In this document: piece by piece, positions 1 through 64,000 of the stretch
How the letters are laid out: the number at the start of each line of letters is the position of its first letter
How positions within the stretch are numbered: the first letter of the stretch is position 1
Assembly (NCBI GenBank): GCA_964400675.1
Contig: CAYNVO010000001.1
Coordinates: 267,919-331,918, forward strand
Source: an uncultured Dehalococcoidales bacterium
GTDB lineage: Bacteria > Chloroflexota > Dehalococcoidia > GIF9 > UBA5629
Reading direction: 5' to 3'
DNA length: 64,000 bases
The notes under the pieces: model-generated
The model's input: the letters and a program-made list of their open reading frames with translations, nothing else
Databases searched by the model: none
Told to the model about the DNA's origin: nothing
Position numbers and translations under genes: made by a program

Positions 1-187
1 TGTCGATGTCTATTAAATAGTAAGATTATGACCGGTACTACTTGCTTCTTTTCAAGCAGAAGTCTAGGATGGTTATAATGAGGGTAACAATTTGGGGCCA
101 TCGTTATAACATTATCAACGCAAGATTAGCTTCAGGATCCGTAAGATCTTTTTAATGGAGTACCATTTTCCGGAGGAGTCTTAAATT

Positions 188-946
188 ATGGAATTTTTTG
201 ACCTTATGAGTATCTCACACCGCTATATGGAGATACTAAACCCTTCCACGTCTGAAAAAATCATCAAGCTTGGCACACTACTCAAATTGAAAAAAGGGGA
301 CCGGGTCATCGACTTCGGTTGTGGCTGTGCTGAGCCCCTCACTCTATGGGCTGAGGAATTTGGTATCATTGGTATTGGCATAGATATATCCGAGTATTTC
401 TGCGACCGAGCCAGGAAAAAGCTGGCCATGAGAGGATTGTCGGACCAAATCGAAATCGTTTGCTCCCCTGCGGCTGACTATGTATTTAAAGAGGGGGCTT
501 TCGATGCAGCAACATGTATTGGATCAACGTTTGTTTTTGGCGGTTATCAGCAGACGATCCAGGCAATGAAGAGGGCTGTCCATCAGAGTGGACGCCTTGG
601 TATCGGCGAAACTCATTGGCTTAGCACCCAGATACATCCAGAATATGCCCAAAAACAGACAACTACCCACACAGAAGCGGAACTAGCTCGATTTACCCGG
701 GACGAAGGCTTTGAACTCGAATACATAATCCGTGCAAGCTACGACGATTGGGACAGATACATTTCGGATGGCTGGTATGGACTGATACGTTGGCTTGAGG
801 AAAACCCTAACCACCCTGACTATGAACAAGTATTCAATCATTTTCGTATTGACCAGGATGATTATTTACAGTTCCAACATCAATATATGGGCTGGGCTAT
901 GTACTGCCTCGCTCCCATCAAATCTCATTCGACAGATAGTATATAA
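188..946 (+). CDS. Class I SAM-dependent methyltransferase
   Basis: Glycine-rich motif I VIDFGCGCAEP about 45 aa from the N-terminus; size typical of the family. Confidence 0.7.
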   Translation: MEFFDLMSISHRYMEILNPSTSEKIIKLGTLLKLKKGDRVIDFGCGCAEPLTLWAEEFGIIGIGIDISEYFCDRARKKLAMRGLSDQIEIVCSPAADYVFKEGAFDAATCIGSTFVFGGYQQTIQAMKRAVHQSGRLGIGETHWLSTQIHPEYAQKQTTTHTEAELARFTRDEGFELEYIIRASYDDWDRYISDGWYGLIRWLEENPNHPDYEQVFNHFRIDQDDYLQFQHQYMGWAMYCLAPIKSHSTDSI

Positions 947-1124
947 TGAAATTACATTTATTGATATTGTCTTTTCAGCCTGTGATACCTCGTAGAAATG
1001 CACTTAATATGAGTCAACATCAGATAATCCTAAATTCTAGTAGCTTGGGTTACGTAAGAAATAGACACTATTAAATAGCTAAGGCGAATTTCAGTTCGAA
1101 GGTTTTAATGGTTCTACCTATTGA

Positions 1125-1313
1125 TACCCCAGCTCCACCATTCAAGTCCCCTCCGTTTGATAACATCCCCAACGTAAGGCAACTTTTGAGTTACAGATAG
1201 CGTTGGGATATACCACATTGGAAATGACTAGGCGCTATACACAGGCATTAGGATTTGAGGATGTGTTTAAGAGGCATGTGGTGGCATCACCCGTGGATAG
1301 GCTGGGAAGGTAG
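1125..1313 (+). pseudogene. Tyrosine recombinase/integrase C-terminal remnant
   Basis: The frame between stops translates to ...NVRQTFELQIALGYTTLEMTRRYTQAL..., matching the integrase C-terminal box (LLGHssIstTqrYtH) including the catalytic Tyr. There is no upstream catalytic domain and no start codon. Confidence 0.45.
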
Positions 1314-1383
1314 GGTAGACCAGTAGTAGGCAATCATTTGATTTCATGATTAGGCAGGTGGACAATATCAAAGAATGCCAAGT

Positions 1384-2658
1384 CTAATTACATATCTTTG
1401 TCAACGCAGTTGTTAGTTCTGGTAATTTCCTATAAGTACTACATACTTGCCAAAGAAGTGCTAAGAGCATGTCGCTACGCCCCTGTGATTTATACATTTC
1501 CAATCTGGGTGTTATGAGTTGTGTCTCATTCAGGTCCAACTTATCAGCAGTGAACCCATTGGTAATAATGCTATTTAATACCTGTTGTATATGATTGAAT
1601 AAAATATCTGAATCGGCTTGCTTTAATTTTGCTTTGAATACGGTGAGAAACATTTTGAATATTTTCTGATATTCTTTAAGTAAGGCAAATTCAGCAGTCA
1701 ATATGATTAGCGGAATCGCAGCTTTATCACATATACTTTTCTTTGTGCTATCTCTTTTTCGCACTTCTTCACTCTCATTAGAGCTTTTGCCATAATGCCC
1801 GCCTCCGTTGTATTCTATTGCTATTTGGATGACACCGCTTTCATCGCATAGAGCAAAATCAAAATGTCCACCCCATAGTAGTTTTTTCTCGCTGTCTGTC
1901 CAATTAATACTCTGTATATCAACGAATGCCTTTATCTCTCTCCCTTGAAAACATTTAAGTGGACTGAGCCAAATTTCGCTAATTACTTTCTTGATTTGGT
2001 TTTCTTGAAAGCCAAAATTAGCTTTCTTTTTAAGTCTATTTCTTTTTTGTGCCTCTTCCTTGATTAGTTCTTCAAGCTCACGATTTCCTTCTGGTTCGAG
2101 CTTGAGTATTTTTTCTTCGATGCTAGTCATCATATCTGCTGCAGCCCATTCGTTGATTACTCTCAGATAGGCTACTTCAAATTTCGATGGGTCACGACCT
2201 TTATCATTCTTAAAGGAAGATATTTCATAGTCAATATCAGTGCACATATCCCAGAAAAGTGGAAAATACATTTCAGCTATTTTCTGCTGGAGCTTTGCAG
2301 GATAACCAGCAATCTGTAATTTGGTCAAAAATCTTAGAAAATCGATGGTAATAGATGCATGATATAGTGGATTATCAAGCCCTTGCTCTACAGGAAATAT
2401 GAGCCCTTTATTGAATAGATCGATTACTTCCTTTTCATTCAGTTTTGTGTTTGCGTATATTACCTCAATCAGCTTCTCTTTAGAGACAAGATTATCAAGG
2501 TCATCATGAAGCATTAGCCTTTCATTAGCAACCATCATGACCATATTCTTGAGAAAGTCTTCACCTTGCATAGGTTTTATACCATTATAAGCTTTCCTAA
2601 ATAACAATGTGGAAAGCCAGGGCAAAAGTTCTTCTTTCCGTCCAGTAAGCCCCACCAT
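1384..2658 (-). CDS. Hypothetical protein with a central Vsr/DUF559/DUF2726-like PD-(D/E)xK endonuclease-fold domain
   Basis: The segment HFDFALCDESGVIQIAIEYNGGGHYG...EEVRKRD...ICDKAAIPLIILT fits the Vsr/DUF559 restriction-endonuclease-like pattern. The gene is AT-rich relative to its flanks, and the remaining ~330 aa are helical and unassigned. Confidence 0.5.
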   Translation of the reverse strand: MVGLTGRKEELLPWLSTLLFRKAYNGIKPMQGEDFLKNMVMMVANERLMLHDDLDNLVSKEKLIEVIYANTKLNEKEVIDLFNKGLIFPVEQGLDNPLYHASITIDFLRFLTKLQIAGYPAKLQQKIAEMYFPLFWDMCTDIDYEISSFKNDKGRDPSKFEVAYLRVINEWAAADMMTSIEEKILKLEPEGNRELEELIKEEAQKRNRLKKKANFGFQENQIKKVISEIWLSPLKCFQGREIKAFVDIQSINWTDSEKKLLWGGHFDFALCDESGVIQIAIEYNGGGHYGKSSNESEEVRKRDSTKKSICDKAAIPLIILTAEFALLKEYQKIFKMFLTVFKAKLKQADSDILFNHIQQVLNSIITNGFTADKLDLNETQLITPRLEMYKSQGRSDMLLALLWQVCSTYRKLPELTTALTKICN

Positions 2659-2791
2659 TAAGCATAAATCATCGACTGATTACTTTTCGACTAGCCAGGA
2701 TTCCCACACACAATTAGCTATCCCATTACATCGTTTGATTGAAGGATTTCTGTTATCCTGCAAAGTAGAGAACAAGTCTTCTGCCACTGCG

Positions 2792-3007
2792 TTACTTGCT
2801 AAAAATCTTAGCATAAAGAGGAATCGCTATCACCAAAGCTACAACAAGAAATATCCACCATGTCCATATTGGCAACCATGTTGCCAGTAGCAACCCTAAT
2901 GCCACCCCAGCAAGAAACTTGACTGTTATCAATAGTAGGAGGTGACATTTTGGTAACTGTCTTAACTTTTCTATCCTCTTATCATACCAACGGACAATAC
3001 TTGCCAT
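2792..3007 (-). CDS. Small two-TM membrane protein (hypothetical)
   Basis: 71-aa ORF with two hydrophobic helices, co-oriented between the ICMT-like gene and the 424-aa gene; it overlaps a + strand ORF that looks spurious. Confidence 0.3.
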   Translation of the reverse strand: MASIVRWYDKRIEKLRQLPKCHLLLLITVKFLAGVALGLLLATWLPIWTWWIFLVVALVIAIPLYAKIFSK

Positions 3008-3308
3008 AGTATTTACCTCCTATCCCTGTTGTGAAACCATTGTACCACCTCCCAGTCAATATGCAAGGGGTTAATTGCTATGGTGAAATGTTCACCAAAT
3101 ACGAGAATCCGGGCATTAGGGAGAAGATACGCCAATCCCTCGAGTGGTTAATTTAAACCACGCAATCTCGCAGATTAGAGGTTTCAAGTGAACGAAAACT
3201 GGCCAGTGTTGTATTCAGATGGTTTGCTATTATCGGTCATATGGTCAGAAGATTAAAGCATATATGAGCAGGCAGTCCTGGATTAATATATTCAGCTTAG
3301 ACTTAACA

Positions 3309-4001
3309 TTACCAGACAAGCGGGATTAGCCGGTATTTCACTTGCCTGGCATACTCTCTATAGCCCGGCATTTCATTTTGCAGCGTGCGGTCTTCCAGAG
3401 CCGTGCGGATTACTATTATTGTTGTCGATATGCCGCTCAGCACAAAACCCCACCATGAACCTAAAATGAATGGATAGGCTAATATTGAGATGATTAAACC
3501 GGCATATCCCGGATGTCTCATTATCTTGTATGGGCCAGAGGTACAAACATATTGATTCCTATCATCCTGGATGCGGACTGTCCACTCAAATAATTTATTG
3601 ACTGCCATGGCCCAGAGCGCGAGCGGAATCACAGATACAAATATAAATATGCCTACGAAAGTTAACCAGAAAGGCATAAACGACCATTGGAATCTAACTG
3701 CATCGAACCCCATGACGACAAGGTTGCCAAGGGTTAATACGGGATAAATGGCTACCCATATCTTATCAAAGCCTTTTGTGCCTTCCTTGACAACGCTGCC
3801 GCGTTCATTCAACATCTCCGGATTCACTCTTGCCAGCACTACTGTACTTATCACCCAATAAATTGAAACCAGGCCCACGTATACCCACGCGTTTATCCAG
3901 GCAAGTGTACCCGCTGATATGAATAAGATAGCAAATCCGATGATGATAAGAATTGATTGTACAATGATTCCTCTAATGCCGAAGCGATTTAGATTGCTCA
4001 T
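3309..4001 (-). CDS. Isoprenylcysteine carboxyl methyltransferase (ICMT/PEMT) family membrane methyltransferase
   Basis: Multi-TM protein with the conserved C-terminal RHPGYAGLII...LGSWWG motif of the ICMT/phospholipid methyltransferase family. Confidence 0.6.
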   Translation of the reverse strand: MSNLNRFGIRGIIVQSILIIIGFAILFISAGTLAWINAWVYVGLVSIYWVISTVVLARVNPEMLNERGSVVKEGTKGFDKIWVAIYPVLTLGNLVVMGFDAVRFQWSFMPFWLTFVGIFIFVSVIPLALWAMAVNKLFEWTVRIQDDRNQYVCTSGPYKIMRHPGYAGLIISILAYPFILGSWWGFVLSGISTTIIVIRTALEDRTLQNEMPGYREYARQVKYRLIPLVW

Positions 4002-4069
4002 CTCTCACCCCCGATACGTTTAAAAAGTATTATACATCTGCATATTTCGTAATGGAATGCCACTATCGT

Positions 4070-4118
4070 AGGACTAAGGGTCAAAAGGTAGTGGGTTCGA
4101 ATCCCATCAGCCCAACCA
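4070..4118 (+). other. tRNA 3' fragment (T-arm plus acceptor 3' strand plus CCA); possible att-site remnant
   Basis: gtggg-ttcgaat-cccat T-arm is followed by cagccca-a-cca. No complementary 5' acceptor strand (tgggctg) and no D or anticodon arm within 90 nt upstream. Confidence 0.45.
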
Positions 4119-4380
4119 CCTGCTTGCATAAGTTTACAAAAGGTGGCTAATTTTTATAAAAATTTCACCTTGTTACCTGCTACACCTTTTAGCGTTTTGC
4201 GACCTTGTCGCAGCGGAAAGTTTGTTGTAGCATAGAGACTAGCTAGCAACATAGGCGTCTCACTGCTAGTCTCACATGGCGTGCTTGCAGTTTCTGCCGT
4301 TCACCAATATACTTAGGATGACCGTAGGTACCTTCACTTAATAGCACTAGGGCAAAGGGGTAACTTAGAACCGGGCAGAA

Positions 4381-5463
4381 TTGCCAGTGGAAATCAATGT
4401 TGGCTTGAAAGCTATTAAAAACGGGGGATTGATCAAAATTAGAGATGTCTCCTTGTGTTCCCTTGTCGTAATACTTGGCGTAATCCTTGTAGTTGCATGC
4501 GCACTTGGCTTAACAACATCTGCCTGTTCTTCGCTGCAACCGGTCTCGCTGCAGTTGCAGTGGGTCACCCAGGCCCAGTTTGCCGGGTACTATGTGGCAC
4601 TGGACAAAGGATGGTACCTCGACGAAGGAATTGACCTGAGTATAAAGCCTGGCGGGCCGGATCTCACGCCTATTGACCTGGTAGTAGACGGAGAGCGTGA
4701 CTTCGGCACCGGCCTGCTGGCTGACCTCTGTATTGCCGTCCAAGAGGGCAAGCCGGTTATAAGTATCGGCCAGATCCAGCAAAAGAACGGGCTACTTCTT
4801 ATTGCTAAAGAAGCTTCGGGTATCAAGCAGCCCAAAGATTTCGTTGGTAAGCGAGTCGGTGTCTGGCTCGGAAGCTGGGAGGCCCAATTCAATACGCTAA
4901 TGGCTAATGAAGGCATTGCATTGCAGGATGTCGAAGTGATATCTCAGGGATTTAGTATGGATCCCTTTATTAAAGGAGACATGGATGTAGCCTCAGCCAT
5001 GATTTACAACGAATACCATACGGTTCTGGAGAGTGGATTAGGAACGGAGGACCTTAATGTCATCGATTATGCCGATTATGGTCTGGGCTTTCCGGGTGAT
5101 ACACTTTTTACCAGCCGCCAGCTAGCCAAGCAGCATCCCGACTTGTGTATCCGCATGCTTCGTGCCAGTCTGCGGGGTTGGCAGTATGCCATAGATTATC
5201 CAGAGGAAGCAGTGGATATCGTGCTCAAGTACGACGAAAGCGGTGTGCAAACCCGGCTGCATCAGCTCTCGATGATGAATGAGATCTCAAAGCTTGTGCA
5301 AGTCCCGAGGCGTGATATTGGATATACGGACCGGACTACTGTAAAGCAGACTATATACATCCTGCGACAAAAGGTAATGAGTGGGCCATTACAGCCTGAG
5401 GATGTATATACTAATGACTTTTGGGAGCAAGCTTACGAACAGCAGGGAGAGACCACCGATTGA
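4381..5463 (+). CDS. ABC transporter substrate-binding protein, NMT1/THI5-like (NitT/TauT family)
   Basis: Signal peptide with a lipobox-like LTTSAC, then LQWVTQAQFAGYYVALDKGWY, typical of NMT1/THI5-like periplasmic binding proteins. The start may lie downstream of the track start. Confidence 0.65.
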   Translation: MPVEINVGLKAIKNGGLIKIRDVSLCSLVVILGVILVVACALGLTTSACSSLQPVSLQLQWVTQAQFAGYYVALDKGWYLDEGIDLSIKPGGPDLTPIDLVVDGERDFGTGLLADLCIAVQEGKPVISIGQIQQKNGLLLIAKEASGIKQPKDFVGKRVGVWLGSWEAQFNTLMANEGIALQDVEVISQGFSMDPFIKGDMDVASAMIYNEYHTVLESGLGTEDLNVIDYADYGLGFPGDTLFTSRQLAKQHPDLCIRMLRASLRGWQYAIDYPEEAVDIVLKYDESGVQTRLHQLSMMNEISKLVQVPRRDIGYTDRTTVKQTIYILRQKVMSGPLQPEDVYTNDFWEQAYEQQGETTD

Positions 5464-5525
5464 CACTCGACTCTTGATGATAGCGATACTTATAGGAAAA
5501 AGAGAAACGGGAAGAGTGCAATCAG

Positions 5526-7301
5526 TTGTGGAGAAGTTGCTGGTATGCGATACTTTCATTGGTTCAGCACCATTGTCGTTCAGTTGTCATTGCCATGAAT
5601 AGCAATACACCAACAAAGAATAGACCAAAGAGCAGGCTAAAATTCAGCATAGCCACTAAGCTCTTAGCTTCCTTTCTTCTATTGCTGGTCGTTTCTTTTG
5701 CCATCATCTGCCTCCTCGTTACTCTTAACATGAAGGAGATACGAAGCTTTGCCGAGGAAAGCAGTATTGCCTTGGGTAATAGCGCAGTCAGCGATAGCAC
5801 CTCAGCACTGGAAGAACTGGGGGAGGCGGCTATAAAACAAAAAGCAATAGATGTATCAAATCAAGTAAAGATATATCTCGAGGGACATCCAGACCTTACT
5901 GCCGACGAAATTAGGAAAGATCCTAACCTCGGCCAGATTGCCGTACAGCCTGTAGGCCAGACGGGTTATACCGCTCTCTACGAAAAAGAAACAGGAATCA
6001 TGAGATTTCATCCCAATCCCAGCCTTATTGATTATGATATGCACGGTTTAAGCGACACGCTTCCTTCATTCTGGATGGTATTTCAACCAAGTCTTAGAGG
6101 CTCTATTTTCAGTGGGTATTATGATTGGGAAGATGCCGATGGAACGATACGACCAAAGTTCATGTATATGGTTCCCGTGGAAGGCACAATCTATATGGTA
6201 GCAGCAACCACGTATATTGATGAATTCTCGCAGCCAGCTATTATTACAAAGAACAAAATTGCGGCGGCAACTTCGCAGGCCATGGCGTACATTGACAGGC
6301 AAATCAAAAATACTCGAAATCTTTTCATAGGGCTTTTGCTGGCTATACTTGTGGTGGTTGTGGGGCTGGTCTTCTGGCTTTCAATAATGATAACCAATCC
6401 CATCAAAGCACTTACCAGGAGTTCTGAAATTATCGGAGGTGGAGACCTGGACTACAAGCTAGAAATAGAAACTGGAGATGAGCTAGAAGATTTGGCAAAT
6501 TCCTTCAATAAGATGGCGTCAGACTTAAAAAGGTATATTGAGGAGCTGCGTATCACTACTGCTGAGAAGGAGCGAATTGCTAAGGAGTTGGAAATTGCCA
6601 GGGGTATCCAGCAGAGCTTCTTGCCTGAGTATCCTCCTGAAGTAAAGGGGGTCGAACTAGCAGCTCTGAACCTTCCAGCTAAAGAGGTGGGTGGCGACTT
6701 CTATGACTTCATCCCCATTGGGCCAGACAAGTGGGGGTTGGTTATTGCCGATGTCTCCGGGAAAGGAATTCCCGCCGCGCTGTTTATGGCACTCTCAACA
6801 ACGCTGGTTCGTGCTAGCGCCACAGGCGGTATAGCACCTGCGAAGGCCATACAAAGAGCCAATGATTTGATTGCCGAGCATGACAAGACAAGCATGTTTG
6901 TGACTTTGTTCTATGGAGTTCTTGACGCAGAGAGGAACACATTCACCTATGTCAGTGCGGGGCATAACCCGCCCTTCGTGCTCGCCGGTTGTGGCAGCGA
7001 CACCATAATGCTGCAGGCTAAAGGAATCGCTCTGGGTGTAGTCCCCGACATTGGCCTGGAGGAAAAGGAAATCACTTTGAGCAGTGGGGATGTTGTTGTT
7101 CTCTATACAGATGGAGTAACCGAGGCTATTAACAACGAGGAAGAGCAATTCGGCCAAAGCAGACTGCTCGCCATAGCCGAGCAATTCCGTAGCCTTTCGG
7201 CCTCCGATATTATAAAACGAATTCAACAAGAAGTGTTTGAATTCAGTAGCGGACAGCCGCAATTCGATGACTTCACTCTGATGGTACTAAAAATTGTATG
7301 A
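5526..7301 (+). CDS. Membrane sensor PP2C-family serine phosphatase (TM, extracytoplasmic domain, TM, HAMP, SpoIIE/PP2C)
   Basis: Two TM helices flank a ~220-aa domain, followed by a HAMP-like segment and a C-terminal PP2C/SpoIIE region (GDFYDF...VIADVSGKG...YTDGVTE). An alternative start at ATG 5595 is possible. Confidence 0.75.
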   Translation: MWRSCWYAILSLVQHHCRSVVIAMNSNTPTKNRPKSRLKFSIATKLLASFLLLLVVSFAIICLLVTLNMKEIRSFAEESSIALGNSAVSDSTSALEELGEAAIKQKAIDVSNQVKIYLEGHPDLTADEIRKDPNLGQIAVQPVGQTGYTALYEKETGIMRFHPNPSLIDYDMHGLSDTLPSFWMVFQPSLRGSIFSGYYDWEDADGTIRPKFMYMVPVEGTIYMVAATTYIDEFSQPAIITKNKIAAATSQAMAYIDRQIKNTRNLFIGLLLAILVVVVGLVFWLSIMITNPIKALTRSSEIIGGGDLDYKLEIETGDELEDLANSFNKMASDLKRYIEELRITTAEKERIAKELEIARGIQQSFLPEYPPEVKGVELAALNLPAKEVGGDFYDFIPIGPDKWGLVIADVSGKGIPAALFMALSTTLVRASATGGIAPAKAIQRANDLIAEHDKTSMFVTLFYGVLDAERNTFTYVSAGHNPPFVLAGCGSDTIMLQAKGIALGVVPDIGLEEKEITLSSGDVVVLYTDGVTEAINNEEEQFGQSRLLAIAEQFRSLSASDIIKRIQQEVFEFSSGQPQFDDFTLMVLKIV

Positions 7302-7477
7302 GTCGAACGATAGTTTGCGAAGGGAGTGGTAACCTGGATTATAAAAGAATTTGAAAAAGGTTAAGGTAGAACTCATTTGCTATTTATAGTATTTGCCAAG
7401 GTTGGCATTCTGTGAATTGAAGTCTCCTTAGAAGCTACACATGACAAGGATGGTGAATATCATGGATTAGTGAAGAA

Positions 7478-7541
7478 GAGGGACTGTTCAGCCTGGGCGA
7501 AAGCTCCTCCTTCCGTCCAGTAAGCCCCACCATTTAGAAGA
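7478..7541 (-). pseudogene. Duplicated 5' fragment of the 1384..2658 gene family
   Basis: 27 bp identical to the start of the 424-aa gene (tccgtccagtaagccccaccat) plus ~35 bp similar downstream. It encodes MVGLTGRKEEL... then terminates after 33 codons. Confidence 0.5.
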
Positions 7542-7747
7542 TATCATTACCACAAATCAGCTGCGGTTTATCGCAAAATCCCCAGACCTGCTGGTTTTTC
7601 TTCGTAGGAGGGGCATTATAACCTCAAAATGCAAAGTTCGTCATGTTGTTTAGTGTAGGTGGCAAAGCGGCTTCTGTTAAAAGGGCTGCAGGATTAAAGG
7701 GCTGTTGGGTGTAGAGTTAGTAATCTACTCCCATAGTATTCTGAAAG

Positions 7748-10700
7748 CTAGTAGCCCTGAAAGCGTCTTCTGGAGATTATTATCAGCAAGCCCACCAGTA
7801 TAACAATAACAGCTATCGCAGCTACAAACAATATGCCTTCACCTATTCCTTCACCTATTCCTGCACTCGGTCCTCTGCTAGCACCGTTAACAGTGAAACT
7901 CCCTCTCTGGTCATCAATACTGACAGTATAAGTCCCTGGCTGAGTTTTAGCGATTGTGAACTTCACCGGCTGTGTACCCTGTGGACCAACGCTAACCATC
8001 CTGCTTTGCTCTACCTGTCCGTTTATCTTGAGGGTGAGATTATAGTTACCAGCCTCGTAACCGGTGTTGACAACATTGGTGGTGATAGTCACTGGCTGAC
8101 CAGCCGTTGTCTGCTGCGGGTTTACGCTCAGGTACTGCAGCGACATCTGAGCCGGATTAAGCGGACGAGGTGGTGTAGGCATTGGCGGTGAGGCTCGTGG
8201 TGCTGCTGGCATCGCTGGTGCTGCTATCGTTGGCCCGCCCGGGTCAACGATGGTGCCGTTGGCTGCTCCATCAGCATCGCCAAGCCCACCATCGGTTAAG
8301 GTGAGAGTTAGGACGTTATCGCCATCGTTACTGCCCACAAGGGACGTGCAATTTACCCATATCCCGTTCTGGCACTTCCAGTACTGGGTGCTTGCAGGCA
8401 TGCTGTAAGGAAGCGTAATGGTTATGGTCACTGTTGAGCCCGGGGTAATATTGGTGATGTTAAACGAGAAGAAGCCGTTGGGGAAGCTGAAGCCTGAGAG
8501 GGTTCCGCATGGAGTGGAGATTGCAGCGGTTAAGCCTGTGACGGAACCGCCGCTGGTGGTAAAGGTGGCAATGCCGGTGTTCGTGGCAGTGTTTACGCTC
8601 TGGGTTTGCTCGCCTGCTCTGTTAACGGTAAAGCCGTCGCTCAGAGTATCGGTTCCCGCAGGGGTGGTTACCGTGACATCCCTGGTACCGGGTGAAGCAT
8701 AGGATAGGATAGTGATATTGGCAGTTATCTGGGTATCGCTGTCCTCAGTAAAATTATCGGCTGTGACATAGCTGCCAAAGCCGCCAAATTTGACCGATGT
8801 AACGCCGCTAAAATGGGTGCCTGTTATGATGACGTCAAGTGTCTCGCCCTGGATGCCGGAGGTCGGATTTACACCGGTTACAGTGGGGGGTGCTTTATTT
8901 ACGGTGAACCCGCCAGTCAATGTGCCGGTGCCCCAGGGCGTTGTCACCGAGACATCCCTGACGCCAGTTGCCGCGTCACCGGCGATGGTTATATTGGCGC
9001 TTATCTGAGTGGCGGAGTCAAACGTGAAGTTGTTGACTGTTACGCCAGCGCCGAAGCTCACTGCCGTAGCTCCGTTGAAATCGGTGCCTGTTATGATGAC
9101 ATCGAGCGTTTGCTCCTGGATGCCGGAGGCAGGATTTACACCGGTTACAGTGGGTGGTGGTAGTGGCGCTGATGTATTTAGCAGTACCGAGACATTGTTG
9201 TCGTCATTATTAGCCACGGCGAGGTCGGGCTTGCCATCCCTGTTGAAATCGCCCACGGAGACGGAGCGGGGGTTTGTTCCCGCAGTATAGTTGTCCGCGG
9301 CGCGGAAGGTGCCGTCGCCATTGCCCAGCAGCACGGAGACATTGTTACTGTTAAAATTAACCACGGCCAGGTCGGGATTACCGTCCCTGTTGAAATCGCC
9401 CACGGCAACAGAGAAAGGGAATAACCCCGTGGCATAGTTCCCTGCCCCATTGAAGGTGCCGTCGCCATTGCCCAGCAGCACGGAGGTATTGGCACTGTTC
9501 TTATTAGCTGTGGCCAGGTCGGGGTTGCCGTCCTTGTTGAAATCGCCCACGGCGATGTAGACAGGCTCTGTTCCTACTGGATAGTCCACTGCCTGTAAGT
9601 TGAAGGTTCCGTCACCCACGCCGAGCAGCATGTAGACGGAGTTATTACCAGCATCGGTCACGGCCAGGTCGGGCTTGCCGTCCCGGTTGAAATCGCCCAC
9701 GGCAACAGAGTAGGGGACTCCCCTCGCGTCATAGGGCGCTGTGCTGAAGGCGCCGTTGCCATCGCCCAGCAGTATGGAGTAATTGACACTGCCAGAATTA
9801 GCTGTGGCAAGGTCGGGCTTGCCGTCCCTGTTGAAATCGCCCACAGCGACACAGAAGGGTAAATCTCCCACAGCATAGTTCACCGCGTCATCGAAGGTGC
9901 CATTGCCATCGCCCAGCAGTATGGAGACATTGTCGTCATTAACATTGGCTGTGGCGAGGTCGGGGTCACCGTCCCGGTCGAAATCGCCTGCGGCGATAGA
10001 GACAGGGCTTCTCCCCACGGCGTAGTTCAGCGGCGTGTTGAAGGCGCCGTTGCCATCGCCCAGCAGTATGGAGACGTTGTCGCTGCTCGAATTAGCCGTG
10101 GCCAGGTCGGGCTTGCCGTCCCTGTTGAAATCGCCGACTATGGTTGAGAAGGGGCCTGTTGCCGTGGCATAGTTCGCCGCGGCATTGAAGGAAAGGCTCT
10201 CCGGTGTTGCAGTATTAAGTAGAATGGAGACATTGTTTGTGCCGGCATTGGCTGCGGCGAGGTCGGGATTACCGTCCCTGTTGAAATCGCCCACGGCGAC
10301 ATACCAGGGGAAATGATCCACAGCATAGTTCACCGCCCCATTGAAGGTACCATTGCCATTGCCTAGTAGCACGGAGACATTGTCTGTGCTGGCATTGGCG
10401 GTGGCTAAGTCGGGGTTGCCGTCCCGGTTGAAATCGCCCACGGCTACAGAGTAGGGGCCGTTTCCCACGTCATATTTCACTGCCGGTAGGGTGAAGGTGC
10501 CGTCGCCCACGCCCAGCAGCACGGAGACATTGTTGGTGGTGTTATTGGCTGTGGCCAGGTCGGGGTTGCCGTCCCGGTTGAAATCGCCCACGGCTACAGA
10601 GTAGGGGTGGTCTCCCACATTATAGACGACCGCCGCTTTGAAGGTACCGTCGCCCTTACCCCGCAATATAGAGACAGTGTTTGCGCTATTATTGGCTACG

Positions 10701-11419
10701 GCCAGGTCGGGATTGCCGTCCTTGTCGAAATCGCCCACGGCAACAGAGGTGGGAGTCAACCCCACGGCATAGTTCGCTGCCGGTAGGATGAAGGTGCCAT
10801 CGCCGTTGCCCAGCAGCACGGAGACATTATTGTTGTTATGATTGGCTGTGGCCAGGTCGGGATTGCCGTCCCTGTTGAAATCGCCCACGGCGACAGAGAA
10901 GGGTAAATCCCCCACAGCATAGGTCGCTGCCTGTACGATGAATGCACCGGCGCCGTTGCCCAGCAGCACGGAGACATTGTCGTCGTCACAATTAGCTACG
11001 GCCAGGTCGGGATTGCCGTCCCTGTTGAAATCGCCCACGGCTACAGAGAGGGGGCTTCCCCCCACGGCATAGTTCGCTGCCGGTAGGGTGAAGGTGCCGT
11101 CGCCGTTGCCCAGCAGCACGGAGACATTATCGCCGTTACTATTGGCTGTGGCCAGGTCGGGATTGCCGTCCTTGTCGAAATCGCCCACGGCGACAGAGAA
11201 GGGACTTGTTCCCACGTTATAGTTCACCGCTGGATTGAAAGGCATGGCATAGGCATTGTACTGGGGAAAGGCAAAAAATAAGGTACAAAGAAGCAATGAA
11301 AGGAAAACACTTATAAGTTGCTTATTTGGACAATTTCGCTTAGCCAATTTACATGTACCAGCCTGCAAAGATGCCACCATGAAACTTATATATACGTTTG
11401 AAAAAAGCACAGATGCCAA
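7748..11419 (-). CDS. Large cell-surface protein: ~14 FG-GAP/VCBS repeats, two Ig-like (TIG) domains, a CARDB domain, C-terminal TM anchor
   Basis: N-terminal signal peptide; recurring VGDFNRDGNPDLA...NVSVLLGNGDGTF units; C-terminal GEGIGEG, a hydrophobic helix and an RRR tail. Near-identical ~140 bp DNA repeats generate many overlapping spurious ORFs. Confidence 0.8.
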   Translation of the reverse strand: MASVLFSNVYISFMVASLQAGTCKLAKRNCPNKQLISVFLSLLLCTLFFAFPQYNAYAMPFNPAVNYNVGTSPFSVAVGDFDKDGNPDLATANSNGDNVSVLLGNGDGTFTLPAANYAVGGSPLSVAVGDFNRDGNPDLAVANCDDDNVSVLLGNGAGAFIVQAATYAVGDLPFSVAVGDFNRDGNPDLATANHNNNNVSVLLGNGDGTFILPAANYAVGLTPTSVAVGDFDKDGNPDLAVANNSANTVSILRGKGDGTFKAAVVYNVGDHPYSVAVGDFNRDGNPDLATANNTTNNVSVLLGVGDGTFTLPAVKYDVGNGPYSVAVGDFNRDGNPDLATANASTDNVSVLLGNGNGTFNGAVNYAVDHFPWYVAVGDFNRDGNPDLAAANAGTNNVSILLNTATPESLSFNAAANYATATGPFSTIVGDFNRDGKPDLATANSSSDNVSILLGDGNGAFNTPLNYAVGRSPVSIAAGDFDRDGDPDLATANVNDDNVSILLGDGNGTFDDAVNYAVGDLPFCVAVGDFNRDGKPDLATANSGSVNYSILLGDGNGAFSTAPYDARGVPYSVAVGDFNRDGKPDLAVTDAGNNSVYMLLGVGDGTFNLQAVDYPVGTEPVYIAVGDFNKDGNPDLATANKNSANTSVLLGNGDGTFNGAGNYATGLFPFSVAVGDFNRDGNPDLAVVNFNSNNVSVLLGNGDGTFRAADNYTAGTNPRSVSVGDFNRDGKPDLAVANNDDNNVSVLLNTSAPLPPPTVTGVNPASGIQEQTLDVIITGTDFNGATAVSFGAGVTVNNFTFDSATQISANITIAGDAATGVRDVSVTTPWGTGTLTGGFTVNKAPPTVTGVNPTSGIQGETLDVIITGTHFSGVTSVKFGGFGSYVTADNFTEDSDTQITANITILSYASPGTRDVTVTTPAGTDTLSDGFTVNRAGEQTQSVNTATNTGIATFTTSGGSVTGLTAAISTPCGTLSGFSFPNGFFSFNITNITPGSTVTITITLPYSMPASTQYWKCQNGIWVNCTSLVGSNDGDNVLTLTLTDGGLGDADGAANGTIVDPGGPTIAAPAMPAAPRASPPMPTPPRPLNPAQMSLQYLSVNPQQTTAGQPVTITTNVVNTGYEAGNYNLTLKINGQVEQSRMVSVGPQGTQPVKFTIAKTQPGTYTVSIDDQRGSFTVNGASRGPSAGIGEGIGEGILFVAAIAVIVILVGLLIIISRRRFQGY

Positions 11420-11675
11420 TTATCAGGATTTATCTCTGTGCTATATTGGGAAGTATACAGACTGTCGTATTATGTGTCAATGGATTAGGGAATATCGTGC
11501 AGCAAGTGGTAGCGTCCTTTGTCTGAATTCTTATATCTGCTTCAGCCTGTAATATATGGCCAGGGAAAATGCTCTTATAGGTTCCTGTTTTTCACATGCC
11601 CTATTACTATCTTGCTATTGACGTGTCATCGTGATAGAGATAGACTTAGGGAAAATATATGAAGCGGGGTAAAAG

Positions 11676-13724
11676 ATGCGAAATTGTTTAACGGTTCTAT
11701 TGATATTTATGTTCTTACTGGCAGGATGCTTGATGCCGCCCAGATTAGAGGTAAGCCTGGCGTCTCCTGCCGATGGCAGTTCGGTATTATCGCTAACGCC
11801 TACGCTTATGTGGGGGGGTGGTGGCGGAGCCGCCACCTATCGGTTAATGGTGGCAACGGATAACAATTTCCAACGTTTAGCTATCGATGTGAACAATATA
11901 GGTGACATCAGCTACACTATACCTTCGGGCAAACTGAATGGTGACACCTGGTATTTTTGGAAGGTTCTAGCCCGACAGGGCAGCCAGGTATCAGACTGGA
12001 CGGCGCCATGGTCCTTCCATACCCCGGGTGGAGTTGGTCCGGCGAGTACTGGGACTGTTCGAGTCAGTGCTACCTTTGATGGGTCACCGTGGTCCGGCTC
12101 GGTAAATTACAGTGTCAGCGGCCCTTTCTCGGATACGGATAATTCGGTTCCGTGGAATTTTACCAGTGTGCCAACCGGCAACTATACGGTTACTTACAAT
12201 TATGGTGGGCCTGCCGGTGCCTCGCTGACTAGCATTACTCCAGCGCCAACTCTGGAATTGGACACAGGCGGTACGGTGCACTTCGTCTTGAATTTCCAGA
12301 GCCAATCCAGTTCCAGTATAAAGGTCGCCGCCACTTTGAATGGCTCGCCATGGTCGGGAAGCGTGAGCTACTCATTGACCGGGCCTTTCAAGGATGCGGA
12401 TGTAATAGTTCCCCAGACCTTCAGCAATATGCCGACGGGGACGTATACGCTGACGTATAATTCAGGTGGTCCGTCTGGCGCTGTACTCAGCAGTATTTCA
12501 CCCTTGCCGACACAAACGCTAGCTTCGAGTAGCAGTATTGCCTATACGCTGAACTTCTCGACAATCTCAGCATCGAACCTGTCGGTGACTGCATCGTATA
12601 ATGGGGTGACATGGTCAGGGGCGGTATTATATTCGCTGTCCGGGCCGATTAACAATAACTATACTTCCGTTCCTTTACAATTGAATAATGCCTCTCCCGG
12701 AACGTATTACATCAATTATAAAGGAGGCGGTCCACCTGGAGCGACGCTGGGTAATATTGCCCCGGGACAATCACTTGTGTTACCCAGCCGAGGGTCGGCT
12801 GGGTTTGTCCTTAATTACTATGCACAACAGCAAACCGGCAACGTGGTGGTTGATGCCAACTTGAATGGCTCGCCGTGGTCCGGCATGGTCAGCTATATGT
12901 TGAGCGGTCCCTTCCAGAGCAACGATAATCAGGTGCCACGTACCTATAATAGCGTGCCTGTGGGCAACTATAGCATCACGTATACGGGTGGTGGACCCCC
13001 GGGCGCCGTATTGACCAGTATCACGCCGGCACCAATGCAGTCGCTGGCAGTCGGTCGAACCATCGGATTCAATTTGAACTTTACGGCGCAGCCCAGCGCC
13101 GGTACCATCGTAGTCAATGCCATGGTAGACGGACAGCCGTGGAGTACGCAACCTGGTTCCGGTCCAATCAGCTATACAGTAACCGGTCCCGCTAATGATT
13201 CCGGGAATGGCATCCCCGGCACTTTCAGCAGCATGCCTGCCGGGATGTATACTTTAAGCTACAATTCCGGCGGACCTATCGGTGCCACATTAACCGGCAT
13301 TTCACCGGCTCCGACGCAAAACCTGGCACCGGGTGGCTCTATCGAATATACGTTGCAGTTCACCGGGCAGCCCAAGGGATACGTTACCGTTGAAGCTACG
13401 CTGGATGGGCAACCATGGTCTGGTTCGGTTGGTTACGTGCTGCAGGGACCCTATGTGGAATCAGGCAGTTCCGCACCGCGCAACTTTGCCAATGCGCCCC
13501 AGGGGAGCTACAGCGTTCAGTACAGCGCTGGAGGTCCACCACAATCTTCATTTATCGGCGTTTCTCCTCAATCGCAGATGTTACCTGCGGGAGGCTCTAT
13601 AACCTTCACAATTATGTTCCACTTCGAAGGAGGACTAGAGCCGGGTCCTATGCCGGGACCAGTTCCAGAGCCTTTCCCACCAGTACCTGAACCTCAAAAT
13701 GGTCTACCCTTGCTGGGAGAATAG
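11676..13724 (+). CDS. Secreted lipoprotein with 6-7 tandem ~95-aa repeats and a Pro-rich C-terminus
   Basis: Lipobox LLAGC; repeated LNGSPWSGSVSYSLxGPFxDxDxxVPxTFxxxPTGTYTLTYNSGGPxGAxL units; divergent from the FG-GAP gene. Confidence 0.7.
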   Translation: MRNCLTVLLIFMFLLAGCLMPPRLEVSLASPADGSSVLSLTPTLMWGGGGGAATYRLMVATDNNFQRLAIDVNNIGDISYTIPSGKLNGDTWYFWKVLARQGSQVSDWTAPWSFHTPGGVGPASTGTVRVSATFDGSPWSGSVNYSVSGPFSDTDNSVPWNFTSVPTGNYTVTYNYGGPAGASLTSITPAPTLELDTGGTVHFVLNFQSQSSSSIKVAATLNGSPWSGSVSYSLTGPFKDADVIVPQTFSNMPTGTYTLTYNSGGPSGAVLSSISPLPTQTLASSSSIAYTLNFSTISASNLSVTASYNGVTWSGAVLYSLSGPINNNYTSVPLQLNNASPGTYYINYKGGGPPGATLGNIAPGQSLVLPSRGSAGFVLNYYAQQQTGNVVVDANLNGSPWSGMVSYMLSGPFQSNDNQVPRTYNSVPVGNYSITYTGGGPPGAVLTSITPAPMQSLAVGRTIGFNLNFTAQPSAGTIVVNAMVDGQPWSTQPGSGPISYTVTGPANDSGNGIPGTFSSMPAGMYTLSYNSGGPIGATLTGISPAPTQNLAPGGSIEYTLQFTGQPKGYVTVEATLDGQPWSGSVGYVLQGPYVESGSSAPRNFANAPQGSYSVQYSAGGPPQSSFIGVSPQSQMLPAGGSITFTIMFHFEGGLEPGPMPGPVPEPFPPVPEPQNGLPLLGE

Positions 13725-13776
13725 CGATGACGGGACACGGAATGTATAGAATTGAGATGAAAAGGAGACTAATACG

Positions 13777-14580
13777 ATGAGGGTTTGTTTAGCTATCCTG
13801 CTTATGGTATCAATGCTCCTGGTTGCCTGTAATGTTCCAGGCACAGTGCCACCAGCCAGCAGCGAGTTGCGCATAATCACTGAAGTGTATCCACCATATA
13901 ATTTCGTGGATAAAAACGGTAATGTTACCGGGCAAAGCACGGAAATTGTCCAGGCTATTTTGGAGAAAACCGATACGCAAGCTGAAATAGAGGTCATGCC
14001 GCTGAGCGAAGGTTTAGCCCTGGCTCAAAAGGGACCCAAGGTGGTGATTTATTCGCTCAATAAGACTCCCCAGCGCGAGAATCTTTTCAAGTGGGTTGGA
14101 CCGATTGGCAACTATGAACAGGCGTTTTATGCCAGTAAGGGCTCAACGCTTGCGCTTAATAGACTTGAGGACGCCAAGAACGTCAAGAAGATTGGCGTCT
14201 ACAAGGGCGATGCCGGGGCTCAGTTTCTGGCTTCGCAGGGGTTTACCAATTTAGACGAGAGCCTGACTGATGTGGAAGCGTTGAAAAAGCTCACGGATGG
14301 CACGGTACAATTGTGGCTGGGAAATAAAGGAGGGCTGTCGATTACTGCTGAGGAGGCAGGAGTAAATCCATCTGACCTGGTCATGTTACCCACCGTTGTC
14401 ATAAGAGCCGACCTGTACATAGCGTTCAGCAAGGATATCTCTTATAGCACGGTAAAAGCCTGGCAGAGTGCCCTGGATGACTTGAAGCAGGAAAGGGATA
14501 TTGACGATAAAACGGTTTACGAAAAAATACAGGCAAAATACAGCGACCCTGACTATATAGATAGCTTATTGCACGAATAG
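13777..14580 (+). CDS. Solute-binding protein family 3 (amino-acid type) ABC transporter substrate-binding lipoprotein
   Basis: Signal peptide with lipobox LLVAC; family 3 SBP-like size and sequence. Confidence 0.6.
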   Translation: MRVCLAILLMVSMLLVACNVPGTVPPASSELRIITEVYPPYNFVDKNGNVTGQSTEIVQAILEKTDTQAEIEVMPLSEGLALAQKGPKVVIYSLNKTPQRENLFKWVGPIGNYEQAFYASKGSTLALNRLEDAKNVKKIGVYKGDAGAQFLASQGFTNLDESLTDVEALKKLTDGTVQLWLGNKGGLSITAEEAGVNPSDLVMLPTVVIRADLYIAFSKDISYSTVKAWQSALDDLKQERDIDDKTVYEKIQAKYSDPDYIDSLLHE

Positions 14581-14791
14581 CTGCAGTCACCCATCGGCGA
14601 CAGGGCTGAAACGCCGGAAATTCCGGTGTCATTGGCATTGTCGATTCTAAAAGCCAGCGGTGGCGTGGCATTAATTTCTAAATAATAAAGCGCTACTGGC
14701 TTTCGTCCATGTTGCGTGTAGTACCCTGGGAGATATATACTTTGTTGTTGGCTTCCGGACGAAACCAAAAATCTTTTTCAGGAGGTAATAA

Positions 14792-15559
14792 ATGAGTTTT
14801 TCTCTGGGTGAGTTTTCTTTAGAAGGGAAAGTGGCTCTGGTAACCGGCGGCAGCCGCGGCATCGGTAAGGCTATCGCTGTTGGGCTTGCCAATGCCGGCG
14901 CTGACGTGGCTTTAGCCAGTCGGAAATTGCCAGACCTTGAGGAGGTGGCTAAGGAGATAAAAGGCACAGGTAGAAAGTCGTTGGTTGTGGCGGCACACGT
15001 GGGCAGGCTTGATGATGTAAACAATCTGGTCACCAAGGTTAAAGGGGAGTTTGGCAAAATTGATATCCTGGTGAATAATGCGGCCACAAACCCGACCATG
15101 GACCAGGCTATTGATGTAGACGAGCGTGCCTGGGACTCCATTATGAACCTGAATATGAAAGGGCTGTTTTTCCTCAGTCAGGCAGTGGCCAGGTTAATGA
15201 AGGAGCAGGGTGGAGGCAAGATTATCAATGTTGCCTCGGTTGCCGGGATTACACCTGACATATTGCCGGTCTACTCCATAAGCAAGGCCGGAGTCATTAT
15301 GGCAACGAAGGTAATGGCACAGCAATGGGCTCAGTACGGTATCAGGGTGAATGCCATAGCACCGGGACTGACTAGGACCCGCTTCAGCGAAGCCCTCTGG
15401 GGTAACCAGGATATTCTGCAAGGTGCCCTGTTGGGGACCCCCTTGCGGCGTGTAGCCGAGCCTGAGGAGATGGTTGGAGCTGTGGTTTTCCTGGCTTCTG
15501 ATGCTTCCAGTTATGTGACCGGTCAGGTTCTGCCTGTAGACGGCGGCGCCACAATATAA
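14792..15559 (+). CDS. SDR family oxidoreductase (3-oxoacyl-ACP reductase-like)
   Basis: TGGSRGIGKAIA cofactor motif and YSISK (YxxxK) catalytic motif; strong RBS aggaggt. Confidence 0.85.
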   Translation: MSFSLGEFSLEGKVALVTGGSRGIGKAIAVGLANAGADVALASRKLPDLEEVAKEIKGTGRKSLVVAAHVGRLDDVNNLVTKVKGEFGKIDILVNNAATNPTMDQAIDVDERAWDSIMNLNMKGLFFLSQAVARLMKEQGGGKIINVASVAGITPDILPVYSISKAGVIMATKVMAQQWAQYGIRVNAIAPGLTRTRFSEALWGNQDILQGALLGTPLRRVAEPEEMVGAVVFLASDASSYVTGQVLPVDGGATI

Positions 15560-15572
15560 AAAGGAGGATATA

Positions 15573-16355
15573 ATGAAATTCGAAACTATTCTTTACGAGA
15601 AGAAGGATAACGTTGCCTGGATAACCTTAAACCGACCTGAGAAATATAATGCTCAGAACCAGACCTTGCGCAATGAGGTCGTCGCTGCCCTGGATGATGC
15701 CAGGGATGACGATGGGGTGCGGGTTATCGTTCTCACCGGGGCAGGCGACAAGGCTTTCAGTGCCGGTGCAGATATCAGCAATTTTGTTGATTGGACTGCA
15801 ATCAGTGTCATTACAACGAACAAAGGGGCGAAACGGCCGTATAATTTCATAAGGGAAATTCCCAAGCCGGTGATAGCCATGGTTAACGGTATGGCCCTGG
15901 GTGGTGGTTGTGAACTGGCTATGAGCTGCGACATCATTATAGCTTCGGAGAATGCTCGGTTTGGGCAGCCTGAGATAAGCGTAGGAGTTATACCAGGTGG
16001 CACCGGAACCCAGATTTTACCCCGTCTTGTGGGTGAGAAAAAGGCGCGGGAGATGATTTTCACCGGCGATCCTATTTCGGCCGAGGAAGCCCTGAGGCTT
16101 GGCCTGGTGAATAAGGTTGTTCCCCCGGATAAGCTGAGAGAAACGGTTGATGAGCTAATAAAGAAGCTGAAGAGCAAGAGTCCGGCGATTTTGAAGTTCG
16201 CTAAACTGGCAGTCAATAAATCTCTGGAGACTCCGCTCTCGGTTGGCATTGAGTGCGAAGCTGACCTCTTTGCTATGTGTTTTGGCACTCAGGACCAGAA
16301 AGAGGGTGCGAAAGCTTTCCTGGAGAAACGGCCTCCTCAATATACTGGGAAATAG
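15573..16355 (+). CDS. Enoyl-CoA hydratase/isomerase (crotonase) family protein
   Basis: Crotonase-fold signature (FSAGADI...; MVNGMALGGGCELAM); RBS aaggagg. Confidence 0.85.
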   Translation: MKFETILYEKKDNVAWITLNRPEKYNAQNQTLRNEVVAALDDARDDDGVRVIVLTGAGDKAFSAGADISNFVDWTAISVITTNKGAKRPYNFIREIPKPVIAMVNGMALGGGCELAMSCDIIIASENARFGQPEISVGVIPGGTGTQILPRLVGEKKAREMIFTGDPISAEEALRLGLVNKVVPPDKLRETVDELIKKLKSKSPAILKFAKLAVNKSLETPLSVGIECEADLFAMCFGTQDQKEGAKAFLEKRPPQYTGK

Positions 16356-16425
16356 TTCACCCTTCGACAGGCTCAGGGTGAGCGGAAAAAGAAGCTTTTC
16401 AGGGTGAGCAGAAGTAGAGACCGCT

Positions 16426-16529
16426 CATGGTGAACTCAGGAAGTACCCGCGCATGGTGAACTTGGGAAGTACCCGCTCATGGTGAACTTGGAAAGTACCT
16501 GCTCATGGTGAGCTTGTCGAACCATGTCG
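16426..16529. repeat. Four direct tandem copies of a 26-bp unit (catggtgaacttgggaagtacccgct)
   Basis: Seen directly in the convergent intergenic region; preceded by two copies of cagggtgagc. Confidence 0.8.
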
Positions 16530-16605
16530 GAAACAGAGGTTGTTCACGGTCGGCCAAGCATGAACCGTTCATTAAACAAGATTACAGAGATAATCATATA
16601 TCACG

Positions 16606-16992
16606 TTATTTGTCTCTGCCGCGTCTCTGTCTTTCTATCTTATATAATGTGGCATCGCCGATGCCGAAATGATGGGCAATCTCATGGCGCACCACACTGC
16701 CGATTTCGGCTTCTATTTCCTGACTTGAGCGACACTGCGCCTCGATGGGTTTCTGGAATATGGTTATCTTGTCCGGCAGGACCAGGTTGTAGCTGCTACC
16801 TCGATTGGTTTGAGGCACCCCTTCGTAAAGTCCCAGCAATTGCGCCTTATCTCTGAGCTTTAATTGCCTGATTTGCTGCGGGCTGGGCCAGTCTTCGACT
16901 AAAATATCGACGTTCTCCAGTTTGTCTTTGAACTCCGCCGGCAATGCCTCTATTGCTCTAAAGACGAGAGCATCAAATTCCTGTCTTTCCAT
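16606..16992 (-). CDS. Zincin-like metallopeptidase family protein (HExxH; DUF1025/Zincin_1-like)
   Basis: 128-aa protein with the HEIAHHFG motif. Confidence 0.55.
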   Translation of the reverse strand: MERQEFDALVFRAIEALPAEFKDKLENVDILVEDWPSPQQIRQLKLRDKAQLLGLYEGVPQTNRGSSYNLVLPDKITIFQKPIEAQCRSSQEIEAEIGSVVRHEIAHHFGIGDATLYKIERQRRGRDK

Positions 16993-17107
16993 GTTTTTAA
17001 TTCGCCCGTTTTCATTATATACCGCCTTGTTCTATTCTGGAAGTTGTCTATATTAATTGACAGGAGAAGTTGACGGGATAGCCTCGACGGGATAAAATCA
17101 GTCTGTT

Positions 17108-19555
17108 ATGTGTGCTTCTAAATATAATCCGCAGGAAACCGAAAAGAAATGGCAGGATAAATGGGCGGCTGACCGACTTTACGAGGTTAAAGATGGCGAC
17201 AGTCGCCCCAAGTTTTATGCCCTGACCATGTTCCCGTATACCTCAGGTGACCTTCATATCGGTCACTGGTACGCTATGGCGCCTTCGGATGTACAGGCGA
17301 GGTTCAAGCGAATGCAGGGCTATAATGTGCTGCACCCCATGGGCTTCGATGCTTTCGGGCTGCCGGCGGAGAACGCAGCTATTAAGCATGGCATTCATCC
17401 TTACAACTGGACTATGGACAATGTGGAAAACATGCGCCGACAGCTAAGGAGCATCGGGGCTATATATGATTGGAACCGTGAGGTAGTTACCTGTCTTCCC
17501 GAGTACTATAAATGGACGCAATGGTTTTTCCTCAAGCTTTATGAAGCCGGCCTGGCATATCGGGCTAAGGCGCCGGTGAACTGGTGCCCTACGTGCCAGA
17601 CGGTGCTGGCTAACGAGCAGGTAGTCGGCGAAGGCTCCTGTGAGCGCTGCGGCACGGCGGTGCTCAGGAAACTGCTGGAGCAGTGGTTTTTCCGTATTAC
17701 CAAATATGCTGATGAGCTACTGGACTTTAGCAAGATAGACTGGCCCGAGCGTATAGAGATTATGCAGAACAACTGGATTGGCAAGAGCACGGGTGCCGAA
17801 ATCTCGTTTGGTCTGGAGCATAAAGGCGTTGATGCCAGGGAGCTAAGAGTGTTCACCACCCGTCCTGATACCATCTTTGGTGTTACCTTCTTTGTACTGG
17901 CGCCGGAGCATCCACTGGTGCCTCTGCTGACCACGCCGGAGCACAAGGCTGAGGTGGAGGCGTATATACTTCAAACGCAGAGACAGACGGAGATAGAAAG
18001 GACATCTGCGGAGAGGGAAAAGACCGGCGTATTCCTGGGAAGCTATGTCATCAATAAGCTTAATGGTGAGAAGGTGCCCATCTTGATTACCGACTATGTA
18101 CTGCTCAGCTATGGGACCGGGGCGGTGATGGGGGTTCCAGCCCATGACCAGCGCGACTTTGAGTTTGCTAAGAAATACGGCTTGCCCATCCGGGTAGTTA
18201 TCGCGCCACCGGATTGGTCGGGTCAGGAGCTTGACTGTGCTTATACTGAAACCGGGACCATGGCGAACTCGGGACAGTTCGATGGCTTACCCAGCGATCA
18301 GGGTTTTGAAGCTATCTGCGATTACATGGAGGAAAAAGGCTGGGGTAAGCGGGCAGTTACTTACAGGCTACGTGACTGGCTAATCTCCCGCCAGCGCTAC
18401 TGGGGGGCGCCAATTCCCATGGTGTATTGCGATAAATGCGGCATTGTGCCGGTGACGGAGAAGGACTTGCCGGTATTGCTGCCTCCCGATGCCGAGTTCA
18501 GACCTACCGGCGAATCGCCCTTGAAATACTGCGAGTCCTTTGTAAACACCACCTGCCCGAAATGCTCTGCACCGGCAAAACGGGAAACTGATACCATGGA
18601 CACCTTCATGTGCTCCTCGTGGTATTTCCTGCGCTACACCAGCCCCGGTGTTGATAATCATCCTTTTGACAAAGAGAAGCTGAAGCACTGGATGCCGGTT
18701 GACCTTTACACCGGCGGCGCCGAGCATGCCGTCATGCATCTTCTGTATTCTCGCTTCTTTATCAGGGCAATCAGGGATTGCGGCATTGTTGATTTCGACG
18801 AACCTTTTATAAAGCTATTCAATCAGGGGACGATAATTTACCAGGGCGACAAAATGAGCAAATCAAGGGGCAATGTGGTTACGCCCGATGTCTATGTGTC
18901 CGAGATTGGAGCTGACGCCGTTCGAGCCTATCTCATGTTTATCGGTCCCTGGGAACTGGGTGGTGAGTGGAGCGACCAGGGCATCGTGGGCATGAGCCGC
19001 TGGGTGAATCGTGTCTGGAACCTGGTGACAGCCAGCTATACGGAGAAGAAAGTTGACCCTGACGCAGACAAGGAACTGAGACGGCTCATTCACCAGACTA
19101 TCAAGAGAGTGACCAATGACATGGAACGGTTCCGCTTCAACACCATGCTGGCAGCGCTCATGGAGTTCACCAACTATCTGGGCAAGGTGCAGGAGGTAGG
19201 CACGGTTTCTGTTTCCTTGTGGAACGAAGCTATAGCCAATTTGCTGCTGCTACTGGCACCGACGGCGCCGCATCTCACCGAAGAGCTATGGGAGATGACC
19301 GGTCATACTTACAGCATTCACAATCAGCCCTGGCCGAAGTGGGATGAGGAGCTGGCTAAAGAAGAAGAGGTTACGCTGGTCATCCAGGTTAATGGCAAAG
19401 TGAGGGACAAGGTCACCGTGCCGGTGTCCATCACTGAAGCTGAGGCGAAGGAGCTGGCGCTGGGCAGCGAGCGGATAAAAGCCTATGTCAAAGACAACAA
19501 GGTCGCCAGGATTATCTACGTCCCCCAGCGGCTGGTCAATATAGTGGTAGGATAA
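17108..19555 (+). CDS. leuS: Leucine--tRNA ligase
   Basis: HIGH motif (LHIGHWY), KMSKS motif, zinc-knuckle CPTC...CERCG, 815 aa. Confidence 0.95.
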   Translation: MCASKYNPQETEKKWQDKWAADRLYEVKDGDSRPKFYALTMFPYTSGDLHIGHWYAMAPSDVQARFKRMQGYNVLHPMGFDAFGLPAENAAIKHGIHPYNWTMDNVENMRRQLRSIGAIYDWNREVVTCLPEYYKWTQWFFLKLYEAGLAYRAKAPVNWCPTCQTVLANEQVVGEGSCERCGTAVLRKLLEQWFFRITKYADELLDFSKIDWPERIEIMQNNWIGKSTGAEISFGLEHKGVDARELRVFTTRPDTIFGVTFFVLAPEHPLVPLLTTPEHKAEVEAYILQTQRQTEIERTSAEREKTGVFLGSYVINKLNGEKVPILITDYVLLSYGTGAVMGVPAHDQRDFEFAKKYGLPIRVVIAPPDWSGQELDCAYTETGTMANSGQFDGLPSDQGFEAICDYMEEKGWGKRAVTYRLRDWLISRQRYWGAPIPMVYCDKCGIVPVTEKDLPVLLPPDAEFRPTGESPLKYCESFVNTTCPKCSAPAKRETDTMDTFMCSSWYFLRYTSPGVDNHPFDKEKLKHWMPVDLYTGGAEHAVMHLLYSRFFIRAIRDCGIVDFDEPFIKLFNQGTIIYQGDKMSKSRGNVVTPDVYVSEIGADAVRAYLMFIGPWELGGEWSDQGIVGMSRWVNRVWNLVTASYTEKKVDPDADKELRRLIHQTIKRVTNDMERFRFNTMLAALMEFTNYLGKVQEVGTVSVSLWNEAIANLLLLLAPTAPHLTEELWEMTGHTYSIHNQPWPKWDEELAKEEEVTLVIQVNGKVRDKVTVPVSITEAEAKELALGSERIKAYVKDNKVARIIYVPQRLVNIVVG

Positions 19556-19599
19556 TATTGTAAAGTTGGGTCTGGAGACGAGGCAAAATGGGGTAAAAA

Positions 19600-19779
19600 T
19601 TGTCTGATAAGCAAGACGCAATCCTGGAAGCAATTAGACTTGAATTGTCGGCTGGAAAATCACTGAAAGAGGCTGTTAGAGCGGTAATGCAAAGCAAACA
19701 ATTCAATCATATGACAGTGAGAAGAGTTGTGGAGAAATTAGAGATTGACCCCAGCATTATTTATAATAAGTCAATGTGA
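19600..19779 (+). CDS. Small hypothetical protein (59 aa, TTG start), possibly HTH-like
   Basis: ORF below the 60-aa track cutoff; ends 9 nt before the next gene's ATG with the intervening RBS ggtga; AT-rich; no in-frame ATG start. Confidence 0.3.
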   Translation: MSDKQDAILEAIRLELSAGKSLKEAVRAVMQSKQFNHMTVRRVVEKLEIDPSIIYNKSM

Positions 19780-19788
19780 GGTGATGAT

Positions 19789-20529
19789 ATGGCGACGAGA
19801 ACGGAAGAAATAAAATCAGTAGCACTTAAGATACTCAGATCGAATCCCAGCGGGATTCGTTATGCTGACCTTGTGAGAAAGATAGCAGAGGAACTCCCGC
19901 ACATTCCCGTTAATACTATTCATGGAAACGTTTGGAACTTGGAAACTCGATTGCCGGTTGAGGTATATAAACCTGCGCGGGGAGTCTTTCGCCATGTCGC
20001 ATTTAGAGAAGAAGAGGCAAGTGAGGAACAAAAACCGCCGGTTGAAGTTGAAAGAATAAGAGAGGAAGTTTTCTATAGGCCATTTGCAGATTGGCTTGTT
20101 AATGAAACAGAGGAGTGTACCAAAGCAATACCTTTGGGCAGAAACAAATTCAAAGATAAGTGGGGTACACCAGATGTGATAGGCAAACGAGCACCAAGGG
20201 CGAGCGATATAATCAAATTCCCTATTGAGATTGTTTCAGCCGAATTGAAAGTAGACACAAGAGACTTGATTACAGCATTTGGACAAGCTTGCTCATATAA
20301 GCTCTTCAGTCATAAATCCTATTTGGTAATACCTAGAAACTCATCCGAGGCTGACATTTCAAGATTAGACGCTTTGTGCTTGATTTTCGGGATAGGACTG
20401 GTCCTATTTGACAGCAGTAATCAGAATGAGCCTCAATTCGACATCAAAGTTCGGCCACTCAAGCATGATCCTGATATGTTCTATGTGAATGAAAATATGA
20501 AGTGGATAGAGGACGAACTATTTGAATAG
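19789..20529 (+). CDS. Mrr-like restriction endonuclease (N-terminal winged helix plus C-terminal PD-(D/E)xK)
   Basis: The N-terminus EEIKSVALKILRSNPSGIRYADLVRKIAEELP resembles Mrr_N wHTH. The C-terminus has PDVIG...(13 aa)...IVSAELK, a classic PD-(D/E)xK arrangement. The gene is AT-rich compared with leuS. Confidence 0.5.
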   Translation: MATRTEEIKSVALKILRSNPSGIRYADLVRKIAEELPHIPVNTIHGNVWNLETRLPVEVYKPARGVFRHVAFREEEASEEQKPPVEVERIREEVFYRPFADWLVNETEECTKAIPLGRNKFKDKWGTPDVIGKRAPRASDIIKFPIEIVSAELKVDTRDLITAFGQACSYKLFSHKSYLVIPRNSSEADISRLDALCLIFGIGLVLFDSSNQNEPQFDIKVRPLKHDPDMFYVNENMKWIEDELFE

Positions 20530-20597
20530 GGCTATGAAACGATGGACTGCTGGGATATGAGCGTTGGCTGCCACAAAATTTTTCATCGTAATTAGGC

Positions 20598-21254
20598 TTG
20601 GCAATAATGACACTGAAAATCGTATTAATAGTTGTACTGTGCATACTGGCGTTTCCTATATTGTGGGTCAGCCTGGCTAAAGTGGTCAGGAAGATGTTTC
20701 GTTTTCCGGCGCCGGCGTTTATCGGGCATTTGCTGGATAGCGGCTACAGGAGAAGAATACAGCCGCCGAGTCAGTTGATAGAGCGCAGTGGCATAAAGAA
20801 AGGGATGCAGGTCCTGGACCTGGGCTGTGGCAGCGGGGCGTTTACACCTTTTATTGCCCGGACGGTCGGAGAAAAGGGCAAGGTCTATGCTCTGGATATA
20901 CAGGCGGATATGCTGAAGCAGCTTGAGAATAAGCTGTCAAGGCCTGAAAACAGGGATATTAAGAATATAAAGCTCATCGAAGGCAATGCCTATGAGCTGC
21001 CGTTTGAGGATGGCTCTCTGGACCTGGTGCATATGGTGACTGTACTCCAGGAGATACCTGATAGAAACAGGGCTTTGCAGGAGGTGAAGAGGGTATTGAA
21101 GCCGGGCGGGCTTTTTGCTGTTTCGGAACTGTTTCCAGACCCCGATTATCCCTGGAAATCTACGACTATAAAGTTAGGCGAGGGAGCCGGTTTTGTGGTG
21201 GATGAGGTTTCAGGGGATTTCTTTAACTACACGGTGCGGTTTAAAAGACTATAA
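20598..21254 (+). CDS. Class I SAM-dependent methyltransferase (UbiE/COQ5-like) with an N-terminal TM helix
   Basis: VLDLGCGSGAFT motif I; acidic post-I motif (ALDIQ). Confidence 0.8.
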   Translation: MAIMTLKIVLIVVLCILAFPILWVSLAKVVRKMFRFPAPAFIGHLLDSGYRRRIQPPSQLIERSGIKKGMQVLDLGCGSGAFTPFIARTVGEKGKVYALDIQADMLKQLENKLSRPENRDIKNIKLIEGNAYELPFEDGSLDLVHMVTVLQEIPDRNRALQEVKRVLKPGGLFAVSELFPDPDYPWKSTTIKLGEGAGFVVDEVSGDFFNYTVRFKRL

Positions 21255-21259
21255 AAGCA

Positions 21260-21790
21260 GTGCTTATAGTCAAGCTGTTTATTTTAGTTGTAGTGTCTGT
21301 GGGGATTTTCGTTCTTTCATGGCAATTCTTGCGCAATCCACGCTCACGTGGTTTTTACCGCTTCTTTGCCTTCGAGTCCATCCTGATCTTAATTCTGCTA
21401 AACCTGGAGCACTGGTTGAGTGACCCATTCTCTGTCCATCAAATTGTTTCATGGTTTCTGTTGCTTTGCTCATTTGTCCTGGCGGCACAAGGGTTTTATT
21501 TGCTTCATGTGATGGGCAAGCCGAAAAGCGGAATTGAGGACACGACCACTCTGGTGGTGGTTGGTGCATATAAGTACATCCGCCATCCTCTTTACAGTTC
21601 ATTGCTGTTCCTTGTCTGGGGAGTGTTCTTTAAGGATGTGTCACTCCTCGGCGGTGTGCTGGCTTCGGTGGCTACCGCTTCTTTAATAATTACTGCCAAA
21701 ATGGAGGAGGCCGAGAATATCCAGAAGTTCGGTGCTGAATATGCTGCCTATATGAAATCAACCAGGATGTTTATACCCTTCTTGTTTTGA
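21260..21790 (+). CDS. ICMT/PEMT-family membrane methyltransferase
   Basis: Multi-TM; YKYIRHPLYSSLLFLVWGVFF motif; starts 6 nt after the preceding methyltransferase gene. Confidence 0.65.
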   Translation: MLIVKLFILVVVSVGIFVLSWQFLRNPRSRGFYRFFAFESILILILLNLEHWLSDPFSVHQIVSWFLLLCSFVLAAQGFYLLHVMGKPKSGIEDTTTLVVVGAYKYIRHPLYSSLLFLVWGVFFKDVSLLGGVLASVATASLIITAKMEEAENIQKFGAEYAAYMKSTRMFIPFLF

Positions 21791-21825
21791 GCCATGTCAG
21801 TGCCAGTGTGTTAGAATAAAGGGCG

Positions 21826-22491
21826 GTGAATATAGCGGCGAACATTAGAGAAGTACAGGGGCGCATTGCCCGGGCTTGCGAGCTGAGCCACAGGTCGCCC
21901 GAAGAGATAACACTGGTGGCGGTGACGAAGGGCTTTGAAGCTTCAGAAATAAGGACGGCTTTTGACTGCGGGGTAAGAAATTTCGGTGAGAACCGTGTTC
22001 AGGAGGCAGAGGATAAGATAGGGCAACTCGCAGACTTGAAGCCGGATGTTACCTGGCATATGGTGGGACATCTTCAGAGCAATAAGGCTAAGACAGCCGT
22101 CGGGTTATTTGACATAATCCACAGCGTTGATTCGGTAAGGCTGGCTGAGGTTTTGAGTCGGCGGGTGGAGAAAGCCTTTCCTGTTCTGCTTCAGGTGAAT
22201 GTTTCTGGAGAGGCAACCAAGGGAGGTTTCGCTGTAAATGAGGTTGAGTCAGCGGTCGAAGAGATGAGGCGCTTGCCTAATCTGAAGGTAATGGGGCTGA
22301 TGACTATTGCTCCGTTAGTGGCGGATGTTGAGAAAGCTCGCCCGGTGTTTCGAAAGCTGCGGCAGCTTGGGGATTCTTTAAGATTGGAGCATCTGTCTAT
22401 GGGTATGACCGATGATTTCGAGGTGGCGGTTGAGGAAGGGGCGACCATGCTCAGGATAGGTCGAGCTATTTTCGGCGAGAGGAGGCAATAA
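21826..22491 (+). CDS. YggS-family pyridoxal phosphate homeostasis protein
   Basis: VTKGF...NFGENRVQEA...MVGHLQSNKAK motifs of the YggS/PROSC family. Confidence 0.9.
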   Translation: MNIAANIREVQGRIARACELSHRSPEEITLVAVTKGFEASEIRTAFDCGVRNFGENRVQEAEDKIGQLADLKPDVTWHMVGHLQSNKAKTAVGLFDIIHSVDSVRLAEVLSRRVEKAFPVLLQVNVSGEATKGGFAVNEVESAVEEMRRLPNLKVMGLMTIAPLVADVEKARPVFRKLRQLGDSLRLEHLSMGMTDDFEVAVEEGATMLRIGRAIFGERRQ

Positions 22492-23288
22492 TGAAGATAA
22501 GCTTTATCGGTGGTGGAACTATGGGTGAGGCGATAATTAAGAGTCTGCTGGCTAAAGGACTAGCTAAACCAGGCGATATTGCTGTCAGCGATGTCAGCAA
22601 AACGCGGCGAGATGTCTTGAAGAAGCACGGCGTAAAGGTTGTGACTGATAATAAGGAGGCAGTTAAGGGGGCTGAGGTGGTTGTGCTGGCAGTGAAGCCG
22701 CAGGAGCTGGGCAAAGTGATGGCTGAGCTTAAGGGGCTGTCGCCTCAGCAGTTGGTGCTGTCCATAGCGGCTGGGGCTACCGTGGAGAGCTTGCAGCAGG
22801 GGCTAAGCCACTCCCGCCTGGTTCGGGCTATGCCCAACATGGCGGCACAAATCGGTGAAGGCATGACGGTGTGGACGGCAACCGATGGGGTGAGTCAGAA
22901 GCAGAAGGAAATGGCGCAGTCCATACTGGCTGCCATGGGCAAGGAAATCTATGTCAGCAGTGAGAAATACATAGACATGGCGACTGCGGTAAGCGGCAGC
23001 GGTCCGGCTTATGTTTTTCTGGTTATCGAGGCGCTGGTCGATGCCGGTGTGCATATAGGTCTGCCACGTGACATGGCTGAAAAGCTGGTGGTGCAGACGG
23101 TGCTGGGTTCGGCGCGAGCCGTAGAAGTTATGGGCAAGCACCCCGCTGAGCTGAAGAACATGGTGACATCGCCGGGGGGGACGACCACCGAGGGGTTGCT
23201 GCAGTTGGAAACAGGCAAATTGCGCTCGCTGCTTCTTCAGGCGGTCATCGCCGCCTACAACAAGGCTAAGACTCTAGGCGCTCGGTAA
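22491..23288 (+). CDS. proC: Pyrroline-5-carboxylate reductase
   Basis: N-terminal ISFIGGGTMGEAI Rossmann motif; P5CR C-terminal dimerisation region; RBS gaggagg. Confidence 0.9.
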   Translation: MKISFIGGGTMGEAIIKSLLAKGLAKPGDIAVSDVSKTRRDVLKKHGVKVVTDNKEAVKGAEVVVLAVKPQELGKVMAELKGLSPQQLVLSIAAGATVESLQQGLSHSRLVRAMPNMAAQIGEGMTVWTATDGVSQKQKEMAQSILAAMGKEIYVSSEKYIDMATAVSGSGPAYVFLVIEALVDAGVHIGLPRDMAEKLVVQTVLGSARAVEVMGKHPAELKNMVTSPGGTTTEGLLQLETGKLRSLLLQAVIAAYNKAKTLGAR

Positions 23289-23341
23289 AAGTGACTCCGC
23301 GCCGCCCTATTGCACTTTGTTGCTGTACCCAGACAGCACTA

Positions 23342-25123
23342 TTATCTAGTTTTTCGCCCGGTTGTCTTGGAGCCCCCCGTTTTTTTGATAGCTTGCTGCT
23401 TTGATTTGACCTTCGTTTTGGCAGGAGACCGCGGCTTTGGTTTAGGTGAGGGAGCCTTCTTCTCCTTCTTGGTGGTGACCTGGCGTGCAGGCGCTGACTT
23501 GAGACGGTATAAGAAATAGCACAATCCGCCGATGACCAGCAATATGAGCAGTATGAATATGATGGGCCACGTAAGGTCGGTCTTCCACAAGATTTCTTCG
23601 GTGCGGGGGCCGGCCATAGTGATGGTACCGTTGGTGTTCACCGGCTTGAGTACGCCACCCAGGCCACCTAGGATGCCCCCGATGGGGACTGTCGGCAGCG
23701 CCAGGTTGTATTCGGCGTTGCTGCCAGCGGGATGATAGGATTTATCGTCGACAGGCGGGTAATCCGATTTCAGGTGCAGCAGGTAATAGGTGTCGTAAAA
23801 TGCGGTGACGTCCCCTGCCTTGTTGACGGTAAACCACACGTCCCTGTTATGGGATGTGCTGCCATCGGGCAGTCTGAACTCCTTGAAAACGTATTTTATT
23901 TCCTCCTGGGGCTGGATTGGGCTTGATGCCGTGGTGCTGAAGGTGCTACCTATGGTGTGGAAGCCTGTGCCCGCAGGCTCGTAGACGCCGGTGGGGTCAC
24001 TGCCGGTCTTGATAAATGCCTGCTGCTCATAATCGAAGTAGGCTTCTGTGACGGTCCCTCCCACCACTATTTGGTTTGCGCCCTTGACTTCGAATCTGGT
24101 GTTGGGGTCAGTGCCGGGTATCACGGTTTGGTCGACGGTAACTAGATGGAGTTCGTCCGACTTTGTAGAAAAGGTTTGAGATTGGTTTGCTCCAAGTGTT
24201 GCCTTTTGTATGCCGTCAATTAACACCTTTGTCTGACCCTGGTTAAGGTTGGGGCCCATTCTGACGGTAAAAGAATCAGTGTGTGTGCCCGGGGCAAGGT
24301 AGGAAATGTAGTTAACCCAGCAATCGACGATAAGTATGAAGGGGCGGTTGACGGTGGGTGGGCAGCAGTTGGTGCCAGGGCAGATACCTGTATCGGTAAC
24401 AGTAGCCGTTACGTTCCACATGCCGCAGGTGCCCGGGGTGGGTGTGCCGGAGACGGCGCCGGTGGTATTGTTCACGGTCAGTCCCGTCGGCAACCCGGTC
24501 GCAGTCCAGTTAACTGGTCCCACATTACCGGCGGCGGTCAACGTCATGGCGAACGGCATGCCCTCCCATGCCACCGGGTAAAACACCGGGTTGATGGTCA
24601 GGCTACAATTTGGTGGGGTACCAGGTGGTGTCGGGGCAGGTACTATATTGAGGGTGATAGCTGCAATGGTCGGCGAGGGGTAGGTTATGCAAAATGGAAA
24701 GGGGCACCAAGCACAGCCTGGGCAACCAACGCAAAGCTCCGTGCAATAAACGCCAAAGGTATACGTGGGTCCAGGTGCCAGAGACGCATCCTTGGGAGGG
24801 CAACCTGAAAGTACCCCGGTATTCGGATCTAGATTTACCCATGGCGGCACCCCTGTCCCCGTATCTAACAGCCAAAAGAAAACGTTTCGCGCCGGGTTCG
24901 AGCACGTACAGCAGGTATTGGTAAATGTGGGACCAACAAAGGGCAAGCATTCGGGCAGTGGTGGAGAATTCCATACGGCAGGATTAATGTCAAATTGAGC
25001 CTGTACCGGCTTGGTGTTCAGCGCCATGCCTCCCGTAGCCAGTGTCAAGGCGATTAAAATGCATAGGCATAACCTGAAAAAGCCCACTGCCCGCCGGCTC
25101 TTGGTAAAATTCGATGTTCTCAT
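23342..25123 (-). CDS. Hypothetical cell-surface protein (signal peptide, Cys-rich N-region, C-terminal TM, Lys/Pro-rich cytoplasmic tail)
   Basis: The hydrophobic N-terminus and the C-terminal IIFILLILLVIGGLCYFLY followed by a basic tail are seen directly; no enzymatic motif is apparent. Confidence 0.5.
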   Translation of the reverse strand: MRTSNFTKSRRAVGFFRLCLCILIALTLATGGMALNTKPVQAQFDINPAVWNSPPLPECLPFVGPTFTNTCCTCSNPARNVFFWLLDTGTGVPPWVNLDPNTGVLSGCPPKDASLAPGPTYTFGVYCTELCVGCPGCAWCPFPFCITYPSPTIAAITLNIVPAPTPPGTPPNCSLTINPVFYPVAWEGMPFAMTLTAAGNVGPVNWTATGLPTGLTVNNTTGAVSGTPTPGTCGMWNVTATVTDTGICPGTNCCPPTVNRPFILIVDCWVNYISYLAPGTHTDSFTVRMGPNLNQGQTKVLIDGIQKATLGANQSQTFSTKSDELHLVTVDQTVIPGTDPNTRFEVKGANQIVVGGTVTEAYFDYEQQAFIKTGSDPTGVYEPAGTGFHTIGSTFSTTASSPIQPQEEIKYVFKEFRLPDGSTSHNRDVWFTVNKAGDVTAFYDTYYLLHLKSDYPPVDDKSYHPAGSNAEYNLALPTVPIGGILGGLGGVLKPVNTNGTITMAGPRTEEILWKTDLTWPIIFILLILLVIGGLCYFLYRLKSAPARQVTTKKEKKAPSPKPKPRSPAKTKVKSKQQAIKKTGGSKTTGRKTR

Positions 25124-25216
25124 TTCACTACCTCCTTATCTACTGAAACCGAATGAACTCTCTTTTTCACTTTATTGTGCTAAATATGAACCGTCAAGGA
25201 GTATAAGGGAGAGGTG

Positions 25217-26311
25217 CTAATAGCGTTGCCCATCGTAATAATCAGGGTAAGGTGCAGGTGGAGGAGTTTGCTGGCATTCTCGCAACGCCTCGGCCTGGGT
25301 GTTGTGACAGCAACCTCCCATCTGGAGGCACTGAGTCTGGGAGACCTGGCCGACCTGGCCGTTCACGCAGCACCAGCACGATGTCATCTGCTGGCAGACT
25401 TGCTGCGCCTGGTACTGGTTGTCGTAACAGTTGCCCACGAGGCGACACTCATTTATGGTGACATAGCCGACCGCGCCGTCCCGGCGGCAGCACCAGCACA
25501 TCGGCTGGCAGGCTTGCTGCGCAAGGGACTGGTCGGCGTACCACTCGCCGCCCACCTGGGTACACTGAGATTTGGTGGCCTGGTTGACCTGGCCGCCATG
25601 GCCGCCCACGCAGCACCAGCCTTCCGGCTCGCTGTAGCAATACCATTTTTGCGTCATGTCAGGGGAGTAGTAACAGAGCTCATCGGAGCATCTCTGGGTG
25701 AACCCCTCGCTTTTTGCCTCAGCCGGTGTCAGACAGTAGGGGCAGCTGGTGGGACATTCGAAAAACTCAGGTTCGTTGTGAGTAGTAGGCGATTGTGGTT
25801 GGGTTGAAGTAGGCGAGGAATACTGGTCTCCCCAGTCAGGCGTCTCAGGTCGGTTTGACATAGACACCGGTGGGATGAGGGAAGCAGGCTGCGGCGGAAG
25901 CTCAGTGGCAAAAGATAGCGTTAGCCTTTTCTCCACTTCGCCGAAATCGTTTCTTGCGTACAGGACGGCCTCGAAGGTATTGCTGTTGTCGCCCGCCCGT
26001 ATGGCGTAGGTCGGGTTCCCCGGGACAGTCCCCTTAAGGGTGTGGGCGTCAGGGTTATTGACCTCTTTGAGGATATTGCCCGCCTCAACCAGCCGTATGT
26101 ACGTGGCGCCACTCACCACGAATTCATACATGGCGAAACTGCCGTCATCCAGCACCAATTTGTCAGCCTCGAACTTTTTGATGTTCGGCGCCTTTCCGTT
26201 CGCGGAGTACCCGGTTGCCCCAACGGTAATCAGGCAAACCAGTACCAGGCACAGGCACAACATGAGAGAGCTATTCAGCCGCTGGCTCTTTCCGTAACTC
26301 GTTGTCTTCAT
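25217..26311 (-). CDS. Secreted Cys-rich repeat protein (three CWCC...GQVGQV...AQQxCQ repeats)
   Basis: Signal peptide; Pro/Thr-rich linker; three ~40-aa Cys-rich repeats at the C-terminus. Confidence 0.5.
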   Translation of the reverse strand: MKTTSYGKSQRLNSSLMLCLCLVLVCLITVGATGYSANGKAPNIKKFEADKLVLDDGSFAMYEFVVSGATYIRLVEAGNILKEVNNPDAHTLKGTVPGNPTYAIRAGDNSNTFEAVLYARNDFGEVEKRLTLSFATELPPQPASLIPPVSMSNRPETPDWGDQYSSPTSTQPQSPTTHNEPEFFECPTSCPYCLTPAEAKSEGFTQRCSDELCYYSPDMTQKWYCYSEPEGWCCVGGHGGQVNQATKSQCTQVGGEWYADQSLAQQACQPMCWCCRRDGAVGYVTINECRLVGNCYDNQYQAQQVCQQMTSCWCCVNGQVGQVSQTQCLQMGGCCHNTQAEALRECQQTPPPAPYPDYYDGQRY

Positions 26312-26574
26312 TGTCCTTCACCTCCCGGGCTTATTTGCTGTCTGGACTGCTGCTCTGCACACATCAGAATAGCCAGTGCTAGTTTGCTCTTTTTCATTGT
26401 GCTTGTCAATAGGTAGAGTTGTCTGATAAATTGAGTCATGTGGTATTATACTTTTGCCGGAGGCTATAATGAGTGGATTCTTGAGTAAAAGAGAGACCGA
26501 AGGCAAAGTTGACAACGAGTTCGGCAAACCGACCTCGTCATTGCGGGCGAAGTGTGGCAATATTGAGGTTCCAC

Positions 26575-26750
26575 CAACCCATCGAGATTCCTCGGTCGTT
26601 TCACTCCCTCAGAATGACAGGGAAGAGAGACCGAGATTGCCACGTCCCGACGCAATCGGGACTCGCAATGACGTGAAGAGACGGAGAGATTGCCACGTCG
26701 TCCTTCCCATTCGGGAAGGGCTTCCTGGCAATGACGGCAAAAACTCCGAA
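26575..26750. repeat. Copy of the palindromic intergenic repeat family (gagattcYtcggtc...cctcagaatgacagg; accgagattgccacg x2)
   Basis: Shares more than 30-nt blocks with the copies at 56.9 kb and 61.9 kb. Confidence 0.6.
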
Positions 26751-26813
26751 TTCGATCTTGACTGGGATGACGGGCAGCTATTCCCTGAGATTCTTTATCC
26801 GGATGCGGATTTT

Positions 26814-27542
26814 ATGCTGCGGAGAATGAACGAAGCCACGCTGGAGAGCGTGAACCCGATGGTGGGGGAGAGGATACTGGATATCGGATGCGGCAGGGGC
26901 ATCGAAGGCGTGGAGATGGCTAAAAAGGGAGCCGTGGTTATCGGGCTTGAGCCTTCACACGTAATGATTAAGCATGCCAGTAGCTACATTTTTGAGAATG
27001 GAGCCAATGTGAGCCTGGTGCGGGGATTGGGTGAATATGTGCCGTTAAGAGCTAAGTCTATGGATAAAGTTGTTTGCAAGGGGGCGCTGGACCATTTTCC
27101 TGACCCGGCGAAGGTCATGGAACAGATTGCACTAGTGCTTAAGCCTGGAGGCAAGGCGATAATAGCCATAGCTAATTTTGAGAGCCTCGGCTTCAAACTG
27201 GGGAGGATGGTGTGGTGGCTAAGGAAAAAACTTGGCTTTAAGGCTCCGGCGGGGAGGATGCTGTGGGAGGTGCCGGAAGACCATACATATAAGTTTGATT
27301 ATTCATCACTCAGGCGTCTGGTGAGCAACCATCTCGATGTAGAAAAGGCTACCGGGGTGTCGTTGCTTTTTGGTCTTCCGTGGTGGGGTGTGTTGCTGGC
27401 TAAATTGCCCGGAAATATCTCGCTCGCCATATTGAGGTCGCTGGATAAAATAGCTCGTTGCTTCCCTTCGCTCAGCGATGTTGTGGTGTTGAGATGCAGG
27501 TCTAAGAGTTCAGGGAATCGTGGGCCTTGCGGGCGTAGATGA
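26814..27542 (+). CDS. Class I SAM-dependent methyltransferase
   Basis: ILDIGCGRGIEGVEMA motif I. The track ORF starts at 26454, but its first ~120 codons read through a repeat copy; the first in-frame ATG after the repeat is at 26814. Confidence 0.65.
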   Translation: MLRRMNEATLESVNPMVGERILDIGCGRGIEGVEMAKKGAVVIGLEPSHVMIKHASSYIFENGANVSLVRGLGEYVPLRAKSMDKVVCKGALDHFPDPAKVMEQIALVLKPGGKAIIAIANFESLGFKLGRMVWWLRKKLGFKAPAGRMLWEVPEDHTYKFDYSSLRRLVSNHLDVEKATGVSLLFGLPWWGVLLAKLPGNISLAILRSLDKIARCFPSLSDVVVLRCRSKSSGNRGPCGRR

Positions 27543-28227
27543 CCAGGCTTTTAGAGAAGAATTTGTTGAGGAAATCGTCAATCACGCGGACGGGTTTGCT
27601 GTTCTTGTATATGTCCCAGACCAGGAATCTGTGGTAGAGCGAAGGTATCAATGCCTTCTCATTTTCTACGCCGAAGAGGCTGCGGGATATCCAGTAGAAA
27701 GAATGCAGGGCGTGTTTGTGGCGAACCGCAAAAATATTCAGGTTGTTCCGCTTTAGCCTGGATATGATTTCGCTGGCTTTGTATATTCTGATGTGGCCTC
27801 CTGGCTTGCCATGGTAGCCTCTGGATAGTTTCCAGCATATAGTTTCGGGGAGGTATGAGGGGACGCTGATGGCAAGCGTGCCATCAGCTTTTAGAACTCT
27901 AACCAGCTCCTTAATACCTTGAATGTCGTCAGGGACGTGTTCCAGAACTTCAGAGCAGATAACCTTATCGAAAGAGGCATCTTTGAAAGGTAGGCTGGTT
28001 ATGTCACCTCTGGAAAGAAGCCATTTCCCTCTGGTTTCGCCCTGCTGTTCCATGGCGAAAAGGGCATAATGTGCCTTTTTCAGATTTGTATCATCCAGGT
28101 CCAGGGCACAAACCAGGCAATCGCTTCGTTTACATGCTTCCCAGCTATGTCTGCCTTCGCCGCAACCGACATCCAGTACCCGCTCACCGTCCTTAATTCC
28201 TATGAGGTCATAGTCAATGGTAAGCAT
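27502..28227 (-). CDS. Class I SAM-dependent methyltransferase
   Basis: VLDVGCGEGRHS motif I; convergent with the previous gene, with a 41-nt 3' overlap. Confidence 0.8.
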   Translation of the reverse strand: MLTIDYDLIGIKDGERVLDVGCGEGRHSWEACKRSDCLVCALDLDDTNLKKAHYALFAMEQQGETRGKWLLSRGDITSLPFKDASFDKVICSEVLEHVPDDIQGIKELVRVLKADGTLAISVPSYLPETICWKLSRGYHGKPGGHIRIYKASEIISRLKRNNLNIFAVRHKHALHSFYWISRSLFGVENEKALIPSLYHRFLVWDIYKNSKPVRVIDDFLNKFFSKSLVIYARKAHDSLNS

Positions 28228-28365
28228 TCATAATACCCTTGGTAGATTTCTTTAAGTTTCGATGGTGGCTTGGTTAGAGGGTAAATTTCTCCAAAGAACA
28301 ACCACAGACGGCAAGAGATTGATTGCTGTCTTAGTGAGTTAAGCTAAACTGTATTTTGGGTTTTA

Positions 28366-28632
28366 TTAAGTAGCTTCCGGAGTTTTGCCAGGGTGAAGTT
28401 TTTTCCACTTTTCCAGTAGCTGTTCCTTGCTTTCTTTATGGTCGGCATCCGGGATACAACAATCTACAGGGCAAACCTCAACGCATTTTGGTGCTGCAAA
28501 CCAGCCGACGCATTCAGTGCACTTGGCGGGGTCGATTTCGTATATCGATGCCCCTTCTTTGATGGACTGGTTCTTGCATTCTGGCTCGCAGGCACCGCAG
28601 CTAATGCACTCATCAGTGATTTTGTACGCCAT
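28366..28632 (-). CDS. 4Fe-4S ferredoxin-like protein (YfhL-type)
   Basis: CISCGACEPEC and C...CVEVCPVDCC cysteine clusters. Confidence 0.8.
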   Translation of the reverse strand: MAYKITDECISCGACEPECKNQSIKEGASIYEIDPAKCTECVGWFAAPKCVEVCPVDCCIPDADHKESKEQLLEKWKKLHPGKTPEAT

Positions 28633-28719
28633 TTTTAAGTTAACCTCCTTAGATTTTGATATATTAGCTATTTCTAGTGATATTGTCCAGATAGTGGTAT
28701 CCAGGTCAAGGCTTATAAG

Positions 28720-29199
28720 TCATAGGGTAAACTTTTTTATCAGTGCTTTGGCGACATGGTCTGGCACCATTGCCTCGAGGCAACCTCCTAGCTGGGCTAC
28801 TTCCTTAAGCAGGCTGGAGCTGAGGAATTGAAATTGAAGGCTTGCCATAAAGCAGACCAATTCGAGCTCAGGTGCCAGTTTTTTGTTCATCATCGCCATC
28901 TCGAACTCTCGTTCAAAGTCGGAGCTCATTCTTAGCCCTCTGACCATAACATGTGCCCCCATCTTTTTAGCGAAATCGACAGTAAGCCCACAATAGGATT
29001 GCGTCTCGACATTCTTCAGATGAACTGTTGATTGCTTGACCATCTGCACCCGTTCTTCGGTAGAGAAAAGAAGACGTTTCTCAGGTCTGTCATAAACACC
29101 TACGATTAGCTTGTCGAATATTGATGAAGAGCGTTTGATGATGTCAAGATGTCCATGAGTTATAGGGTCGAAGCTGCCGGCATAGATAGCGATAGTCAA
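28720..29199 (-). CDS. coaD: Phosphopantetheine adenylyltransferase
   Basis: IAIYAGSFDPITHGHLDII (HxGH nucleotidyltransferase motif); 159 aa. Confidence 0.95.
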   Translation of the reverse strand: MTIAIYAGSFDPITHGHLDIIKRSSSIFDKLIVGVYDRPEKRLLFSTEERVQMVKQSTVHLKNVETQSYCGLTVDFAKKMGAHVMVRGLRMSSDFEREFEMAMMNKKLAPELELVCFMASLQFQFLSSSLLKEVAQLGGCLEAMVPDHVAKALIKKFTL

Positions 29200-29202
29200 C
29201 GT

Positions 29203-29766
29203 TCAACCTCCTTTTCCGGGAGTGTATTTTTGGTATATCGAAATACAGGTGTCACCGTATTGTTTTTCTTTAATTAGAGATAGGCCGTCATAGCTACTTT
29301 GCAGTGGGGAACGGGAAGCATGGGAGATTATGATTAAAGATTCGTCATCTATGATTTCGGAGCTTGCCAGTTGCATTGCCATGTGATTTATTGACTGGTC
29401 TGAGTAAGGGGGGTCCATAAATATAATATCGTATTTTTCTTCGAGAAAAGTAAGAGACTTAGCTACGCTGCAGCAGTATACATGAGATTGCTGCGTAAAG
29501 CCGAGCTTCTGCAAATTCTGTTTAATGATAGCACAACATTTGGGTGCCTGTTCTACGAAGTCGACCCACTCCGTATCGCGGCTTAAAGCTTCTATGCCCA
29601 GAGCGCCGCTACCGGCAAACAGGTCTAGCCCTCGATAACAGTGGCTGGTGAGAGGGGTAATGATGGAGAAAATAGCTTCTCTGACTCTATCTGTTGTAGG
29701 GCGAACCAAATCGCTCTTAGGCACCTTCAATTGTTGTCCTCTGGCAACGCCGCCTGTAATGCGCAT
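29203..29766 (-). CDS. rsmD: 16S rRNA (guanine966-N2)-methyltransferase RsmD
   Basis: MRITGG...KG N-terminus, DLFAGSGALGIEALSR motif I and DPPY motif IV. The track ORF has 9 extra N-terminal codons. Confidence 0.85.
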   Translation of the reverse strand: MRITGGVARGQQLKVPKSDLVRPTTDRVREAIFSIITPLTSHCYRGLDLFAGSGALGIEALSRDTEWVDFVEQAPKCCAIIKQNLQKLGFTQQSHVYCCSVAKSLTFLEEKYDIIFMDPPYSDQSINHMAMQLASSEIIDDESLIIISHASRSPLQSSYDGLSLIKEKQYGDTCISIYQKYTPGKGG

Positions 29767-30018
29767 TGTTTCTTCACCAGCATTATTATACATTGACTTA
29801 TTCTATAGTCAAGCTTGCTTCTTGGAAATCATACCGGCATTTGGATTGGAGGGTCTGGATTCGCTTTGCCTCCGCGCAGAATAAAATTTACGGGCACTGC
29901 AATAAGGCGTTGTCTTTTCCTGGGTGTGTATGCTATACTTTCGGACGGCATTTTAATACCCTGCGAGAAGAGCGAAGCTAATCTATTACGGACAACTAGG
30001 ATAGGGGGACCTGAATAA

Positions 30019-30390
30019 TTGCTAGCTGATTTCGGTTATATTGGTATACTGCTCATCGTAGGTATACTGTTCATGGTTACCACCTTGCTTCTACCTTTCA
30101 CTCTTAGCTTTTTCAAAATCGTCCCCAAGAAAAGCAATCCGACCAAGGCCTCAACTTATGAGTGCGGTATGGAAACTATTGGCAAGACCTGGGTTCAATT
30201 CAATTTCCGCTATTATTTCTTTGCTATACTTTTCGTTGCGCTCGACGTGTTAACTGTTTTTTTGTATCCCTGGGCAGTAAATGCTAAAGGGCTGGGTGTG
30301 TTTGGGCTGATTGCTGTGTTCGTTTTCTTCGTAATTCTCATGGTGGGTTATATTTATGCTTGGCTAAAAGGAGCCCTGGAATGGAAATAG
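30019..30390 (+). CDS. nuoA: NADH-quinone oxidoreductase subunit A
   Basis: Three-TM protein with the YECGME motif. Confidence 0.9.
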
Positions 30391-30971
30391 AAAAATATTC
30401 GATGACACCGTTGAATGAGATTGATGCCGCTGAGGGCTTAAGGATTAACTCGCTCATGGCAGCTTCCCGATATCCTATCCCCGACCCTGATAGCTGGCTC
30501 GATGAGGAAATCAGCCGTAATGTTCTTGTTACTACGGTGGACTATGTGCTTGATTGGGCACGGTCGCGGTCGATATTTCCGCTTATGTTCGGATTGGCCT
30601 GCTGCGCATTTGAGATGATTGGTACGGCGGCTTCGCGTTTCGATATCGCTCGCTTCGGTATGGATATTTTCCGCTGGTCGCCTCGTCAGGCTGACCTGAT
30701 GATTGTCGCCGGAACGCTTACCTGGAAGATGGCACCGGCGGTGAAACTGGTATACGAGCAGATGCCTGAACCTAAATGGGTGATAGCTATGGGTCAGTGC
30801 TCCATCAGCGGCGGGCCCTTCAAGGAGTCATACAGTGTTGTCCCGGGCATCAATCGTATAATTCCGGTTGATGTGTATGTGCCTGGGTGTCCACCTCGTC
30901 CTGAGAGCTTACTTTATGGCATAACTAAGATACATCAGAAAATCGTCAAGGAGAGTATAAAGAAAGCGTGA
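30360..30971 (+). CDS. nuoB: NADH-quinone oxidoreductase subunit B
   Basis: CCAFEM...[10 protein letters not shown]...PGCPPRPE (N2 cluster cysteines). Confidence 0.95.
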
Positions 30972-31408
30972 CCACAGCCTTAAATTGTGAGCAGGTAGCC
31001 AAAAAAATAGTCAAGGCGTCCCCGGGTGCAGTTGTTGCTGCTGATAGCGCGGCTATCGTGGTCAAGGGTGAGTCTCTTTATCAGGTAGCGGAGTTTTTGA
31101 AGAATACGCCGACCCTTGATTTCGACTATCTTGCAAACTTAACTGCCATCGATTATATGGATTATTTTGAGGTTATTTATAATTTAGTTTCATTGAAACA
31201 TAACCACAGCCTGGTTTTGAAGACCAGATGCCGTGACCGTGACAACCCTGTAGTGCCGTCAGTGGTCAGTTTATGGCGCTCTGCTGATTTTCAGGAGCGG
31301 GAAATCTATGACCTTATGGGTATCGTCTTCGATGGACATCCTAATTTGAAGCGCTTGTTGCTCTGGGAAGGATTTGTTGGGCATCCGCTGCGGAGGGACT
31401 ATCTATAG
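30968..31408 (+). CDS. nuoC: NADH-quinone oxidoreductase subunit C (30 kDa)
   Basis: Position in the operon and a conserved C-terminal ...[16 protein letters not shown]. Confidence 0.85.
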
Positions 31409-32512
31409 ATGGCGATAAGAACTGAGCCTTTTATTCTTAATATGGGACCTCAGCACCCATCAACTCATGGTGTCTTTCGCATGAGGGTTACCCTTGATGG
31501 TGAGGTGGTTGTTGATTTGGAACCTGTTATCGGTTACCTTCATCGGGGCATCGAGAAGCTGGGAGAGACCAGGACGTATACCCAAATAATACCTCTAACC
31601 GACAGACTTGACTATGTAGCCTCCATGACTAACAACTTTGCCTATGTACTGGCGGTGGAAAAGTTGGCAGGGATAGAGATTCCGGAGCGGGCTGAGTACC
31701 TCAGGATTATTATGGCTGAGACGATGCGCATTTCCAGCCATCTTATGGCAGTCGGTTTTTTCCTTAATGACCTTGGGGCTATGATGACGCCAGTATTATA
31801 TATGTGGAGGGAGAGGGAAAAGCTTCTGGATTTGTATGAGATGGTTTGCGGTCAGCGGCTTACTTACAATTATATGCGCATCGGTGGAGTTAGCCAAGAT
31901 GTCCCCGAAGAATTTATGCCGGCTATGAAGAAGTGGGTGGCTGAGATGCCGCGGTTTATTGATGAATATGACCAGCTTTTGGCTCAGAATGAGATTCTAT
32001 TGGCAAGGACCAAAGGCGTTTGCATTTTGCCCAGAGACACAGCCATAAACATTGCAGCCAGTGGCCCGGTGCTTCGAGCCAGCGGTGTGAAGTGGGACCT
32101 GCGTAAGGCTGACTCTTATTCCATCTATGACCGCTTTGATTTTGAGGTACCGGTAGGCACTGTAGGCGATAACTATGACCGGTACTGGGTGAGAATGCAG
32201 GAGGCTAGACAGAGCGTTCGTATTTTGGAACAGGCAATAGCGCAGCTTCCTGAAGGTGAGGTTTGTGCTAAAGTGCCTCACTTGCTCCGCCCGCCGGTCG
32301 GTGAAGTCTACGGACATATAGAAGCACCGAAGGGTGAGCTTGGCTTCTATCTGGTAAGCGATAATTCTATAGCCCCTTATAGATTTCATATACGTCCGCC
32401 AACGCTGATTAATCTGACCGCCTTGAAGGACATGGTTATCGGCTGGAAAGTGGCCGACTTGATAATTACCTTCGGTAGTATTGATGTTTGTCTGGGGGAG
32501 ATAGACCGGTAA
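31409..32512 (+). CDS. nuoD: NADH-quinone oxidoreductase subunit D (49 kDa)
   Basis: MNFGPQHPSTHGVFR-type N-terminus; C-terminal ...GEIDR. Confidence 0.95.
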   Translation: MAIRTEPFILNMGPQHPSTHGVFRMRVTLDGEVVVDLEPVIGYLHRGIEKLGETRTYTQIIPLTDRLDYVASMTNNFAYVLAVEKLAGIEIPERAEYLRIIMAETMRISSHLMAVGFFLNDLGAMMTPVLYMWREREKLLDLYEMVCGQRLTYNYMRIGGVSQDVPEEFMPAMKKWVAEMPRFIDEYDQLLAQNEILLARTKGVCILPRDTAINIAASGPVLRASGVKWDLRKADSYSIYDRFDFEVPVGTVGDNYDRYWVRMQEARQSVRILEQAIAQLPEGEVCAKVPHLLRPPVGEVYGHIEAPKGELGFYLVSDNSIAPYRFHIRPPTLINLTALKDMVIGWKVADLIITFGSIDVCLGEIDR

Positions 32513-33621
32513 TGACGTTACTGGAACAATTCCAATTGTGGTTAGGCGGTATCTGGCCGGGTTGGGCAGCCTATATCGTGCCGGGTATAGTCGGCATAGT
32601 GATTGTTCTTGCCTTTGTTGTGATTACGGTTATTGTTTTTATTTGGTATGAACGGCGTCTGCTGGGGCGTTTTCAAATCCGTCTGGGCCCCAACCGGCTT
32701 GGGCCAGAGGGGATTTTCCAGCCTATTGCCACGGCTTTGAAGATATTGTTGAAAGAAGACATCATACCGGCTAAGGGTGATAAGGTGATTCACTGGCTGG
32801 CTCCCGTGATAGTCTTTGTGCCGGTGTTGATGGTTTTTGCTGTTGTCCCCTTTGGCGAGGGGGCTATCTTAACCGACCTTAATGTGGGCATACTTTATGT
32901 GGTGGCAATCAGCTCAGTATCTGCCGTGGGTATATACATGGCAGGGTGGGCGTCAAATAATAAGTACGCTTTGATAGCAGCCTTAAGGACAGTGGCTCAA
33001 ATGGTGAGCTATGAGCTGCCGGTGGTTCTAGCCATTCTGGGTGTGGTGTTGATGGCCGGGTCGATGTCGATGACTCAAATTGTGGCTTCTCAAAATCTTC
33101 CTTTCATCGTATTGCAGCCTCTTGGATTTGTTATCTTTTTCCTCGGTACGGTGGCTGAGATGAATCGGAGCCCATTTGACCTTCTTGAGGCAGATTCTGA
33201 AATTGTCGCCGGCTACCATATCGAGTATTCCGGAATGAAATTTGCCATGTTTTATCTCGGAGAATACGGTCATGCTCTGGCTTATGCCTGTATTATCTCA
33301 ACATTGTTCCTTGGGGGTTGGCAGGGTCCCTTTTTGCCTCCGATCATATGGTTTCTGATTAAAGTCGTGGCGGTGTTTTCCGTTATTGTATGGATGCGGG
33401 CTACTCTCCCCAGATTGCGTGTTGACCAGTTAATGGCTTTTGCATGGAAGGGTCTGCTGCCTATGTCCATAATTAACCTGTTTATCATCGCTGCCGAGGT
33501 GTTGTGGCTACAGGAAATTACGCCCTGGATAATAGTGGCAATGAACTTTGTTTTTGCAGGAGTTCTAATAGTTCTATGGTCGAAGCTGTTTACTTTAGGA
33601 GGCGGCCGAGTTGAAGTTTGA
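32488..33621 (+). CDS. nuoH: NADH-quinone oxidoreductase subunit H
   Basis: Polytopic membrane protein with the NuoH/ND1 signature (RLGPNRLGP..., EYSGMKFA). Confidence 0.95.
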   Translation: MSGGDRPVMTLLEQFQLWLGGIWPGWAAYIVPGIVGIVIVLAFVVITVIVFIWYERRLLGRFQIRLGPNRLGPEGIFQPIATALKILLKEDIIPAKGDKVIHWLAPVIVFVPVLMVFAVVPFGEGAILTDLNVGILYVVAISSVSAVGIYMAGWASNNKYALIAALRTVAQMVSYELPVVLAILGVVLMAGSMSMTQIVASQNLPFIVLQPLGFVIFFLGTVAEMNRSPFDLLEADSEIVAGYHIEYSGMKFAMFYLGEYGHALAYACIISTLFLGGWQGPFLPPIIWFLIKVVAVFSVIVWMRATLPRLRVDQLMAFAWKGLLPMSIINLFIIAAEVLWLQEITPWIIVAMNFVFAGVLIVLWSKLFTLGGGRVEV

Positions 33622-34156
33622 AAGATATGGGATCGGCATAGCTAAGGGAATGGCGTTAACCTTCAAGCACCTGTTCCGCGCCCCGATTACGGTGCAGTAT
33701 CCTGAGGAAAAGCTAGTTGTTTCCCGGCGCATACGAGGCAATGAGCTGGTGTGGTTTCTTGATAGATGTACCGGCTGTGCTACCTGTGCCAAGGCATGTC
33801 CTCAAGGGAATATTGAGATTGTCACCCACGTAGGCAAGGAGAATAACTATGTGGTTGATAAGTTTGAGATAGATACCGGGCGTTGTATGTTCTGTGGCTT
33901 ATGTGTTGAGGCTTGTCCATACGATGCCCTGGCTATGGGGCGCAGTTATGAGCGGGCGCAGTATATACGGAGACAGCTAGTTTTAGCCAAAGAAGATCTC
34001 CAGTTATCTGATATGAGGCAACCCAGTGGTTATGCTCGACCAAAGATTGAGGCAACTCTACCTAAACAGAATTTGCTCGTTTACTGGGACAGAGATGAAG
34101 ATGGGCAGAAATTGAGCTGGCTGAGTTTGAGCAAGAAGAGAGGTCGCGGTGTTTGA
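33611..34156 (+). CDS. nuoI: NADH-quinone oxidoreductase subunit I (2 x 4Fe-4S)
   Basis: CTGCATCAKACP and CMFCGLCVEACP motifs. Confidence 0.95.
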   Translation: MKFERYGIGIAKGMALTFKHLFRAPITVQYPEEKLVVSRRIRGNELVWFLDRCTGCATCAKACPQGNIEIVTHVGKENNYVVDKFEIDTGRCMFCGLCVEACPYDALAMGRSYERAQYIRRQLVLAKEDLQLSDMRQPSGYARPKIEATLPKQNLLVYWDRDEDGQKLSWLSLSKKRGRGV

Positions 34157-34634
34157 TATCGTCTTCTGGATATTAGCGCTGGTGACTATAGGCGCAGCAT
34201 TAGCTGTCGTTATTTTGCGTGATGTCTTTCGGGCGGCTCTTTCTCTGGTTCTGCTTTTCTTGGCTATAGCTGTGATTTATATAACTCTTTACGCAGACTT
34301 TCTGGCGGTTGTGCAGGTACTCATTTATGTGGGGGCTATATCGATATTGATTATTGTGGCGATCATGCTTACGCGTGAAGTTTGGCACGGTAGTCCAGCA
34401 GGCAAGCTGCGCATTCCTGCCCTGGTGGTGAGCTTGTTGTTTTTGGGGACAATGGTGTTCACTGTGATAAGTACCAACTGGGAAACAAGTGGTGAGCCGC
34501 CTCTTCAGCCGACAACGGCAGCTATAGGTATGAGTCTCTTTGGCGAGGGCGGCTTTATATTGCCTGTGGAAATTACCGCGGTGTTGCTCTTAGCGGCAGT
34601 GCTGGGTGCAATCGTGCTGATAAGGGAGAAATAA
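34149..34634 (+). CDS. nuoJ: NADH-quinone oxidoreductase subunit J
   Basis: Five-TM protein in operon position J. Confidence 0.85.
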
Positions 34635-34636
34635 GG

Positions 34637-34948
34637 ATGTCAGTTGGACTAGAGCATTATCTTGTTTTATCAGCGGTTCTTTTCTCCATCGGGTTATATG
34701 GAGTTCTGGCTAAGCGTAATGCCGTGGTCATTTTGATGTGTATTGAAATCATGCTCAATGCGGTGAATATCGCGCTGGTTGCTTTTTCCAGATACGTTGT
34801 GCCTATGTTTCTTACCGGACAGATATTTGCCATATTTGTAATAGTGGTGGCTGCGGCCGAAGCTGCTGTTGGTATAGCTATAATAATCGCTATCTATCGC
34901 AGTCGTCAGTCTGTTGACGTGAATAAATTCGACTTGATGAAATGGTAG
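34637..34948 (+). CDS. nuoK: NADH-quinone oxidoreductase subunit K
   Basis: 103 aa, three [13 protein letters not shown] motif with a conserved Glu. Confidence 0.9.
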
Positions 34949-34959
34949 TGAGCTGAGAT

Positions 34960-35157
34960 ATGTGGATTCAGGTTAAGAGCGCACCTAATATTATAGTAGC
35001 TGAGATGTGGAAGGACTTTTTTGAAGGTGAGGGTATACCAACGCGGATTCTGCCTGACCTGGAGAAAAAGCCAGACAGCGGCGAATTGGCTGCCTACCGC
35101 ATCCTTGTGTCGCAGGAGAGGGTACATGTTGTCGAGGAGGTCTTGAGGAAACTCTAA
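34960..35157 (+). CDS. Small soluble hypothetical protein inserted between nuoK and nuoL
   Basis: 65-aa ORF; its stop overlaps the nuoL start (ATGA); no TM. Confidence 0.45.
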   Translation: MWIQVKSAPNIIVAEMWKDFFEGEGIPTRILPDLEKKPDSGELAAYRILVSQERVHVVEEVLRKL

Positions 35158-37073
35158 TGCCACATCAAGTTCCCTGGTTAATATTTCTATTGCCCTTTTT
35201 CTCGCTTATCATTATTTCTTTTGTGCTAAGGCCTTTCTTTAATAATCGCCCGAAGCTCGGTGGCTATGTAACCATCGGTGCTATTGGAATTTCTTTTATC
35301 CTCTCTTTGTGGGTGCTGGCTGAGGTTTTGGCTGTGCCCGGTCATAAGCTGGACATACCCGATATACAGTGGGTGGTGATTGTTGACCTGAGTGTTCAGA
35401 TTGGGCTATTAGTTGATTCTCTGACTGCGGTCATGCTGGTGGTGGTCACCCTGGTCAGCCTGATGGTTCAAATTTATTCTCAAGGCTATATGCATGGTGA
35501 CCCGGGCTACCATCGCTATTTTGCTTTCATGTCTCTTTTCACAGCCTGTATGCTGGGCTTGGTTATGGCCGATAACCTGGTCTTCATGTTTCTATTCTGG
35601 GAGGGTGTCGGCTTGGGGTCCTATCTGCTCATCGGTTTCTGGTTTCATCGGCCTTCTGCTGCCAATGCAGCTAAGAAGGCTTTCATCGTTACCCGCTTTG
35701 GAGATTTCGGTTTTCTGGCGGCTATACTTTTGCTTTTCTATAATACGGGAACCTTCAATATTGAGGAGCTGCACGGATTAGCTATCGCTGGTGTTTTAGC
35801 CGGGACAACTTTAACCTGGGCTGCCATCGGTATTTTCTCCGGTGCTGTTGGCAAATCAGCGCAGTTCCCCTTGCACGTCTGGCTGCCTGATGCCATGGAA
35901 GGCCCTACACCGGTCAGTGCCCTCATACACGCAGCGACGATGGTGGCTGCCGGAGTATTCCTGGTGGCTCGCATGTTCCCGCTGTTCGAGCATTCCCATG
36001 AGGCTTTAACTACGGTAGCTGTCATCGGTGGTTTTACAGCTATTTTCGCTGCCAGCATGGGTCTGGTGATGACTGATATCAAGCGTGTCCTGGCTTATTC
36101 CACTATCAGCCAGCTAGGCTACATGATGCTGGGTCTGGGTGTTGGCGGCGTTGGTGTTGGAATCTTCCACCTGTTCAATCATGCCTTCTTCAAGGCTCTA
36201 TTGTTTCTTGGTGCCGGGAGTGTTAATCACAGCACGGGAACTTTCGATATGCGGGAGATGGGTGGCTTGCGCAAAGCAATGCCATGGACTTATGCTACTT
36301 TCCTCATTGCCTCATTGAGTCTAGCCGGTATCTGGCCACTTTCGGGCTTCTGGAGTAAGGACGAAATTCTGGTATATTCCTTTGCCAACAACCAGATATT
36401 GTTTTATCTGGCTATGATTACGGTATTTATGACGGCTTTCTACATGTTCCGAGCCATATTCCTTACCTTTGGTGGCGAGTATCGGGGTGGAGCCGCATCA
36501 AGTCATGGCGGTCATGGGGGCACGAAGCTTCATGAATCACCGTGGGTAATGGTTGTTCCCATGGTCATTCTGGCTGTTTTATCGGTTGTCTCTGGATGGG
36601 TCAATGTTACCGGCTCATTCAGCCAGTTTCTGGGTCATGGTGGACCTGTTGAAGCACACAGTTTCATTGGTGGCCTCTTCGGTATGCTGACACATCCGCT
36701 GCCTTTGATATCGTTGCTGGTGGCAGGCTTAGGTATTTTCCTGGCTTATGCTATGTATAGCGCTAAGTGGCTTTCAGCTGAAGTTGTGGGCAGGGTTTTC
36801 AAGCCGTTGCACACCTTATTTTATCGAAAATACTGGTTCGATGAACTTTATGAGCGAGTGATTGTGGTAAGGGTGCTGGTTGATGGTATTTTTGCAGCTC
36901 TCAGCATCTTTGACTCTCGTGTTGTTGATGGAGCGGTGAACGGTGTGGCCAGAGGCACTAATGAAGCTAGTGGAGTTATGCGACGGGCGCAGACAGGGCA
37001 GTTACAGGCTTATGGCATAGCTATTGCTATAGGTGTGATAGCGATTGCAGTCTGTTTTTATCTTTTTGGTTGA
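35157..37073 (+). CDS. nuoL: NADH-quinone oxidoreductase subunit L
   Basis: 638-aa antiporter-like subunit (FHLFNHAFFKALLFL...). Confidence 0.95.
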   Translation: MPHQVPWLIFLLPFFSLIIISFVLRPFFNNRPKLGGYVTIGAIGISFILSLWVLAEVLAVPGHKLDIPDIQWVVIVDLSVQIGLLVDSLTAVMLVVVTLVSLMVQIYSQGYMHGDPGYHRYFAFMSLFTACMLGLVMADNLVFMFLFWEGVGLGSYLLIGFWFHRPSAANAAKKAFIVTRFGDFGFLAAILLLFYNTGTFNIEELHGLAIAGVLAGTTLTWAAIGIFSGAVGKSAQFPLHVWLPDAMEGPTPVSALIHAATMVAAGVFLVARMFPLFEHSHEALTTVAVIGGFTAIFAASMGLVMTDIKRVLAYSTISQLGYMMLGLGVGGVGVGIFHLFNHAFFKALLFLGAGSVNHSTGTFDMREMGGLRKAMPWTYATFLIASLSLAGIWPLSGFWSKDEILVYSFANNQILFYLAMITVFMTAFYMFRAIFLTFGGEYRGGAASSHGGHGGTKLHESPWVMVVPMVILAVLSVVSGWVNVTGSFSQFLGHGGPVEAHSFIGGLFGMLTHPLPLISLLVAGLGIFLAYAMYSAKWLSAEVVGRVFKPLHTLFYRKYWFDELYERVIVVRVLVDGIFAALSIFDSRVVDGAVNGVARGTNEASGVMRRAQTGQLQAYGIAIAIGVIAIAVCFYLFG

Positions 37074-37084
37074 GGTAGAGAGAT

Positions 37085-38572
37085 TTGAGTTTTCCTTATC
37101 TATCAGCAATACTCTTTCTCCCGGTAGTCGGGATAATAGTTATTGCCTTATTACCTAAACCGCAACAAAGGACTATAAAGCTTATAGCCCTGATATTCAC
37201 ACTGGCTTCGTTTGCCCTGTCAATTGCTGTCTTCTGTCTCTTTGACCGTTCTGCTGGCTTCATCGGGCAGATTCAATTTCAGGAGCAGCTCTCCTGGATT
37301 CCGGCAATCAATGCCTTCTACCATCTCGGCGTCGATGGCCTCAGCTTGCCTCTGGTTATATTGATGACGTTCCTCGGCGTATTGGCAGTGCTGGTGTCGT
37401 GGAATATACAGTTGAGGCCTAAGGAATATTTCATCTGGTTACTGCTTTTGGAGACGAGCATACTCGGGGTCTTTTGCTCACTGGACATGGTTCTGTTCTT
37501 CCTCTTCTGGGAACTGGAGCTTATCCCGATGTATTTCCTCATCTCTGTATGGGGTGGTGGCAGAAAAGAGTATTCAGCCATCAAATACGTCATATACACA
37601 CTGGTTGGCAGCGCTATGATGCTGGCTGGAATTTTGAGCATTTATTTCACCACTGGCAGCCTGAATATGATGGAGCTGGCAGGTCTGGATGCAGCCAGGC
37701 CGTTTATCCCGTTAGCGGCAATGTTCTTCTTGATGCTGGTTGGTTTTGCCATTAAGCTGCCGGTGTTTCCGTTGCATACATGGTTGCCCGATGCTCATAC
37801 TGATGCTCCCACAGCGGCGAGCGTGATTCTGGCCGGTGCCTTGCTTAAGATGGGCGGCTACGGGATGATTCGTCTTTGTGTCTCTATTTTTCCTGCTGTC
37901 GCCCTGCAGTATGCTCCGTTGCTGACGGCTTTAGCTGCTGTCAGTGTGCTCTATGGAGCGGCGGTGACTTTGAGACAGAAGGACTTGAAACGACTTATCG
38001 CCTACAGTAGCGTTAGCCACATGGGGTATGTGCTTCTTGGTATCTTTGCTTTGACTCAGGTTAGCTTGACCGGTGCTGTTTTGCAGATGTTCAGCCATGG
38101 CATTATCACCGGACTTCTCTTCGCCATGGTGGGACTGGTCTATGATAAAACTCACGATCGCAACCTGGACAATCTGGGTGGACTAGCCCGGCAGATGCCG
38201 GTTATCGTGGTTGTTTTTAGTATCGCCGGTCTGGCGTCTTTAGGGCTGCCGGGTACAAGTGGCTTTGCTGCCGAGTTTATTACCTTTGTAGGTAGCTACT
38301 CCAGTACAGTCGTTGAAGGTATCCGCCTGTACACTCTCCTGGGTGTCTTCGGTATTGTCTTAACTGCGGGCTATATATTATGGATGCTACAGAGAGTTTT
38401 CTACGGTCCTCCACTGGAGAAATTCAATGACGTACCAGACGCAAACAATGTTGAGAAGGTGTGCATTTTCTCTTTTGTTGCTGCCATTATGCTTGTCGGT
38501 ATCTACCCGGCTATTCTGACCAATGTCATCAAGCTGGGGGTTGAACCGGTAATGAGACTGCTAGGTTCGTGA
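37085..38572 (+). CDS. nuoM: NADH-quinone oxidoreductase subunit M
   Basis: Antiporter-like subunit with the TWLPDAHTDAPT motif. Confidence 0.95.
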   Translation: MSFPYLSAILFLPVVGIIVIALLPKPQQRTIKLIALIFTLASFALSIAVFCLFDRSAGFIGQIQFQEQLSWIPAINAFYHLGVDGLSLPLVILMTFLGVLAVLVSWNIQLRPKEYFIWLLLLETSILGVFCSLDMVLFFLFWELELIPMYFLISVWGGGRKEYSAIKYVIYTLVGSAMMLAGILSIYFTTGSLNMMELAGLDAARPFIPLAAMFFLMLVGFAIKLPVFPLHTWLPDAHTDAPTAASVILAGALLKMGGYGMIRLCVSIFPAVALQYAPLLTALAAVSVLYGAAVTLRQKDLKRLIAYSSVSHMGYVLLGIFALTQVSLTGAVLQMFSHGIITGLLFAMVGLVYDKTHDRNLDNLGGLARQMPVIVVVFSIAGLASLGLPGTSGFAAEFITFVGSYSSTVVEGIRLYTLLGVFGIVLTAGYILWMLQRVFYGPPLEKFNDVPDANNVEKVCIFSFVAAIMLVGIYPAILTNVIKLGVEPVMRLLGS

Positions 38573-38590
38573 TGGGGATGGTTTAATTAG

Positions 38591-40063
38591 ATGATGATTA
38601 GTGAACTTCGTTTTTTGGCACCGGAACTCAGTCTGCTGGGTTTCGCCCTCGTGGTAATTCTGGCTGATTTATTCGTCAAGCAGAAGAAAGCCCTGGCTGG
38701 TCTTAGCATTGCTGGCATTGTGGTGTCTGCTGGTTTCACCGTAGCTATGTGGGGCACTCCAGCCACTGACATTTTCTACCGAATGCTGGCGGTGGACAAC
38801 TTTGCTATTTTCTTCAAGCTATTGCTCCTGGTAGCTGCCGGTCTCATCATACTGGCATCTCAGGACTATGTGAGCAAATTCAAGAGATTTCAGGGTGAGT
38901 ACTATGCGCTGGTGCTCATCTCGGCTTTAGGCATGATGCTGCTGGTGGCAGCAGCCGACCTGATTGCCATCTACGTGGCTCTGGAATTGAGCGGCATCTC
39001 TCTATATGTACTGGCCACCTTTTTGAAGGATAAGAAATCGACTGAGGCCGGGCTGAAATACCTGCTTCTGGGTGCTGTTGCCTCGGCAGTGCTTCTTTAT
39101 GGCATGGCTTTGATTTTCGGCTTTACCGGCAGGACTTGCCTGATGTGTATCGCCGAGTATGTGCAGGGGATGCCGGGCGTCGGGCTTCTGAACAACCCGG
39201 CGTTGCTTATGGGCATGGTTCTTCTGGCTGCCGGCTTCGGTTTCAAGATTGCCTGTTTCCCCTTCCAGATGTGGGTGCCCGATGTTTATGAAGGTGCGCC
39301 AACGCCTATTACCGCCTATCTATCTGTAGCCAGCAAGGCGGCAGGCTTTGCCGTTGTACTTCGTGTTTTCCTTGTTGCTCTTGGCTCTCCTGAATGGATT
39401 AGCCTTAACTGGGGCATTTTGTTTGCCGTTTTGAGTGCCATCACCATGACTGTGGGCAATGTGGTGGCTATTCTACAAAGCAATATTAAGCGTATGCTCG
39501 GTTATTCCAGCATTGCTCAAGCTGGCTACCTAATGGTGGGACTGGCGACAGTGGGTATGGCGGCAGGGAATAGTGCTGTGGGGCAAAGCGGGCTGCTTTT
39601 CTTCCTTATGAGCTATGCGGTCACTAATCTGGGAGCTTTTATAGCCATCATAGCTATCTCTAACAAGATTAATAGTGATGAAATCAATGACTATGCCGGC
39701 ATGGGCAAGCGAGCACCGTTTATTGCTCTAGCTCTAACTTTCTGTTTGATTTCCTTAATTGGTCTGCCGCCTACCGCGGGTCTCATTGCCAAGATTTATA
39801 TTTTCAGTGGAGCGGTGCAATATGGCTTGCTGTGGCTTGTTATCGTAGCTGTAATAAATAGTTGCATCTCAGCTTTCTACTATCTGAGGGTGGTCAAGGT
39901 AATGTGGACGGGTGATCCGGCGTCAAAGGTTAAAGAAGTGCCTTCATCGTGGGCATTGCGCGTTGCCTTAGCTCTCTGCTGCCTCTTTGTCCTGCTTCTG
40001 GGTGTTGTACCGGGTGGTTTTGTCGGTATCGCCGAAGCTGCTGTTCGGATTTTAGGTTCGTAA
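38591..40063 (+). CDS. nuoN: NADH-quinone oxidoreductase subunit N
   Basis: Antiporter-like subunit at the last operon position. Confidence 0.9.
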   Translation: MMISELRFLAPELSLLGFALVVILADLFVKQKKALAGLSIAGIVVSAGFTVAMWGTPATDIFYRMLAVDNFAIFFKLLLLVAAGLIILASQDYVSKFKRFQGEYYALVLISALGMMLLVAAADLIAIYVALELSGISLYVLATFLKDKKSTEAGLKYLLLGAVASAVLLYGMALIFGFTGRTCLMCIAEYVQGMPGVGLLNNPALLMGMVLLAAGFGFKIACFPFQMWVPDVYEGAPTPITAYLSVASKAAGFAVVLRVFLVALGSPEWISLNWGILFAVLSAITMTVGNVVAILQSNIKRMLGYSSIAQAGYLMVGLATVGMAAGNSAVGQSGLLFFLMSYAVTNLGAFIAIIAISNKINSDEINDYAGMGKRAPFIALALTFCLISLIGLPPTAGLIAKIYIFSGAVQYGLLWLVIVAVINSCISAFYYLRVVKVMWTGDPASKVKEVPSSWALRVALALCCLFVLLLGVVPGGFVGIAEAAVRILGS

Positions 40064-40169
40064 TCTACCATCTTCATTCCTTCGGAACGTACAGATGTCC
40101 CTTTGATAGCTTTTAATTGTGCAGACTTTCTTGACACCCTTTAGCTGGCGGTGATAGACTCCTGTTGCT

Positions 40170-40991
40170 GTGAAACGGGTTGGCATTTTATATCATCCCA
40201 AGATTGAGAAGGCCGAGGTTTTCAGCCGGGAGCTGGAGAGGTTTCTGAAAGCTCGAGGCGTTTCTTTCTGGACTTGCTCGGCATGGGAGGAGGAAAAGGT
40301 AAAACCGCAGATAGCCGGGTCGGAATTAATCTTGAGTATCGGCGGTGATGGCACCATACTGAGAGCGGTACGAGCCGTTATCCCGCAGGCGGTGCCGATT
40401 GTAGGCATAAACCTGGGTAACCTGGGATTTATGACTGAACTTAAAGCTGATGAGGCTCTTGATAAACTGCCTCGGCTGCTGGGTGGCGAGGGCTGGGTTG
40501 AAGAGAGAGCCATGCTGGAAGCTGGTCTGCCATCTCAGAGCAAGGTTTTTAATGCCATAAACGATGTTTTTGTGGGACGAAGGAGCCTGGCACGACTGGT
40601 TCGGATTGAGACCAGGGTAAATGGCGAGATTTTAGCAACCCATCGGGCTGATGGCGTTATAGTGGCTACGGCAACAGGCAGCACCGGTTACTCGTTGGCG
40701 GCCGGTGGGCCTATTCTTTGCCCGCAGGCTAAGGAAATCATATTCAAACCTGTTTGTCCCCATCTGGCTCTGGATAGGGCTGTGGTTCTGTCGTCGGACG
40801 CCGAAATCAAGTTGAAGGTTACTACAACTCATGAAGCTATGCTCAGCATCGATGGACAGATAGAATTGCCGCTGAGCAGTGGAGATGAGGTAAAGATAAA
40901 GTGTAGCCCTCATGTGGCGCGGTTCTTGAGAATTCGCCCCAGGGCTTATTTTTATGGCTATCTGGAGTCTAGACTTAAGGGGAAGATATGA
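40170..40991 (+). CDS. nadK: NAD+ kinase
   Basis: GGDGTILRA and NLGNLGFMTE motifs. Confidence 0.9.
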   Translation: MKRVGILYHPKIEKAEVFSRELERFLKARGVSFWTCSAWEEEKVKPQIAGSELILSIGGDGTILRAVRAVIPQAVPIVGINLGNLGFMTELKADEALDKLPRLLGGEGWVEERAMLEAGLPSQSKVFNAINDVFVGRRSLARLVRIETRVNGEILATHRADGVIVATATGSTGYSLAAGGPILCPQAKEIIFKPVCPHLALDRAVVLSSDAEIKLKVTTTHEAMLSIDGQIELPLSSGDEVKIKCSPHVARFLRIRPRAYFYGYLESRLKGKI

Positions 40992-41452
40992 AAAAAGTAG
41001 AGAAGGCTAAAATACATGATGCCCAGCGGATACACGAACTGGTCAACAGATTTGCCGACAAAGGTGAGATGCTGCCCCGGGCATTAAGCGAGATATATGA
41101 GAACCTGCGTGACTTTTTCGTCGTCAGGGATAGCAATGGTCAGGTTATAGGCTGCGTTGCCCTTCATATTAACTGGGCTGATTTAGCTGAGATTAAGTCT
41201 CTCGCAGTGAGCGGAGATAAGCAGGCTCGAGGCTTGGGCTCAGTGCTTGTTAAAGCCTGCCTTGATGAAGCCAGAGAGCTGGGAATCCCTACAATCTTTT
41301 GCCTGAGCTACAAGCCGGCTTTTTTTGAGAAGTATAACTTTTGTCAGGTTGACAAGATGGAATTGCCGCGAAAAATATGGTCGGAGTGCTATCGATGCCC
41401 CAAGTTTCCTGATTGCGATGAGGTGGCTCTGGTCTATCGATTTGAGAGGTGA
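40988..41452 (+). CDS. GNAT family N-acetyltransferase (ArgA-like short form)
   Basis: Acetyl-CoA-binding motif (Q/R)xxGxG/A as QARGLGS; 154 aa; 4-nt overlap with nadK. Confidence 0.7.
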   Translation: MKKVEKAKIHDAQRIHELVNRFADKGEMLPRALSEIYENLRDFFVVRDSNGQVIGCVALHINWADLAEIKSLAVSGDKQARGLGSVLVKACLDEARELGIPTIFCLSYKPAFFEKYNFCQVDKMELPRKIWSECYRCPKFPDCDEVALVYRFER

Positions 41453-41994
41453 GAATTGAGATGGAGAAGATTTTATCAAGCAAGCGGGTTTATGAAGGCC
41501 AGGTGGTTAAGCTGAAGGTTGACACGGTACGAAAGGGCAGCGGCAAAATTACCACCAGGGAGATTGTTGAGCGTAGTGATTGTGTGGCGGTGGTGGTTCT
41601 GGATTCTAAGGATAAGGCTATCCTGGTTCGCCAACATCGCAGCGCTGTAGGCAAGACGCTACTGGAGATTCCGGCAGGCGGCATTGACCCGGGTGAGCAG
41701 CCCATCAACTGCGTCCGCCGGGAGTTACAGGAAGAGATTGGTTATTTGCCCAATAAGATAGATAAGCTCGGCGGTTTCTATGCAGCTCCCGGCTATTGCA
41801 CTGAATATTTGCATCTGTATCTGGCTACATATCTTGTACCCAGCCAGCTTGAGGCTGAGGACACCGAAGACATAGAGGTGGTGCGGGTGCCTTTGTCCAA
41901 GGTGCCTGAACTAATTGCCTCCGGGGAAATCTGTGATGCCAAGAGTATCGCCGGGTTGCTCAGAGTTATCTCGCTGGGGCTTAAGGGCAGTTGA
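41449..41994 (+). CDS. NUDIX hydrolase (ADP-ribose pyrophosphatase-like)
   Basis: Nudix box ...GGIDPGEQPINCVRRELQEEIGY... Confidence 0.85.
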   Translation: MRIEMEKILSSKRVYEGQVVKLKVDTVRKGSGKITTREIVERSDCVAVVVLDSKDKAILVRQHRSAVGKTLLEIPAGGIDPGEQPINCVRRELQEEIGYLPNKIDKLGGFYAAPGYCTEYLHLYLATYLVPSQLEAEDTEDIEVVRVPLSKVPELIASGEICDAKSIAGLLRVISLGLKGS

Positions 41995-42003
41995 CCGCTG
42001 AAG

Positions 42004-42561
42004 TTATGCCTTGATTTGATACTTGGCTTTGCCCTGTTCGTATAAATCGGCGCCGTGAATGTCGTTGATAACGGTGGCGGGGAAGCTCTCTACTTCTAGA
42101 CGGCGTATTGCCTCTGCGCCTAAATCTTCGTAAGCTATTACCTCTGCCTTCTTGATGCTCTTAGAGATAAGGGCTCCGGCACCGCCTATGGCAGCGAAAT
42201 ATACCGCCTTGTATTTCTGTATGGCATCTTTTACTGCCTGTGACCTGTTGCCTTTGCCAATCATTCCTTTAAGACCGGCTGCCATGAGGCGGGGGGCGTA
42301 GCTGTCCATTCTTCCGCTGGTTGTCGGTCCGGCTGAGCCGATAACCTGTCCCGGCTTGGCTGGAGATGGTCCCATGTAGTAGACGGTTTGGTTTGTCAGG
42401 TCAAAGGGCAGCTTTTCGCTCTTGTCCAAAGCTTCAACAAGTCGTTTGTGGGCGGCATCTCGAGCCGTGTAGATTATGCCGGTAATTAGAACCTGGTCAC
42501 CGGCTTTTAGTTTCTTTATGGTCTCCTCGTCAAGCGGGGACTTGATATTTAAAGTTTTCAT
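42004..42561 (-). CDS. Class I fumarate hydratase (Fe-S hydro-lyase) beta subunit
   Basis: Matches the C-terminal/beta domain of tartrate/fumarate-family Fe-S hydro-lyases (GIIYTARDAAHKRL, KGNRS). Confidence 0.8.
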   Translation of the reverse strand: MKTLNIKSPLDEETIKKLKAGDQVLITGIIYTARDAAHKRLVEALDKSEKLPFDLTNQTVYYMGPSPAKPGQVIGSAGPTTSGRMDSYAPRLMAAGLKGMIGKGNRSQAVKDAIQKYKAVYFAAIGGAGALISKSIKKAEVIAYEDLGAEAIRRLEVESFPATVINDIHGADLYEQGKAKYQIKA

Positions 42562-42581
42562 GGCTATCCCTCCGAGGTGGC

Positions 42582-43412
42582 TTATTTACTTCCTTTCACG
42601 GTGAAGTCAGGGAAGGGGACTTTGGGTTTGGCCTCAGTATGAGGTGGGACTGTCGAAGCAGGTGGCTCCTTTTTGCCCAGTCCTACAGCCCGGGATACCA
42701 TTCGTCTTTTGAGCAGTTGAATGGCTAGAGCCGGGTCTAATCCTTTGGGGCAGGTTTCGGAGCAGGCGCCGGCAAGGTGGCAATGCCATACGCCGTGGTC
42801 GGTGTCTACCACAGGGAATCTTTCCAGCTCGCCTTCATCGCGGTTATCGGCACAGTAGCGATAGCACTGAGCCAGAGCCTGTGGGCCGGTGAAAAGTTTG
42901 TCACTGGCTGACGTGGGACAGGCAGATATACATATGCCGCACTTTATACAGTAGGTGAACTGTAAGAAAGCCTCTAATGCTTGGGGCGACTGGGCGAATT
43001 CAGCAGTGGGGTTTCCCATTTCTTTGCCATCATGGCGTAAGATGTAGGGCTTTATTGATTTGTGGGTTTCGAAGAAGGGAGCGAGGTCAACCACCAGGTC
43101 TTTGATAACGGGCAGGTTAGGTAGCGGTTTGATGGTTAACCTGCTTGAGTTGAACTCTTCTATTTGCGTATGACAGGCGAGATTAGGGTAGTTGTTGATT
43201 AGCATACCACAGGAACCGCATATTGCCATGCGGCAGGAGGTACGAAAAGCCAGCGTGCTATCTAGATTCTCCTTTATATATATAAGCCCATCGAGCACCG
43301 TCATGCCACGACTGGCCGGTACTACGAATTCCTGAAAATGAGGCTTGCAGCCGTTTTCAGGGTTATATCGCTGGACTTTGAACGTTATCTTTTCGTTTTT
43401 TTCTTTATCCAT
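42582..43412 (-). CDS. sdhB: Succinate dehydrogenase/fumarate reductase iron-sulfur subunit
   Basis: 2Fe-2S CRMAICGSCG and 4Fe-4S/3Fe-4S clusters CIKCGICISACP / CHLAGACSETCPKG; an unusual ~45-aa Pro/Lys-rich C-terminal extension. Confidence 0.9.
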   Translation of the reverse strand: MDKEKNEKITFKVQRYNPENGCKPHFQEFVVPASRGMTVLDGLIYIKENLDSTLAFRTSCRMAICGSCGMLINNYPNLACHTQIEEFNSSRLTIKPLPNLPVIKDLVVDLAPFFETHKSIKPYILRHDGKEMGNPTAEFAQSPQALEAFLQFTYCIKCGICISACPTSASDKLFTGPQALAQCYRYCADNRDEGELERFPVVDTDHGVWHCHLAGACSETCPKGLDPALAIQLLKRRMVSRAVGLGKKEPPASTVPPHTEAKPKVPFPDFTVKGSK

Positions 43413-43420
43413 TATGCCTC

Positions 43421-43786
43421 CTATGTGGATAACAGCGATATTGGCACATAGGCAGACCAGACGAAGGCTATGATGCCAAAAGCTACAATAGTCCGGGTAA
43501 TGATGCGCTCGGTTCTGGCTGATGGTGTCGTCTCCAGTATGATGTTACGCAATCCGTTGAGGGCGTGGTACAGGACCACAGCAAGTAAAGCTATGTACAG
43601 GCTTGCCCATATACCTTGATTAGACCGCTGTATCATTGATTCCCAGGAGGTTACCCTGGTGGCATCAACTCCAAAGAAACCGAGGATGGCGTCGAGGTGC
43701 ATCAGTACCATGTGTATGCTTGCTAGCACTGCTATCAGCACGCCAGTAACCAGTTGTATGAACCAGAGATATGTATTGCGCATCAC
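43421..43786 (-). CDS. Succinate dehydrogenase/fumarate reductase hydrophobic anchor subunit (SdhD-like)
   Basis: Three-TM 121-aa protein between sdhC-like and sdhB; 4-nt overlap with the upstream gene. Confidence 0.55.
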   Translation of the reverse strand: MMRNTYLWFIQLVTGVLIAVLASIHMVLMHLDAILGFFGVDATRVTSWESMIQRSNQGIWASLYIALLAVVLYHALNGLRNIILETTPSARTERIITRTIVAFGIIAFVWSAYVPISLLST

Positions 43787-44226
43787 CAGCCTCCTGCGAC
43801 GAAGTCATAAAAGAACACCAGACACAGGATTAAAATTATGCCTATCATGGCCATTGTCCAGGGGCGCTTTTTGCGTAGTGAATCTCGATAAGGATAGATT
43901 GGCGGGGTTGGCTTTCCCATTAGAAAACCGAGTTCCTGCAAGATAAGACGCAGGCCATTTAAGGAATGGTAAACTAAGGCGATGACAACAATATATTCGC
44001 CGATTTTAAACCACGGATTGTGAAGTATGCTCATCGTGGCTTCCCAGACATCCTGGCCCTGGATTCGGAAAACTGTTGTCATGGTAAAATGGAGCAGCAG
44101 GAAGAGCAAGATTCCCAGGCCGGTCACCCGGTGCAGTATGTACAGGTAACGTTCTAGCTTGTAGTTGCCTGCCCATATCCAGCCGCCAATGCCCAGATGG
44201 TTTTGTCGTGGCTGTACTTGTCTCAT
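43783..44226 (-). CDS. Succinate dehydrogenase/fumarate reductase cytochrome b subunit (SdhC-like)
   Basis: Three-TM 147-aa protein with conserved His in helices, immediately downstream of sdhA. Confidence 0.6.
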   Translation of the reverse strand: MRQVQPRQNHLGIGGWIWAGNYKLERYLYILHRVTGLGILLFLLLHFTMTTVFRIQGQDVWEATMSILHNPWFKIGEYIVVIALVYHSLNGLRLILQELGFLMGKPTPPIYPYRDSLRKKRPWTMAMIGIILILCLVFFYDFVAGGW

Positions 44227-44236
44227 AGTTAGCTCC

Positions 44237-45943
44237 CTAATATTTCCTTTCTACTGGCTGCCACATGGTTATGTTTACTGGGATATAATCGAGCCGTGGT
44301 CCTTCTGGTGTGTAGTGAGCCATGGTGTGTTTGAGCCAGTTATCATCGTCACGCTTGGGGAAATCTCGTCTAGAGTGAGCCCCTCTGGATTCAGTGCGGG
44401 CTAGAGCTCCGGCGATGATGATTTCAGCCAGGTCAAGCAGGTTGTCGGCTTCTAATGCGCTTAGCAGGTCAGTATTGTAAATGCGCCCGTGGTCGTTGAC
44501 CTTCATCCCGGGTAGGAGCTGCTTTATTTCTTGTATCTTATCGAGGGCTGCTTTCAGGTCTGGACCGGTGCGGAAAACACCGACTTTGCTATCCATGGTT
44601 CTCTGTAGTTCCCTGCGTAATGCATAGGCACTTTCTTTGCCCTGAGCGCTAAACCTGCTAAAAACTCTAGACTCTTCGTCTTTTAGCGTTACAGCCTTTG
44701 GAGGAGAAGGAATTGTTTTCTGTTTGGAGGCATACTTAGCAGCTTCATATCCGGTTATTTTCCCCCAGACCAGACACTCTGTGGTTGAGTTGGAACCGAG
44801 GCGGTTAGCACCATGTAGCGATACGCAGGCAGCCTCACCGGCTGCCCAAATGCCTTCTATCGGTGTGGCACCGTTAATGTCGGTATGTATGCCGCCCATA
44901 AAATAATGAGCGGCAGGTCGAACTGGTATTGGTTTATATATGGGGTCGATGAAGTTGAACTTCATGGCGACCTCTCGAATCATCGGCAGCCGCTCGTTGA
45001 TTTTTTCAGCGCCGAGATGGCGCAGGTCGATATGAACATAATCGAGGCCATCAGGTTCAGGGAATCCTCTGCCTTCCTCGATTTCAGTCATCTCGGAGCG
45101 GGAGACAATGTCTCGGGGAGCTACCTCCATCTTAGACGGAGCATATTTTTCCATAAATCTTTTGTCTTTGTTATTGAGCAAATAGCCACCCTCGCCTCGT
45201 GCTGCCTCTGTAATCAGTATGCCGGATGGCACCAGCCCGGTAGGATGAAACTGGACGAATTCCAGGTCTTTGATAGGCAATCCAGCCCGATAAGCCATGG
45301 CTAGACCATCGCCGGTAGCGGTAAGAGAGTAAGTGGTGAAACCGAACATGCGGCAAGCCCCACCGGTGGCGATAATCAAAGCTTTGCCTTGAATCAAGAA
45401 GAACTCGCCGCTGGTTAGATTCCAGGCAGTTATACCGTAGAATGTGTTGTCTTTTGTCAGTATGGAACTGATGTAGCATTCATCGTACCTGCTTACATTG
45501 GCGTATTTCTGTAAGGTGTCGTACAGAGCCTGCATTTCGGCAAAGCCGGTCTTGTCGGCAGCAAATACCGCTCGGTCAAAGCTATGGCCGCCAAACGGTC
45601 GTTGAGCAATGCGCCCGTCGGGACGCCGTGACCAGGGTATGCCCCAGTGCTCCAGTAGCAGTATTTCCTTAGGCGCCTCTTCAACGAAGCGCTTCGCCAC
45701 ATCCTGGTCGCAGAGGAAGTCAGCGCCTCTGATGGTGTCCCAGGAGTGGAGTTCGAAGCTGTCTCCTTCATCAGGCCGCATCACCGCTGCACTACCGCCC
45801 TCGGCACAGACTGAGTGGGAGCGCATCAACTGGACTTTGGAGACGATGGCAACATCGAGGTCTGGATTTCGGGCAGCTTCTATGGCGGCACGTAGTCCGG
45901 CAAGTCCCGAGCCCAGGACTATAATATCGTGTTTTTGGCTCAC
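44237..45943 (-). CDS. sdhA: Succinate dehydrogenase/fumarate reductase flavoprotein subunit
   Basis: VLGSGLAGLRAA FAD motif; covalent-FAD His in RSHSVCAEGG; active-site HPTG. Confidence 0.95.
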   Translation of the reverse strand: MSQKHDIIVLGSGLAGLRAAIEAARNPDLDVAIVSKVQLMRSHSVCAEGGSAAVMRPDEGDSFELHSWDTIRGADFLCDQDVAKRFVEEAPKEILLLEHWGIPWSRRPDGRIAQRPFGGHSFDRAVFAADKTGFAEMQALYDTLQKYANVSRYDECYISSILTKDNTFYGITAWNLTSGEFFLIQGKALIIATGGACRMFGFTTYSLTATGDGLAMAYRAGLPIKDLEFVQFHPTGLVPSGILITEAARGEGGYLLNNKDKRFMEKYAPSKMEVAPRDIVSRSEMTEIEEGRGFPEPDGLDYVHIDLRHLGAEKINERLPMIREVAMKFNFIDPIYKPIPVRPAAHYFMGGIHTDINGATPIEGIWAAGEAACVSLHGANRLGSNSTTECLVWGKITGYEAAKYASKQKTIPSPPKAVTLKDEESRVFSRFSAQGKESAYALRRELQRTMDSKVGVFRTGPDLKAALDKIQEIKQLLPGMKVNDHGRIYNTDLLSALEADNLLDLAEIIIAGALARTESRGAHSRRDFPKRDDDNWLKHTMAHYTPEGPRLDYIPVNITMWQPVERKY

Positions 45944-46785
45944 AGTACTGCCTCCTTATGCCTGGCGCACCAGCATTGAATGTTAACGGCAACCGGCATA
46001 CTGGCGATGTGTGCCGGGAAAACTTCGGCATGAACGGCTAATGCTGTCGTCCTGCCACCATAGCCCATCGGCCCGATGCCCAGGTTATTTACCCGCCGCA
46101 GTATTTCCTTTTCGAGCTTAGCAACTTCCGGGTCCGGATTGTGCTCGCCGACTTTGCGCAGCAGTGCCTTTTTAGACATCGCCATGGTTTTATCCGTTGT
46201 TCCGCCTATTCCGAGGCCGATAATGATTGGTGGACATGGGTTGCTGCCCGATTCATTAACCAGGTTTACCACAAAATCTATAATTCCCTGCCGCCCTTTT
46301 GCCGGAGGCATAACCGTCAGTCGGGAGCAGTTTTCTGAGCCGCCTCCTTTAGGTATCACGCTGATTTTAAGCTTATCGCCGGGGACGATATCGGTGTGAA
46401 TGATTGCCGGCGTGTTATCCTTGGTGTTCACTCGTGCTGAGAATGGCTGGTTCACCATAGATTTGCGTAGATAGCCTTTTTCGTACCCCTGGCGAACGCC
46501 TTCATTTATGCAGACATAAAGGTTACCGTCCTTTATGTGAGCTTCTTGTCCCAGCTCCAGCAATACCACTGCGGCGCCTGTGTCCTGACATAGGGGTATT
46601 TTATCCTTGGTGGAGATTTCGGTATTCTTAATAATTTGAGCTAATACGTCCTTAGCCACGGGTGACTCTTCTTTGTCTCTTGCCTGCTTGAGCGCTGTGA
46701 GCACATCTTCAGGGAGATAAAGGCAAGCTTCCTGGAACAGCTTGGATATGGTTTCGGTTATCTGTTTGCAATCGATGTCCCGCAT
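45940..46785 (-). CDS. Class I fumarate hydratase (Fe-S hydro-lyase) alpha subunit
   Basis: N-terminal/alpha domain with LCQDTGAAVV and Cys ligands; 4-nt overlap with sdhA. Confidence 0.85.
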   Translation of the reverse strand: MRDIDCKQITETISKLFQEACLYLPEDVLTALKQARDKEESPVAKDVLAQIIKNTEISTKDKIPLCQDTGAAVVLLELGQEAHIKDGNLYVCINEGVRQGYEKGYLRKSMVNQPFSARVNTKDNTPAIIHTDIVPGDKLKISVIPKGGGSENCSRLTVMPPAKGRQGIIDFVVNLVNESGSNPCPPIIIGLGIGGTTDKTMAMSKKALLRKVGEHNPDPEVAKLEKEILRRVNNLGIGPMGYGGRTTALAVHAEVFPAHIASMPVAVNIQCWCARHKEAVL

Positions 46786-46792
46786 TGGCTGA

Positions 46793-47722
46793 TTACTCCA
46801 ATTTCATTATTTTGGCAAGCTCTCGCACGGCTTCGGCTGATTTCTTGAGTGCGGCGTTCTCCTCTGCGGTTAGCTTCAGCTCGATTATCTGCTCGACACC
46901 GTTTTTACCTAATTTTGCGGGTACTCCGACAACTGCATCTTTTATTCCATATTCACCTTCAAGGTATACAGCGCAGGGTAGTATTCTTTTCTTATCCAGT
47001 AGTATAGACTTAATCATTTGTGCGGTAGCAGCCGCCGGTGCGTAGAAAGCGCTACCCGTCTTCAGCAGGGCAACTATCTCGCCGCCTCCCTTAATGGTTC
47101 GCTCCACGATTCTGTTTATAGTCTCTTGTGGAAGAAGCTCGGTTATCGGAATGCCACCTACGGTGGTCAATCTTGGAATGGCTACCATGGTATCTCCGTG
47201 ACCACCTAGAAGGCAGGCGTGAACATCTGAGACCGACACGTCGAGCTCCTGCGCCAGAAAGGTTCTGAATCTGGCGGTATCCAGAATGCCTGACTGCCCG
47301 AAGACGCGATTTCGGGGAAATTTACTGACGTGAAGAGCCAGCTGTGTCATGGCATCTAATGGATTGGCAACCATGATAAGAATGCAGTTCGGTGAATATT
47401 TCACCACCTGCTCGGTGACCGATTTTACGATATTCATATTGGTCAGCACCAGGTCATCACGGCTCATCCCCGGCTTTCTTGGTACGCCCGAGGTGATGGC
47501 TATGATGTCAGATTTGGCGGTCTCTTCATAGGAATTGGTGCCGATGACTCTGGCATCGGAGCCGGTAATTGGTCCGGTCTGGAGCATGTCCAGCCCCTTG
47601 CCCTGGGGTAAGCCATCGACGATGTCCACAAGCACTACGTCGGCGTATCCCTTTTCGGCGATACGCTGGGCAAGTGTGGCTCCTACATTGCCGGCACCGA
47701 TGACGCTAACTTTGCTGCGCAC
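46793..47722 (-). CDS. mdh: Malate dehydrogenase (LDH-like NAD-dependent)
   Basis: [15 protein letters not shown] Rossmann motif; catalytic region ...GGHGDTMV. Confidence 0.9.
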
Positions 47723-47732
47723 TTTAGCCTCC

Positions 47733-48827
47733 TTATTTTTTGATTTTTTCGATTATTGCATCAGCAACCTCTGAGGTGGTTGCTGCAGTTTGATTGCGGT
47801 CTGACTTCAGGTCGTAGGTAACCTTTTTGCCTTCAGCGATGACATCGGCTATGGCTTTTTCCAGCTTATCTGCGGCTTCAGTTTCACCGATGTGGTGTAG
47901 CATCATGGTTGAAGAGAGCATCATAGCCATGGGATTTACTCTGTTCCGTCCGGCATATTTGGGAGCGCTACCGTGTGTAGGCTCAAAAACTGCTATATTA
48001 TCACCCATATTGGCTCCGGGTGCAACACCGAGACCGCCAACCAGTCCGGCACAAAGGTCGGAGACGATGTCTCCATAGAGATTAGGCAGGACGATGACAT
48101 CGTAGTGTTGAGGATTTCTGGCGAGCCGCATGCACAATGCATCGATAACTACATCTTCGAATTCTATGTCCGGATATTCACTGGCTACTTCGCGTGCGGC
48201 AGCCAGAAAGAGACCGTCGGAGAACTTCAATATATTGGCTTTGTGAGCAGCACTGACTTTTTTTCTCTTATTAGCGCGGGCGTATTCAAAAGCGAATTTG
48301 ACGATACGCTTTGACGCTGTTTCGGAAATCGCTTTTATGCTGAAGCCGGAATCCTCTTTAACTTTTATCTGTGTAGTTTCGAGAATAAGCTTTGCCAGGC
48401 TAGCGCTCCCCAGGGTGTCCCTGGCGAATTCGATTCCACTGTAAAGATCTTCCGTATTCTCTCGGACAATCACTATATCTACGTTTTCAAATGGCGTGGG
48501 GACACCGGGGTAGGTTTTACATGGGCGGAGGCAGGCGTAGAGGTCTAAACTCTGCCTTAGGGCTACATTGACGCTCCTGAAGCCGGTGCCTATCGGTGTG
48601 GTTACCGGACCTTTCAGGGCTACTTTGTTCTTCTTTATAGATTCGAGAACATTGTCAGGTAAAGGTGTGCCGAACTTATCCTGAGCTCCCTGGCCGATTA
48701 TTCCAATTTCCCACTCGAATTTAATGCCTGTGGCTTCTAATACTCTTTTAGCCGCTTCGGTAATCTCAGGGCCAGTTCCATCACCGGGTATAAGAGTCAA
48801 CTTGTAAGGCATGATTCGTGCTACCAT
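47733..48827 (-). CDS. icd: Isocitrate dehydrogenase (homodimeric IDH/IMDH family)
   Basis: Substrate-site block [19 protein letters not shown]...[14 protein letters not shown] closely follows the IDH pattern (S-x-N); LeuB has a different block. Confidence 0.8.
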
Positions 48828-48858
48828 TCAAAAGTTAATTATTATTTTACGCCCGTAT

Positions 48859-48917
48859 CTGTCATTCTGAGCAGAGCGAAGAATCTCCAGACCCTTCGCT
48901 ATCGCTCAGGGTGACAA
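48859..48917. repeat. Palindromic intergenic repeat copy (gtcattctgagcagagcgaagaatct / ...cgctcagggtgac)
   Basis: Imperfect ~60-bp palindrome between icd and leuD. Confidence 0.65.
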
Positions 48918-48933
48918 TAAATCTCTTAAGATA

Positions 48934-49443
48934 TCAGAGTTCAAAGTTGCCGTGTTTGGTTATATAGGGAACTAGTCCACCTTCGTCGAGTATGTCCAGC
49001 ATGACCTTCGGAATTTTACCAGAGGTGAGTTTGGAACCTTTGGTCAGGTCATTAACTACGCCTGTGGTCAAATTCACCTCTATTTTATCACCGGCGTCAA
49101 TTTTGTCAGTGTCGCAAATCAGGACTGGCAAGCCCTGGTTTATGGCGTTTCTGAAAAAGATGCGGGCAACCGATTTTGCCAGTATAGCGCTCGCCCCGGC
49201 CATTTTAATAACTAAGGCAGCATGTTCCCGGCTGGAACCAAGCCCGAAGTTCTTGCCGGCAACTATGAAGTCGCCACGCTTAACTTTCTCGGCGAAAGTT
49301 GGGTCGGCATCTTCCATAACGTGTTTGGCTAACTCCGGCAGATTGCTTCTCAGGTTTGCGTATTTGCCCGGTATGATATGGTCGGTAGATATGTTGTCAC
49401 CGAACTTGAAAGCTTTACCTTTAAGGATTTTGTCGGGCATCAT
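48934..49443 (-). CDS. leuD: 3-isopropylmalate dehydratase small subunit (aconitase-family swivel domain)
   Basis: 169-aa aconitase C-terminal-domain protein, translationally coupled (4-nt overlap) to the large subunit. Confidence 0.85.
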   Translation of the reverse strand: MMPDKILKGKAFKFGDNISTDHIIPGKYANLRSNLPELAKHVMEDADPTFAEKVKRGDFIVAGKNFGLGSSREHAALVIKMAGASAILAKSVARIFFRNAINQGLPVLICDTDKIDAGDKIEVNLTTGVVNDLTKGSKLTSGKIPKVMLDILDEGGLVPYITKHGNFEL

Positions 49444-50693
49444 GATACCTTTCTCGGGTCGGTGATTTCGCCGGTTAATGCTGAAGCTGCGGCTGTAGCC
49501 GGACTGGCAAGGTATATCGAGGCTTCCGGGTTGCCCATCCGACCTTTGAAGTTGCGGTTAGCTGTCGACAGGCAGACTTCGTTATCGCCCAGAACGCCCT
49601 GGTGAAGACCGAGGCATGCGGCGCATCCGGGTGGGAGTATCATAGCACCAGCCGCAGCCAGAACTTGAATATAGCCAATCCTCATGGCTTTGGTCAGGAC
49701 TTGCTGTGACGCCGGAGCTATGATTAACCTGACGCTTGGGTGGCGTTTCTTCTTTTTAAGAATGGCGGCAGCTATAGCCAGGTCTTCAAGTCGACCGTTG
49801 GTGCAGGTGCCGATGAAAACCTGGTCGATTTTGGTGCCGGCTAGCATGTTTACCGGAGCCACATTGTCCACTGTGTGAGGCATGGCTACCATAGGTTCGA
49901 GCTCAGAGGCGTTGATGATTACAGAGCGTTCGTAATCGGCGTCGGCATCCGGTTGGAGAGCCCGGTACTTATTGCCTCTGCCTTGAGTCGCCAGGTATCT
50001 TCTGGTGGCATTGTCGCTGGGGAAAATGCCTACCTTGGCGCCGGCTTCCACTGCCATATTGGCTATGGTCAAGCGTTGCGAGATGGTCATGCTGGCTACC
50101 GCGTCACCGTTGAATTCCAGTGCTTTGTAGGTGGCGCCGTCAGCTCCGAGTGCGCCGATGAGATGGAGGACAAGGTCTTTGACATTGACCCATTTTTGAA
50201 ATCTGCCGCTGATGCTGATTTTGAAGGTCTCCGGTACTCTGAACCATGTTTTGCCCAGGGCGAAGGCAATCGCGATATCGCTGGAACCCATTCCGGTGGC
50301 AAAGGAACCTAGACCTCCGGCAGTTACTGTATGGGAGTCGGCACCGACGATGATATCCCCGGGATTGGCAAACATCTCAGCCACCAGCTGATGGCATATT
50401 CCGCTGCCGCCTTCGAAAATCAGGCAGCCGGTTTCATCAGCGAATCTGCGCAAAAATTTATGGTCATTTGACAATTCCCGGTTAGGGCTGGGTATAGCAT
50501 GGTCGAGGAAAATAGCGGTTCGCTGTGGATTGGCCAGGCGCCCGTGTTTGACCTCTTTGAATTGGCGTATAGTTAAAGGTCCGGTGGTGTCCTGGACAAA
50601 GGCCAGGTCTACATTAGCAATGACTATATCGCCGGTCCTGGCATCGGTTCCTGATTTCTCACTTAGGATTTTCTCACTTAGGGTTTTCCCCAT
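49440..50693 (-). CDS. leuC: 3-isopropylmalate dehydratase large subunit (archaeal-type)
   Basis: 417-aa aconitase-family catalytic protein with Fe-S Cys ligands (GTCTNGR, PGCAACLG). Confidence 0.85.
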   Translation of the reverse strand: MGKTLSEKILSEKSGTDARTGDIVIANVDLAFVQDTTGPLTIRQFKEVKHGRLANPQRTAIFLDHAIPSPNRELSNDHKFLRRFADETGCLIFEGGSGICHQLVAEMFANPGDIIVGADSHTVTAGGLGSFATGMGSSDIAIAFALGKTWFRVPETFKISISGRFQKWVNVKDLVLHLIGALGADGATYKALEFNGDAVASMTISQRLTIANMAVEAGAKVGIFPSDNATRRYLATQGRGNKYRALQPDADADYERSVIINASELEPMVAMPHTVDNVAPVNMLAGTKIDQVFIGTCTNGRLEDLAIAAAILKKKKRHPSVRLIIAPASQQVLTKAMRIGYIQVLAAAGAMILPPGCAACLGLHQGVLGDNEVCLSTANRNFKGRMGNPEASIYLASPATAAASALTGEITDPRKVS

Positions 50694-50699
50694 TAAAAC

Positions 50700-52670
50700 C
50701 TAACCGATTGTGGCGAGTATGGTGCCTCCGCTTACTTTGTCGCCGGGTTTGCAATCTATGGATTTAATCTTGCCAGCGACTGGAGAAACTATTTCATTCT
50801 CCATCTTCATGGCTTCCAGGACCACTATGCCCGCGTTTGCCTTGACCACATCGCCTTCCTTCACCATATAGCGGATTATGGTGCCCGGTATCGGGGCTAG
50901 CACTGGAGTCTCACCGGCAGCGACCGTTGGCTTGGAAGGTGCCGGAGCTTCCTTCTCTGCCGGTGCCGCTGGCGCTGCTGGTGCTGCTGGTGCAGCCGGT
51001 GGTTGTGGTGGGGCGTAGGCAGGTGGTGGTGCATATGTCGGATGAGGAGCAAATGCAGCCGGGCCACCTATAGGCTCGACCTCGACCTTGTAATATTCAT
51101 CGCGGACGTAGACATTGAATGTCCTGATTGCTGGTCCTCTGGTTGGTGCTTTCTCTTCAACCTTCTTATCCTCAACTTTGCCAGCTTTGGCTTTGGCAAT
51201 TAGCGCTTCTTCTCTTTTTACGTCTTCCAGGGTCTTAGGCCTGGTTTCTGGCGGGGGTGTCTCTAAACCGTATTTCCACTTAAGAAAGCGCATGCCGGTC
51301 TGAGGATAAAGTGCGTAAATAAGTACGTCACCGATGTCTTTAGCGATATCTTTTGTCGCCTCTTTGGCTTTTGCCAGTTCAGGTTCAAGAATATCTGCCG
51401 GTCGGGATGTAATTGGTGTTTCCCCTCGTTCATAGCCTTTGAGTACTGCTTTCTGTATCTCCTTATCAATTGGTGCTGGTGGTTTACCGTACAGCCCGTA
51501 TACATAATCCTTAACTTCTTTGGATACCATTTTATATCTACCGAAGAGCACGTTCTGAACTGCCTGGACGCCGACTATCTGGCTGGTTGGCGTAACCAGT
51601 GGCGGGTAGCCGAGTTCCTTTCGAGTTCTGGGGAGTTCAGCATAGACTTCCTGGAGGCGGTCGATGGCGTTGGCTTCTTTCAGTTGGGCAACCATGTTAC
51701 TGAACATGCCCCCGGGGATTTGATGCCATAGCACACCTGTGTCGATGACAGATATCTTGGTTGTGTCCAAAAAATCTCTGTATTTAGGGGCAATAGACTC
51801 GAAGTATTCACCCAGTTTAAGCAGATGTTCTAATCTGATTCCGGTATCTCTGGGAGTGCCGCTGAGGGCAACCACGATTGGCTCTACCGCCGGGTGAGAG
51901 GTGCGCAAGGCGAAGGGAGCAATGCAGGTATCTATAAAATCGACTCCAGCCTCGATGGCTTTCAGGAAGCTCATATAAGCCATGCCGCTGGTGAAATGGC
52001 TATGCAAATTGACCGGTATCTTCAGAGCCTGTTTCAAAGCTTTGATTAGCTCGTAGGCATCATCCGGTGCAATTAGTCCAGCCATGTCCTTGATGCACAG
52101 GCTGTCAGCCCCCATATCTTGTATGATAAGTGCCTTGTTTATGAAATACTCGATGTTGTATATAGGACCGCCCAGCTTGGGTTCTGTAAGCGAGTAGCAC
52201 AGTGTTCCCTGGATATGCTTCTTCTTATCCTGTATGGCTTTAAAGGCAGTTATGAAGTTGCGTTCGTCATTGACGGCATCGAAGACGCGGAATACGTCGA
52301 TACCGCAGTCGGCGGCGTGGTGTACGAATGCGGTGACTACATCATCGGCATAATTGCGATAGCCGACCAGGTTCTGACCGCGAAGTAGCATTTGCAACCT
52401 GGTGTCGGGCATCAGCTTTTTCAAGATGCGGATTCTTTCCCAGGGGTCTTCATTCAGAAACCGGGTCATGACGTCAAAAGTGGCGCCACCCCAGACTTCC
52501 ATGGACCAGAATCCTGCCTTGTTCATCTCCGGGGCAATGGGCTCCATGTCAGCAGTTCGCATCCTGGTGGCAAAGAGAGATTGATGGCCATCACGCAGCG
52601 TGAGGTCAGTAATTTTTAATGGATTCTTTCCGCTTCCCTTGCTTGGACTCATGCTTATGCCTCCTCTCAA
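50700..52670 (-). CDS. Pyruvate carboxylase subunit B / oxaloacetate decarboxylase alpha-like (5S carboxyltransferase plus biotinyl domain)
   Basis: N-terminal ITDLTLRDGHQSL...RFLNEDPWERIR carboxyltransferase domain, a Pro/Ala-rich linker, and a C-terminal biotinyl domain with EAMKMENEI. Confidence 0.9.
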   Translation of the reverse strand: MRGGISMSPSKGSGKNPLKITDLTLRDGHQSLFATRMRTADMEPIAPEMNKAGFWSMEVWGGATFDVMTRFLNEDPWERIRILKKLMPDTRLQMLLRGQNLVGYRNYADDVVTAFVHHAADCGIDVFRVFDAVNDERNFITAFKAIQDKKKHIQGTLCYSLTEPKLGGPIYNIEYFINKALIIQDMGADSLCIKDMAGLIAPDDAYELIKALKQALKIPVNLHSHFTSGMAYMSFLKAIEAGVDFIDTCIAPFALRTSHPAVEPIVVALSGTPRDTGIRLEHLLKLGEYFESIAPKYRDFLDTTKISVIDTGVLWHQIPGGMFSNMVAQLKEANAIDRLQEVYAELPRTRKELGYPPLVTPTSQIVGVQAVQNVLFGRYKMVSKEVKDYVYGLYGKPPAPIDKEIQKAVLKGYERGETPITSRPADILEPELAKAKEATKDIAKDIGDVLIYALYPQTGMRFLKWKYGLETPPPETRPKTLEDVKREEALIAKAKAGKVEDKKVEEKAPTRGPAIRTFNVYVRDEYYKVEVEPIGGPAAFAPHPTYAPPPAYAPPQPPAAPAAPAAPAAPAEKEAPAPSKPTVAAGETPVLAPIPGTIIRYMVKEGDVVKANAGIVVLEAMKMENEIVSPVAGKIKSIDCKPGDKVSGGTILATIG

Positions 52671-52682
52671 TAAGTGTTAGTT

Positions 52683-52892
52683 TTAGCTTCTCTGATTGTG
52701 TCTTCTCGCCTGCCAGTTAGTTCTGGCTCTCATCAATTCCTGGCGTCCAAAAAGCCGCCATGTGCTGGTTTCAGGGTAAGGCGTAACTGTAATAATGGAA
52801 GGCACTGCTTGTGCCTGTCCTTGCCCTTGCCCTTCCTGTTCCATGTAGGCGTTAATCGCCCCCAATATTGCGGCTACCACGGTTTTGTGCAT
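52683..52892 (-). CDS. Small ORF between the 5S and 12S subunit genes (possible decarboxylase gamma/delta-like subunit, or repeat-derived)
   Basis: 69 aa, N-terminal hydrophobic segment; the GQGQGQ stretch is encoded by ccctgc/ccttgc repeats like the nearby repeat family. Confidence 0.25.
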   Translation of the reverse strand: MHKTVVAAILGAINAYMEQEGQGQGQAQAVPSIITVTPYPETSTWRLFGRQELMRARTNWQARRHNQRS

Positions 52893-52904
52893 TTTAATTA
52901 CTCT

Positions 52905-54455
52905 CTACAACGGGATATTACCGTGTTTTTTTGGTGGATTGGTATCGGTCTTGTTACGCAGCATGTCCAGTGCTTTAATCACTTTCGGTCGTGTGCTTCT
53001 GGGGTCGATGACATCGTCAATATAGCCCTTGCTGGCAGCTATATAGGGATTGGCGAATTTGTCCCTGTACTCAGCAATCAGTTTCTGTCTTGTCTCCTCC
53101 GGCTTTTCCGACTTATCTATAGTGTCTTTGAAGACGATGTTCACGGCACCATCCGGTCCCATCACGGCGATTTCAGCCGTTGGCCAGGCATAGTTTATAT
53201 CGCCGCGCAGGTTTTTGCTGCTCATGACCACAAAAGCTCCGCCGTAAGCTTTGCGGGTGATGATGCTTATCTTGGGCACGGTGGCTTCAGCGTAGGCATA
53301 TAGGAACTTGGCGCCGTGCCTGATGATGCCTCTGTATTCTTGTTCGCTGCCCGGCATATACCCGGGCACATCTACGAGTGTAATCAGGGGAATATTAAAG
53401 CAATCGCAAAATCTGACGAACCTGGCGCCTTTATCTGCGGCATCAACATCTATTGCGCCGGCATATACTGCCGGCTGCTGGGCTACTATCCCCACGCTGT
53501 AGCCGCCCATCCTGGCGAAGCCGACGATGAGGTTATTGGCAAAATTATCGTGCACCTCCAGAAAATCGCCGTTGTCTATAATTTTGAGTATGACATTTTT
53601 CATATCGTAGGTTTTGTTCGGGTCATCGGGGATAACGTGGAGCAATTCCTCGTCCATTCGGTTCGCGTCGTCTGCGGTATCGATGAAAGGCGGGTCAGCC
53701 AGGTTGTTTTGCGGCAGAAAGCTTAACAGCCGGCGTATCGCTCCGAGACATTTTTTGTCATCGTCTGCCACAAAGTGACAGTTACCGCTTTTGATGGCGT
53801 GTGTCATAGCGCCGCCCAATTCCTCGAAACTAATTTCTTCTCCGGTAACCGACTTGATTACTGCCGGGCCGGTAATATACATCTGGCCTGTGTTCTTGAC
53901 CATGAAGATGAAGTCGGTTATGGCTGGGGAATAGACAGCGCCTCCGGCACAGGGGCCCATAACCGCCGAAATCTGCGGTACAACACCTGAATAGATGGTG
54001 TTTCGCATGAATATGTCACCGTAGCCTGCCAGGCTTTCTACCCCCTCCTGTATTCGAGCACCACCTGAGTCGAGCAAGCCTATTATAGGGGCGCCGTTTT
54101 TGGCTGCCAGGTCCATGGCTTTGCAGATTTTTTCCGAAGCCACTTTTGACAGCGAACCACCGAAAACGGTGAAGTCCTGGGAAAAGACGAAGGCAGTTCG
54201 GCCGTCGATTTTGCCGTATCCGGTGACTACAGCGTCGCCGAGAACTCTCTGCTTTTCGGCTCCGAGGTCAGTGCAGCGGTGTAGAGCAAACGGGTCGAGT
54301 TCTTCAAAGGTGCCCGGGTCGAAGAGGAGCTGAATCCGCTCCCTGGCGGTAAGCTTGCCCTGCTTGTGCTGCGTTTCTATGCGCCTGGCTCCGCCGCCAG
54401 CCATAGCTTTTTCTCTTAATTCTCTTAGTTCGGTGATTTTTTCCTCAATTCCCAT
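52905..54455 (-). CDS. Acyl-CoA carboxylase carboxyltransferase subunit (12S; propionyl-CoA carboxylase beta / methylmalonyl-CoA decarboxylase alpha family)
   Basis: MGIEEKITELRELREKA...KQHKQGKLTARERIQLL N-terminus is typical of PccB/MmdA. The track ORF's first ~56 codons (GTG start at 54623) are read-through of the palindromic repeat. Start coordinate is +/-1 nt. Confidence 0.85.
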   Translation of the reverse strand: MGIEEKITELRELREKAMAGGGARRIETQHKQGKLTARERIQLLFDPGTFEELDPFALHRCTDLGAEKQRVLGDAVVTGYGKIDGRTAFVFSQDFTVFGGSLSKVASEKICKAMDLAAKNGAPIIGLLDSGGARIQEGVESLAGYGDIFMRNTIYSGVVPQISAVMGPCAGGAVYSPAITDFIFMVKNTGQMYITGPAVIKSVTGEEISFEELGGAMTHAIKSGNCHFVADDDKKCLGAIRRLLSFLPQNNLADPPFIDTADDANRMDEELLHVIPDDPNKTYDMKNVILKIIDNGDFLEVHDNFANNLIVGFARMGGYSVGIVAQQPAVYAGAIDVDAADKGARFVRFCDCFNIPLITLVDVPGYMPGSEQEYRGIIRHGAKFLYAYAEATVPKISIITRKAYGGAFVVMSSKNLRGDINYAWPTAEIAVMGPDGAVNIVFKDTIDKSEKPEETRQKLIAEYRDKFANPYIAASKGYIDDVIDPRSTRPKVIKALDMLRNKTDTNPPKKHGNIPL

Positions 54456-54552
54456 ACGCCTTACCTTCCCATGTACGATTGCCGCAGATAGAGCATTGTA
54501 ACATATTTCGTCGAGCCTTGAATAGCGTATAGGCACATATCTGACCCATTGT

Positions 54553-54616
54553 CTGTCATTCTGACCCTGACCCTGACCCTGAGCCGAAAGCGAAGGGGAA
54601 GGGGAAGGGGAAGAAT
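54553..54616. repeat. Palindromic repeat copy (gtcattctg-[accctg]x3-agccgaaagcgaa-[gggga]x3-agaatc), left arm of an inverted pair
   Basis: Reverse complement of 56575..56632. Confidence 0.7.
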
Positions 54617-54668
54617 CGCACACATTGACTACATAACAGATTGCCTTGCATGGTAGAATAGAGACCTG

Positions 54669-55553
54669 ATGGCTGACAGGGTGAGCAAGGCTTCATTGCC
54701 GGAGTGGCGAAAAGCAAAGGGCGGTTCCACACCGGGTGTCACCCGTTGCGGGAAAGCCACCTTCCGCTGGGGAGAGCGGACCTACGTGATGGGGATTATC
54801 AACGTCTCCCCCGATTCCTTCTCCGGTGACGGACTGGATAGTGTCGATGCTGCGGTAGCTCAGGCGCAGCGCTTTATCGCCGAAGGTGTTGACATGCTCG
54901 ATGTCGGCGGCGAATCTACCCGCCCGAATTCGGCTCCGATAACAATCGATGAGGAGTTGCGGCGGGTGATACCGGTGCTGGAGCGTCTGGCTGGCAAAGT
55001 TGAAGTGTCTTTGAGCGTCGACACCTATAAGTTAGAGGTGGCTCGCCGGGCTTTAGATGCCGGTGCAGACATGCTCAATGATATCTGGGGGTTGAAGAAA
55101 GAGCCGAGACTGGCTGCACTGGCGGCACAGAGAGGCGTGCCTGTAGTCCTGATGAGCAATCAGCGTGAGGACCCTCAGCGACATATCGTGCCGGCGGTTA
55201 TCGCCGACCTCAAGAGGGCTATAGACATGGCTCTGGATGCAGGCGTGCCCTGGGATAATATTATCGTTGACCCGGGCGTTGGTTTCGGCAAGACACTGGA
55301 GCAGAACCTCGAGCTGGTACGTCGCCTTGACGAGCTTAAAGCCCTGGGTAGACCTGTACTGCTGGGCACCTCGCGCAAATCGATGATTGGAATGGTGCTG
55401 GAATTGCCTGCGGAGCAGCGTCTGGAGGGCACGGCAGCCAGCGTCGCCATCGGTATCGCCAGAGGTGCCGATATAATCAGGGTGCATGATGTCAGGGAGA
55501 TGGTGCGCGTTTGCCGCATGAGCGATGCCATTATACGGGGCGGGAGGAGCTAG
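54669..55553 (+). CDS. folP: Dihydropteroate synthase
   Basis: MGIINVSPDSFSGDG pterin-binding motif; ...GESTRP...; ...DPGVGFGKT. Confidence 0.9.
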   Translation: MADRVSKASLPEWRKAKGGSTPGVTRCGKATFRWGERTYVMGIINVSPDSFSGDGLDSVDAAVAQAQRFIAEGVDMLDVGGESTRPNSAPITIDEELRRVIPVLERLAGKVEVSLSVDTYKLEVARRALDAGADMLNDIWGLKKEPRLAALAAQRGVPVVLMSNQREDPQRHIVPAVIADLKRAIDMALDAGVPWDNIIVDPGVGFGKTLEQNLELVRRLDELKALGRPVLLGTSRKSMIGMVLELPAEQRLEGTAASVAIGIARGADIIRVHDVREMVRVCRMSDAIIRGGRS

Positions 55554-55555
55554 CA

Positions 55556-56083
55556 GTGGCAACCGTATATCTCGGTCTCGGCTCGAATCTGGGAGACAGG
55601 AAGCATAACCTGGCTCAAGCACTGGAGTTGCTGTCAAAACATGTGGTAATTGAACTGATATCCTCTGTCTATGAAACAGAGCCTTCAGGCTACAAGGAGC
55701 AGCCGCTTTTTCTTAATGCCGTGTGCCGTGTCTCTATGGGACTTAGCCCTGAGAATCTTCTGCGTCTGGCTAAGAAAATCGAGGCTGAACTGGGCAGGAC
55801 GCCCGGCTTTCCCAACGCACCCAGGCCCATCGATATAGACATACTTTTCTACGATAATCAGGTTCTAAACGATAAGGAGTTGACCATACCTCATCCCCGG
55901 CTGGTGGAGCGGGCTTTCGTGCTGGTGCCGCTGGCTGAAATCGCCCCGGACATGGTCCATCCCGTAAGTAAAAAGACCGTCAAAGAGCTGCTTGATGATT
56001 TGGGGGCTGTGACCGGCGTTAGCAAGTGGGCTGAAGCTGAGGAGCTTATGAACAGGAGGCAAGATGTATCAGGTATCTGTTGA
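55556..56083 (+). CDS. folK: 2-amino-4-hydroxy-6-hydroxymethyldihydropteridine pyrophosphokinase
   Basis: VYLGLGSNLGDR N-terminus and IDIDIL motif. GTG start at 55556 is preceded by the RBS gggaggag; the track's longer ORF overlaps folP. Confidence 0.85.
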   Translation: MATVYLGLGSNLGDRKHNLAQALELLSKHVVIELISSVYETEPSGYKEQPLFLNAVCRVSMGLSPENLLRLAKKIEAELGRTPGFPNAPRPIDIDILFYDNQVLNDKELTIPHPRLVERAFVLVPLAEIAPDMVHPVSKKTVKELLDDLGAVTGVSKWAEAEELMNRRQDVSGIC

Positions 56084-56432
56084 AGGGCATTTCGATGCCG
56101 CTCATTATCTCAGGGACTACGGCGGCAAGTGTGAAAATTTGCATGGCCATCGCTTCAAGGTGATAGTAACCTTGAAGGCTGGCAGGCTTAATGAAACCGG
56201 CCTGTCTTATGATTTCGTGGACTTGAAGCGTCATCTGAATGAGGTTCTTTCCCAATTCGACCACAACTGCATAAATGATGTGCCGCCCTTCGATAAAATC
56301 AACGCCTCTTCGGAAAATATCGCTGCCACTATTTATGACCAGCTTAAAGGTCGTTTCTCCGGCGGAGTGTCGCTGGCAAGCGTGCAGGTCTGGGAATCTC
56401 CGCAGAGCTGCGTTACCTACAGCCCTGAATAA
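56064..56432 (+). CDS. queD: 6-pyruvoyl-tetrahydropterin synthase family protein (QueD/PTPS paralog)
   Basis: CENLHGH zinc/catalytic motif and an upstream HxxH; 122 aa; overlaps folK by 20 nt. Confidence 0.8.
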   Translation: MYQVSVEGHFDAAHYLRDYGGKCENLHGHRFKVIVTLKAGRLNETGLSYDFVDLKRHLNEVLSQFDHNCINDVPPFDKINASSENIAATIYDQLKGRFSGGVSLASVQVWESPQSCVTYSPE

Positions 56433-56460
56433 TTAGTCTTTCAGGTCCGGGCTTTTACTT

Positions 56461-56640
56461 GTCACTCTGATGCCTTTCCTGTCACCCTGAAAATTTTCCT
56501 GTCACCCTGAACGCTAGTGAAGGGTCTAAAGCTTCTTCACTTGCGGAGTTTATCCTAGGCGGATGAGAGATTCTTCCCCTTCCCCTTCGCTTTCGGCTCA
56601 GGGTCAGGGTCAGAATGACAGAAGCGAAGGGCCCAGAATG
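56461..56640. repeat. Compound copy of the intergenic repeat family ([cctgtcaccctga] x3 ... right arm of inverted pair ... gtcagaatgacag)
   Basis: 56575..56632 is the reverse complement of 54553..54616; track ORFs 56482..56667 and 56718..56957 lie inside repeats. Confidence 0.7.
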
Positions 56641-56653
56641 GAAGGTAAGGTTG

Positions 56654-56845
56654 CTAAGCCTTCTCAAGGTCTGGTGGCAGCAGGTTGGGTATGTTTTCTG
56701 TGATGGGGTAGCTGTGGTTGCACTTTTTGCAGAAGAGTGAGCCGGTCACCACCTCGCCCTCTTTCTCTTCAGTTACCTTGAGCTTAAGCGAGCTTTTGCA
56801 CACCGGACAGGCTAATATGTCCATTAACTCTTTCTTCATCGGCAA
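56654..56845 (-). CDS. Trm112-family zinc-ribbon protein
   Basis: DILACPVCK...LFCKKCNHSYPI, 63 aa. Confidence 0.7.
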   Translation of the reverse strand: MPMKKELMDILACPVCKSSLKLKVTEEKEGEVVTGSLFCKKCNHSYPITENIPNLLPPDLEKA

Positions 56846-56886
56846 TTATCCTACTGCAATTCAGCCAGGCTGTCAATTTTGGTGTC

Positions 56887-56998
56887 GTGTCATTCTGAGC
56901 GCAGCGAAGAATCTTACGTTGTTCCCATCACCGAGATTGCCGCAGAGTTTACCCTGAGTGAGATTCTTCGGTCACTCCGTTTCCTTAGAATGACACGA
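56887..56998. repeat. Palindromic intergenic repeat copy (gtcattctgagcgcagcgaagaatct...gagattcttcggtcactccg...agaatgacac)
   Basis: Inverted arms seen directly; shares accgagattgccgc with other copies. Confidence 0.7.
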
Positions 56999-57062
56999 AA
57001 CTAAAGGCTAGCAATGACATTCTTCATCCCTCTTGCCTCCAGGTCGCCATTGAGTTAGACTG

Positions 57063-58673
57063 ATGGCAGTAAGGGGAAACTCTGTGGTAAAGCTGACATT
57101 TTACGGCGGCATCAATGAAATCGGCGGCAACAAGATTCTCCTGGAGGACGGAGAGCGTCGGCTGTTCCTCGATTTCGGCTTCCCCTACAAGAGTCACAAG
57201 AAATTCTACGAGGAATACCTGAAGCCCCGTGGCGGCGCCGGCTTGCTCGACCCCCTGGCGATGGGCTTGCTGCCACCGCTGGAAGGGCTTTATCGTGATG
57301 ACCTGGTAACGCCGGGGCTCTGGGAGCAGTTCCGTCATAGCTCTCTTTACCGCAAACTTGAACGGGTTGATGGCGTGCTGCTGTCCCACGCCCATCTTGA
57401 CCACTCGGGACATATCGCCTTTCTCAGGGATGACATCCCGGTCTATTCCACCGCCACTACCGCCTTTATTGCCAAGTCTGTTCAGGATTCAGGTAAGGCT
57501 GACTTCGACCAGCAGGTGTGTTATTTCGACCATAAGCAACCGGGGCGTCCCTCGAACTGGAAACAGGAGGCGCTGCTTACCGGTGACAAAAAGCAACAGC
57601 GGCAGTTCTGCCTTGCCGACGCCGAGCTAAAAGCCTTGAGCGAGGACGCCGTCAAGTTCTGGCTCAAATCTCCGGCGCAGAAGCCGCTTATCTCCTGTCC
57701 CCTGAACAGTCACAGCGGCTGTAGCTTAAATCTGCGCTGTTTTCCGGTTGACCACTCTATACCCGGCGCCTGTGCCTGGGGCATCGAGACCGGCTCCGGC
57801 TGGATTATCTACAGTGGCGACTTACGGCTGCACGGCAAGCGCGCCGAGCTTACCAGAAAATTCATCGAGGAGGCGGGCAAGCTGCGTCCCAGGGCGCTTA
57901 TCCTTGAGGGCACCAATGTGACCCGCGACAAGAATGTGCCTGAGGGCGAAGTGTATGAAAATGGTTTTAAGGTAATAAAAGATGCTGCCGGACTGGTTAT
58001 CGCCGACTTCCCGCCCCGGGATGTGAACCGCCTGCTCACTTTCTTGCAGATTGCCCGGGACACGGGCAGGAAGCTGGCTATACTGCCCAGGGACGCCTAC
58101 CTGTTAAAGGCCATGCGCCTGCTGGAGCCGGAAATTCCTGATATCGCCCGGGAGGACAGCATCGTCATATATCAGGACACCATTGCCAGCAAGAGCCCCA
58201 ACCTGTGGGTGCAGAACCTGTGCAAAGAGCACGGTAGCAAGATGGTTCTGGCTGAAGATGTGCGTTCGGCTGAGGACAAGTTTATACTCTGTTTCAGCTT
58301 CTGGGACATAAACGAGTTGCCCAGCCTTCGCCCCACGCCGGGCAGCCTGTATGTGTTCAGCTCCAGTGAGCCACACGATGAAGAGCAGGAGATCGACTTC
58401 CGCCGCCTGCATAAGTGGCTGGAGCACTTTGGGCTACGAGGCTTCGGTCTTCCAGTAGAAAAGAACGGCGAGTGGGAGATACCCGAAGCTGAGCGAGGAT
58501 TACATGCCTCCGGCCATGCCTGCGGTCCCGATTTGCTCGAGGTGGCTCGCGGAATAAAGCCCGAAGTCCTCATCCCTGTCCACAGCGAGCACCCCGATTT
58601 CTACACAGAGCACCTGGGTGGCAGCGGAATCGAGGTTATTCTCCCCACTGTAGGTGGCACAATCGAGGTGTGA
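57063..58673 (+). CDS. MBL-fold / beta-CASP ribonuclease (RNase J-like)
   Basis: N-terminal KLTFYGGINEIGGNKILLEDG...FLDFG and HAHLDHSGH (HxHxDH); 536 aa matches RNase J length. Confidence 0.6.
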   Translation: MAVRGNSVVKLTFYGGINEIGGNKILLEDGERRLFLDFGFPYKSHKKFYEEYLKPRGGAGLLDPLAMGLLPPLEGLYRDDLVTPGLWEQFRHSSLYRKLERVDGVLLSHAHLDHSGHIAFLRDDIPVYSTATTAFIAKSVQDSGKADFDQQVCYFDHKQPGRPSNWKQEALLTGDKKQQRQFCLADAELKALSEDAVKFWLKSPAQKPLISCPLNSHSGCSLNLRCFPVDHSIPGACAWGIETGSGWIIYSGDLRLHGKRAELTRKFIEEAGKLRPRALILEGTNVTRDKNVPEGEVYENGFKVIKDAAGLVIADFPPRDVNRLLTFLQIARDTGRKLAILPRDAYLLKAMRLLEPEIPDIAREDSIVIYQDTIASKSPNLWVQNLCKEHGSKMVLAEDVRSAEDKFILCFSFWDINELPSLRPTPGSLYVFSSSEPHDEEQEIDFRRLHKWLEHFGLRGFGLPVEKNGEWEIPEAERGLHASGHACGPDLLEVARGIKPEVLIPVHSEHPDFYTEHLGGSGIEVILPTVGGTIEV

Positions 58674-58773
58674 TATCCGGAACACAGCTTTCAGCCGTTC
58701 TTAGTGTTTCTTGTTCTAAATGTTACTGCGATAATGTTTTACGTTTTCTCTGACCAGGTAAACAAAATCTATA

Positions 58774-59361
58774 CTATCCTACACCCCTGGCGTGCATTCT
58801 TGCCATGTATTTATTGAACATTCTTTGCTTACGCTCTTCTTCAACTTTTCCTTTGCAGATTTGTCTGAGCCGATTGCACTCTTTCAGTGTACTCCAATCC
58901 ATAGCAATTTTTTGCTCTTCCTTATATACTTCCAAAGCCCCCGATTGGAAACGCTGTAAATAACTCTTTTGTTTTGGTAGTACTATTATGACTTTCTTTC
59001 TATAATTTGGAAAAGGTGCAATTATTTCAAGCTCTCTATACACTCCTCCTTGACGAGTTGGGCTCGCAAGTACAAGTGCTATTACTAGGTCTGCAGTATC
59101 CACGTGGGTTAATTCTGCATAACCGAGCTCAATAGAAGTGCTAGACTGAAGTCTGAACAATTCTTCACATGTACGTACTTCGTCTTTTTCCTCCTTTTCC
59201 CGAGATAGTTCTTTTAATGCATCTATTAGATTAGTTCTCTTTGTAAGCCATTCTTCATTACCAGTCTCTCCAGGCCCTAACACTAATACTCTAAGGTCTA
59301 CCCAAAGGTCATTAAGTAGCTCGGAAGATTCAGTAGACCAAGAAGAACCACCGCTTGTCAT
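58774..59361 (-). CDS. Hypothetical protein C of a three-gene operon; SLOG/LOG/NDT-like Rossmannoid signature
   Basis: RVLVLGPGETG early strand and ...LVIALVLASPTRQGGVYRELEIIAP, reminiscent of the PGGxGTxxE (LOG) / DSGTAFELG (nucleoside 2-deoxyribosyltransferase) motifs; AT-rich. Confidence 0.45.
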   Translation of the reverse strand: MTSGGSSWSTESSELLNDLWVDLRVLVLGPGETGNEEWLTKRTNLIDALKELSREKEEKDEVRTCEELFRLQSSTSIELGYAELTHVDTADLVIALVLASPTRQGGVYRELEIIAPFPNYRKKVIIVLPKQKSYLQRFQSGALEVYKEEQKIAMDWSTLKECNRLRQICKGKVEEERKQRMFNKYMARMHARGVG

Positions 59362-59366
59362 TATTT

Positions 59367-59870
59367 CTATATTATCGCTTCCTTTGATATTGCTTTAAGT
59401 TTGTTCAGATCAGCCAAGGCAGCCTGACCTTCTGGGGTAATCCTAAGTGTTGAGTCTAATACCTGCAAATAGTCGGCCCTTACCAAAAGAGCAATCTTAA
59501 GCCAATACCTATACTCGCCGATATGATCAGCTAGTTGGTCCACTCCAAAATATTCTTTCTCAGTGAATAGTTCCAAAAACCTTAGGCAATCACTGTCCAT
59601 TAAAGCATTTGCTTTTGCGTGTTGGTTTCTTATGGAATCTTCGTCCTCTTCATGACCTCGGAGAAGGCCACTTTTATCTTCTTTCTCAGTGATCTCTTTT
59701 GGTGATGATGCGGTACCGAAGTCAACATATCCTATTGTGATGTCTTCTTCACTCGGACTTACCCAAGATACTCCAGTTATACCTTCCTTTTCCTCCCAAC
59801 TAATTTGTTCGGGTTGTCGTTCAGGTAAATCAGTCTGATAACTATCTTTTAATCGAACTATTCTAGCCAT
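59367..59870 (-). CDS. Hypothetical protein B of a three-gene operon (acidic N-region, C-terminal winged-helix-like)
   Basis: 6-nt gap to gene C, 8-nt overlap with gene A; no recognisable catalytic motif. Confidence 0.4.
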   Translation of the reverse strand: MARIVRLKDSYQTDLPERQPEQISWEEKEGITGVSWVSPSEEDITIGYVDFGTASSPKEITEKEDKSGLLRGHEEDEDSIRNQHAKANALMDSDCLRFLELFTEKEYFGVDQLADHIGEYRYWLKIALLVRADYLQVLDSTLRITPEGQAALADLNKLKAISKEAII

Positions 59871-60588
59871 CGATTTCCTCCAATAAGCGTGCTCCTATTT
59901 TCCCCAGCATTTCGTACTCTATGTCCGCTGCTGACTTCAAAAATCCAGCTGTTTCATTCCTTGATATAGTATTTGGCTCTTCCCTTCTCCAATATACGTC
60001 TACATCAAAAAGTAATCCGTCGGACGGATAATCTACCGGATCCTTGGGTTCCCTTAATAGTCTTATATTGTTCATACGTAAGACCCCAATGTACTTTTTG
60101 ATCGGGAAACGAACTGCATATTCTATCCCTACATCCTCTTTCTTCTCTACTTCTGCGATTATATCTTGAAGTAATACCCCAGAAATTATCTTTGCTAGTG
60201 ACGTTGATGATTTAACAATGTTTTCTGTTTCCACAAAGAATTGAGACCGCAGTCCTAGGGTCCTGAAATTCTTCACCTCAATATCTTTTGCGATTCCAGT
60301 AATCCATTCAGGTGCAGTATCGACAACGTGGGTCAATGAATCTATAAGAGCATAACGCAACCATATCGTGTCAGCTGAGAATCTGATTTCGTAGGGATCT
60401 GCATCTTCCCTCCTTTGACTTAATAGACAACCCCCTGGGTCTATGTTGTGTTGTTTGTAGAATTGCCCAATTCTATTTAGTGTCAATCCTGCTGAATCCA
60501 AGTAACGGTAACCTTTTACTGTCTTTGCTTGTGTAAAAGCCTGGTGCAAAGTCCATTTTTTCTTTCCATTTCTCGCTGTCTTTTCCAT
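59863..60588 (-). CDS. Hypothetical protein A of a three-gene operon
   Basis: 241 aa, first gene of an AT-rich operon; no recognisable motif. Confidence 0.4.
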   Translation of the reverse strand: MEKTARNGKKKWTLHQAFTQAKTVKGYRYLDSAGLTLNRIGQFYKQHNIDPGGCLLSQRREDADPYEIRFSADTIWLRYALIDSLTHVVDTAPEWITGIAKDIEVKNFRTLGLRSQFFVETENIVKSSTSLAKIISGVLLQDIIAEVEKKEDVGIEYAVRFPIKKYIGVLRMNNIRLLREPKDPVDYPSDGLLFDVDVYWRREEPNTISRNETAGFLKSAADIEYEMLGKIGARLLEEIDG

Positions 60589-60608
60589 GTCTCAAAAACC
60601 TCGCCTTA

Positions 60609-60640
60609 GTATTTTACGTTATGAAATTACTCTTGGACAA
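60609..60640 (-). promoter_or_regulatory. Candidate sigma70-like promoter for the three-gene operon (TTGTCC - 18 nt - TAAAAT)
   Basis: Minus strand reads ttgtccaagagtaatttcataacgtaaaatac about 20 nt upstream of ATG 60588, with an aaggcgagg RBS-like leader. Confidence 0.25.
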
Positions 60641-60811
60641 CGTAATATTGACATAAATATACACAAACAAACTAATTATAACACGATTGGTATTATTCTA
60701 ACATGACCTATATATAGGAAGGAAGTTTCTGGGCATTCTTATCTATTGAGCAAGCAGCTCAAGGCACGCCAAGCAGAAATGGTTAGTGAGTCTTGAGACT
60801 TGGGTCGTACC

Positions 60812-61669
60812 CTATGCCAGCTTTATATCCGAGCTGGTTTTGGCTTCCTTGATGAATTGGAGCAGTATGCTGCTGCGCAGGTCGTTTCGGCTCTCAAGCG
60901 GGGCGACGAACTTGCCTTTAATCCAGATGTGCTGCGGTTCGACGAAAACGAGCACGCGGGGACCGCTCATGGCTTCATCGAGGAACCGGGGGTAGCCGTC
61001 CTGGAAGACCTGTTCCGCCTGCTTTACATAAACTTCGTCCTGACTCTTGAGTATGCTCTCCAGAAGCTGGCTCGCCTTGTCCACGTTGCTGTCGGTGGTC
61101 AGGGGGATGCGTACCTCGTCGAACATGTAGTCAGATGAGATAGCTTCCAGACCTGTCGAGTAGTCCTTGGAGTAGTTCAGTACCGGCTGGTCGAGTATTA
61201 TGAGGTTGGGTACATATAGCAGCCTGCCGGTGAGCTCGCCGCCCAGCTTCTCGTCTTCCCCGACCTCTTCGAGCGTGGTGTGAAGCAGTCCTATGTGCCT
61301 GACGTCGCCTTTTGTGTTGCCGATGCGGATTCTATCTCCCAAATCATAGATTTTGGAGAAGGTGATGACAAAGAAAGCGAAAAAGCAGGCGATGTATTTC
61401 TGTAGAGCCAATGCCAGCGCTATGGCGATAATAGGCACATACATGGCTATTTTAGGTACATATATGGCTGCCAGTATGGTAATGGCGACGAATATGGCAA
61501 CGGCGGTGCAGGTGAGTATGGTTGTGATGAGGTTCGTGTTGCGCCGCTGCGCCTCGGCTTTAAGCGCGTTAACCTTGGCGGTGCGCCGGCTGATATCGGC
61601 AGGGGGACGCCCGATTTCTGTGGTTGGGTCACTGCGACTTTTTTGCGTCGAGCGTTTGCTTTTAGTCAT
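60812..61669 (-). CDS. Mechanosensitive ion channel (MscS family)
   Basis: Three TM helices followed by the MscS beta-domain block ...DLGDRIRIGNTKGDVRHIGLLHTTLEE.... Confidence 0.7.
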   Translation of the reverse strand: MTKSKRSTQKSRSDPTTEIGRPPADISRRTAKVNALKAEAQRRNTNLITTILTCTAVAIFVAITILAAIYVPKIAMYVPIIAIALALALQKYIACFFAFFVITFSKIYDLGDRIRIGNTKGDVRHIGLLHTTLEEVGEDEKLGGELTGRLLYVPNLIILDQPVLNYSKDYSTGLEAISSDYMFDEVRIPLTTDSNVDKASQLLESILKSQDEVYVKQAEQVFQDGYPRFLDEAMSGPRVLVFVEPQHIWIKGKFVAPLESRNDLRSSILLQFIKEAKTSSDIKLA

Positions 61670-61826
61670 TTTTGCTCAGTGCTCTGGCTAGATAATAGAG
61701 GTGGGAGGGGGTGACCCTCCCATTTTTAGTGTGTTTAATTATAGGTGTTTTGGGGTCATCTGGTCAAGGCAGTGTGCCATTTTGTCATCGCGAGGGGCGT
61801 AGCCTCGTGGCGATCTCATGTTATGT

Positions 61827-62270
61827 CCTGTCATTCTGAGCGTAGCGAAGAATCTCATGTCTTCTCTGCTACCGAGGTTGCCACGTGGAGTTTACCCTGA
61901 GCGAGATTCTTCGGTCACTCCGTTCCCTCAGAATGACAGGAAGGGCGCTCAGAATGACAGGGGCGAAAGGTTCAGTTCCTTCGACGGGCTCAGGATGAGC
62001 GGGGATGATAGGTAGATTCTTCGACAAGCTCAGAATGACAGGAAGGGTGCTCAGAATGACAGGAAGGGCGCTCAGAATGACAGGGGCGAAGGGTTCAGTT
62101 CCTTCGACGGGCTCAGGATGAGCGGGGATGATAGGTAGATTCTTCGACAAGCTCAGAATGACAGGAAGGGTGCTCAGAATGACATGAAGGGTGTTCAGAA
62201 TGACAGGGGCGAAGGACTCAGTTCCTTCGACAGGCTCAGGATGAGCGGGGGTAACAGGCAGGATGAGCGG
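61827..62270. repeat. Compound array of the palindromic repeat family: one full palindromic element then ~2.5 tandem copies of a ~121-bp unit
   Basis: The ~121-bp unit contains gctcagaatgacagg[a/g]agggc sub-repeats and gctcaggatgagcgg. Track ORFs 61818..62015 and 61869..62150 are repeat artefacts. Confidence 0.8.
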
Positions 62271-62280
62271 TAAGAAGGGT

Positions 62281-63390
62281 TCATAGAGCCAGTGCCAGGT
62301 TCAGGTATAGCTGGGCTGCCTGCACCACCTGCTGGAAGGGGACCGACTCTTCGGGCGTGTGGGCGGCTTCCAGACGGCCGGGACCAAGCACGATTGGGTC
62401 TACACCGGCAGCCCAGAGCACGCTGCCATCGGAGTGGCTCCTGAAGTCCTGCGGTTCCCAGGGTAAAGACATCTTGTTGTACGTTTCCTTCAGCTTACCT
62501 ATCAGTGGTCTCTCTTCGGAAATGCGGTATCCGGCATGTGTGTCCTCGAATTTTAGTCGGGCGTTTAAGCCGTTGATGCTGCCGCCGGCTGTCTTTACCA
62601 GCTGCTCCAGCTCTGTTTTAAGCACTTCGAGCCTGGAGTTAGGCGGCAGATGCAGGTCAAGCCATGCCTCGCAGGCGTCCGGCACGACAAAGCCGCCGGG
62701 GAAGCCCGAAAGCTCCCTGATGTTGTAGACCAGGCCGTGTGGTGCCGGGGTGGCGTACTCCGTGATTTGCAGCAGCAGCTTGAGCATGGTTTCAATGGCA
62801 TTTTGTCCCAGCTCCGGCATTGAGGAGTGGGCTTTTTTCCCCTCGGTGCGCAGCAGAATCTCCATGTAACCGTAGTGGCCAAGACAGGGTATCAGGCTGG
62901 TGGGCTCGCCAATCACCGCCCAGGGGAAGCTGTATTCCTGCATCAATGCCTTGGCACCGCTGCTGTCTTCCTCCTCGCCGACCACCAGAGCCAGTCCTGC
63001 CGGCGGGAAAGCCTTTTTGCTGCCGGTCAGGGCAATGAAGGCTTCCATCATGGCGGCGCAGCCGGCTTTCATATCTGTGGTTCCCAGACCGAATATAGTG
63101 CCGTCTTCCTCATGGAAACCGAAATCTTCGAGGTCGTGGGCGGTAATGGTATCGAGATGTCCCACGAAGCAAAGCTCTACCTCGTATTTGCCTTCGGGAA
63201 AGGCGATCAGGTTAAAGCGGCTCTCGTCGACCTCCTGCTTGCTTACCGCTATGCCGTGCTTCTCGAGGTATTCCCCGGCAAAGTCGACGATTTCCTCCTC
63301 TTTGCCCGACGGACTGTATATGTCCACCAGCTCTCGGAGAAGCCTTTTCAGCCTTTGTGGGTTTATATTCATTGGCTTATTATGCTTCAT
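62281..63390 (-). CDS. M20 family metallopeptidase (ArgE/DapE-like deacylase)
   Basis: IYSPSGKEEEI, GHLDTI, GTTDMKAG, GEEEDSSGA (M20 metal-binding motifs). Start ATG 63390 overlaps the upstream GNAT stop (ATGAAGCATAA); the track's longer ORF would overlap GNAT by 137 nt. Confidence 0.8.
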   Translation of the reverse strand: MKHNKPMNINPQRLKRLLRELVDIYSPSGKEEEIVDFAGEYLEKHGIAVSKQEVDESRFNLIAFPEGKYEVELCFVGHLDTITAHDLEDFGFHEEDGTIFGLGTTDMKAGCAAMMEAFIALTGSKKAFPPAGLALVVGEEEDSSGAKALMQEYSFPWAVIGEPTSLIPCLGHYGYMEILLRTEGKKAHSSMPELGQNAIETMLKLLLQITEYATPAPHGLVYNIRELSGFPGGFVVPDACEAWLDLHLPPNSRLEVLKTELEQLVKTAGGSINGLNARLKFEDTHAGYRISEERPLIGKLKETYNKMSLPWEPQDFRSHSDGSVLWAAGVDPIVLGPGRLEAAHTPEESVPFQQVVQAAQLYLNLALAL

Positions 63391-63925
63391 GCGCTTTTGA
63401 GGAGTTATCGGACCTGTTGTTTTCTTTGTTGGGTCGGCGAATGGTCTTTGCCAGCCACACGTGCTGGCTGCTACGGGAGAAGCCAAGTGTCTTGAAGAAG
63501 GCGATAGCCGGCTCATTCTCGGCGTCGGTATCGGCGATTATCATCCTGACGCCTTCTTTGCGCAGCCTCTGTTCTAACCTTTTGTAAAGTCTGATGCCCA
63601 GATTGGTTCTCTGAAAGTCTTCAGCCACACCTATCCAGCTCAGGTACCCGTATTTCTTCCAGGCGGTGCCTTCTTTCTCAATGGTAGTGCCTATTATAAA
63701 GCCGACGATTTTTCCATCCGGTTCGGTCTCGGCAACCAGGCAATATTCGGGGTCGGAGGTGAAATAATCGGTTACCTCATACTGGTCCCAGGTGCGGTAC
63801 AGGATGGGGAACTCCTCGCTGGTGAAGAGCTCCTCTCCCAGGTGATAAACGGCGCTGATATCATCTATCTCCATCTGGCGGATGTTCGTTTCGATTTTCT
63901 TTTTTCTAGGCTTCTCCGATGGCAT
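63380..63925 (-). CDS. GNAT family N-acetyltransferase (RimI-like)
   Basis: ...GFIIGTT...WIGVAEDFQRTNLGIRLYKRLE acetyl-CoA-binding region; strong RBS ggaggt 7 nt upstream. Confidence 0.8.
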   Translation of the reverse strand: MPSEKPRKKKIETNIRQMEIDDISAVYHLGEELFTSEEFPILYRTWDQYEVTDYFTSDPEYCLVAETEPDGKIVGFIIGTTIEKEGTAWKKYGYLSWIGVAEDFQRTNLGIRLYKRLEQRLRKEGVRMIIADTDAENEPAIAFFKTLGFSRSSQHVWLAKTIRRPNKENNRSDNSSKAHEA

Positions 63926-64000
63926 TTATACCTCCGTGTTTATTTAAAGATGGTTGAGTCTTTCGTGATAGTTTGGGATTGGCCCTTTATTATATTGCAG

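Follow-up and report, generated by a model that had tools for sequence, protein, structure and literature searches.

Genomic islands of Dehalococcoides stand in tandem downstream of one small-RNA gene, the tmRNA gene ssrA, where each is bounded by a 20-bp direct repeat of the 3' end of that gene, and a conserved motif that is specific to the element closely precedes the repeat (McMurdie et al. 2011, PMC3146451). Their integration module, six genes on the reverse strand, includes a 540-aa serine recombinase, DsiB; many of the tandem islands are without this module and were proposed to be cis-mobilizable, and the concept of cis-mobilizable elements (CIMEs) and accretion-mobilization is cited in the same work (PMC3146451). 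The locus described here lies at the left edge of a 64-kb stretch of DNA (the window, to which all positions refer). It resembles the ssrA islands in its bacterial class, in the tandem arrangement behind one small-RNA gene, in the motif that precedes the repeat and in having members that lack an integration module. However, the array lies at tRNA-Ala(GGC), its repeat is up to 48 nt long and its enzyme is a single 298-aa tyrosine recombinase. Membership among the ssrA islands was rejected, since no tmRNA was found in the window or its flank (the sole match to the tmRNA model, at 10.9 bits, is the shared T-loop), the repeat matches tRNA-Ala and the recombinase is of the tyrosine and not the serine type.

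Islands and prophages inserted at tRNA genes by tyrosine integrases of the P4/lambda type have an intact tRNA at one end and a 3' direct repeat at the other, as does this locus, and share with it the integrase beside the tRNA, the atypical composition, presence or absence among relatives, decay by deletion and tandem accretion at a hotspot. In contrast to those of P4/lambda-type islands, the enzyme here is short and Xer-like, has no arm-binding domain and reads in the direction of the tRNA; the modules are very small (1.3-3.4 kb), and several of them carry a diverged mimic of the tRNA end and not a faithful copy.

CIMEs keep their att sites, have lost their recombination genes and share a single site with related elements, in tandem; they and the accretion-mobilization of ICEs and islands were reportedly worked out on ICESt1 and ICESt3 of Streptococcus thermophilus. 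Three of the modules described below (M1, M2 and M4) likewise lie in tandem between ...CCA junctions with no intact recombinase inside, which is the anatomy of a CIME or accreted island. Unlike in CIMEs, no autonomous element is adjacent in this window, and mobilization is here a candidate process only. The pdif modules of Acinetobacter plasmids are small, recombinase-less gene modules with short Xer-type sites that are shuffled between contexts; their plasmid-borne 28-bp XerC/XerD sites form inverted pairs, whereas the junctions here, ~170 nt long, are direct repeats in the chromosome and have the 3' ends of tRNAs as their anchor. Integrons are similar in their array of small modules beside the gene of a Xer-related recombinase, in the fixed insertion point and in having the newest module, here the presumed newest, nearest to it. 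The present modules differ from integron cassettes in that they carry promoter-like sequences and often hold two genes, which may point either way, and no attC-type hairpins are apparent (judged from the fold of the D14 junction element with RNA parameters on one strand). As an integron integrase the 298-aa enzyme was rejected, scoring 62.8 bits against a cut-off of 265 bits (NCBIfam TIGR02249).

The tRNA-Ala(GGC) anchor and its partial copy

An intact tRNA-Ala(GGC) gene was found on the + strand 163-235 nt upstream of window base 1 (L001 9578-9650). Its 3' end faces the island DNA and forms the left boundary, so that the left border proposed in the preliminary description of this DNA, at an integrase remnant, has to be moved to a tRNA just outside the window. 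Upstream, the synteny VTT-(TM2)-tRNA is kept across dozens of Dehalococcoidia genomes; downstream of tRNA-Ala, nothing is conserved across the same genomes.

About 4.3 kb downstream of this gene, on the same strand, lies a partial copy of its 3' half (J3, 4071-4118, +), 48 nt that run from the anticodon loop to CCA and form the right end (attR) of module M3. Forty of the 48 positions are identical in an ungapped alignment, 27 nt of them in an exact run. This 27-mer, AAGGTAGTGGGTTCGAATCCCATCAGC, occurs once in the window, at 4085-4111, where 100 shuffles give an expectation of 0. The stretch had been described as a perfect T-arm and acceptor strand; the T-arm is indeed identical to that of tRNA-Ala(GGC), but the acceptor strand has two substitutions (CAGCCCA against CAGCTCC). 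Neither ARAGORN nor Rfam detected a complete tRNA or tmRNA in the window, and 4071-4118 is therefore a fragment without a 5' half, as first described and, by the 27-mer, far beyond chance; in L119 and L168 the J3 copy is also a fragment and not a tRNA. Its extent, with the left limit at 4071 in the anticodon loop, is that of the direct repeats which flank intact islands in five related Dehalococcoidia (L071, L025, L042, L051 and L054), in each of which the tRNA 3' half recurs 0.85-5 kb downstream. The stretch is an att core, displaced or duplicated. Of the two origins suggested earlier for such a core, tRNA and tmRNA, the match to tRNA-Ala(GGC) supports the former, an intact tRNA with this 3' end being found as anticipated, and tmRNA is not involved.

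Integrase relics and the junctions between modules

Two relics of a Xer-like tyrosine integrase lie on the + strand. The first (1185-1313) comprises the last 42 codons and the stop, with the peptide FELQIALGYTTLEMTRRYTQALGFEDVFKRHVVASPVDRLGR*, and its homology runs in a single frame with no frameshift (blastx E 2e-18, tblastn 3e-20, 91-93% amino acid identity; 77-87% nucleotide identity). It matches residues 257-298 of intact 298-aa integrases that start ~90 nt after the tRNA, on the same strand, in four relatives (L071, L103, L020 and L072). The intact enzyme has PF00589 (3e-34) and SAM-like domains and is Xer-like by NCBIfam, where XerA, XerD and XerC are the best matches, each below its own cut-off. 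Searches of Pfam, NCBIfam and PDB with the 1185-1313 fragment alone gave no match, so that the comparison with integrase HMMs suggested earlier succeeds for the intact enzymes only; the relic was identified through these PF00589 neighbours of the same tRNA in relatives.

An integrase C-terminal remnant had been assigned to the whole of 1125..1313. This is right for 1185-1313 and not for the borders: the 'NVRQ' prefix, read in a different frame, does not belong to an integrase, and 1130-1184 consists of an att junction and a minus-strand relic of another integrase. The catalytic Tyr reported for the remnant is present, although the His of LGH is replaced by Tyr (LGY), and no integrase catalytic domain was found upstream of 1185, also as reported. 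Of the full tyrosine-recombinase catalytic set (R, K, HxxR, H/W, Y), the fragments in the window retain the Tyr box only.

The second relic (2658-2806, +), of the same integrase family, had been overlooked. It forms the left end of M3 and consists of the integrase-side arm and 5' leader (2658-2734), a TTG start at 2735 and the first ~18-24 codons, after which homology stops (blastx E 1e-12 to 8e-16; tblastn residues 1-24); its peptide starts LIEGFLLSCKVENKS. Positions 2679-2788 show 84-89% nucleotide identity to the sequence immediately behind tRNA-Ala in L103, L092, L093 and L060, and the junction alignment begins at CCA. Because the C-terminal relic precedes the N-terminal one on the same strand, the two are not parts of one gene. 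The partial tRNA copy pairs with the relic at 2658-2806, since that relic, with its own CCA junction at 2657, lies between the copy and the first relic; for the same reason the remnant at 1125..1313 and the tRNA copy do not bracket one element, as had been thought.

No intact integrase was found within the 64-kb window, nor any further integrase-like ORF at E<0.1, and what had been called as small ORFs on the + strand (1108-1313 and 2609-2890) is debris of pseudogenes. Further stages in the decay of the 298-aa type were seen in L060, L005, L093 and L043. All integrase genes of the stretch have been destroyed by deletions, and therefore nothing in it is now self-mobile, although an integrase from elsewhere in the genome or beyond it might still act in trans. 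As relics only, and no functional integrase, were found beside the att site, the M2/M3 region is a decayed former tRNA-targeting island and not an active member.

Every junction has the form of a tRNA 3' half or its mimic, CCA and the left arm of the next module. J1 (1085-1140, +), the right arm of M1, is a diverged mimic of the tRNA 3' half that ends in CAGCTCCA+CCA (1130-1140); its alignment to the tRNA is gapped, with the final 11 nt identical. It is one of three GTTC...CCACCA sites within the first 12 kb, and a J1-like mimic precedes an F arm (see below) in L124. The tRNA-Ala(GGC) upstream of the window, and this tRNA alone, has no encoded CCA, and M1 begins directly after the discriminator base. 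The model of accretion proposed below would account for this: the identity of M1 with the tRNA ends at CAGCTCCA, and the displaced CCA would now be at J1. The K-arm (1141-1184, +), which follows as the left arm of M2, is the 3'-end relic of a different, Arm-binding-type integrase with its gene on the minus strand. Positions 1130-1166 are 92% identical to the end of tRNA-Ala and its flank in L047, where a 396-aa integrase (PF00589 and Arm-DNA-bind_4) ends on the opposite strand. In L114, behind tRNA-Val, the K-arm runs into the 3' relic of the Xer-like integrase at an identical breakpoint.

J2 (2570-2657, +) and J4 (7490-7547, +, junction at 7534) are copies of an element that we call D14; they form the right arms of M2 and M4, and both end in AGCCCCA+CCA. 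The core of J2 (2611-2657) is conserved and its 5' part degenerate; its identity to the copies of L068, L008 and numerous metagenome contigs is 96-100%, and the two copies in the window are 84% identical (7490-7547 against 2615-2672). Downstream of J4 come ~13 nt that are similar to those behind J2 and to the GGTAATATCATTACC-type flank of D14 copies elsewhere. D14 is a conserved mimic, ~95 nt long, of the tRNA 3' half, ending ...AGCCCCACCA; like that of J1, its likeness to the tRNA is weak beyond the last ~10 nt. It has no Rfam match, and an alignment of 42 copies (-0.79 kcal/mol; RNA parameters, one strand) indicated no conserved fold and no covariation. The left arm of M4, the F arm (4119-4192, +), is ~75 nt long and contains two palindromes and a motif that resembles a promoter; the sequence immediately behind the intact tRNA-Ala of L008 and L068 is 85-88% identical to it. 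The tRNAs that precede F copies are Ala-GGC, Ala-TGC and Val-TAC.

Variation among relatives and readings of the array

Modules far from the tRNA are retained in close relatives, and those near it vary. In L068 and L008 the F arm, which follows 4118 in the window, stands directly after the tRNA, and L156, L119 and L168 have other sets of modules at the same tRNA. M3 and M4 are also present in L119 and L168 (90-98% nucleotide identity to the window), which carry one extra [F-cargo-D14] module exactly between the CCA of J3 and the F arm of M4. L156 has neither M1 nor M2, its order being tRNA, F module, D14, 30 nt of integrase arm and the ICMT-like gene. Indels among relatives at exactly this position, which the preliminary description had led one to look for, are seen. 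The 19 contigs that contain the first gene of the window, from several samples and assemblers, all have the same arrangement, and the array is therefore fixed in this population.

These sequences show directly how the locus is built, what its parts are homologous to and how relatives differ. We consider it likely that the interval 1125-4118 is part of a tandem array of small integrative modules, accreted one by one at the 3' end of tRNA-Ala(GGC). In favour of this speak the anchoring tRNA, the intact prototypes in relatives, the match of both relics to their integrase and its other stages of decay, the uniform form of the junctions, the exact borders of shared modules, the polymorphism and the low GC content of M2 and M3. 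The order outward from the tRNA is M1, J1 (1140), M2, J2 (2657), M3, J3 (4118), M4, J4 (7534) and older DNA. M1 is the methyltransferase module nearest the tRNA; M2 (1141-2657) comprises relics of two integrases, the DUF2726 gene and a D14 arm, M3 (2658-4118) the integrase leader and first codons, a 71-aa ORF, the ICMT-like gene and the 48-nt tRNA copy, and M4 the F arm, the NMT1 and SpoIIE genes and D14. The interval 1125-4118 corresponds to M2 and M3, two adjacent modules of a five-junction array. As we infer the recombination mechanism, each module would have arrived as a circle whose attachment site held a copy or mimic of the tRNA 3' half, and a tyrosine integrase would have recombined this site with the tRNA 3' end, the crossover falling at or just before the terminal ...CCACCA. 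The tRNA would stay intact, the module's own mimic would move to the far end and older DNA would be pushed downstream. Since each insertion at the tRNA would push earlier DNA outward, the module nearest the tRNA would be the newest; this presumed order of arrival, drawn from position and five to six relatives only, fits the polymorphism of L119, L168, L156, L068 and L008.

A single decayed island at ~1125-4118, with the DUF2726 gene, the small ORF and the ICMT-like gene as cargo, would explain why both relics come from the same integrase family and why the whole interval is AT-rich. Its integrase pieces would have been displaced by internal rearrangement; a circle opened inside the integrase gene would give just the sequence C-terminus, cargo, att, N-terminus. 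This reading is nevertheless very improbable. A complete junction of D14, CCA and integrase arm separates the relics at 2657; the K-arm and the integrase 3' relic occur separately, with the same breakpoint and other cargo, behind tRNA-Val in L114; D14, integrase arm and ICMT-like gene stand in L156 behind a different module, without the DUF2726 gene or the C-terminal relic; and the true left att is the tRNA beyond the window. The core of the earlier proposal holds, in that this is decayed integrative DNA at a tRNA gene, but the C-terminal relic and the tRNA copy do not belong to one element. That the tRNA-like stretch and the integrase-like peptide arose by coincidence or misassembly could be thought from the failure of profile searches with the 50-aa peptide alone, but is vanishingly unlikely and was ruled out by the exact 27-nt match (0 expected), the blastx E of 2e-18 and the concordance of the 19 contigs.

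The array could also be real and yet M1, M2 and M4 never have been mobile, D14 and F being dispersed intergenic repeats, only M3 being delivered by an integrase, and strain differences arising through homologous recombination, deletion and gene conversion. These modules have no recombinase gene inside them and often carry ordinary metabolic or regulatory genes; modules shared between contigs are only ~80% identical; the F arm of the window resembles a recombinant of both F copies found in L119; and recombination between repeated junctions could mimic the outcome of site-specific excision. D14 and the integrase were, moreover, not found in viral contigs. We regard this explanation as unlikely, because F is never free, 36 of 36 copies being preceded by the ...CCACCA of a tRNA, a tRNA fragment, D14 or a D14-like mimic, and D14 lies downstream of tRNA genes wherever a contig reaches one. 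The homology of shared modules also ends exactly at CCA, as in a module with a 478-aa gene common to L123, L134 and L147, which stops at the CCA of D14 and has different neighbours on both sides, and D14 matches an att core in length, position and acceptor-CCA ending.

The array is of a known kind, accretion at a tRNA hotspot, and as a genome scar it is ordinary, apart from its unusual modularity. It is conceivable, though less likely than not, that D14 and F are the two attachment-site halves of a family of integrase-less modules stacked by Dehalococcoidia behind tRNA-Ala(GGC), tRNA-Ala(UGC) and tRNA-Val(UAC). They would then constitute a tRNA-anchored, integron-like capture platform, served in trans by a Xer-like integrase and with the tRNA acceptor end as its attI.

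The first ~7.5 kb of the window are accessory DNA and not core genome, and the same probably holds up to ~11.6 kb. The tRNA-Ala(GGC) gene is a much-used insertion hotspot in uncultured Dehalococcoidia, used by at least three integrase families. A parallel in Dehalococcoides is the ssrA hotspot, through which dehalogenase genes spread. If the D14/F modules are mobile, they would offer streamlined anaerobes a simple, sequence-defined route for swapping single genes, often defence-like or surface genes, and the D14 and F sequences would be markers for mining that accessory gene pool in metagenomes.

Cargo of the modules

M1 encodes a 252-aa SAM-dependent methyltransferase (188-946, +; Pfam Methyltransf_25/11, CMAS), homologues of which adjoin D14 junctions in L123 and L130. 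The DUF2726-domain protein of M2 (1384-2571, -; PF10881, 4e-9) is probably a nuclease, and its gene has a GC content of 0.364. As called, the ORF extends to 2658; 28 homologues of 385-408 aa cover only ~91-93% of it, and the first ~29 codons, which overlap D14, are therefore probably untranslated and the called start wrong. The homologues occur in unrelated contexts, and one adjoins an N6-methylase.

M3 carries a 71-aa ORF with two predicted membrane helices (2792-3007, -) and a 230-aa membrane methyltransferase of the PEMT/ICMT family (3309-4001, -; Pfam PEMT 1e-11, ICMT 7e-10). The small ORF is 100% identical in L119, and its SLATT-like matches are weak and below the cut-off; it is missing from L156, where the integrase arm is joined straight to the 3' end of the ICMT-like gene. 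The methyltransferase is 88-91% identical in L119 and L168, where its gene adjoins the same tRNA-copy junction, and 100% identical over 28 residues in L156, a cut contig. M4 encodes an NMT1-family binding protein (4381-5463) and a HAMP-SpoIIE phosphatase (5526-7301). GC content is 0.38 in M2 (1141-2657) and 0.425 in M3 (2658-4118), against 0.497 for the window; the AT-rich nuclease-domain gene, tiny membrane ORF and ICMT-like gene of the preliminary description were all recovered, as the DUF2726, two-helix and PEMT/ICMT genes. Integrase-less modules with D14 and F borders recur behind three tRNAs in 61 metagenome contigs.

The tRNA-Ala target and the integrase relics

The interval 1125–4118 is an ordinary genomic scar that comprises two neighbouring decayed modules of an array accreted at a tRNA hotspot. 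The preliminary description had taken it for a single decayed element bracketed by an integrase C-terminus and a tRNA 3′ fragment; decayed integrative DNA is indeed present at a tRNA, but it forms two adjacent modules of the array, and the supposed brackets were wrongly paired, as they belong to separate modules. Outward from tRNA-Ala(GGC), the array includes M1 (a methyltransferase), M2 (1141–2657, a DUF2726 protein), M3 (2658–4118, a 71-aa ORF and an ICMT-like protein) and M4 (NMT1 and SpoIIE).

The intact tRNA-Ala(GGC) that anchors the array, with the 3′ half ...GACTGGCAGTCAGAAGGTAGTGGGTTCGAATCCCATCAGCTCCA, was found on the + strand at 9578–9650 of L001 (the locus that holds the window and its flank), 163–235 nt upstream of window base 1; the preliminary description had proposed a search for an intact tRNA sharing the 3′ end of the fragment. 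Window 4071–4118 (GACTAAGGGTCAAAAGGTAGTGGGTTCGAATCCCATCAGCCCAACCA) is identical to this 3′ half at 40 of 48 positions without gaps, including an exact match over the central 27 nt. Such a match occurred in 0 of 100 shuffles. The proposed tRNA fragment is thus real, and its donor gene lies ~4.3 kb upstream in direct orientation. The window itself contains neither a tRNA nor a tmRNA gene, and no Rfam family scores above threshold in it; a tmRNA target was ruled out, the tmRNA model matching the generic T-loop only (10.9 bits). The anchor gene lacks an encoded CCA, which is encoded in every relative examined. The window belongs to a 319-kb metagenome contig (JGI 3300028156), and 19 contigs show its arrangement.

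Intact integrases stand beside the same tRNA in other loci (L-numbers denote compared loci or contigs). In L071, L103, L020 and L072 a 298-aa ORF in the orientation of the tRNA starts ~90 nt behind it, its stop codon ending at +986 in all four. It matches Phage_integrase (3e-34) and SAM-like N-terminal domains and is Xer-like by NCBIfam. Its scores miss every equivalog cut-off, that for integron integrases by far, and by this integrase test the locus is not an integron. A different Xer-like enzyme (26–31% identical) occupies the same site in L051, L054 and L058, and L047 encodes an Arm-binding phage-type integrase on the opposite strand, followed by a ~7-kb run of ORFs. Five loci (L071, L025, L042, L051 and L054) carry a second tRNA 3′-half copy 0.85–5 kb downstream, with the same anticodon-loop start position as window 4071, and these paired copies are a classical attL/attR signature. 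In several genomes, extra copies of only the last ~20–60 integrase codons were observed 1–1.4 kb downstream of intact copies and at conserved breakpoints; extra 3′-end copies lie at L071 3678–3734, L103 7677–7742, L043 624–689, 1447–1629 and 2175–2231, and L114 164–295. The 3′ terminus of this gene resembles a repeated junction or insertion target in its own right.

The relics in the window were identifiable only by comparison with these intact integrases. A blastx search of window 950–4400 against the ORFs of relatives gave two strong matches to the 298-aa integrase. Window 1185–1313 corresponds to integrase residues 257–298 (91–93% identity, E 2e-18) and has 77–87% nucleotide identity to integrase 3′ ends; it is a single frame with the native stop and keeps the catalytic Tyr, with LGY replacing LGH. 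The C-terminal remnant described earlier is thus real, except for its 'NVRQ' prefix, which is out of frame and not integrase. The other match, 2642–2830, runs from the tRNA end through the first integrase codons (E 1e-12 to 8e-16). Within it, 2679–2788 has 84–89% nucleotide identity to the sequence that immediately follows the tRNA in L103, L092, L093 and L060, and the N-terminal relic (2658–2806) retains a TTG start (2735) and ~18–24 codons. The two relics cannot be one gene in place, because on their shared strand the C-terminal piece comes before the N-terminal one. Comparison of the C-terminal peptide with integrase profiles had been proposed as a check; Pfam, NCBIfam and PDB gave no match for this 50-aa peptide or for the 93-aa ORF at 2609–2890.

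Junctions of the array and their recurrent arms

The five junctions at the tRNA and the module ends (J0–J4) are built alike: a tRNA 3′ half or its mimic is followed by CCA, after which a new left arm begins. At J0, the tRNA-Ala itself, GTTTTC... follows directly with no encoded CCA. J1 runs to 1140 (...GGTTCTACCTATTGATACCCCAGCTCCA-CCA) and is followed by the K-arm (1141–1184). This arm shares 92% identity with the sequence behind tRNA-Ala in L047, where it forms the 3′ end of the integrase gene encoded on the opposite strand. J2, to 2657, is a tRNA-end mimic termed D14 (...GGAAAGCCAGGGCAAAAGTTCTTCTTTCCGTCCAGTAAGCCCCA-CCA) followed by an integrase-side arm; J3, to 4118, is the 48-nt tRNA copy followed by a left arm termed F; and J4, to 7534, is a second D14 followed by another flank type. 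Successive integrations at the tRNA end would account for all five junctions and for the missing CCA. The identity between M1 and the tRNA stops at CAGCTCCA, so the former CCA and K-arm would now lie at J1, the displaced CCA apparently at 1138–1140. A window scan for GTTC...CCACCA returned J1–J3 and chance matches within genes, with no further junctions, and near 11.6 kb no att relic was recognised.

In L114 an intact tRNA-Val(TAC) is immediately followed by the K-arm, which is joined to this integrase 3′ relic at the breakpoint seen in the window; different cargo comes next, with D14 at the end. This chimeric, integrase-dead left end is therefore older than the M2 of the window, and M2 was most likely already unable to move by itself on arrival.

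D14 (~95 nt) is present at window 2570–2657 and 7490–7547 and also in L110–L170, L068 and L008; a metagenome scan with its last 22 nt yielded 61 contigs. Its core of ~47 nt, ending AGCCCCACCA, is almost invariant, and in most copies conservation extends ~50 nt further upstream, a stretch that includes TGCTAYAAT. On every contig that extends to a tRNA gene, D14 is downstream of that gene, with several flank types after the CCA. F (~75 nt; window 4119–4192) was found in 36 copies in L008, L068 and L110–L170, always directly after ...CCACCA of tRNA-Ala(GGC), tRNA-Ala(TGC), tRNA-Val(TAC), a tRNA fragment, D14 or a D14-like mimic. It carries the palindromes TTGCAAAAGTTTGCAA and ACAAATTTGT, which together with TGCTACAATTGT are those of D14 and F, and a promoter-like motif, TTGCAA-N17-TACAAA. 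Units of F, cargo and D14 measure 0.8–3.4 kb and are arrayed, with two, for example, in L110/L068. A module with a 478-aa gene is common to L123, L134 and L147; its homology stops exactly at the D14 CCA, and the neighbours differ in each.

We read D14 as a putative element-side arm of an attachment site, either derived from the 48-nt tRNA core or a mimic of it, because it has the same length, position and acceptor-CCA end; F is read as one family of left arms. A role of D14 as an RNA gene, whether SRP-like, tRNA-like or a tmRNA piece, was rejected, with no Rfam match in full-copy loci and no consensus fold or covariation among 42 copies. ORF clustering across the 61 loci gave no conserved recombinase or other gene beside D14, and viral contigs matched neither D14 nor the integrase. 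The integrase-less modules may be moved by an integrase in trans, or homologous recombination among the repeated junctions may only reshuffle them; the F arm of the window resembles a hybrid of the two F copies of L119, which either process could yield. Within the whole locus, only these recurrent modules bounded by D14 and F might merit further study.

The hotspot in related genomes

Scanning species-representative genomes for the tRNA-Ala 3′ end yielded 106 loci, of which almost all bore the label of a Dehalococcoidia or Chloroflexota MAG. Upstream synteny is widely conserved in these loci, with VTT-domain protein(s), often a TM2 protein, and then tRNA-Ala. None of the window's methyltransferase, DUF2726, 71-aa ORF, ICMT, NMT1 and SpoIIE genes was found 3′ of the tRNA in any scanned species-representative genome. 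The conserved upstream synteny and the lack of shared downstream genes thus mark the 3′ side of tRNA-Ala as a hypervariable hotspot.

L119 and L168 have the 71-aa ORF/ICMT region, J3 and the F arm of M4 in common with the window (90–98% identity), and each contains one additional F–cargo–D14 module, inserted precisely where the J3 CCA would otherwise meet the F arm leading to NMT1. L156 has the order intact tRNA-Ala, F, a 0.8-kb module, D14, 30 nt of integrase arm and the ICMT 3′ end, without M1, M2, the N-terminal integrase relic or the 71-aa ORF. In L068 and L008 an F arm immediately follows the intact tRNA and is 85–88% identical to window 4080–4192. The indels that the preliminary description proposed to look for at this site are present in these five relatives. 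The distal M3 and M4 are therefore shared and the tRNA-proximal modules lineage-specific, which is what insertion at the tRNA end would predict.

The closest described case is that of the Dehalococcoides ssrA islands. These tandem genomic islands have direct repeats of the target 3′ end, each immediately preceded by an element-specific motif. Their target is tmRNA, the repeat measures 20 bp and the enzyme is a serine recombinase; many of the islands lack integration modules and have been proposed as cis-mobilizable (PMC3146451). The locus described here is of the same kind, but has a tRNA-Ala target and an Xer-like tyrosine recombinase. Literature searches found the papers on ssrA islands and no report of D14-like junctions or of arrays at tRNA-Ala from Dehalococcoidia.

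Cargo genes and other repeats

The DUF2726 protein (PF10881, 4e-9), a putative member of the PD-(D/E)xK nuclease superfamily, is called as a 424-aa ORF at 1384–2658 (−) that begins inside D14. Its homologues form a small family of 385–408 aa whose genomic surroundings vary; one of them has an N6-methylase, an M78 peptidase and DUF4411 as neighbours. Given these lengths, the true start is probably near 2571. D14 was ruled out as the N-terminus of the protein, since the homologues begin ~29 codons after the called start and D14 DNA also adjoins unrelated genes. No D14, F or tRNA copy was found near DUF2726 homologues in other contigs, so the gene travels in several contexts. The 71-aa ORF gave only SLATT-like matches below threshold, the 230-aa protein belongs to the PEMT/ICMT family, and PADLOC returned nothing for DUF2726, the 71-aa ORF or ICMT. 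GC content is 0.364 in the DUF2726 gene, 0.38 in M2 and 0.425 in M3, compared to 0.497 in the window.

The methyltransferase (188–946) matches the PADLOC model mad2 (methylation-associated defence, 1.8e-15), which may merely reflect a shared SAM-binding fold. Its gene is flanked on both sides by the palindrome CTATTAAATAG (+TAAG) at 10–24 and 1068–1083, which may be a terminator, an operator, an insertion scar or a chance occurrence in AT-rich DNA. Between its 71-aa ORF and ICMT, L119 carries a CAP12/Pycsar-type TIR-domain gene (594–1775, −), and L114 encodes a protein (1073–2002, −) that is TIR- or deoxyribosyltransferase-like by eye, with no Pfam match. The cargo of these relatives suggests that the hotspot gathers defence-type genes.

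A gene at 7748–11419 (−), which seems to lie within the oldest module, encodes a 1223-aa protein with tandem repeat units of ~147–150 nt (families D1–D5) and Ig-like repeats. In L123, D14 is directly followed by DNA homologous to window 11600–13885. Further along the window, a repeat of the GTCATTCTGAGCG...AGCGAAGAATCT type occurs in dispersed and inverted copies at 48859–48887, 54552–54622, 56573–56636, 56883–56999 and 61824–62295, and 61927–62295 consists of three tandem 123-nt units.

Follow-up and report, generated by a model that had tools for sequence, protein, structure and literature searches.

Loss of the canonical lysine is normal in the Vsr/DUF559/DUF2726 branch of PD-(D/E)xK nucleases, where a His and an Asp take over. 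Typical DUF2726 members are 150-300 aa in length and carry a membrane anchor or other N-terminal modules. Active-site variation of PD-(D/E)xK enzymes and the association of DUF2726 proteins with mobile elements have been reported (PMC3424549), and fusions of DUF2726, a DNase of the REase fold, to N-terminal domains of Abi type have been described (Anantharaman et al. 2013; PMC3710099). The ssrA-specific islands of Dehalococcoides have direct repeats of 20 bp (McMurdie et al. 2011; PMC3146451).

The window, which is the whole 64,000-nt stretch of DNA analysed here, carried a gene of the DUF2726 family. What is new in this gene is a three-part domain architecture around a known DUF2726-type nuclease. 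The gene and its immediate surroundings were as follows:

1384-2571, minus strand: coding sequence of the DUF2726-family protein, 395 aa plus stop, with the ATG at 2571-2569
2572-2658, minus strand: 29-codon 5' extension, almost certainly spurious, an open frame reaching into the adjoining non-coding element
2584-2613, minus strand: best sigma-70-like promoter match of the region (TCCACA-18-TATAAT), predicted, 13 nt upstream of ATG 2571
700-2700, no strand assigned: AT-rich block of ~37-40% GC, containing only the DUF2726 gene and flanking intergenic DNA

The ORF scan gave an uninterrupted ORF of 424 codons (1384-2658, minus strand), which the first-pass annotation had read as a 424-aa protein. 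The open frame was confirmed, but the length of the protein was not. In the alignment, the start coincided with M30 of the ORF in 22 of the 26 full-length homologs, and the 29-codon extension was present in none of them. The DNA of the first 29 codons was part of a non-coding element that had no conserved ORF across the 17 unrelated contexts in which it occurred. The promoter-like site, predicted by consensus match only (10/12), had its -10 hexamer TATAAT ending at 2584, within the extension. Because the homologs start at M30, the extension is encoded by a non-coding element and a promoter-like site lies inside it, the real protein, as judged from these sequences, is almost certainly the 395-aa product of ATG 2571, and the first 29 codons a read-through artefact. 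Gene calls in public pipelines disagreed (424, 423 or 395 aa; 395 aa in three), and the lesson for annotation is that public gene calls carry a systematic 29-codon over-extension.

The GC content of the gene was 36.4% (GC3 33.6%) vs 49.7% in the window, in agreement with its earlier description as AT-rich and compositionally foreign. The dN/dS of the family was 0.12-0.25 over deep divergence. The gene is functional and under purifying selection.

The 395-aa protein could be divided into the following parts:

2017-2571, minus strand: all-helical, family-specific N-terminal domain (aa 1-185)
2278-2490, minus strand: MerR-like, winged-helix-shaped sub-region of the N-terminal domain (aa 28-98)
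1552-2016, minus strand: Vsr/DUF2726-type PD-(D/E)xK nuclease domain (aa 186-340), from Pfam, BFVD folds and PHROGs
1723-1866, minus strand: catalytic motif block HFDFALCD...IEYNGGGHYG...RKRDSTKKSICDK (translation checked)
1384-1551, minus strand: C-terminal helical tail (aa 341-395) with the conserved motif R.DMLLALLWE (translation checked)

Pfam DUF2726 (PF10881) matched ORF residues 265-322 with E=4.4e-9 and 36.6-36.8 bits, and the whole-protein score passed the curated gathering cutoff of 24.7 bits. The alignment covered profile positions 57/58-110 of 126, which is the C-terminal half only; the helix and strand that precede it (E190, R211, K214) were modelled and conserved, though not aligned by HMMER. 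All 27 family members matched the DUF2726 profile (best E=1.1e-11). The AF2 model had the order H188-200, E206-208, H226-234, E239-242, E248-255, H264-283 and E288-292, and AF2 together with Foldseek against BFVD showed the alpha-beta-beta-beta-alpha-beta core of the PD-(D/E)xK fold. The BFVD matches extended over ~130 columns at rmsd 3-5 A and prob 1.0; they comprised DUF2726 proteins of phages, DUF559 proteins and a 'group I intron-associated VSR homing endonuclease'. No Pfam match to Vsr (PF03852) or DUF559 (PF04480) was obtained at E<=10, and the NCBIfam search of the protein gave no match. Searches of PDB sequences with the protein and the family profile did not return Vsr, 3hrl, 3r3p or any solved DUF559 or I-Bth0305I chain, and only chance coiled-coil matches appeared. 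The Vsr/DUF559/DUF2726-branch domain reported earlier at this stretch is thus genuine, on the Pfam match and the BFVD folds.

In the catalytic block, strand 2 carried D238 and strand 3 E253; H259 belonged to the GxGH loop, and the helix after it bore R273, D274 and K277. C281 and K283 were also part of the block (395-aa numbering; D238, E253, H259 and D274 are D267, E282, H288 and D303 of the ORF). Across 27 aligned family sequences at 39-60% identity, D238, H259, D274, K277, C281 and K283 were invariant, and E253 and R273 were near-invariant (at least 90%). As in Pfam DUF2726, the core had the motifs ..DF..D, ..E(Y/L)(D/N/Q)G..H, RD..K and AG(I/V)P, and stand-alone DUF2726 proteins carried the same catalytic motif. 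The first-pass annotation had named a D...E...K triad to be checked in homologs. Its acidic residues and the His were kept, with the Glu near-invariant, but the classical (D/E)xK lysine of strand 3 was absent from the homolog alignment, where the position after E253-Y was N, D, H or Q. The protein resembles Vsr, DUF559 and VSR-type homing endonucleases (I-Bth0305I type) in belonging to the same REase-fold branch, with His and Asp replacing the lysine. K277 and K283, invariant residues of the helix that follows, could stand in for it.

The PHROGs families that matched the nuclease core (E 1e-7 to 3e-5) were homing or intron-encoded nucleases, and the nearest annotated relatives of the core were phage proteins named 'homing endonuclease', 'intron encoded nuclease' and 'group I intron-associated VSR homing endonuclease'. 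These names would suit a free-standing, homing-endonuclease-like selfish gene, which would cut its site where the gene is absent and spread by recombinational repair, with no benefit to the host. However, the likeness was limited to the shared catalytic fold: all 437 distant profile matches fell within the nuclease core only, and the N- and C-terminal domains were unrelated. The flanking domains likewise differ from those of Vsr and the homing enzymes; unlike Vsr, the gene had no linked cytosine methyltransferase gene, and unlike the homing enzymes, it had no intron.

The flanks of the nuclease had been called unassigned, with a helical N-terminal region of ~250 aa. Both flanks are indeed without family assignment, but the N-terminal region is ~185 aa, because the 29 spurious residues were dropped and the first nuclease helix and strand were counted with the nuclease. 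The unique 185-aa helical N-domain and 55-aa helical tail (helices at 347-394 in AF2) set the protein apart from other DUF2726 members. No sequence relatives of the N- or C-terminal domain outside the family were found among 1.84 billion representatives. Modelled alone by AF2, the N-domain had a pLDDT of 89.8 and a pTM of 0.84; D23, D24, H71, W107 and D112 were invariant and E152 near-invariant (at least 96%).

Foldseek showed that the best structural matches of aa 28-130 were of the MerR family, including the protein-binding CbpM, and MerR-family wHTH proteins topped the PDB list (best E=0.07, prob 0.87, TM 0.3-0.5). A small MerR profile was built from 2 PDB-verified and 8 further sequences, the latter each with E<3e-8 vs CueR. 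Alignment by hhalign placed family positions 44-94 on CueR 12-62 (P=3e-4, probability only 40%), with a consistent register across the recognition helix, the wing, alpha3 and alpha4. Long helices came after the winged-helix shape, as in the dimerisation helices of MerR proteins. A large-database search with CueR gave close CueR orthologs only. In contrast to MerR proteins, the N-domain had no Pfam match (0 of 27 members to MerR HTH, PF13411 / PF00376, at E<=10), no MerR-type effector-binding C-terminal domain, and acidic contact residues. On the Foldseek E, the hhalign probability and the Pfam result, the likeness to MerR is statistically weak. The recognition helix and wing were conserved acidic (E46, E48, D51, D/E62-64 and D68; mean net charge -1.9), and the basic/aromatic DNA-contact residues of MerR were not found at the equivalent N-domain positions. 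Canonical DNA binding by the MerR-like sub-region is doubtful because this surface is conserved acidic.

The whole protein was also net acidic. This acidity, the missing ExK lysine and the suggested regulator-like MerR fold would be expected of an inactive or non-nuclease protein, for example a regulator, in which the PD-(D/E)xK fold serves nucleic-acid or protein binding only. However, lysine loss is usual in this branch, and the catalytic residues D238, H259, D274 and K277 (invariant) and E253 (near-invariant) were kept through sequences as far apart as 39-60% identity. An inactive protein is therefore very improbable.

The 58-nt repeat shared by the region upstream of the gene and a second site was traced to the following features:

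2597-2658, plus strand: direct repeat 1, a 3' fragment of the non-coding element (profile positions 58-118; nhmmer E=5e-19)
7490-7533, plus strand: direct repeat 2, a shorter, diverged 3' fragment of the same element (profile positions 76-118; nhmmer E=7e-8)

The element was a conserved, hairpin-forming, non-coding stretch of ~75-120 nt, found in 17 metagenome contigs. A truncated second copy of the 5' end of the gene had been proposed earlier, and with it a multi-copy or formerly mobile gene family. The repeated stretch was only 58 nt long (2615-2672 vs 7490-7547, 84% identity) and lay upstream of the real start, and the element occurred without the gene, so the repeat was rejected as a gene fragment. 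Because the repeat is a 3' fragment of a separate element outside the gene, it is no evidence for a multi-copy family, and both proposals were dropped. The rest of the window showed no similarity to the gene. The 4.9-kb segment between the copies was rejected as an island lying between a full gene and its fragment, as both copies are 3' fragments of the element. Neither the window nor the 3.3 kb to the left of it contained a full-length copy of the element. Assignment of the repeat to a tRNA, tmRNA or Rfam family was rejected (ARAGORN and Rfam negative, at the gathering threshold and E<=5), and a resemblance to SRP RNA seen by eye was not borne out. The element was also rejected as a general companion of the protein family, with 0 copies in the other family loci. 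Neither the gene nor the element was found in viral contigs.

Direct repeat 1 adjoined the promoter region of the gene and formed the right end of the AT-rich block. A stretch of 48 nt in it was 100% identical to the inter-contig consensus, and metagenome contig L012 broke at this point. In the metagenome contigs, the element behaves as an integration (att) site. The earlier proposal of an island remnant is thus retained in another form, since an att-type direct repeat forms one end of the AT-rich block. The arrangement resembles the ssrA islands (PMC3146451) in that repeats of the 3' end of an RNA-like gene bound tandem islets with low-GC cargo in the same host class, and in that a reverse-strand serine recombinase adjoins the repeat in contig L017. 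It differs from them in a target that is not tmRNA/tRNA, in repeats of 43-62 nt vs 20 bp and in the absence of an integrase from the window.

The family comprised ~30 clusters in 5.8 billion proteins, and only 2 of 185,579 species-representative genomes had it, both of them Dehalococcoidia. The family is extremely rare and restricted to Dehalococcoidia. It was not found in phage records, in plasmids (apart from one domain-only match) or in IMG/VR. Frameshifted copies of the gene occurred now and then, and partial matches to the N-domain only were rejected as alternative architectures, because they came from copies of this gene with a frameshift or a truncation.

This patchy distribution, the AT-rich composition, the occasional frameshifts and the solitary insertion between unrelated genes, housekeeping operons included, are consistent with the selfish gene that the names of the phage relatives suggested. 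However, no intron or intein context was present, the family was absent from the phage, plasmid and viral collections, and the insertion site differed at every locus, with no single occupied cognate site. The putative DNA-reading surface was acidic, and a dN/dS of 0.12-0.25 over deep divergence speaks for long-maintained selection, a pattern not typical of homing genes in decay. A homing-type selfish gene is accordingly considered unlikely.

Among the homolog loci (L numbers), L001 had the gene between CODH/ACS, NADH-dehydrogenase and MutL genes, with mutL a few genes away, and CODH/ACS genes were also nearby in L011. The core-metabolism operons on either side, the nearby mutL and the Vsr-type fold point towards a housekeeping DNA-repair or recombination nuclease of Dehalococcoidia, Vsr-like for mismatches or structure-specific. 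Against this role stand the ~30 protein clusters and the two species-representative genomes, the foreign composition, the non-conserved synteny, the frameshifted copies and the lack of any PDB sequence match to Vsr, even by family profile. A repair function is highly improbable.

The homolog loci varied, with a type IIG RM gene, an M78 and DUF4411 pair, a GajA-like gene, a serine recombinase or housekeeping genes near the gene. The first-pass annotation would have been contradicted by homologs that lacked the acidic/Lys catalytic residues and lay uniformly in housekeeping contexts; several loci were instead of a defence or mobile kind. Type IIG RM (PADLOC 1.5e-264) and RmrA-like M78 and DUF4411 genes, with gaps of 29 nt, were seen in L006, L007 and L034. 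A GajA/OLD-like enzyme was near the gene in L013, and a large serine recombinase and an SNase in L014; a DUF4062 protein was also among the neighbours of the family. In the window itself, the neighbours were a small-molecule methyltransferase gene and genes for membrane or signalling proteins. The methyltransferase at 188-946 was rejected as an RM partner, being a UbiE/CMAS-type class I, small-molecule enzyme of normal GC. Comparison of the family loci revealed no neighbour common to the whole family. The defence neighbours came mostly from one sub-clade, and the association may partly reflect shared ancestry. PADLOC-DB v2 models gave 0 families for the protein at E<=10.

Close spacing at some loci suggested that the protein might serve a multi-gene system as its effector or toxin subunit, with the partners elsewhere or lost in this genome. 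The candidate partners were the M78 (RmrA-like) and DUF4411 pair, the upstream large methyltransferase and a conserved 203-aa downstream protein. The gene was separated from its neighbours by 29-nt gaps on either side in L006 and L034, and L007 had the same downstream pair, M78 and DUF4411, despite another upstream gene. The 203-aa protein lay 14-43 nt downstream in L008 and L013 (69% identical). However, every candidate partner was limited to one sub-clade, and none was present in the window, L001, L002, L009, L014 or L032. M78 with DUF4411 is a recognised type of two-gene module, in which a third gene is unneeded, and the gene of the window is intact and under selection without a partner. 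Membership of a multi-gene system is quite unlikely.

The reading that we tentatively prefer is an active, metal-dependent DNA endonuclease with a role in conflict or defence, carried as horizontally acquired islet cargo in a Dehalococcoidia-type genome. The islet would be a small, integrative one, and the host a member of the Chloroflexota. The N-domain, with its MerR-like shape, acidic surface and Asp/His cluster, may be a module for regulation or sensing and for dimerisation that would hold the nuclease off until triggered, and not a DNA-reading head of the classical kind. The helical tail at the C-terminus probably assists this control. The role would be one in genetic conflict, in which a nuclease encoded by one gene acts on invading DNA in a restriction-like or abortive-infection-like manner. 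We infer this role from the recurrent architecture in which a variable N-terminal sensor is joined to a DUF2726/REase effector. AbiJ-NTD3-DUF2726 (PMC3710099) likewise has, in one gene, a variable N-terminal domain followed by the DUF2726 nuclease, such Abi-type fusions are often in conflict contexts, and the gene shares the mobile-element association of the DUF2726 family. However, AbiJ-NTD3 is alpha+beta, whereas the N-domain here is all-helical with a MerR-like shape and has no sequence similarity to it. The mixed contexts, the missing PADLOC match, the unshared neighbours and the concentration of defence neighbours in one sub-clade argue against a conflict role, and such a role leaves unexplained how a solitary nuclease spares its own genome.

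A more specific form of the conflict role, which we consider rather unlikely, is an unrecognised single-gene anti-phage or anti-plasmid system of Dehalococcoidia. Its acidic MerR-fold sensor, with the invariant Asp/His cluster of the N-domain, would free the Vsr-type nuclease on sensing an invader protein or nucleic-acid signal, and the gene would travel as cargo of islets that integrate at the 3' end of a previously undescribed ~75-nt hairpin RNA gene. By analogy with ssrA in Dehalococcoides, this gene of a hairpin RNA would be a new att target.

To our knowledge, the large DUF2726 nuclease family has no characterised member in cellular genomes. The present family is a compact, well-conserved version with three domains, in which the catalytic residues are clear and the N-module folds confidently, and offers a tractable entry to the role and control of DUF2726 nucleases. 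The RNA-like repeat may lie at an integration hotspot not recognised before, and would then be useful to delimit genomic islands of Dehalococcoidia. Cultivation of these bacteria is difficult, and little is known of their repertoire of defence and mobile elements, to which a nuclease linked to RM, Rosmer-like and Gabija-like neighbours would contribute.

The minus-strand ORF at 1384-2658 was uninterrupted over 424 codons. ORF residues 265-322, the stretch quoted in the first-pass annotation, matched Pfam DUF2726 (PF10881) with an E value of 4.4e-9 and 36.6 bits, above the score cutoff of 24.7 bits. Searches with the ORF against NCBIfam, PADLOC and PDB sequences gave no meaningful match. The GC content of the gene was 36.4% (GC3 33.6%) vs 49.7% for the window; neighbouring genes had 44-55% GC, except the 71-aa ORF at 2792-3007 (39%), and the low-GC block was limited to about 700-2700. 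The ORF of 424 codons, the nuclease-type domain and the AT-rich composition described by the first-pass annotation were thus borne out.

The protein length of 424 aa given there had to be revised. In the alignment, 22 of the 26 full-length homologs started at M30 of the ORF (MQGEDF...), and the first 29 residues were found in none of the aligned homologs. These 29 codons were encoded by sequence recurring in 17 unrelated metagenome contigs, with a constant start base and no conserved reading frame. The best sigma-70-like match of the region (TCCACA-18-TATAAT, 10/12) ended at 2584; this point lies inside the presumed extension, 13 nt before the ATG at 2571. From the homolog starts, the recurring non-coding sequence and the promoter-like site, we conclude that the protein has 395 aa and is coded at 1384-2571; residues are numbered here on the 395-aa form (ORF numbering, +29). 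Public gene calls disagreed on the start (protein records P0331, 424 aa; P0001, 423 aa; P0332, 395 aa). In the 423- and 424-aa calls, that of the 490-kb NCBI contig among them, 28-29 residues were translated from the adjacent non-coding element.

An AlphaFold2 model built with the family alignment (mean pLDDT 83.7) showed the following arrangement:
aa 1-179: helical N-domain
aa 188-315: alpha-beta core, preceded by a low-confidence linker and followed by two trailing helices
aa 347-394: helical tail

Modelled alone, the N-domain folded confidently, with a pLDDT of 89.8 and a pTM of 0.84. Residues D23, D24, H71 and D112 were invariant in it, and E152 was near-invariant. The Foldseek PDB list consisted mostly of MerR-family winged-helix regulators (NmlR, CueR, MtaN, BmrR, SoxR, GlnR/TnrA and CbpM), with weak matches (best E=0.07, prob 0.87) and an rmsd of 4-5 A over about 83 columns for TnrA/GlnR. 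In hhalign, family residues 44-94 were placed in register with CueR 12-62 (recognition helix, wing, alpha3 and alpha4), with a P value of 0.05 for CueR alone and of 3e-4 (prob 40%) for a small profile of MerR proteins. The CueR sequence used was identical to PDB 1q05, and the other profile sequences were verified by significant similarity to CueR. No family member matched the Pfam MerR models. Where MerR proteins contact DNA, the family had conserved acidic residues (E46, E48, D51, D/E62-64 and D68), and the MerR-like region was net negative. On these fold matches a MerR-like shape of the N-domain is somewhat favoured, while classical DNA binding through it is unlikely, given the acidic contact positions and the missing Pfam match. 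CbpM, in which a MerR fold binds a protein, is a precedent.

Among 5.8 billion proteins, 29 relatives were found, nearly all of 385-408 aa. When 1.84 billion cluster representatives were searched exhaustively with a profile, 437 matched. Full-length members formed about four 50%-identity clusters (P0021, P0023, P0025 and P0030), plus fragments, and the remaining matches were confined to positions of about 205-340, the DUF2726 core. Fragments with the N-domain alone proved to be family genes damaged by a frameshift or truncation. These results indicated that, as far as profile searches reach, the N-terminal 185 and C-terminal 55 residues are unique to the family. The family was encoded in 2 of 185,579 species-representative genomes, both Dehalococcoidia MAGs; it was not found in phage records or IMG/VR, and the single match in the plasmid collection was domain-only. 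Housekeeping proteins of the window clustered with Chloroflexota/Dehalococcoidia proteins and were present on the 490-kb NCBI contig.

The dN/dS in the family was 0.12-0.25 wherever dS was unsaturated, which marks the gene as functional. That it is dispensable is shown by occasional copies with frameshifts (P0026 in contig L011, at 5569-6701; P0031; P0032 with P0034). P0031, nearly identical to the window protein, lost its frame after residue 186. Such frameshifted or truncated members represent either gene loss or decay in some lineages, or assembly errors.

Systematic comparison of 12 distinct homolog contexts revealed no neighbour common to the whole family. Two recurrent arrangements were found:
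L006 1875-7728, L034 391-5902 and L007 79-7489: tight array of a large N6-methyltransferase protein, the DUF2726-family gene, an HTH-M78 peptidase (RmrA-like) and DUF4411
L008 6597-7208 and L013 4138-4749: 203-aa protein, 14-43 nt downstream of divergent-clade family members

In the three array contigs, the gene lay 29 nt upstream of the M78 peptidase and DUF4411 pair. The N6-methyltransferase protein of L006 and L034 (971-989 aa), which had weak PADLOC matches only, was encoded 29 nt upstream of the gene, whereas in L007 a bona fide type IIG RM enzyme (PADLOC E=1.5e-264) was encoded about 1.3 kb upstream, beyond two small genes. Within the sub-clade concerned, the array may form either a composite defence island or a multi-gene unit that works as a whole. 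The 203-aa protein, 69% identical between its two loci, could not be assigned by Pfam, PADLOC or PHROGs; it may be a partner or an immunity protein, restricted to the divergent clade. That the gene encodes a subunit of a multi-gene system is unlikely.

In individual loci, the gene adjoined a GajA/OLD-like ATPase-nuclease (L013), shared its locus with genes for a large serine recombinase and an SNase (L014), or was followed by a DUF4062 gene in another contig. In L001 it stood alone amid CODH/ACS, NADH-dehydrogenase and mutL genes; a housekeeping repair enzyme is a very improbable reading. The neighbours in the window were two methyltransferases (UbiE/CMAS-type and PEMT/ICMT-like), a 71-aa membrane protein, an NMT1-type binding protein and a HAMP-SpoIIE phosphatase. 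It is a stand-alone accessory gene, often but not always placed in defence or mobile regions. A selfish homing-type nuclease is a rather unlikely reading.

The window also encoded a 1223-aa FG-GAP/VCBS-type repeat surface protein (7748-11419, minus strand) with many tandem units of about 147-150 nt and a 40-nt core in up to 14 copies. It resembled an FG-GAP/subtilase protein that adjoined the family member in L009.

Two 58-nt copies of a repeat (2615-2672 and 7490-7547) were 84% identical; there were no others in the window, and homology did not extend past 58 nt. A 23-nt core was present in 17 metagenome contigs. The conserved unit was about 120 nt (window plus orientation), with a sharp end between ...GTAAGCCCCACCA and T. 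Examples of its copies were:
window 2597-2658 and 7490-7533, plus strand
L024 1804-1918; L016 2912-3008 and 4965-5026 (among copies in L015-L031)

The unit held, in our reading, a promoter-like TTGCGC-17-TACAAT, followed downstream by a 73-nt unit folding as one stable hairpin (GGCGGAAAG...CUUUCCGUC enclosed by GGGCU/AGCCC, with a CACCA tail; z-scores of -1.9 to -5.0 at six loci). Searches for tRNA and tmRNA genes and against Rfam gave no match, so the element is none of these. Profile search showed that both window copies were 3' fragments (positions 58-118 at 2597-2657 and 76-118 at 7490-7532), and no copy was found in other loci of the protein family or in the 3.3 kb left of the window. The repeat, taken in the first-pass annotation for a truncated second copy of the gene's 5' end, is therefore a separate element that says nothing about gene copy number.

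Directly past the 3' end of the element lay a large serine recombinase (L017), an AbiEii/AbiEi pair (L016) or a MazF toxin (L015). In L016, a full-length copy and a second 3' fragment enclosed a 1.96-kb AbiE islet, giving an attL-islet-attR arrangement. L012, a metagenome contig of the organism of the window (100% identical over 2,657 nt), broke exactly at the window copy at 2597-2658. Dehalococcoides ssrA-specific islands are bounded by direct repeats of a 3' end, carry a serine recombinase on the reverse strand and have cargo of low GC (PMC3146451). The arrangement here mirrors these features, but the RNA that is the target is different and undescribed. Like ssrA for those islands, the element appears to be a small-RNA gene, so far undescribed, at which integration (att) recurs in Dehalococcoidia. 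These observations support the view that the gene-bearing AT-rich block is an integrated islet's right end, with a further DR-bounded segment beside it:
2659-7489: 4.8 kb between the 3'-fragment repeats, 45.5% GC, with the 71-aa membrane protein, PEMT/ICMT-like methyltransferase, NMT1-type binding protein and HAMP-SpoIIE phosphatase

No integrase was found in this segment, which may be an accreted or cis-mobilisable islet. A second AT-rich block (58774-60588, minus strand, 41-42% GC), flanked by genes for an RNase J-like MBL protein and an MscS-type channel, contained three consecutive ORFs of 195, 167 and 241 aa without Pfam match and may be another acquired cassette.

The catalytic centre was conserved and of the Vsr/DUF2726 type; the gene was under purifying selection, foreign in composition, extremely rare and free of any obligatory partner. 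The protein would be an active metal-dependent DNA endonuclease; nuclease activity by itself is quite probable, and an inactive binding protein is very improbable. The family-specific N-domain, possibly dimeric via long helices, and the C-tail would regulate or target the nuclease. Its role may lie in genetic conflict, where it would be an effector encoded by a single gene and resembling restriction or Abi systems. This composite reading is tentative, at slightly under even chances. Fusions of an N-terminal sensor with a DUF2726 REase, noted by Anantharaman et al. (PMC3710099), are analogous to the proposed single-gene role.

A specialist would not be greatly surprised by the family. The catalytic domain is of a known kind, and DUF2726 proteins with varied N-terminal modules are common. 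What is new is this architecture, with two domains lacking detectable relatives, and its confinement to Dehalococcoidia. The adjacent RNA-like integration-site element may be a more original observation than the nuclease gene.

Follow-up and report, generated by a model that had tools for sequence, protein, structure and literature searches.

Intergenic repeats of a Dehalococcoidia genome as a widespread G.A-mismatched sub-type of a known hairpin-repeat family

A 64-kb stretch of a Dehalococcoidia genome (the window) contains approximately 20 copies of a 25-nt repeat unit that consists of (C/T)GTC-A-YYCT-GA-[short hairpin]-GA-AGRR-T-C(TC). Some units stand alone or in tail-to-tail inverted pairs, others are nested or expanded, and 5' halves form arrays; together they occupy the following sites.

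16361..16412, minus strand: GCTCA-tagged sister sub-type; one full unit (CCGCTCACCCTGAGCCTGTCGAAGG) and a 5'-half remnant, just past the stop codon of the enoyl-CoA hydratase gene
16421..16526, plus strand: array of 3.7 copies of a 26-nt 5' half (CCGCTCATGGTGAACTTGGGAAGTAC) that closes with a full unit tagged GCTCA (16501-16526, GCTCATGGTGAGCTTGTCGAACCATG)
26583..26735, minus strand: three-unit site that falsely extends the methyltransferase ORF 26454-27542 at its 5' end; a TTCT-type unit with a long loop and one stem mismatch (26583-26621, minus) and two TTGC-type units in which the internal loop is GA/GTG and the apical hairpins are long (26635-26672 and 26688-26735, minus)
48861..48915, both strands: tail-to-tail inverted pair in the leuD-like/leuB gap; a unit with a TTCT stem and an AGA loop (48861-48885, plus) and a unit with a CCCT stem and a GATA loop (48890-48915, minus), predicted as a single 61-nt hairpin (-16.3 kcal/mol, z -5.3)
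54555..54617, plus strand: expanded unit GTCA-TTCTGA(CCCTGA)3-GCCGAAAGC-(GAAGGG)3GAAGAA-TC upstream of folP; the orthologous site in L225 is without it
56461..56640, both strands: cluster that fills the convergent PTPS/Trm112 gap; two 20-nt 5' halves (56461-56500, plus), a full unit (56501-56526, plus), an expanded unit with 41 nt identical to the 54.5-kb copy (56569-56619, minus) and a remnant that reaches 56640
56889..57018, both strands: inverted pair in the divergent Trm112/RNase J gap, kept in L214/L215; a unit (56889-56913, plus) and a long-loop unit (56962-56994, minus), the latter inside an outer TTGC-type unit (56935-57018, minus)
61784..61941, both strands: TCGC-type unit (61784-61815, plus) that precedes an inverted pair of a unit (61830-61854, plus) and a long-loop unit (61905-61937, minus)
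61927..62295, minus strand: array of 2.6 copies of a 123-nt period with 21-nt 5' halves, full TGTCA-tagged units (62015-62039 and 62138-62162) and GCTCA-tagged units

The motif is present at every interval listed in the initial annotation, which had missed the unit at 61784-61815. The motifs that it had described as related at 16369..16412 are indeed related, as a GCTCA-tagged sister sub-type, but their cluster runs on to 16526. It had regarded the repeats as palindromes of 60-110 bp; such long palindromes exist as inverted pairs of units, but the basic entity is the oriented 25-nt hairpin unit. A strict full-unit detector finds 11 matches in the window versus 0.025 expected from shuffles, a >400-fold excess that places the copy number far above the chance level, and GTCAYYCTGA occurs 18 times in the window.

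The sub-type is built from a (C/T)GTC tag, A-YYCT, GA, a short variable hairpin that is typically GC-GNA-GC, a second GA, AGRR-T and C(TC). The stem spans nine positions and starts with A-T and T/C-A/G pairs, and the loop is mostly 3 nt (GNA) and the tail CTC or CCN. Positions 6-7 are G.A mismatches, and the resulting tandem G.A/A.G step that interrupts the stem is invariant in the sub-type, with both GA dinucleotides set by the search pattern. The tag before the stem is TGTC, CGTC or GCTC; G precedes TCA in 302 of 322 units (94%), and C follows the stem in 286 of them (89%). In the expanded unit at 54555..54617, four Watson-Crick pairs and one tandem G.A are gained per hexamer.

Hairpin folding of the unit is supported by covariation. 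In a set of 55 different 25-nt units, assembled without regard to pairing, 92% of the cells pair, compared with 81.5% in shuffles, and compensatory changes are found in six of the seven pairs. Double changes number 49 versus 13 expected, the observed score is reached by none of 500 shuffles, and slid-register controls collapse. G.U-type single changes are few (5 versus the 49 double changes), and singletons exhibit no clear bias for the transcribed strand (49 versus 34), which together fit a constraint at the DNA level rather than the RNA level. Nearest-neighbour DNA energies give single units no stability beyond that of shuffled sequence (z +0.3 to +0.6), and inverted pairs are predicted to form long, stable hairpins. 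Both GNA-triloop mini-hairpins of the d(GCGAAGC) type and tandem sheared G.A pairs belong to the classic DNA motifs of unusual stability. They are structural motifs, whereas the unit is a genetic element, but the unit resembles them in its apical GC-GNA-GC and its 5'-GA/3'-AG tandem, and their unusual stability may explain why nearest-neighbour energies undervalue the unit.

Does the hairpin primarily function in RNA? If transcribed within 3' UTRs or operon spacers, the hairpins could terminate mRNAs or make them more stable, in line with what has been proposed for REPs, with a conserved RNA-binding factor behind the sequence conservation. Such a role would suit the clustering of units between unidirectional (134) or convergent (43) genes with fewer at divergent ones (28), the long, stable hairpins of the pairs and the location of one pair inside the leuCD-leuB operon. 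However, G.U intermediates are nearly absent, the strand bias of singletons is not significant, no T-run follows the units, no Rfam family matches, and units also lie in promoter regions and inside coding sequences. Furthermore, Neisseria SsnA does not bind RNA (Chenal 2025, PMC11893778), and presence or absence of the repeats differs among close relatives, which speaks against required regulation. We consider a primary RNA role unlikely and favor the DNA hairpin as the relevant form.

The initial annotation had also considered that the copies could result from misassembly. Seven independently assembled contigs (JGI, ENA and Logan) reproduce the region and match 51.5-64 kb of the window with 0-1 mismatches. 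They differ in structure at one point only, in that two ENA assemblies of the same strain lack one 123-nt period of the array at 61.9-62.3 kb. Short-read collapse could cause such variation, as expected if the repeats were artefacts of collapsed or chimeric assembly or a low-complexity coincidence. However, the seven assemblies are identical elsewhere, the counts greatly exceed those of shuffles, the stem pairs covary and the core recurs in many phyla. An artefact or chance origin has a negligible probability and is already refuted by covariation, shuffle counts and independent assemblies. Several matching contigs end inside the repeats, as expected of multi-copy DNA. The spurious ORFs and false 5' extensions that had been attributed to the repeats are real, as exemplified by ORFs 52905-54623, 26454-27542 and 61869-62150; in ORF 26454-27542, the methyltransferase domain begins only at residue ~128. 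The repeats also sit within operons and 3' regions, and gene calling is corrupted.

To which family do the repeats belong? No named family had been recognized, but the unit resembles the CGTC/TGTC-tagged REP superfamily in its tag, first stem pairs and tail and also has features of NTS or 'Ssn-related motif' (SRM) repeats. Neisseria dRS3 and Rickettsia RPE-4/RPE-6 are members of the CGTC/TGTC-tagged superfamily (Di Nocera, De Gregorio & Rocco 2013, PMC3733652). Like them, the unit has an unpaired CGTC, TGTC or CCTC tag. Its stem agrees in part: it spans ~9 positions, begins with A-T and T-A (T/C-A/G in the unit) and is followed by a 3-nt tail, but has G.A mismatches at positions 6-7. Inverted dimers predominate in both, mostly in one polarity, and copies occasionally lie in frame within genes, such as that of a Fibrobacter signal peptide (L031). 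CGTC-type repeats have an 8-9-bp stem, loops of 4-5 nt and the tail consensus CCA and were reported from five phyla, whereas the G.A unit mostly has a 3-nt GNA loop and the tail CTC and occurs in >15 phyla. Because the published survey dropped palindromes with more than one stem mismatch (PMC3733652), the G.A sub-type fell outside it.

The initial annotation was right in kind in describing the repeats as REP/MITE-like palindromic intergenic elements, but the RAYT or TnpB partner that it suggested is unsupported. The window contains neither gene, and no Y1 transposase was found beside any of ~490 units across 2.2 Mb of retrieved loci, albeit in a weak test by single-sequence phmmer. The survey of CGTC-type units likewise found none that flank a tyrosine transposase (Di Nocera 2013, PMC3733652). 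On the RAYT reading, the repeats would be classical REP/REPIN elements, mobilized in trans by RAYT or another IS200/IS605-type HUH Y1 transposase that would recognize the single-stranded hairpin and a 5' guide tetranucleotide. The repeats resemble REP/REPIN-RAYT systems (Nunvar 2010; Bertels & Rainey 2011, PMC3116915; Quentin 2018, PMC6006769) in their short 5'-tagged ssDNA hairpins, inverted doublets, clusters and tandem arrays and in a 'REPtron'-like layout, in which a single-copy nuclease gene lies between its own repeats. Some RAYT-flanking hairpins contain the YYCT-GA...GA-AGRR design, and hairpins around some Y1 genes share the inner design of the unit, namely GTGG-CACG-CTCT-GA-GG-TCCT-CC-GA-AGGG-CGTG around a subclass 2.6 RAYT of Planctomyces limnophilus and CCGC-GA-CC-GTAA-GG-GA-GCGG around a Class 3 TnpA_Y1; a cognate RAYT would be expected between GTCATTCTGAGCG units. 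However, GTCA or GCTCA takes the place of the GT[AG]G tag that lies 0-2 nt upstream of a REP hairpin, and the only recurrent neighbor of the unit encodes a GIY-YIG nuclease, in contrast to the HUH-Y1 enzyme RAYT. Moreover, REPs are usually species-specific, whereas the unit core is identical across phyla. Mobilization by a RAYT-like enzyme is therefore improbable.

The GIY-YIG neighbor points to the Ssn nucleases. Neisseria and Wolbachia Ssn homologues bind a hairpin and the following C and nick ssDNA a few nucleotides 5' of GTC, and the tag G and the post-stem C are critical for cleavage and binding (Chenal 2025, PMC11893778). In Neisseria, Ssn restricts incoming motif-bearing ssDNA. NTS/SRM repeats and the G.A unit are both oriented hairpin repeats with GTC 5' and C 3' of the stem and hundreds of intergenic copies, and a repeat-ssn-repeat layout is seen for the G.A unit in other genomes. 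Their flanks are identical, GTCATTC...GAATC(C/T), with CGTCATTCCCGCGMAVGCGGGAATCYRG as the NTS; Neisseria dRS3 and Rickettsia RPE also share the flanks GTCATTC...GAATC, for which the Rickettsia conorii peptides SFLRKQES and VIPAKAGI serve as comparison. The unit shows two SRM traits, a hairpin-forming semi-palindrome of ~20-50 nt and orienting non-palindromic flanks. The differences lie in the imperfect stem of the G.A unit, with its invariant tandem G.A/A.G internal loop and 2-bp/GNA apical mini-hairpin, in its hexamer-expanded hairpins and 5'-half arrays, and in its hosts, which are Chloroflexota and others, in contrast to the mostly Pseudomonadati emphasized by Chenal 2025. The published SRM pattern HGTCWYN(0-2)YYVSBRHN(0-5)WNVSBRGN(0-2)RNCYNB, an operational search tool rather than a biological definition, matches the canonical NTS, misses the TTCT, CCCT, TTGC and TCGC units and has 0 matches in the window. 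In Neisseria, altering the palindrome sequence while retaining the hairpin abolished activity, and Ssn specificity is thus not simply transferable to the G.A-mismatched unit.

Ssn-like GIY-YIG genes are bracketed by G.A-type units in seven independent loci (L013, L202, L298, L299, L300, L302 and L308), of which the last five were fetched through the protein. The 2.2 Mb of motif-bearing loci contain only two GIY-YIG ORFs, both bracketed as '+ gene -', and no other recurrent neighbor gene was found in unit-bearing loci. The bracketed gene encodes a ~95-aa single-domain GIY-YIG protein (Pfam PF01541). In phage loci L295 and L296, the bracketing units are of the canonical NTS type, and the L296 protein shares 53% identity with P0057 from a G.A-type locus. 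The repeat itself encodes the ORF end in 81 of the 120 closest proteins, which largely represent one clade: 47 of these best 120 homologues terminate in '...RDSSLRSE' and 32 in '...VSF', with the stop codon inside GTCATTCTGA. Neither the 64-kb window nor 480 kb of related contigs yielded an ssn-like gene; the probable partner of the repeats, an ssDNA-specific GIY-YIG nuclease, is seen in other genomes.

We propose that the repeats are probably NTS/SRM units of the CGTC/TGTC-tagged REP superfamily that form a G.A/A.G sub-type and operate through an Ssn nuclease. As covariation suggests, the tagged strand would fold into a hairpin when it becomes single-stranded during replication, transformation or conjugation or in phage DNA. 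By analogy with the Neisseria and Wolbachia homologues (Chenal 2025), a cognate single-domain Ssn-family GIY-YIG protein would then bind the hairpin and the following C and nick the ssDNA on the 5' side of the GTC tag, a few nucleotides away; GTCATTCTGAGCGAAGCGAAGAATCTC is a candidate ssDNA target of an Ssn homologue from a G.A-type locus, such as P0057. The full element would be an IS-like module of ~450 bp that consists of unit(+), a leader of ~60-80 nt, the ssn ORF (~95 aa) and unit(-), an architecture observed in the seven loci. The common unit(+)-spacer-unit(-) pairs may be gene-less, MITE-like derivatives of this module, and their spacer begins like the ssn leader in at least one lineage. 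Copies appear to change fast by insertion beside or inside other units, gene conversion, hexamer slippage and tandem 5'-half duplication. The window holds only the non-autonomous repeats, and any nuclease gene of this genome would lie beyond the 64 kb.

The repeats are widespread, and their presence varies between relatives. The exact 24-base core is found in at least 120 genome stretches from >15 bacterial phyla, where chance predicts ~0.004, as well as in 92 viral contig stretches and on plasmids, and the G.A sub-type dominates in Chloroflexota, Acidobacteriota, Nitrospirota, Bacteroidota, CPR, Bacillota and environmental phages. Orthologous gaps are filled in the window and L214 and empty in L218, L225 and L217, where the PTPS and Trm112 genes abut. 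A 41-nt perfect copy occurs at two sites 2 kb apart, and the copy number of half units varies between near-identical phage contigs and among assemblies of the window's strain. Pairs are oriented '+-' in 91 cases and '-+' in 11, an excess that matches the unit-ssn-unit layout, and inverted termini of 27-30 bp are present.

Do G.A units and their Ssn clade constitute an active mobile system that crosses phyla? In such a system, the ~450-bp module would be moved or copied by ssDNA hairpin nicking, with the G.A step as the specificity determinant and phages as vehicles. No target-site duplication is evident at six element borders, and no transposition intermediate was seen; filled and empty orthologous sites are too diverged to fix the junction. 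GIY-YIG nucleases are not known to have strand-transfer activity. On these grounds, the term 'mobile element' stays inferential, and the ssn gene might instead home into existing unit pairs. We regard an active cross-phylum system as a tentative and rather doubtful possibility. If true, no autonomous DNA element smaller than the ~450-bp unit-ssn-unit module would be known, and a 95-aa GIY-YIG enzyme in which no strand-transfer domain is known would move or copy it. Specificity would then be set by the tandem sheared G.A step, the hexamer-expanded hairpins and 5'-half arrays would be nick-and-repair footprints, and unit-carrying phages would provide the route between phyla.

The repeats are largely explained by a known hairpin-repeat family; what is new is a widespread G.A-mismatched sub-type that escapes the published search motif. 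A name can now be given to a repeat that litters many uncultured genomes of Chloroflexota, Acidobacteriota, Nitrospirota, Bacteroidota, CPR and rumen Bacillota and their phages, and that breaks assemblies and yields false ORFs and termini such as 'VILSEAKNL' and '...RDSSLRSE'. Because the published SRM pattern misses a large and structurally distinct sub-type, the reach of Ssn and SRM is underestimated. Furthermore, a G.A-mismatch-dependent Ssn, if true, would represent a new specificity class for the proposed ssDNA-cutting tools, and the compact unit-ssn-unit modules, gene-less pairs and rapid turnover provide material with which the mobility of Ssn elements can be tested.

The repeat is an oriented hairpin unit of ~25 nt with the consensus nCTGTCATTCTGAGCGnAGCGAAGAATCTnn and a tandem G·A/A·G mismatch in its stem; GTCATTCTGAGCGAAGCGAAGAATCTC is one sequence of this G·A type. 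The motif is present in all of the intervals assigned to the family by the initial annotation, but the basic entity is this oriented unit and not the 60-110-bp palindrome described there. The window holds 18 copies of GTCAYYCTGA, and a strict detector finds 11 full units against 0.025 expected from shuffles, so the copies lie well above chance. The parts of the unit and its forms are as follows.

Parts and forms of the repeat unit in the window
Tag, 5' of the hairpin: (C/T)GTC
Outer stem: 5 bp, A-YYCT pairing with AGRR-T
Internal loop: GA on both arms, a tandem G·A/A·G
Apex: 3-nt GNA loop closed by a 2-bp stem, or a longer hairpin
Tail, 3' of the stem: C(TC)
Stem variants: TTCT/AGAA and CCCT/AGGG
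Stem variants with a GA/GTG loop: TTGC/GCAA and TCGC/GCGA
Sister sub-type with a GCTCA tag: 16361-16526, also within the 62-kb array
Singletons: one of the unit arrangements
Inverted pairs with tags outermost: 48861-48915, 56889-56994, 61830-61937
Nested units: 56935-57018
Hexamer-expanded hairpin GTCA-TTCTGA(CCCTGA)n…(GAAGGG)nGAAGAA-TC, n=3: 54555-54617
Hexamer-expanded hairpin of the same formula, n=2: 56569-56619
5'-half arrays with a full unit at the end: 56461-56526, 16421-16526, 61927-62295

Is the hairpin supported by comparison of copies or by folding energy? All matches to GTCA-N4-GA-N7-GA-N4-TC were collected with the GA positions fixed and pairing not demanded, and removal of matches identical to the retrieval pattern left 55 distinct units. 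Standard pairs occupy 92% of their cells, compared with 81.5% in shuffles, and six of the seven pairs exhibit compensatory changes, such as TTCT/AGAA to CCCT/AGGG and GC/GC to AC/GT or GT/AC. Double changes number 49 against 13 expected, with just 5 single-sided (G·U-type) changes beside them; none of 500 shuffles reaches the observed score, and slid controls collapse. Standard DNA nearest-neighbour energies give a single unit no more stability than shuffled sequence (z +0.3 to +0.6), so what supports the unit hairpin is comparison of copies and not thermodynamics. Unit pairs fold as long hairpins in DNA nearest-neighbour folding (z -3.7 to -5.3).

The hairpin expands by whole hexamer modules of 4 bp plus G·A·A·G, and 9 of the 11 expanded hairpins carry equal hexamer numbers on their two arms. 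Eighteen arrays in which 5' halves are closed by a full unit were found, in several phyla and in phages. Other modules accompany the unit. A palindrome, (G)TCCCGA-N5-9-TCGGGA(C), often sits at the unit apex in several phyla (window 26640-26670 and comparison loci L041, L042 and L221) and may be a separate nested module. The spacer module GCGGAGTTTAYCCTGAG is conserved beside a long-loop (GGGAACGGAGTGACC) unit at 56930-56955, 61875-61900 and 56541-56560 of the window, and the combination recurs in the Chloroflexota MAG L002 and in the related IMG/VR phage contigs L129, L138, L184 and L205; this sharing suggests that these phages infect Chloroflexota and bear the same composite element as the window. 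In a Chloroflexaceae MAG (L039, ~2700-2790), the second member of one pair has (-) unit flanks, GAGA...TGACA, and a G·A-bearing core on the + strand (CCCTGACCCTGAGCGAAGCGAAGGGGAAGGG); the core seems to be inverted with respect to the flanks. In Acidobacteriota and Saccharimonadales MAGs (L032, L104, L044, L011), a larger palindrome, ACAGGCTGCGGAAAAA...TTTTTCCGCAGCCTGT, encloses the pairs and is a second repeat family wrapped around the units.

The initial annotation recognised no named family, a statement that fails against the literature. Rfam returned nothing at the repeats, either at gathering thresholds over the whole window or at E<=10 over 48.7-62.4 kb, and literature searches with sequence strings yielded primer coincidences only. 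A hammerhead-like reading (GUC...CUGA...GAA) was dismissed on inspection; it is without stem I, and the core N-G-A is missing. In its tag, its first stem pairs and its inverted pairing, the unit matches the CGTC-tagged REP superfamily, whose tag is CGTC, often TGTC or CCTC, and which includes Neisseria dRS3 and Rickettsia RPE-4/6 (PMC3733652). These REPs have 8-9-bp stems beginning A-T, T-A, a 3-nt tail, mainly inverted-dimer arrangements and no dedicated tyrosine transposase (PMC3733652). The element-encoded peptides SFLRKQES and VIPAKAGI back-translate to GTCATTCCTGCGAAAGCAGGAATC and GTCATTCCCGCGAAAGCGGGAATC, and the flanks of these dRS3/RPE elements equal those of the window's unit. That survey left out palindromes having two or more stem mismatches (PMC3733652), which places the G·A sub-type outside it. 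In a Fibrobacter MAG (L031, ~7150-7260), an in-frame unit lies within an apparent lipoprotein signal-peptide region (MKNSFPSVILSVAKNLAMLSIAAVMFVACGG), resembling RPE insertions in Rickettsia proteins.

The features also match those of NTS (CGTCATTCCCGCGMAVGCGGGAATCYRG), the oriented form of dRS3, and of the Ssn-related motifs (SRM), its relatives in other bacteria (PMC11893778). NTS/SRM flank ssnA, which encodes a 94-aa single-domain GIY-YIG protein (cd10448), in an NTS-ssnA-NTS layout noted as IS-like (PMC11893778). SsnA recognises the hairpin solely in ssDNA and on a single strand, cleaving a few nucleotides upstream; binding depends critically on the C after the palindrome, and cleavage on the 3 nucleotides before it (PMC11893778). 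The window's unit departs from the published description of SRM in that it escapes the degenerate SRM search sequence (0 matches in the window), its stem positions 6-7 are an invariant G·A/A·G step, its apex is a GNA mini-hairpin, and it undergoes whole-hexamer hairpin expansion and forms 5'-half arrays ending in a full unit.

A search for ORFs bracketed by units revealed the link to GIY-YIG genes, of which an earlier GIY-YIG regex had given one case. The 2.2 Mb of motif-bearing loci hold just two GIY-YIG ORFs (L013 and L202), and units bracket both in the order '+ gene -'. The same G·A-type unit brackets the gene in five more independent loci (L298, L299, L300, L302 and L308), and canonical NTS-type units do so in two phage loci. 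In L300, L302 and L202/L294 there is full identity over 27-29 nt between the outer inverted repeats, which delimit a module of ~450 bp. The gene and the unit also overlap: among the best 120 proteins, the C terminus is …RDSSLRSE in 47, whose ORF runs into a (-) unit, and …VSF in another 32, whose stop codon falls within GTCATTCTGA. In the public gene calls for these closest Ssn-like proteins (P0001-P0120), some carry N-terminal 'VILSEAKNLSVTVLA' extensions, and many lie on contigs <2 kb. In L302, the gene's upstream leader and the spacer of the gene-less pair downstream start alike, which fits gene-less pairs as deletion derivatives. A canonical NTS-flanked protein (from L296) is 53% identical to a G·A-type-flanked one (P0057), and Pfam assigns PF01541 to both query proteins. 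At E<=1e-10 the GIY-YIG family numbers at least 7,990 proteins, many of which lie on very short contigs, and Ssn relatives occur in only four loci of viral contigs. No NCBIfam model names the protein, and the PDB matches are just two distant UPF0213 structural-genomics entries.

The initial annotation likened the repeats to REP/MITE elements and looked to a RAYT or TnpB as the enzyme. The kind of repeat stands; the family is one already named, and the likely enzyme is a different one. The unit-bracketed gene found elsewhere encodes a GIY-YIG protein, and single-sequence phmmer found no IS200/RAYT matches in 2.2 Mb of motif-bearing loci, a weak negative. Some hairpins flanking HUH-Y1 genes share the inner design YYCT-GA-NN-loop-NN-GA-AGRR with other tags. 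A tandem G·A internal loop is also seen in hairpins beside class 3 TnpA_Y1 genes, CCGC-GA-CC-GTAA-GG-GA-GCGG, and beside a Planctomyces subclass 2.6 RAYT (PMC6006769). Unrelated ssDNA nucleases seem to have converged on, or exchanged, one hairpin design. The ssn gene is absent from the window and related contigs, so for this organism we infer the partner enzyme. Judged from sequence, the enzyme acting on the units is likely to be a GIY-YIG ssDNA nuclease and not a RAYT or TnpB.

At least 120 stretches of a collection with one genome per species contain the exact 24-base core GTCATTCTGAGCGNAGCGAAGAATC, against a chance expectation that we estimate at ~0.004. Among the matches listed, the hosts include Chloroflexota, Acidobacteriota, Nitrospirota, Nitrospinota, Bacteroidota, Verrucomicrobiota, Planctomycetota and Omnitrophota, together with Ignavibacteria, Saccharimonadia, Gracilibacteria, Bacillota, Cyanobacteria, several proteobacterial classes and Helicobacter. 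The core is also found in 92 viral-contig stretches and, unannotated, on plasmids of Planktothrix, Calothrix, Granulicella, Hymenobacter and Phocaeicola; it is essentially missing from cultured-phage records. In 80 contigs collected by folK homology, units are confined to the window's closest relatives. The repeat is patchily distributed and enriched in particular lineages rather than universal, and in contrast to the published SRM (Chenal et al. 2025), the G·A-unit hosts found here mostly belong to phyla thin in reference genomes.

Units come and go between relatives, as flank comparison across loci and alignments makes clear. The PTPS and Trm112 genes adjoin directly in L218, L225 and L217 (~80% protein identity) and are separated by ~120 nt of units in L214 and ~200 nt in the window. 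The copy upstream of folP is missing in L225; in L218 a different repeat block of 350 nt takes its place, and in L214 its 5' arm is one hexamer shorter and its 5' end is truncated. The window's two expanded copies have 41 identical nt in common, and one half-unit of ~30 nt distinguishes near-identical phage contigs. Comparison of flanks across all loci, together with alignments, showed neither a target-site duplication nor a transposition intermediate; the junctions are too diverged or too rich in repeats for a duplication to be defined. Context was scored for ~490 units in 331 clusters with crude gene calls. Pair polarity was '+-' in 91 cases and '-+' in 11; positions were unidirectional (134), convergent (43), divergent (28) or apparently intragenic (55); singletons lay on the transcribed strand in 49 cases and opposite in 34, which is not significant with crude gene calls. 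Neighbour-gene clustering at 143 and then 250 motif sites gave no recurrent protein besides the structural genes of one phage group.

Mis-assembly had been raised as an explanation for the copies. The window comes from a Dehalococcoidia lineage, the name borne by members of the 90%-identity clusters to which its proteins belong. Seven contigs assembled independently (JGI, ENA, Logan) reproduce the window at 51.5-64 kb with 0-1 mismatches, and the repeats are not an artefact. Structurally they differ only in the 62-kb array, where one 123-nt period (61969-62091) is absent in two ENA assemblies otherwise identical to the window (L318, L321); this reflects either true copy-number variation or short-read collapse. 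Other contigs of the same strain break inside repeats (L322 ends at 56584 and 61855, and L323 starts at 56945) or, in L121, end 72 nt upstream of leuB, indirectly indicating that units are multi-copy genome-wide. The repeats lie among ordinary housekeeping genes (leuB, leuCD-like, carboxylase, folP, folK, PTPS, Trm112, RNase J, MscS, M20 peptidase), and the spurious ORFs and false 5' extensions previously attributed to the repeats are seen in the window. A sigma-70-like TTGCCT-N17-TAGAAT (54620-54668), directly 3' of an expanded unit and 5' of folP, places that unit just upstream of the likely folP promoter; the motif is kept in relatives without the unit. Elsewhere, a 1223-aa ORF (7748-11419, minus strand) with 13 FG-GAP repeats, TIG and CARDB-like domains has a DNA period of 147-150 nt at 9218-11239, which dominates repeat-finder output and is unrelated to the hairpin units.

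Thus, the repeats are a variant of the published Ssn/SRM system and not a new category. Knowing the variant helps annotation and widens the scope of the Ssn/SRM system.
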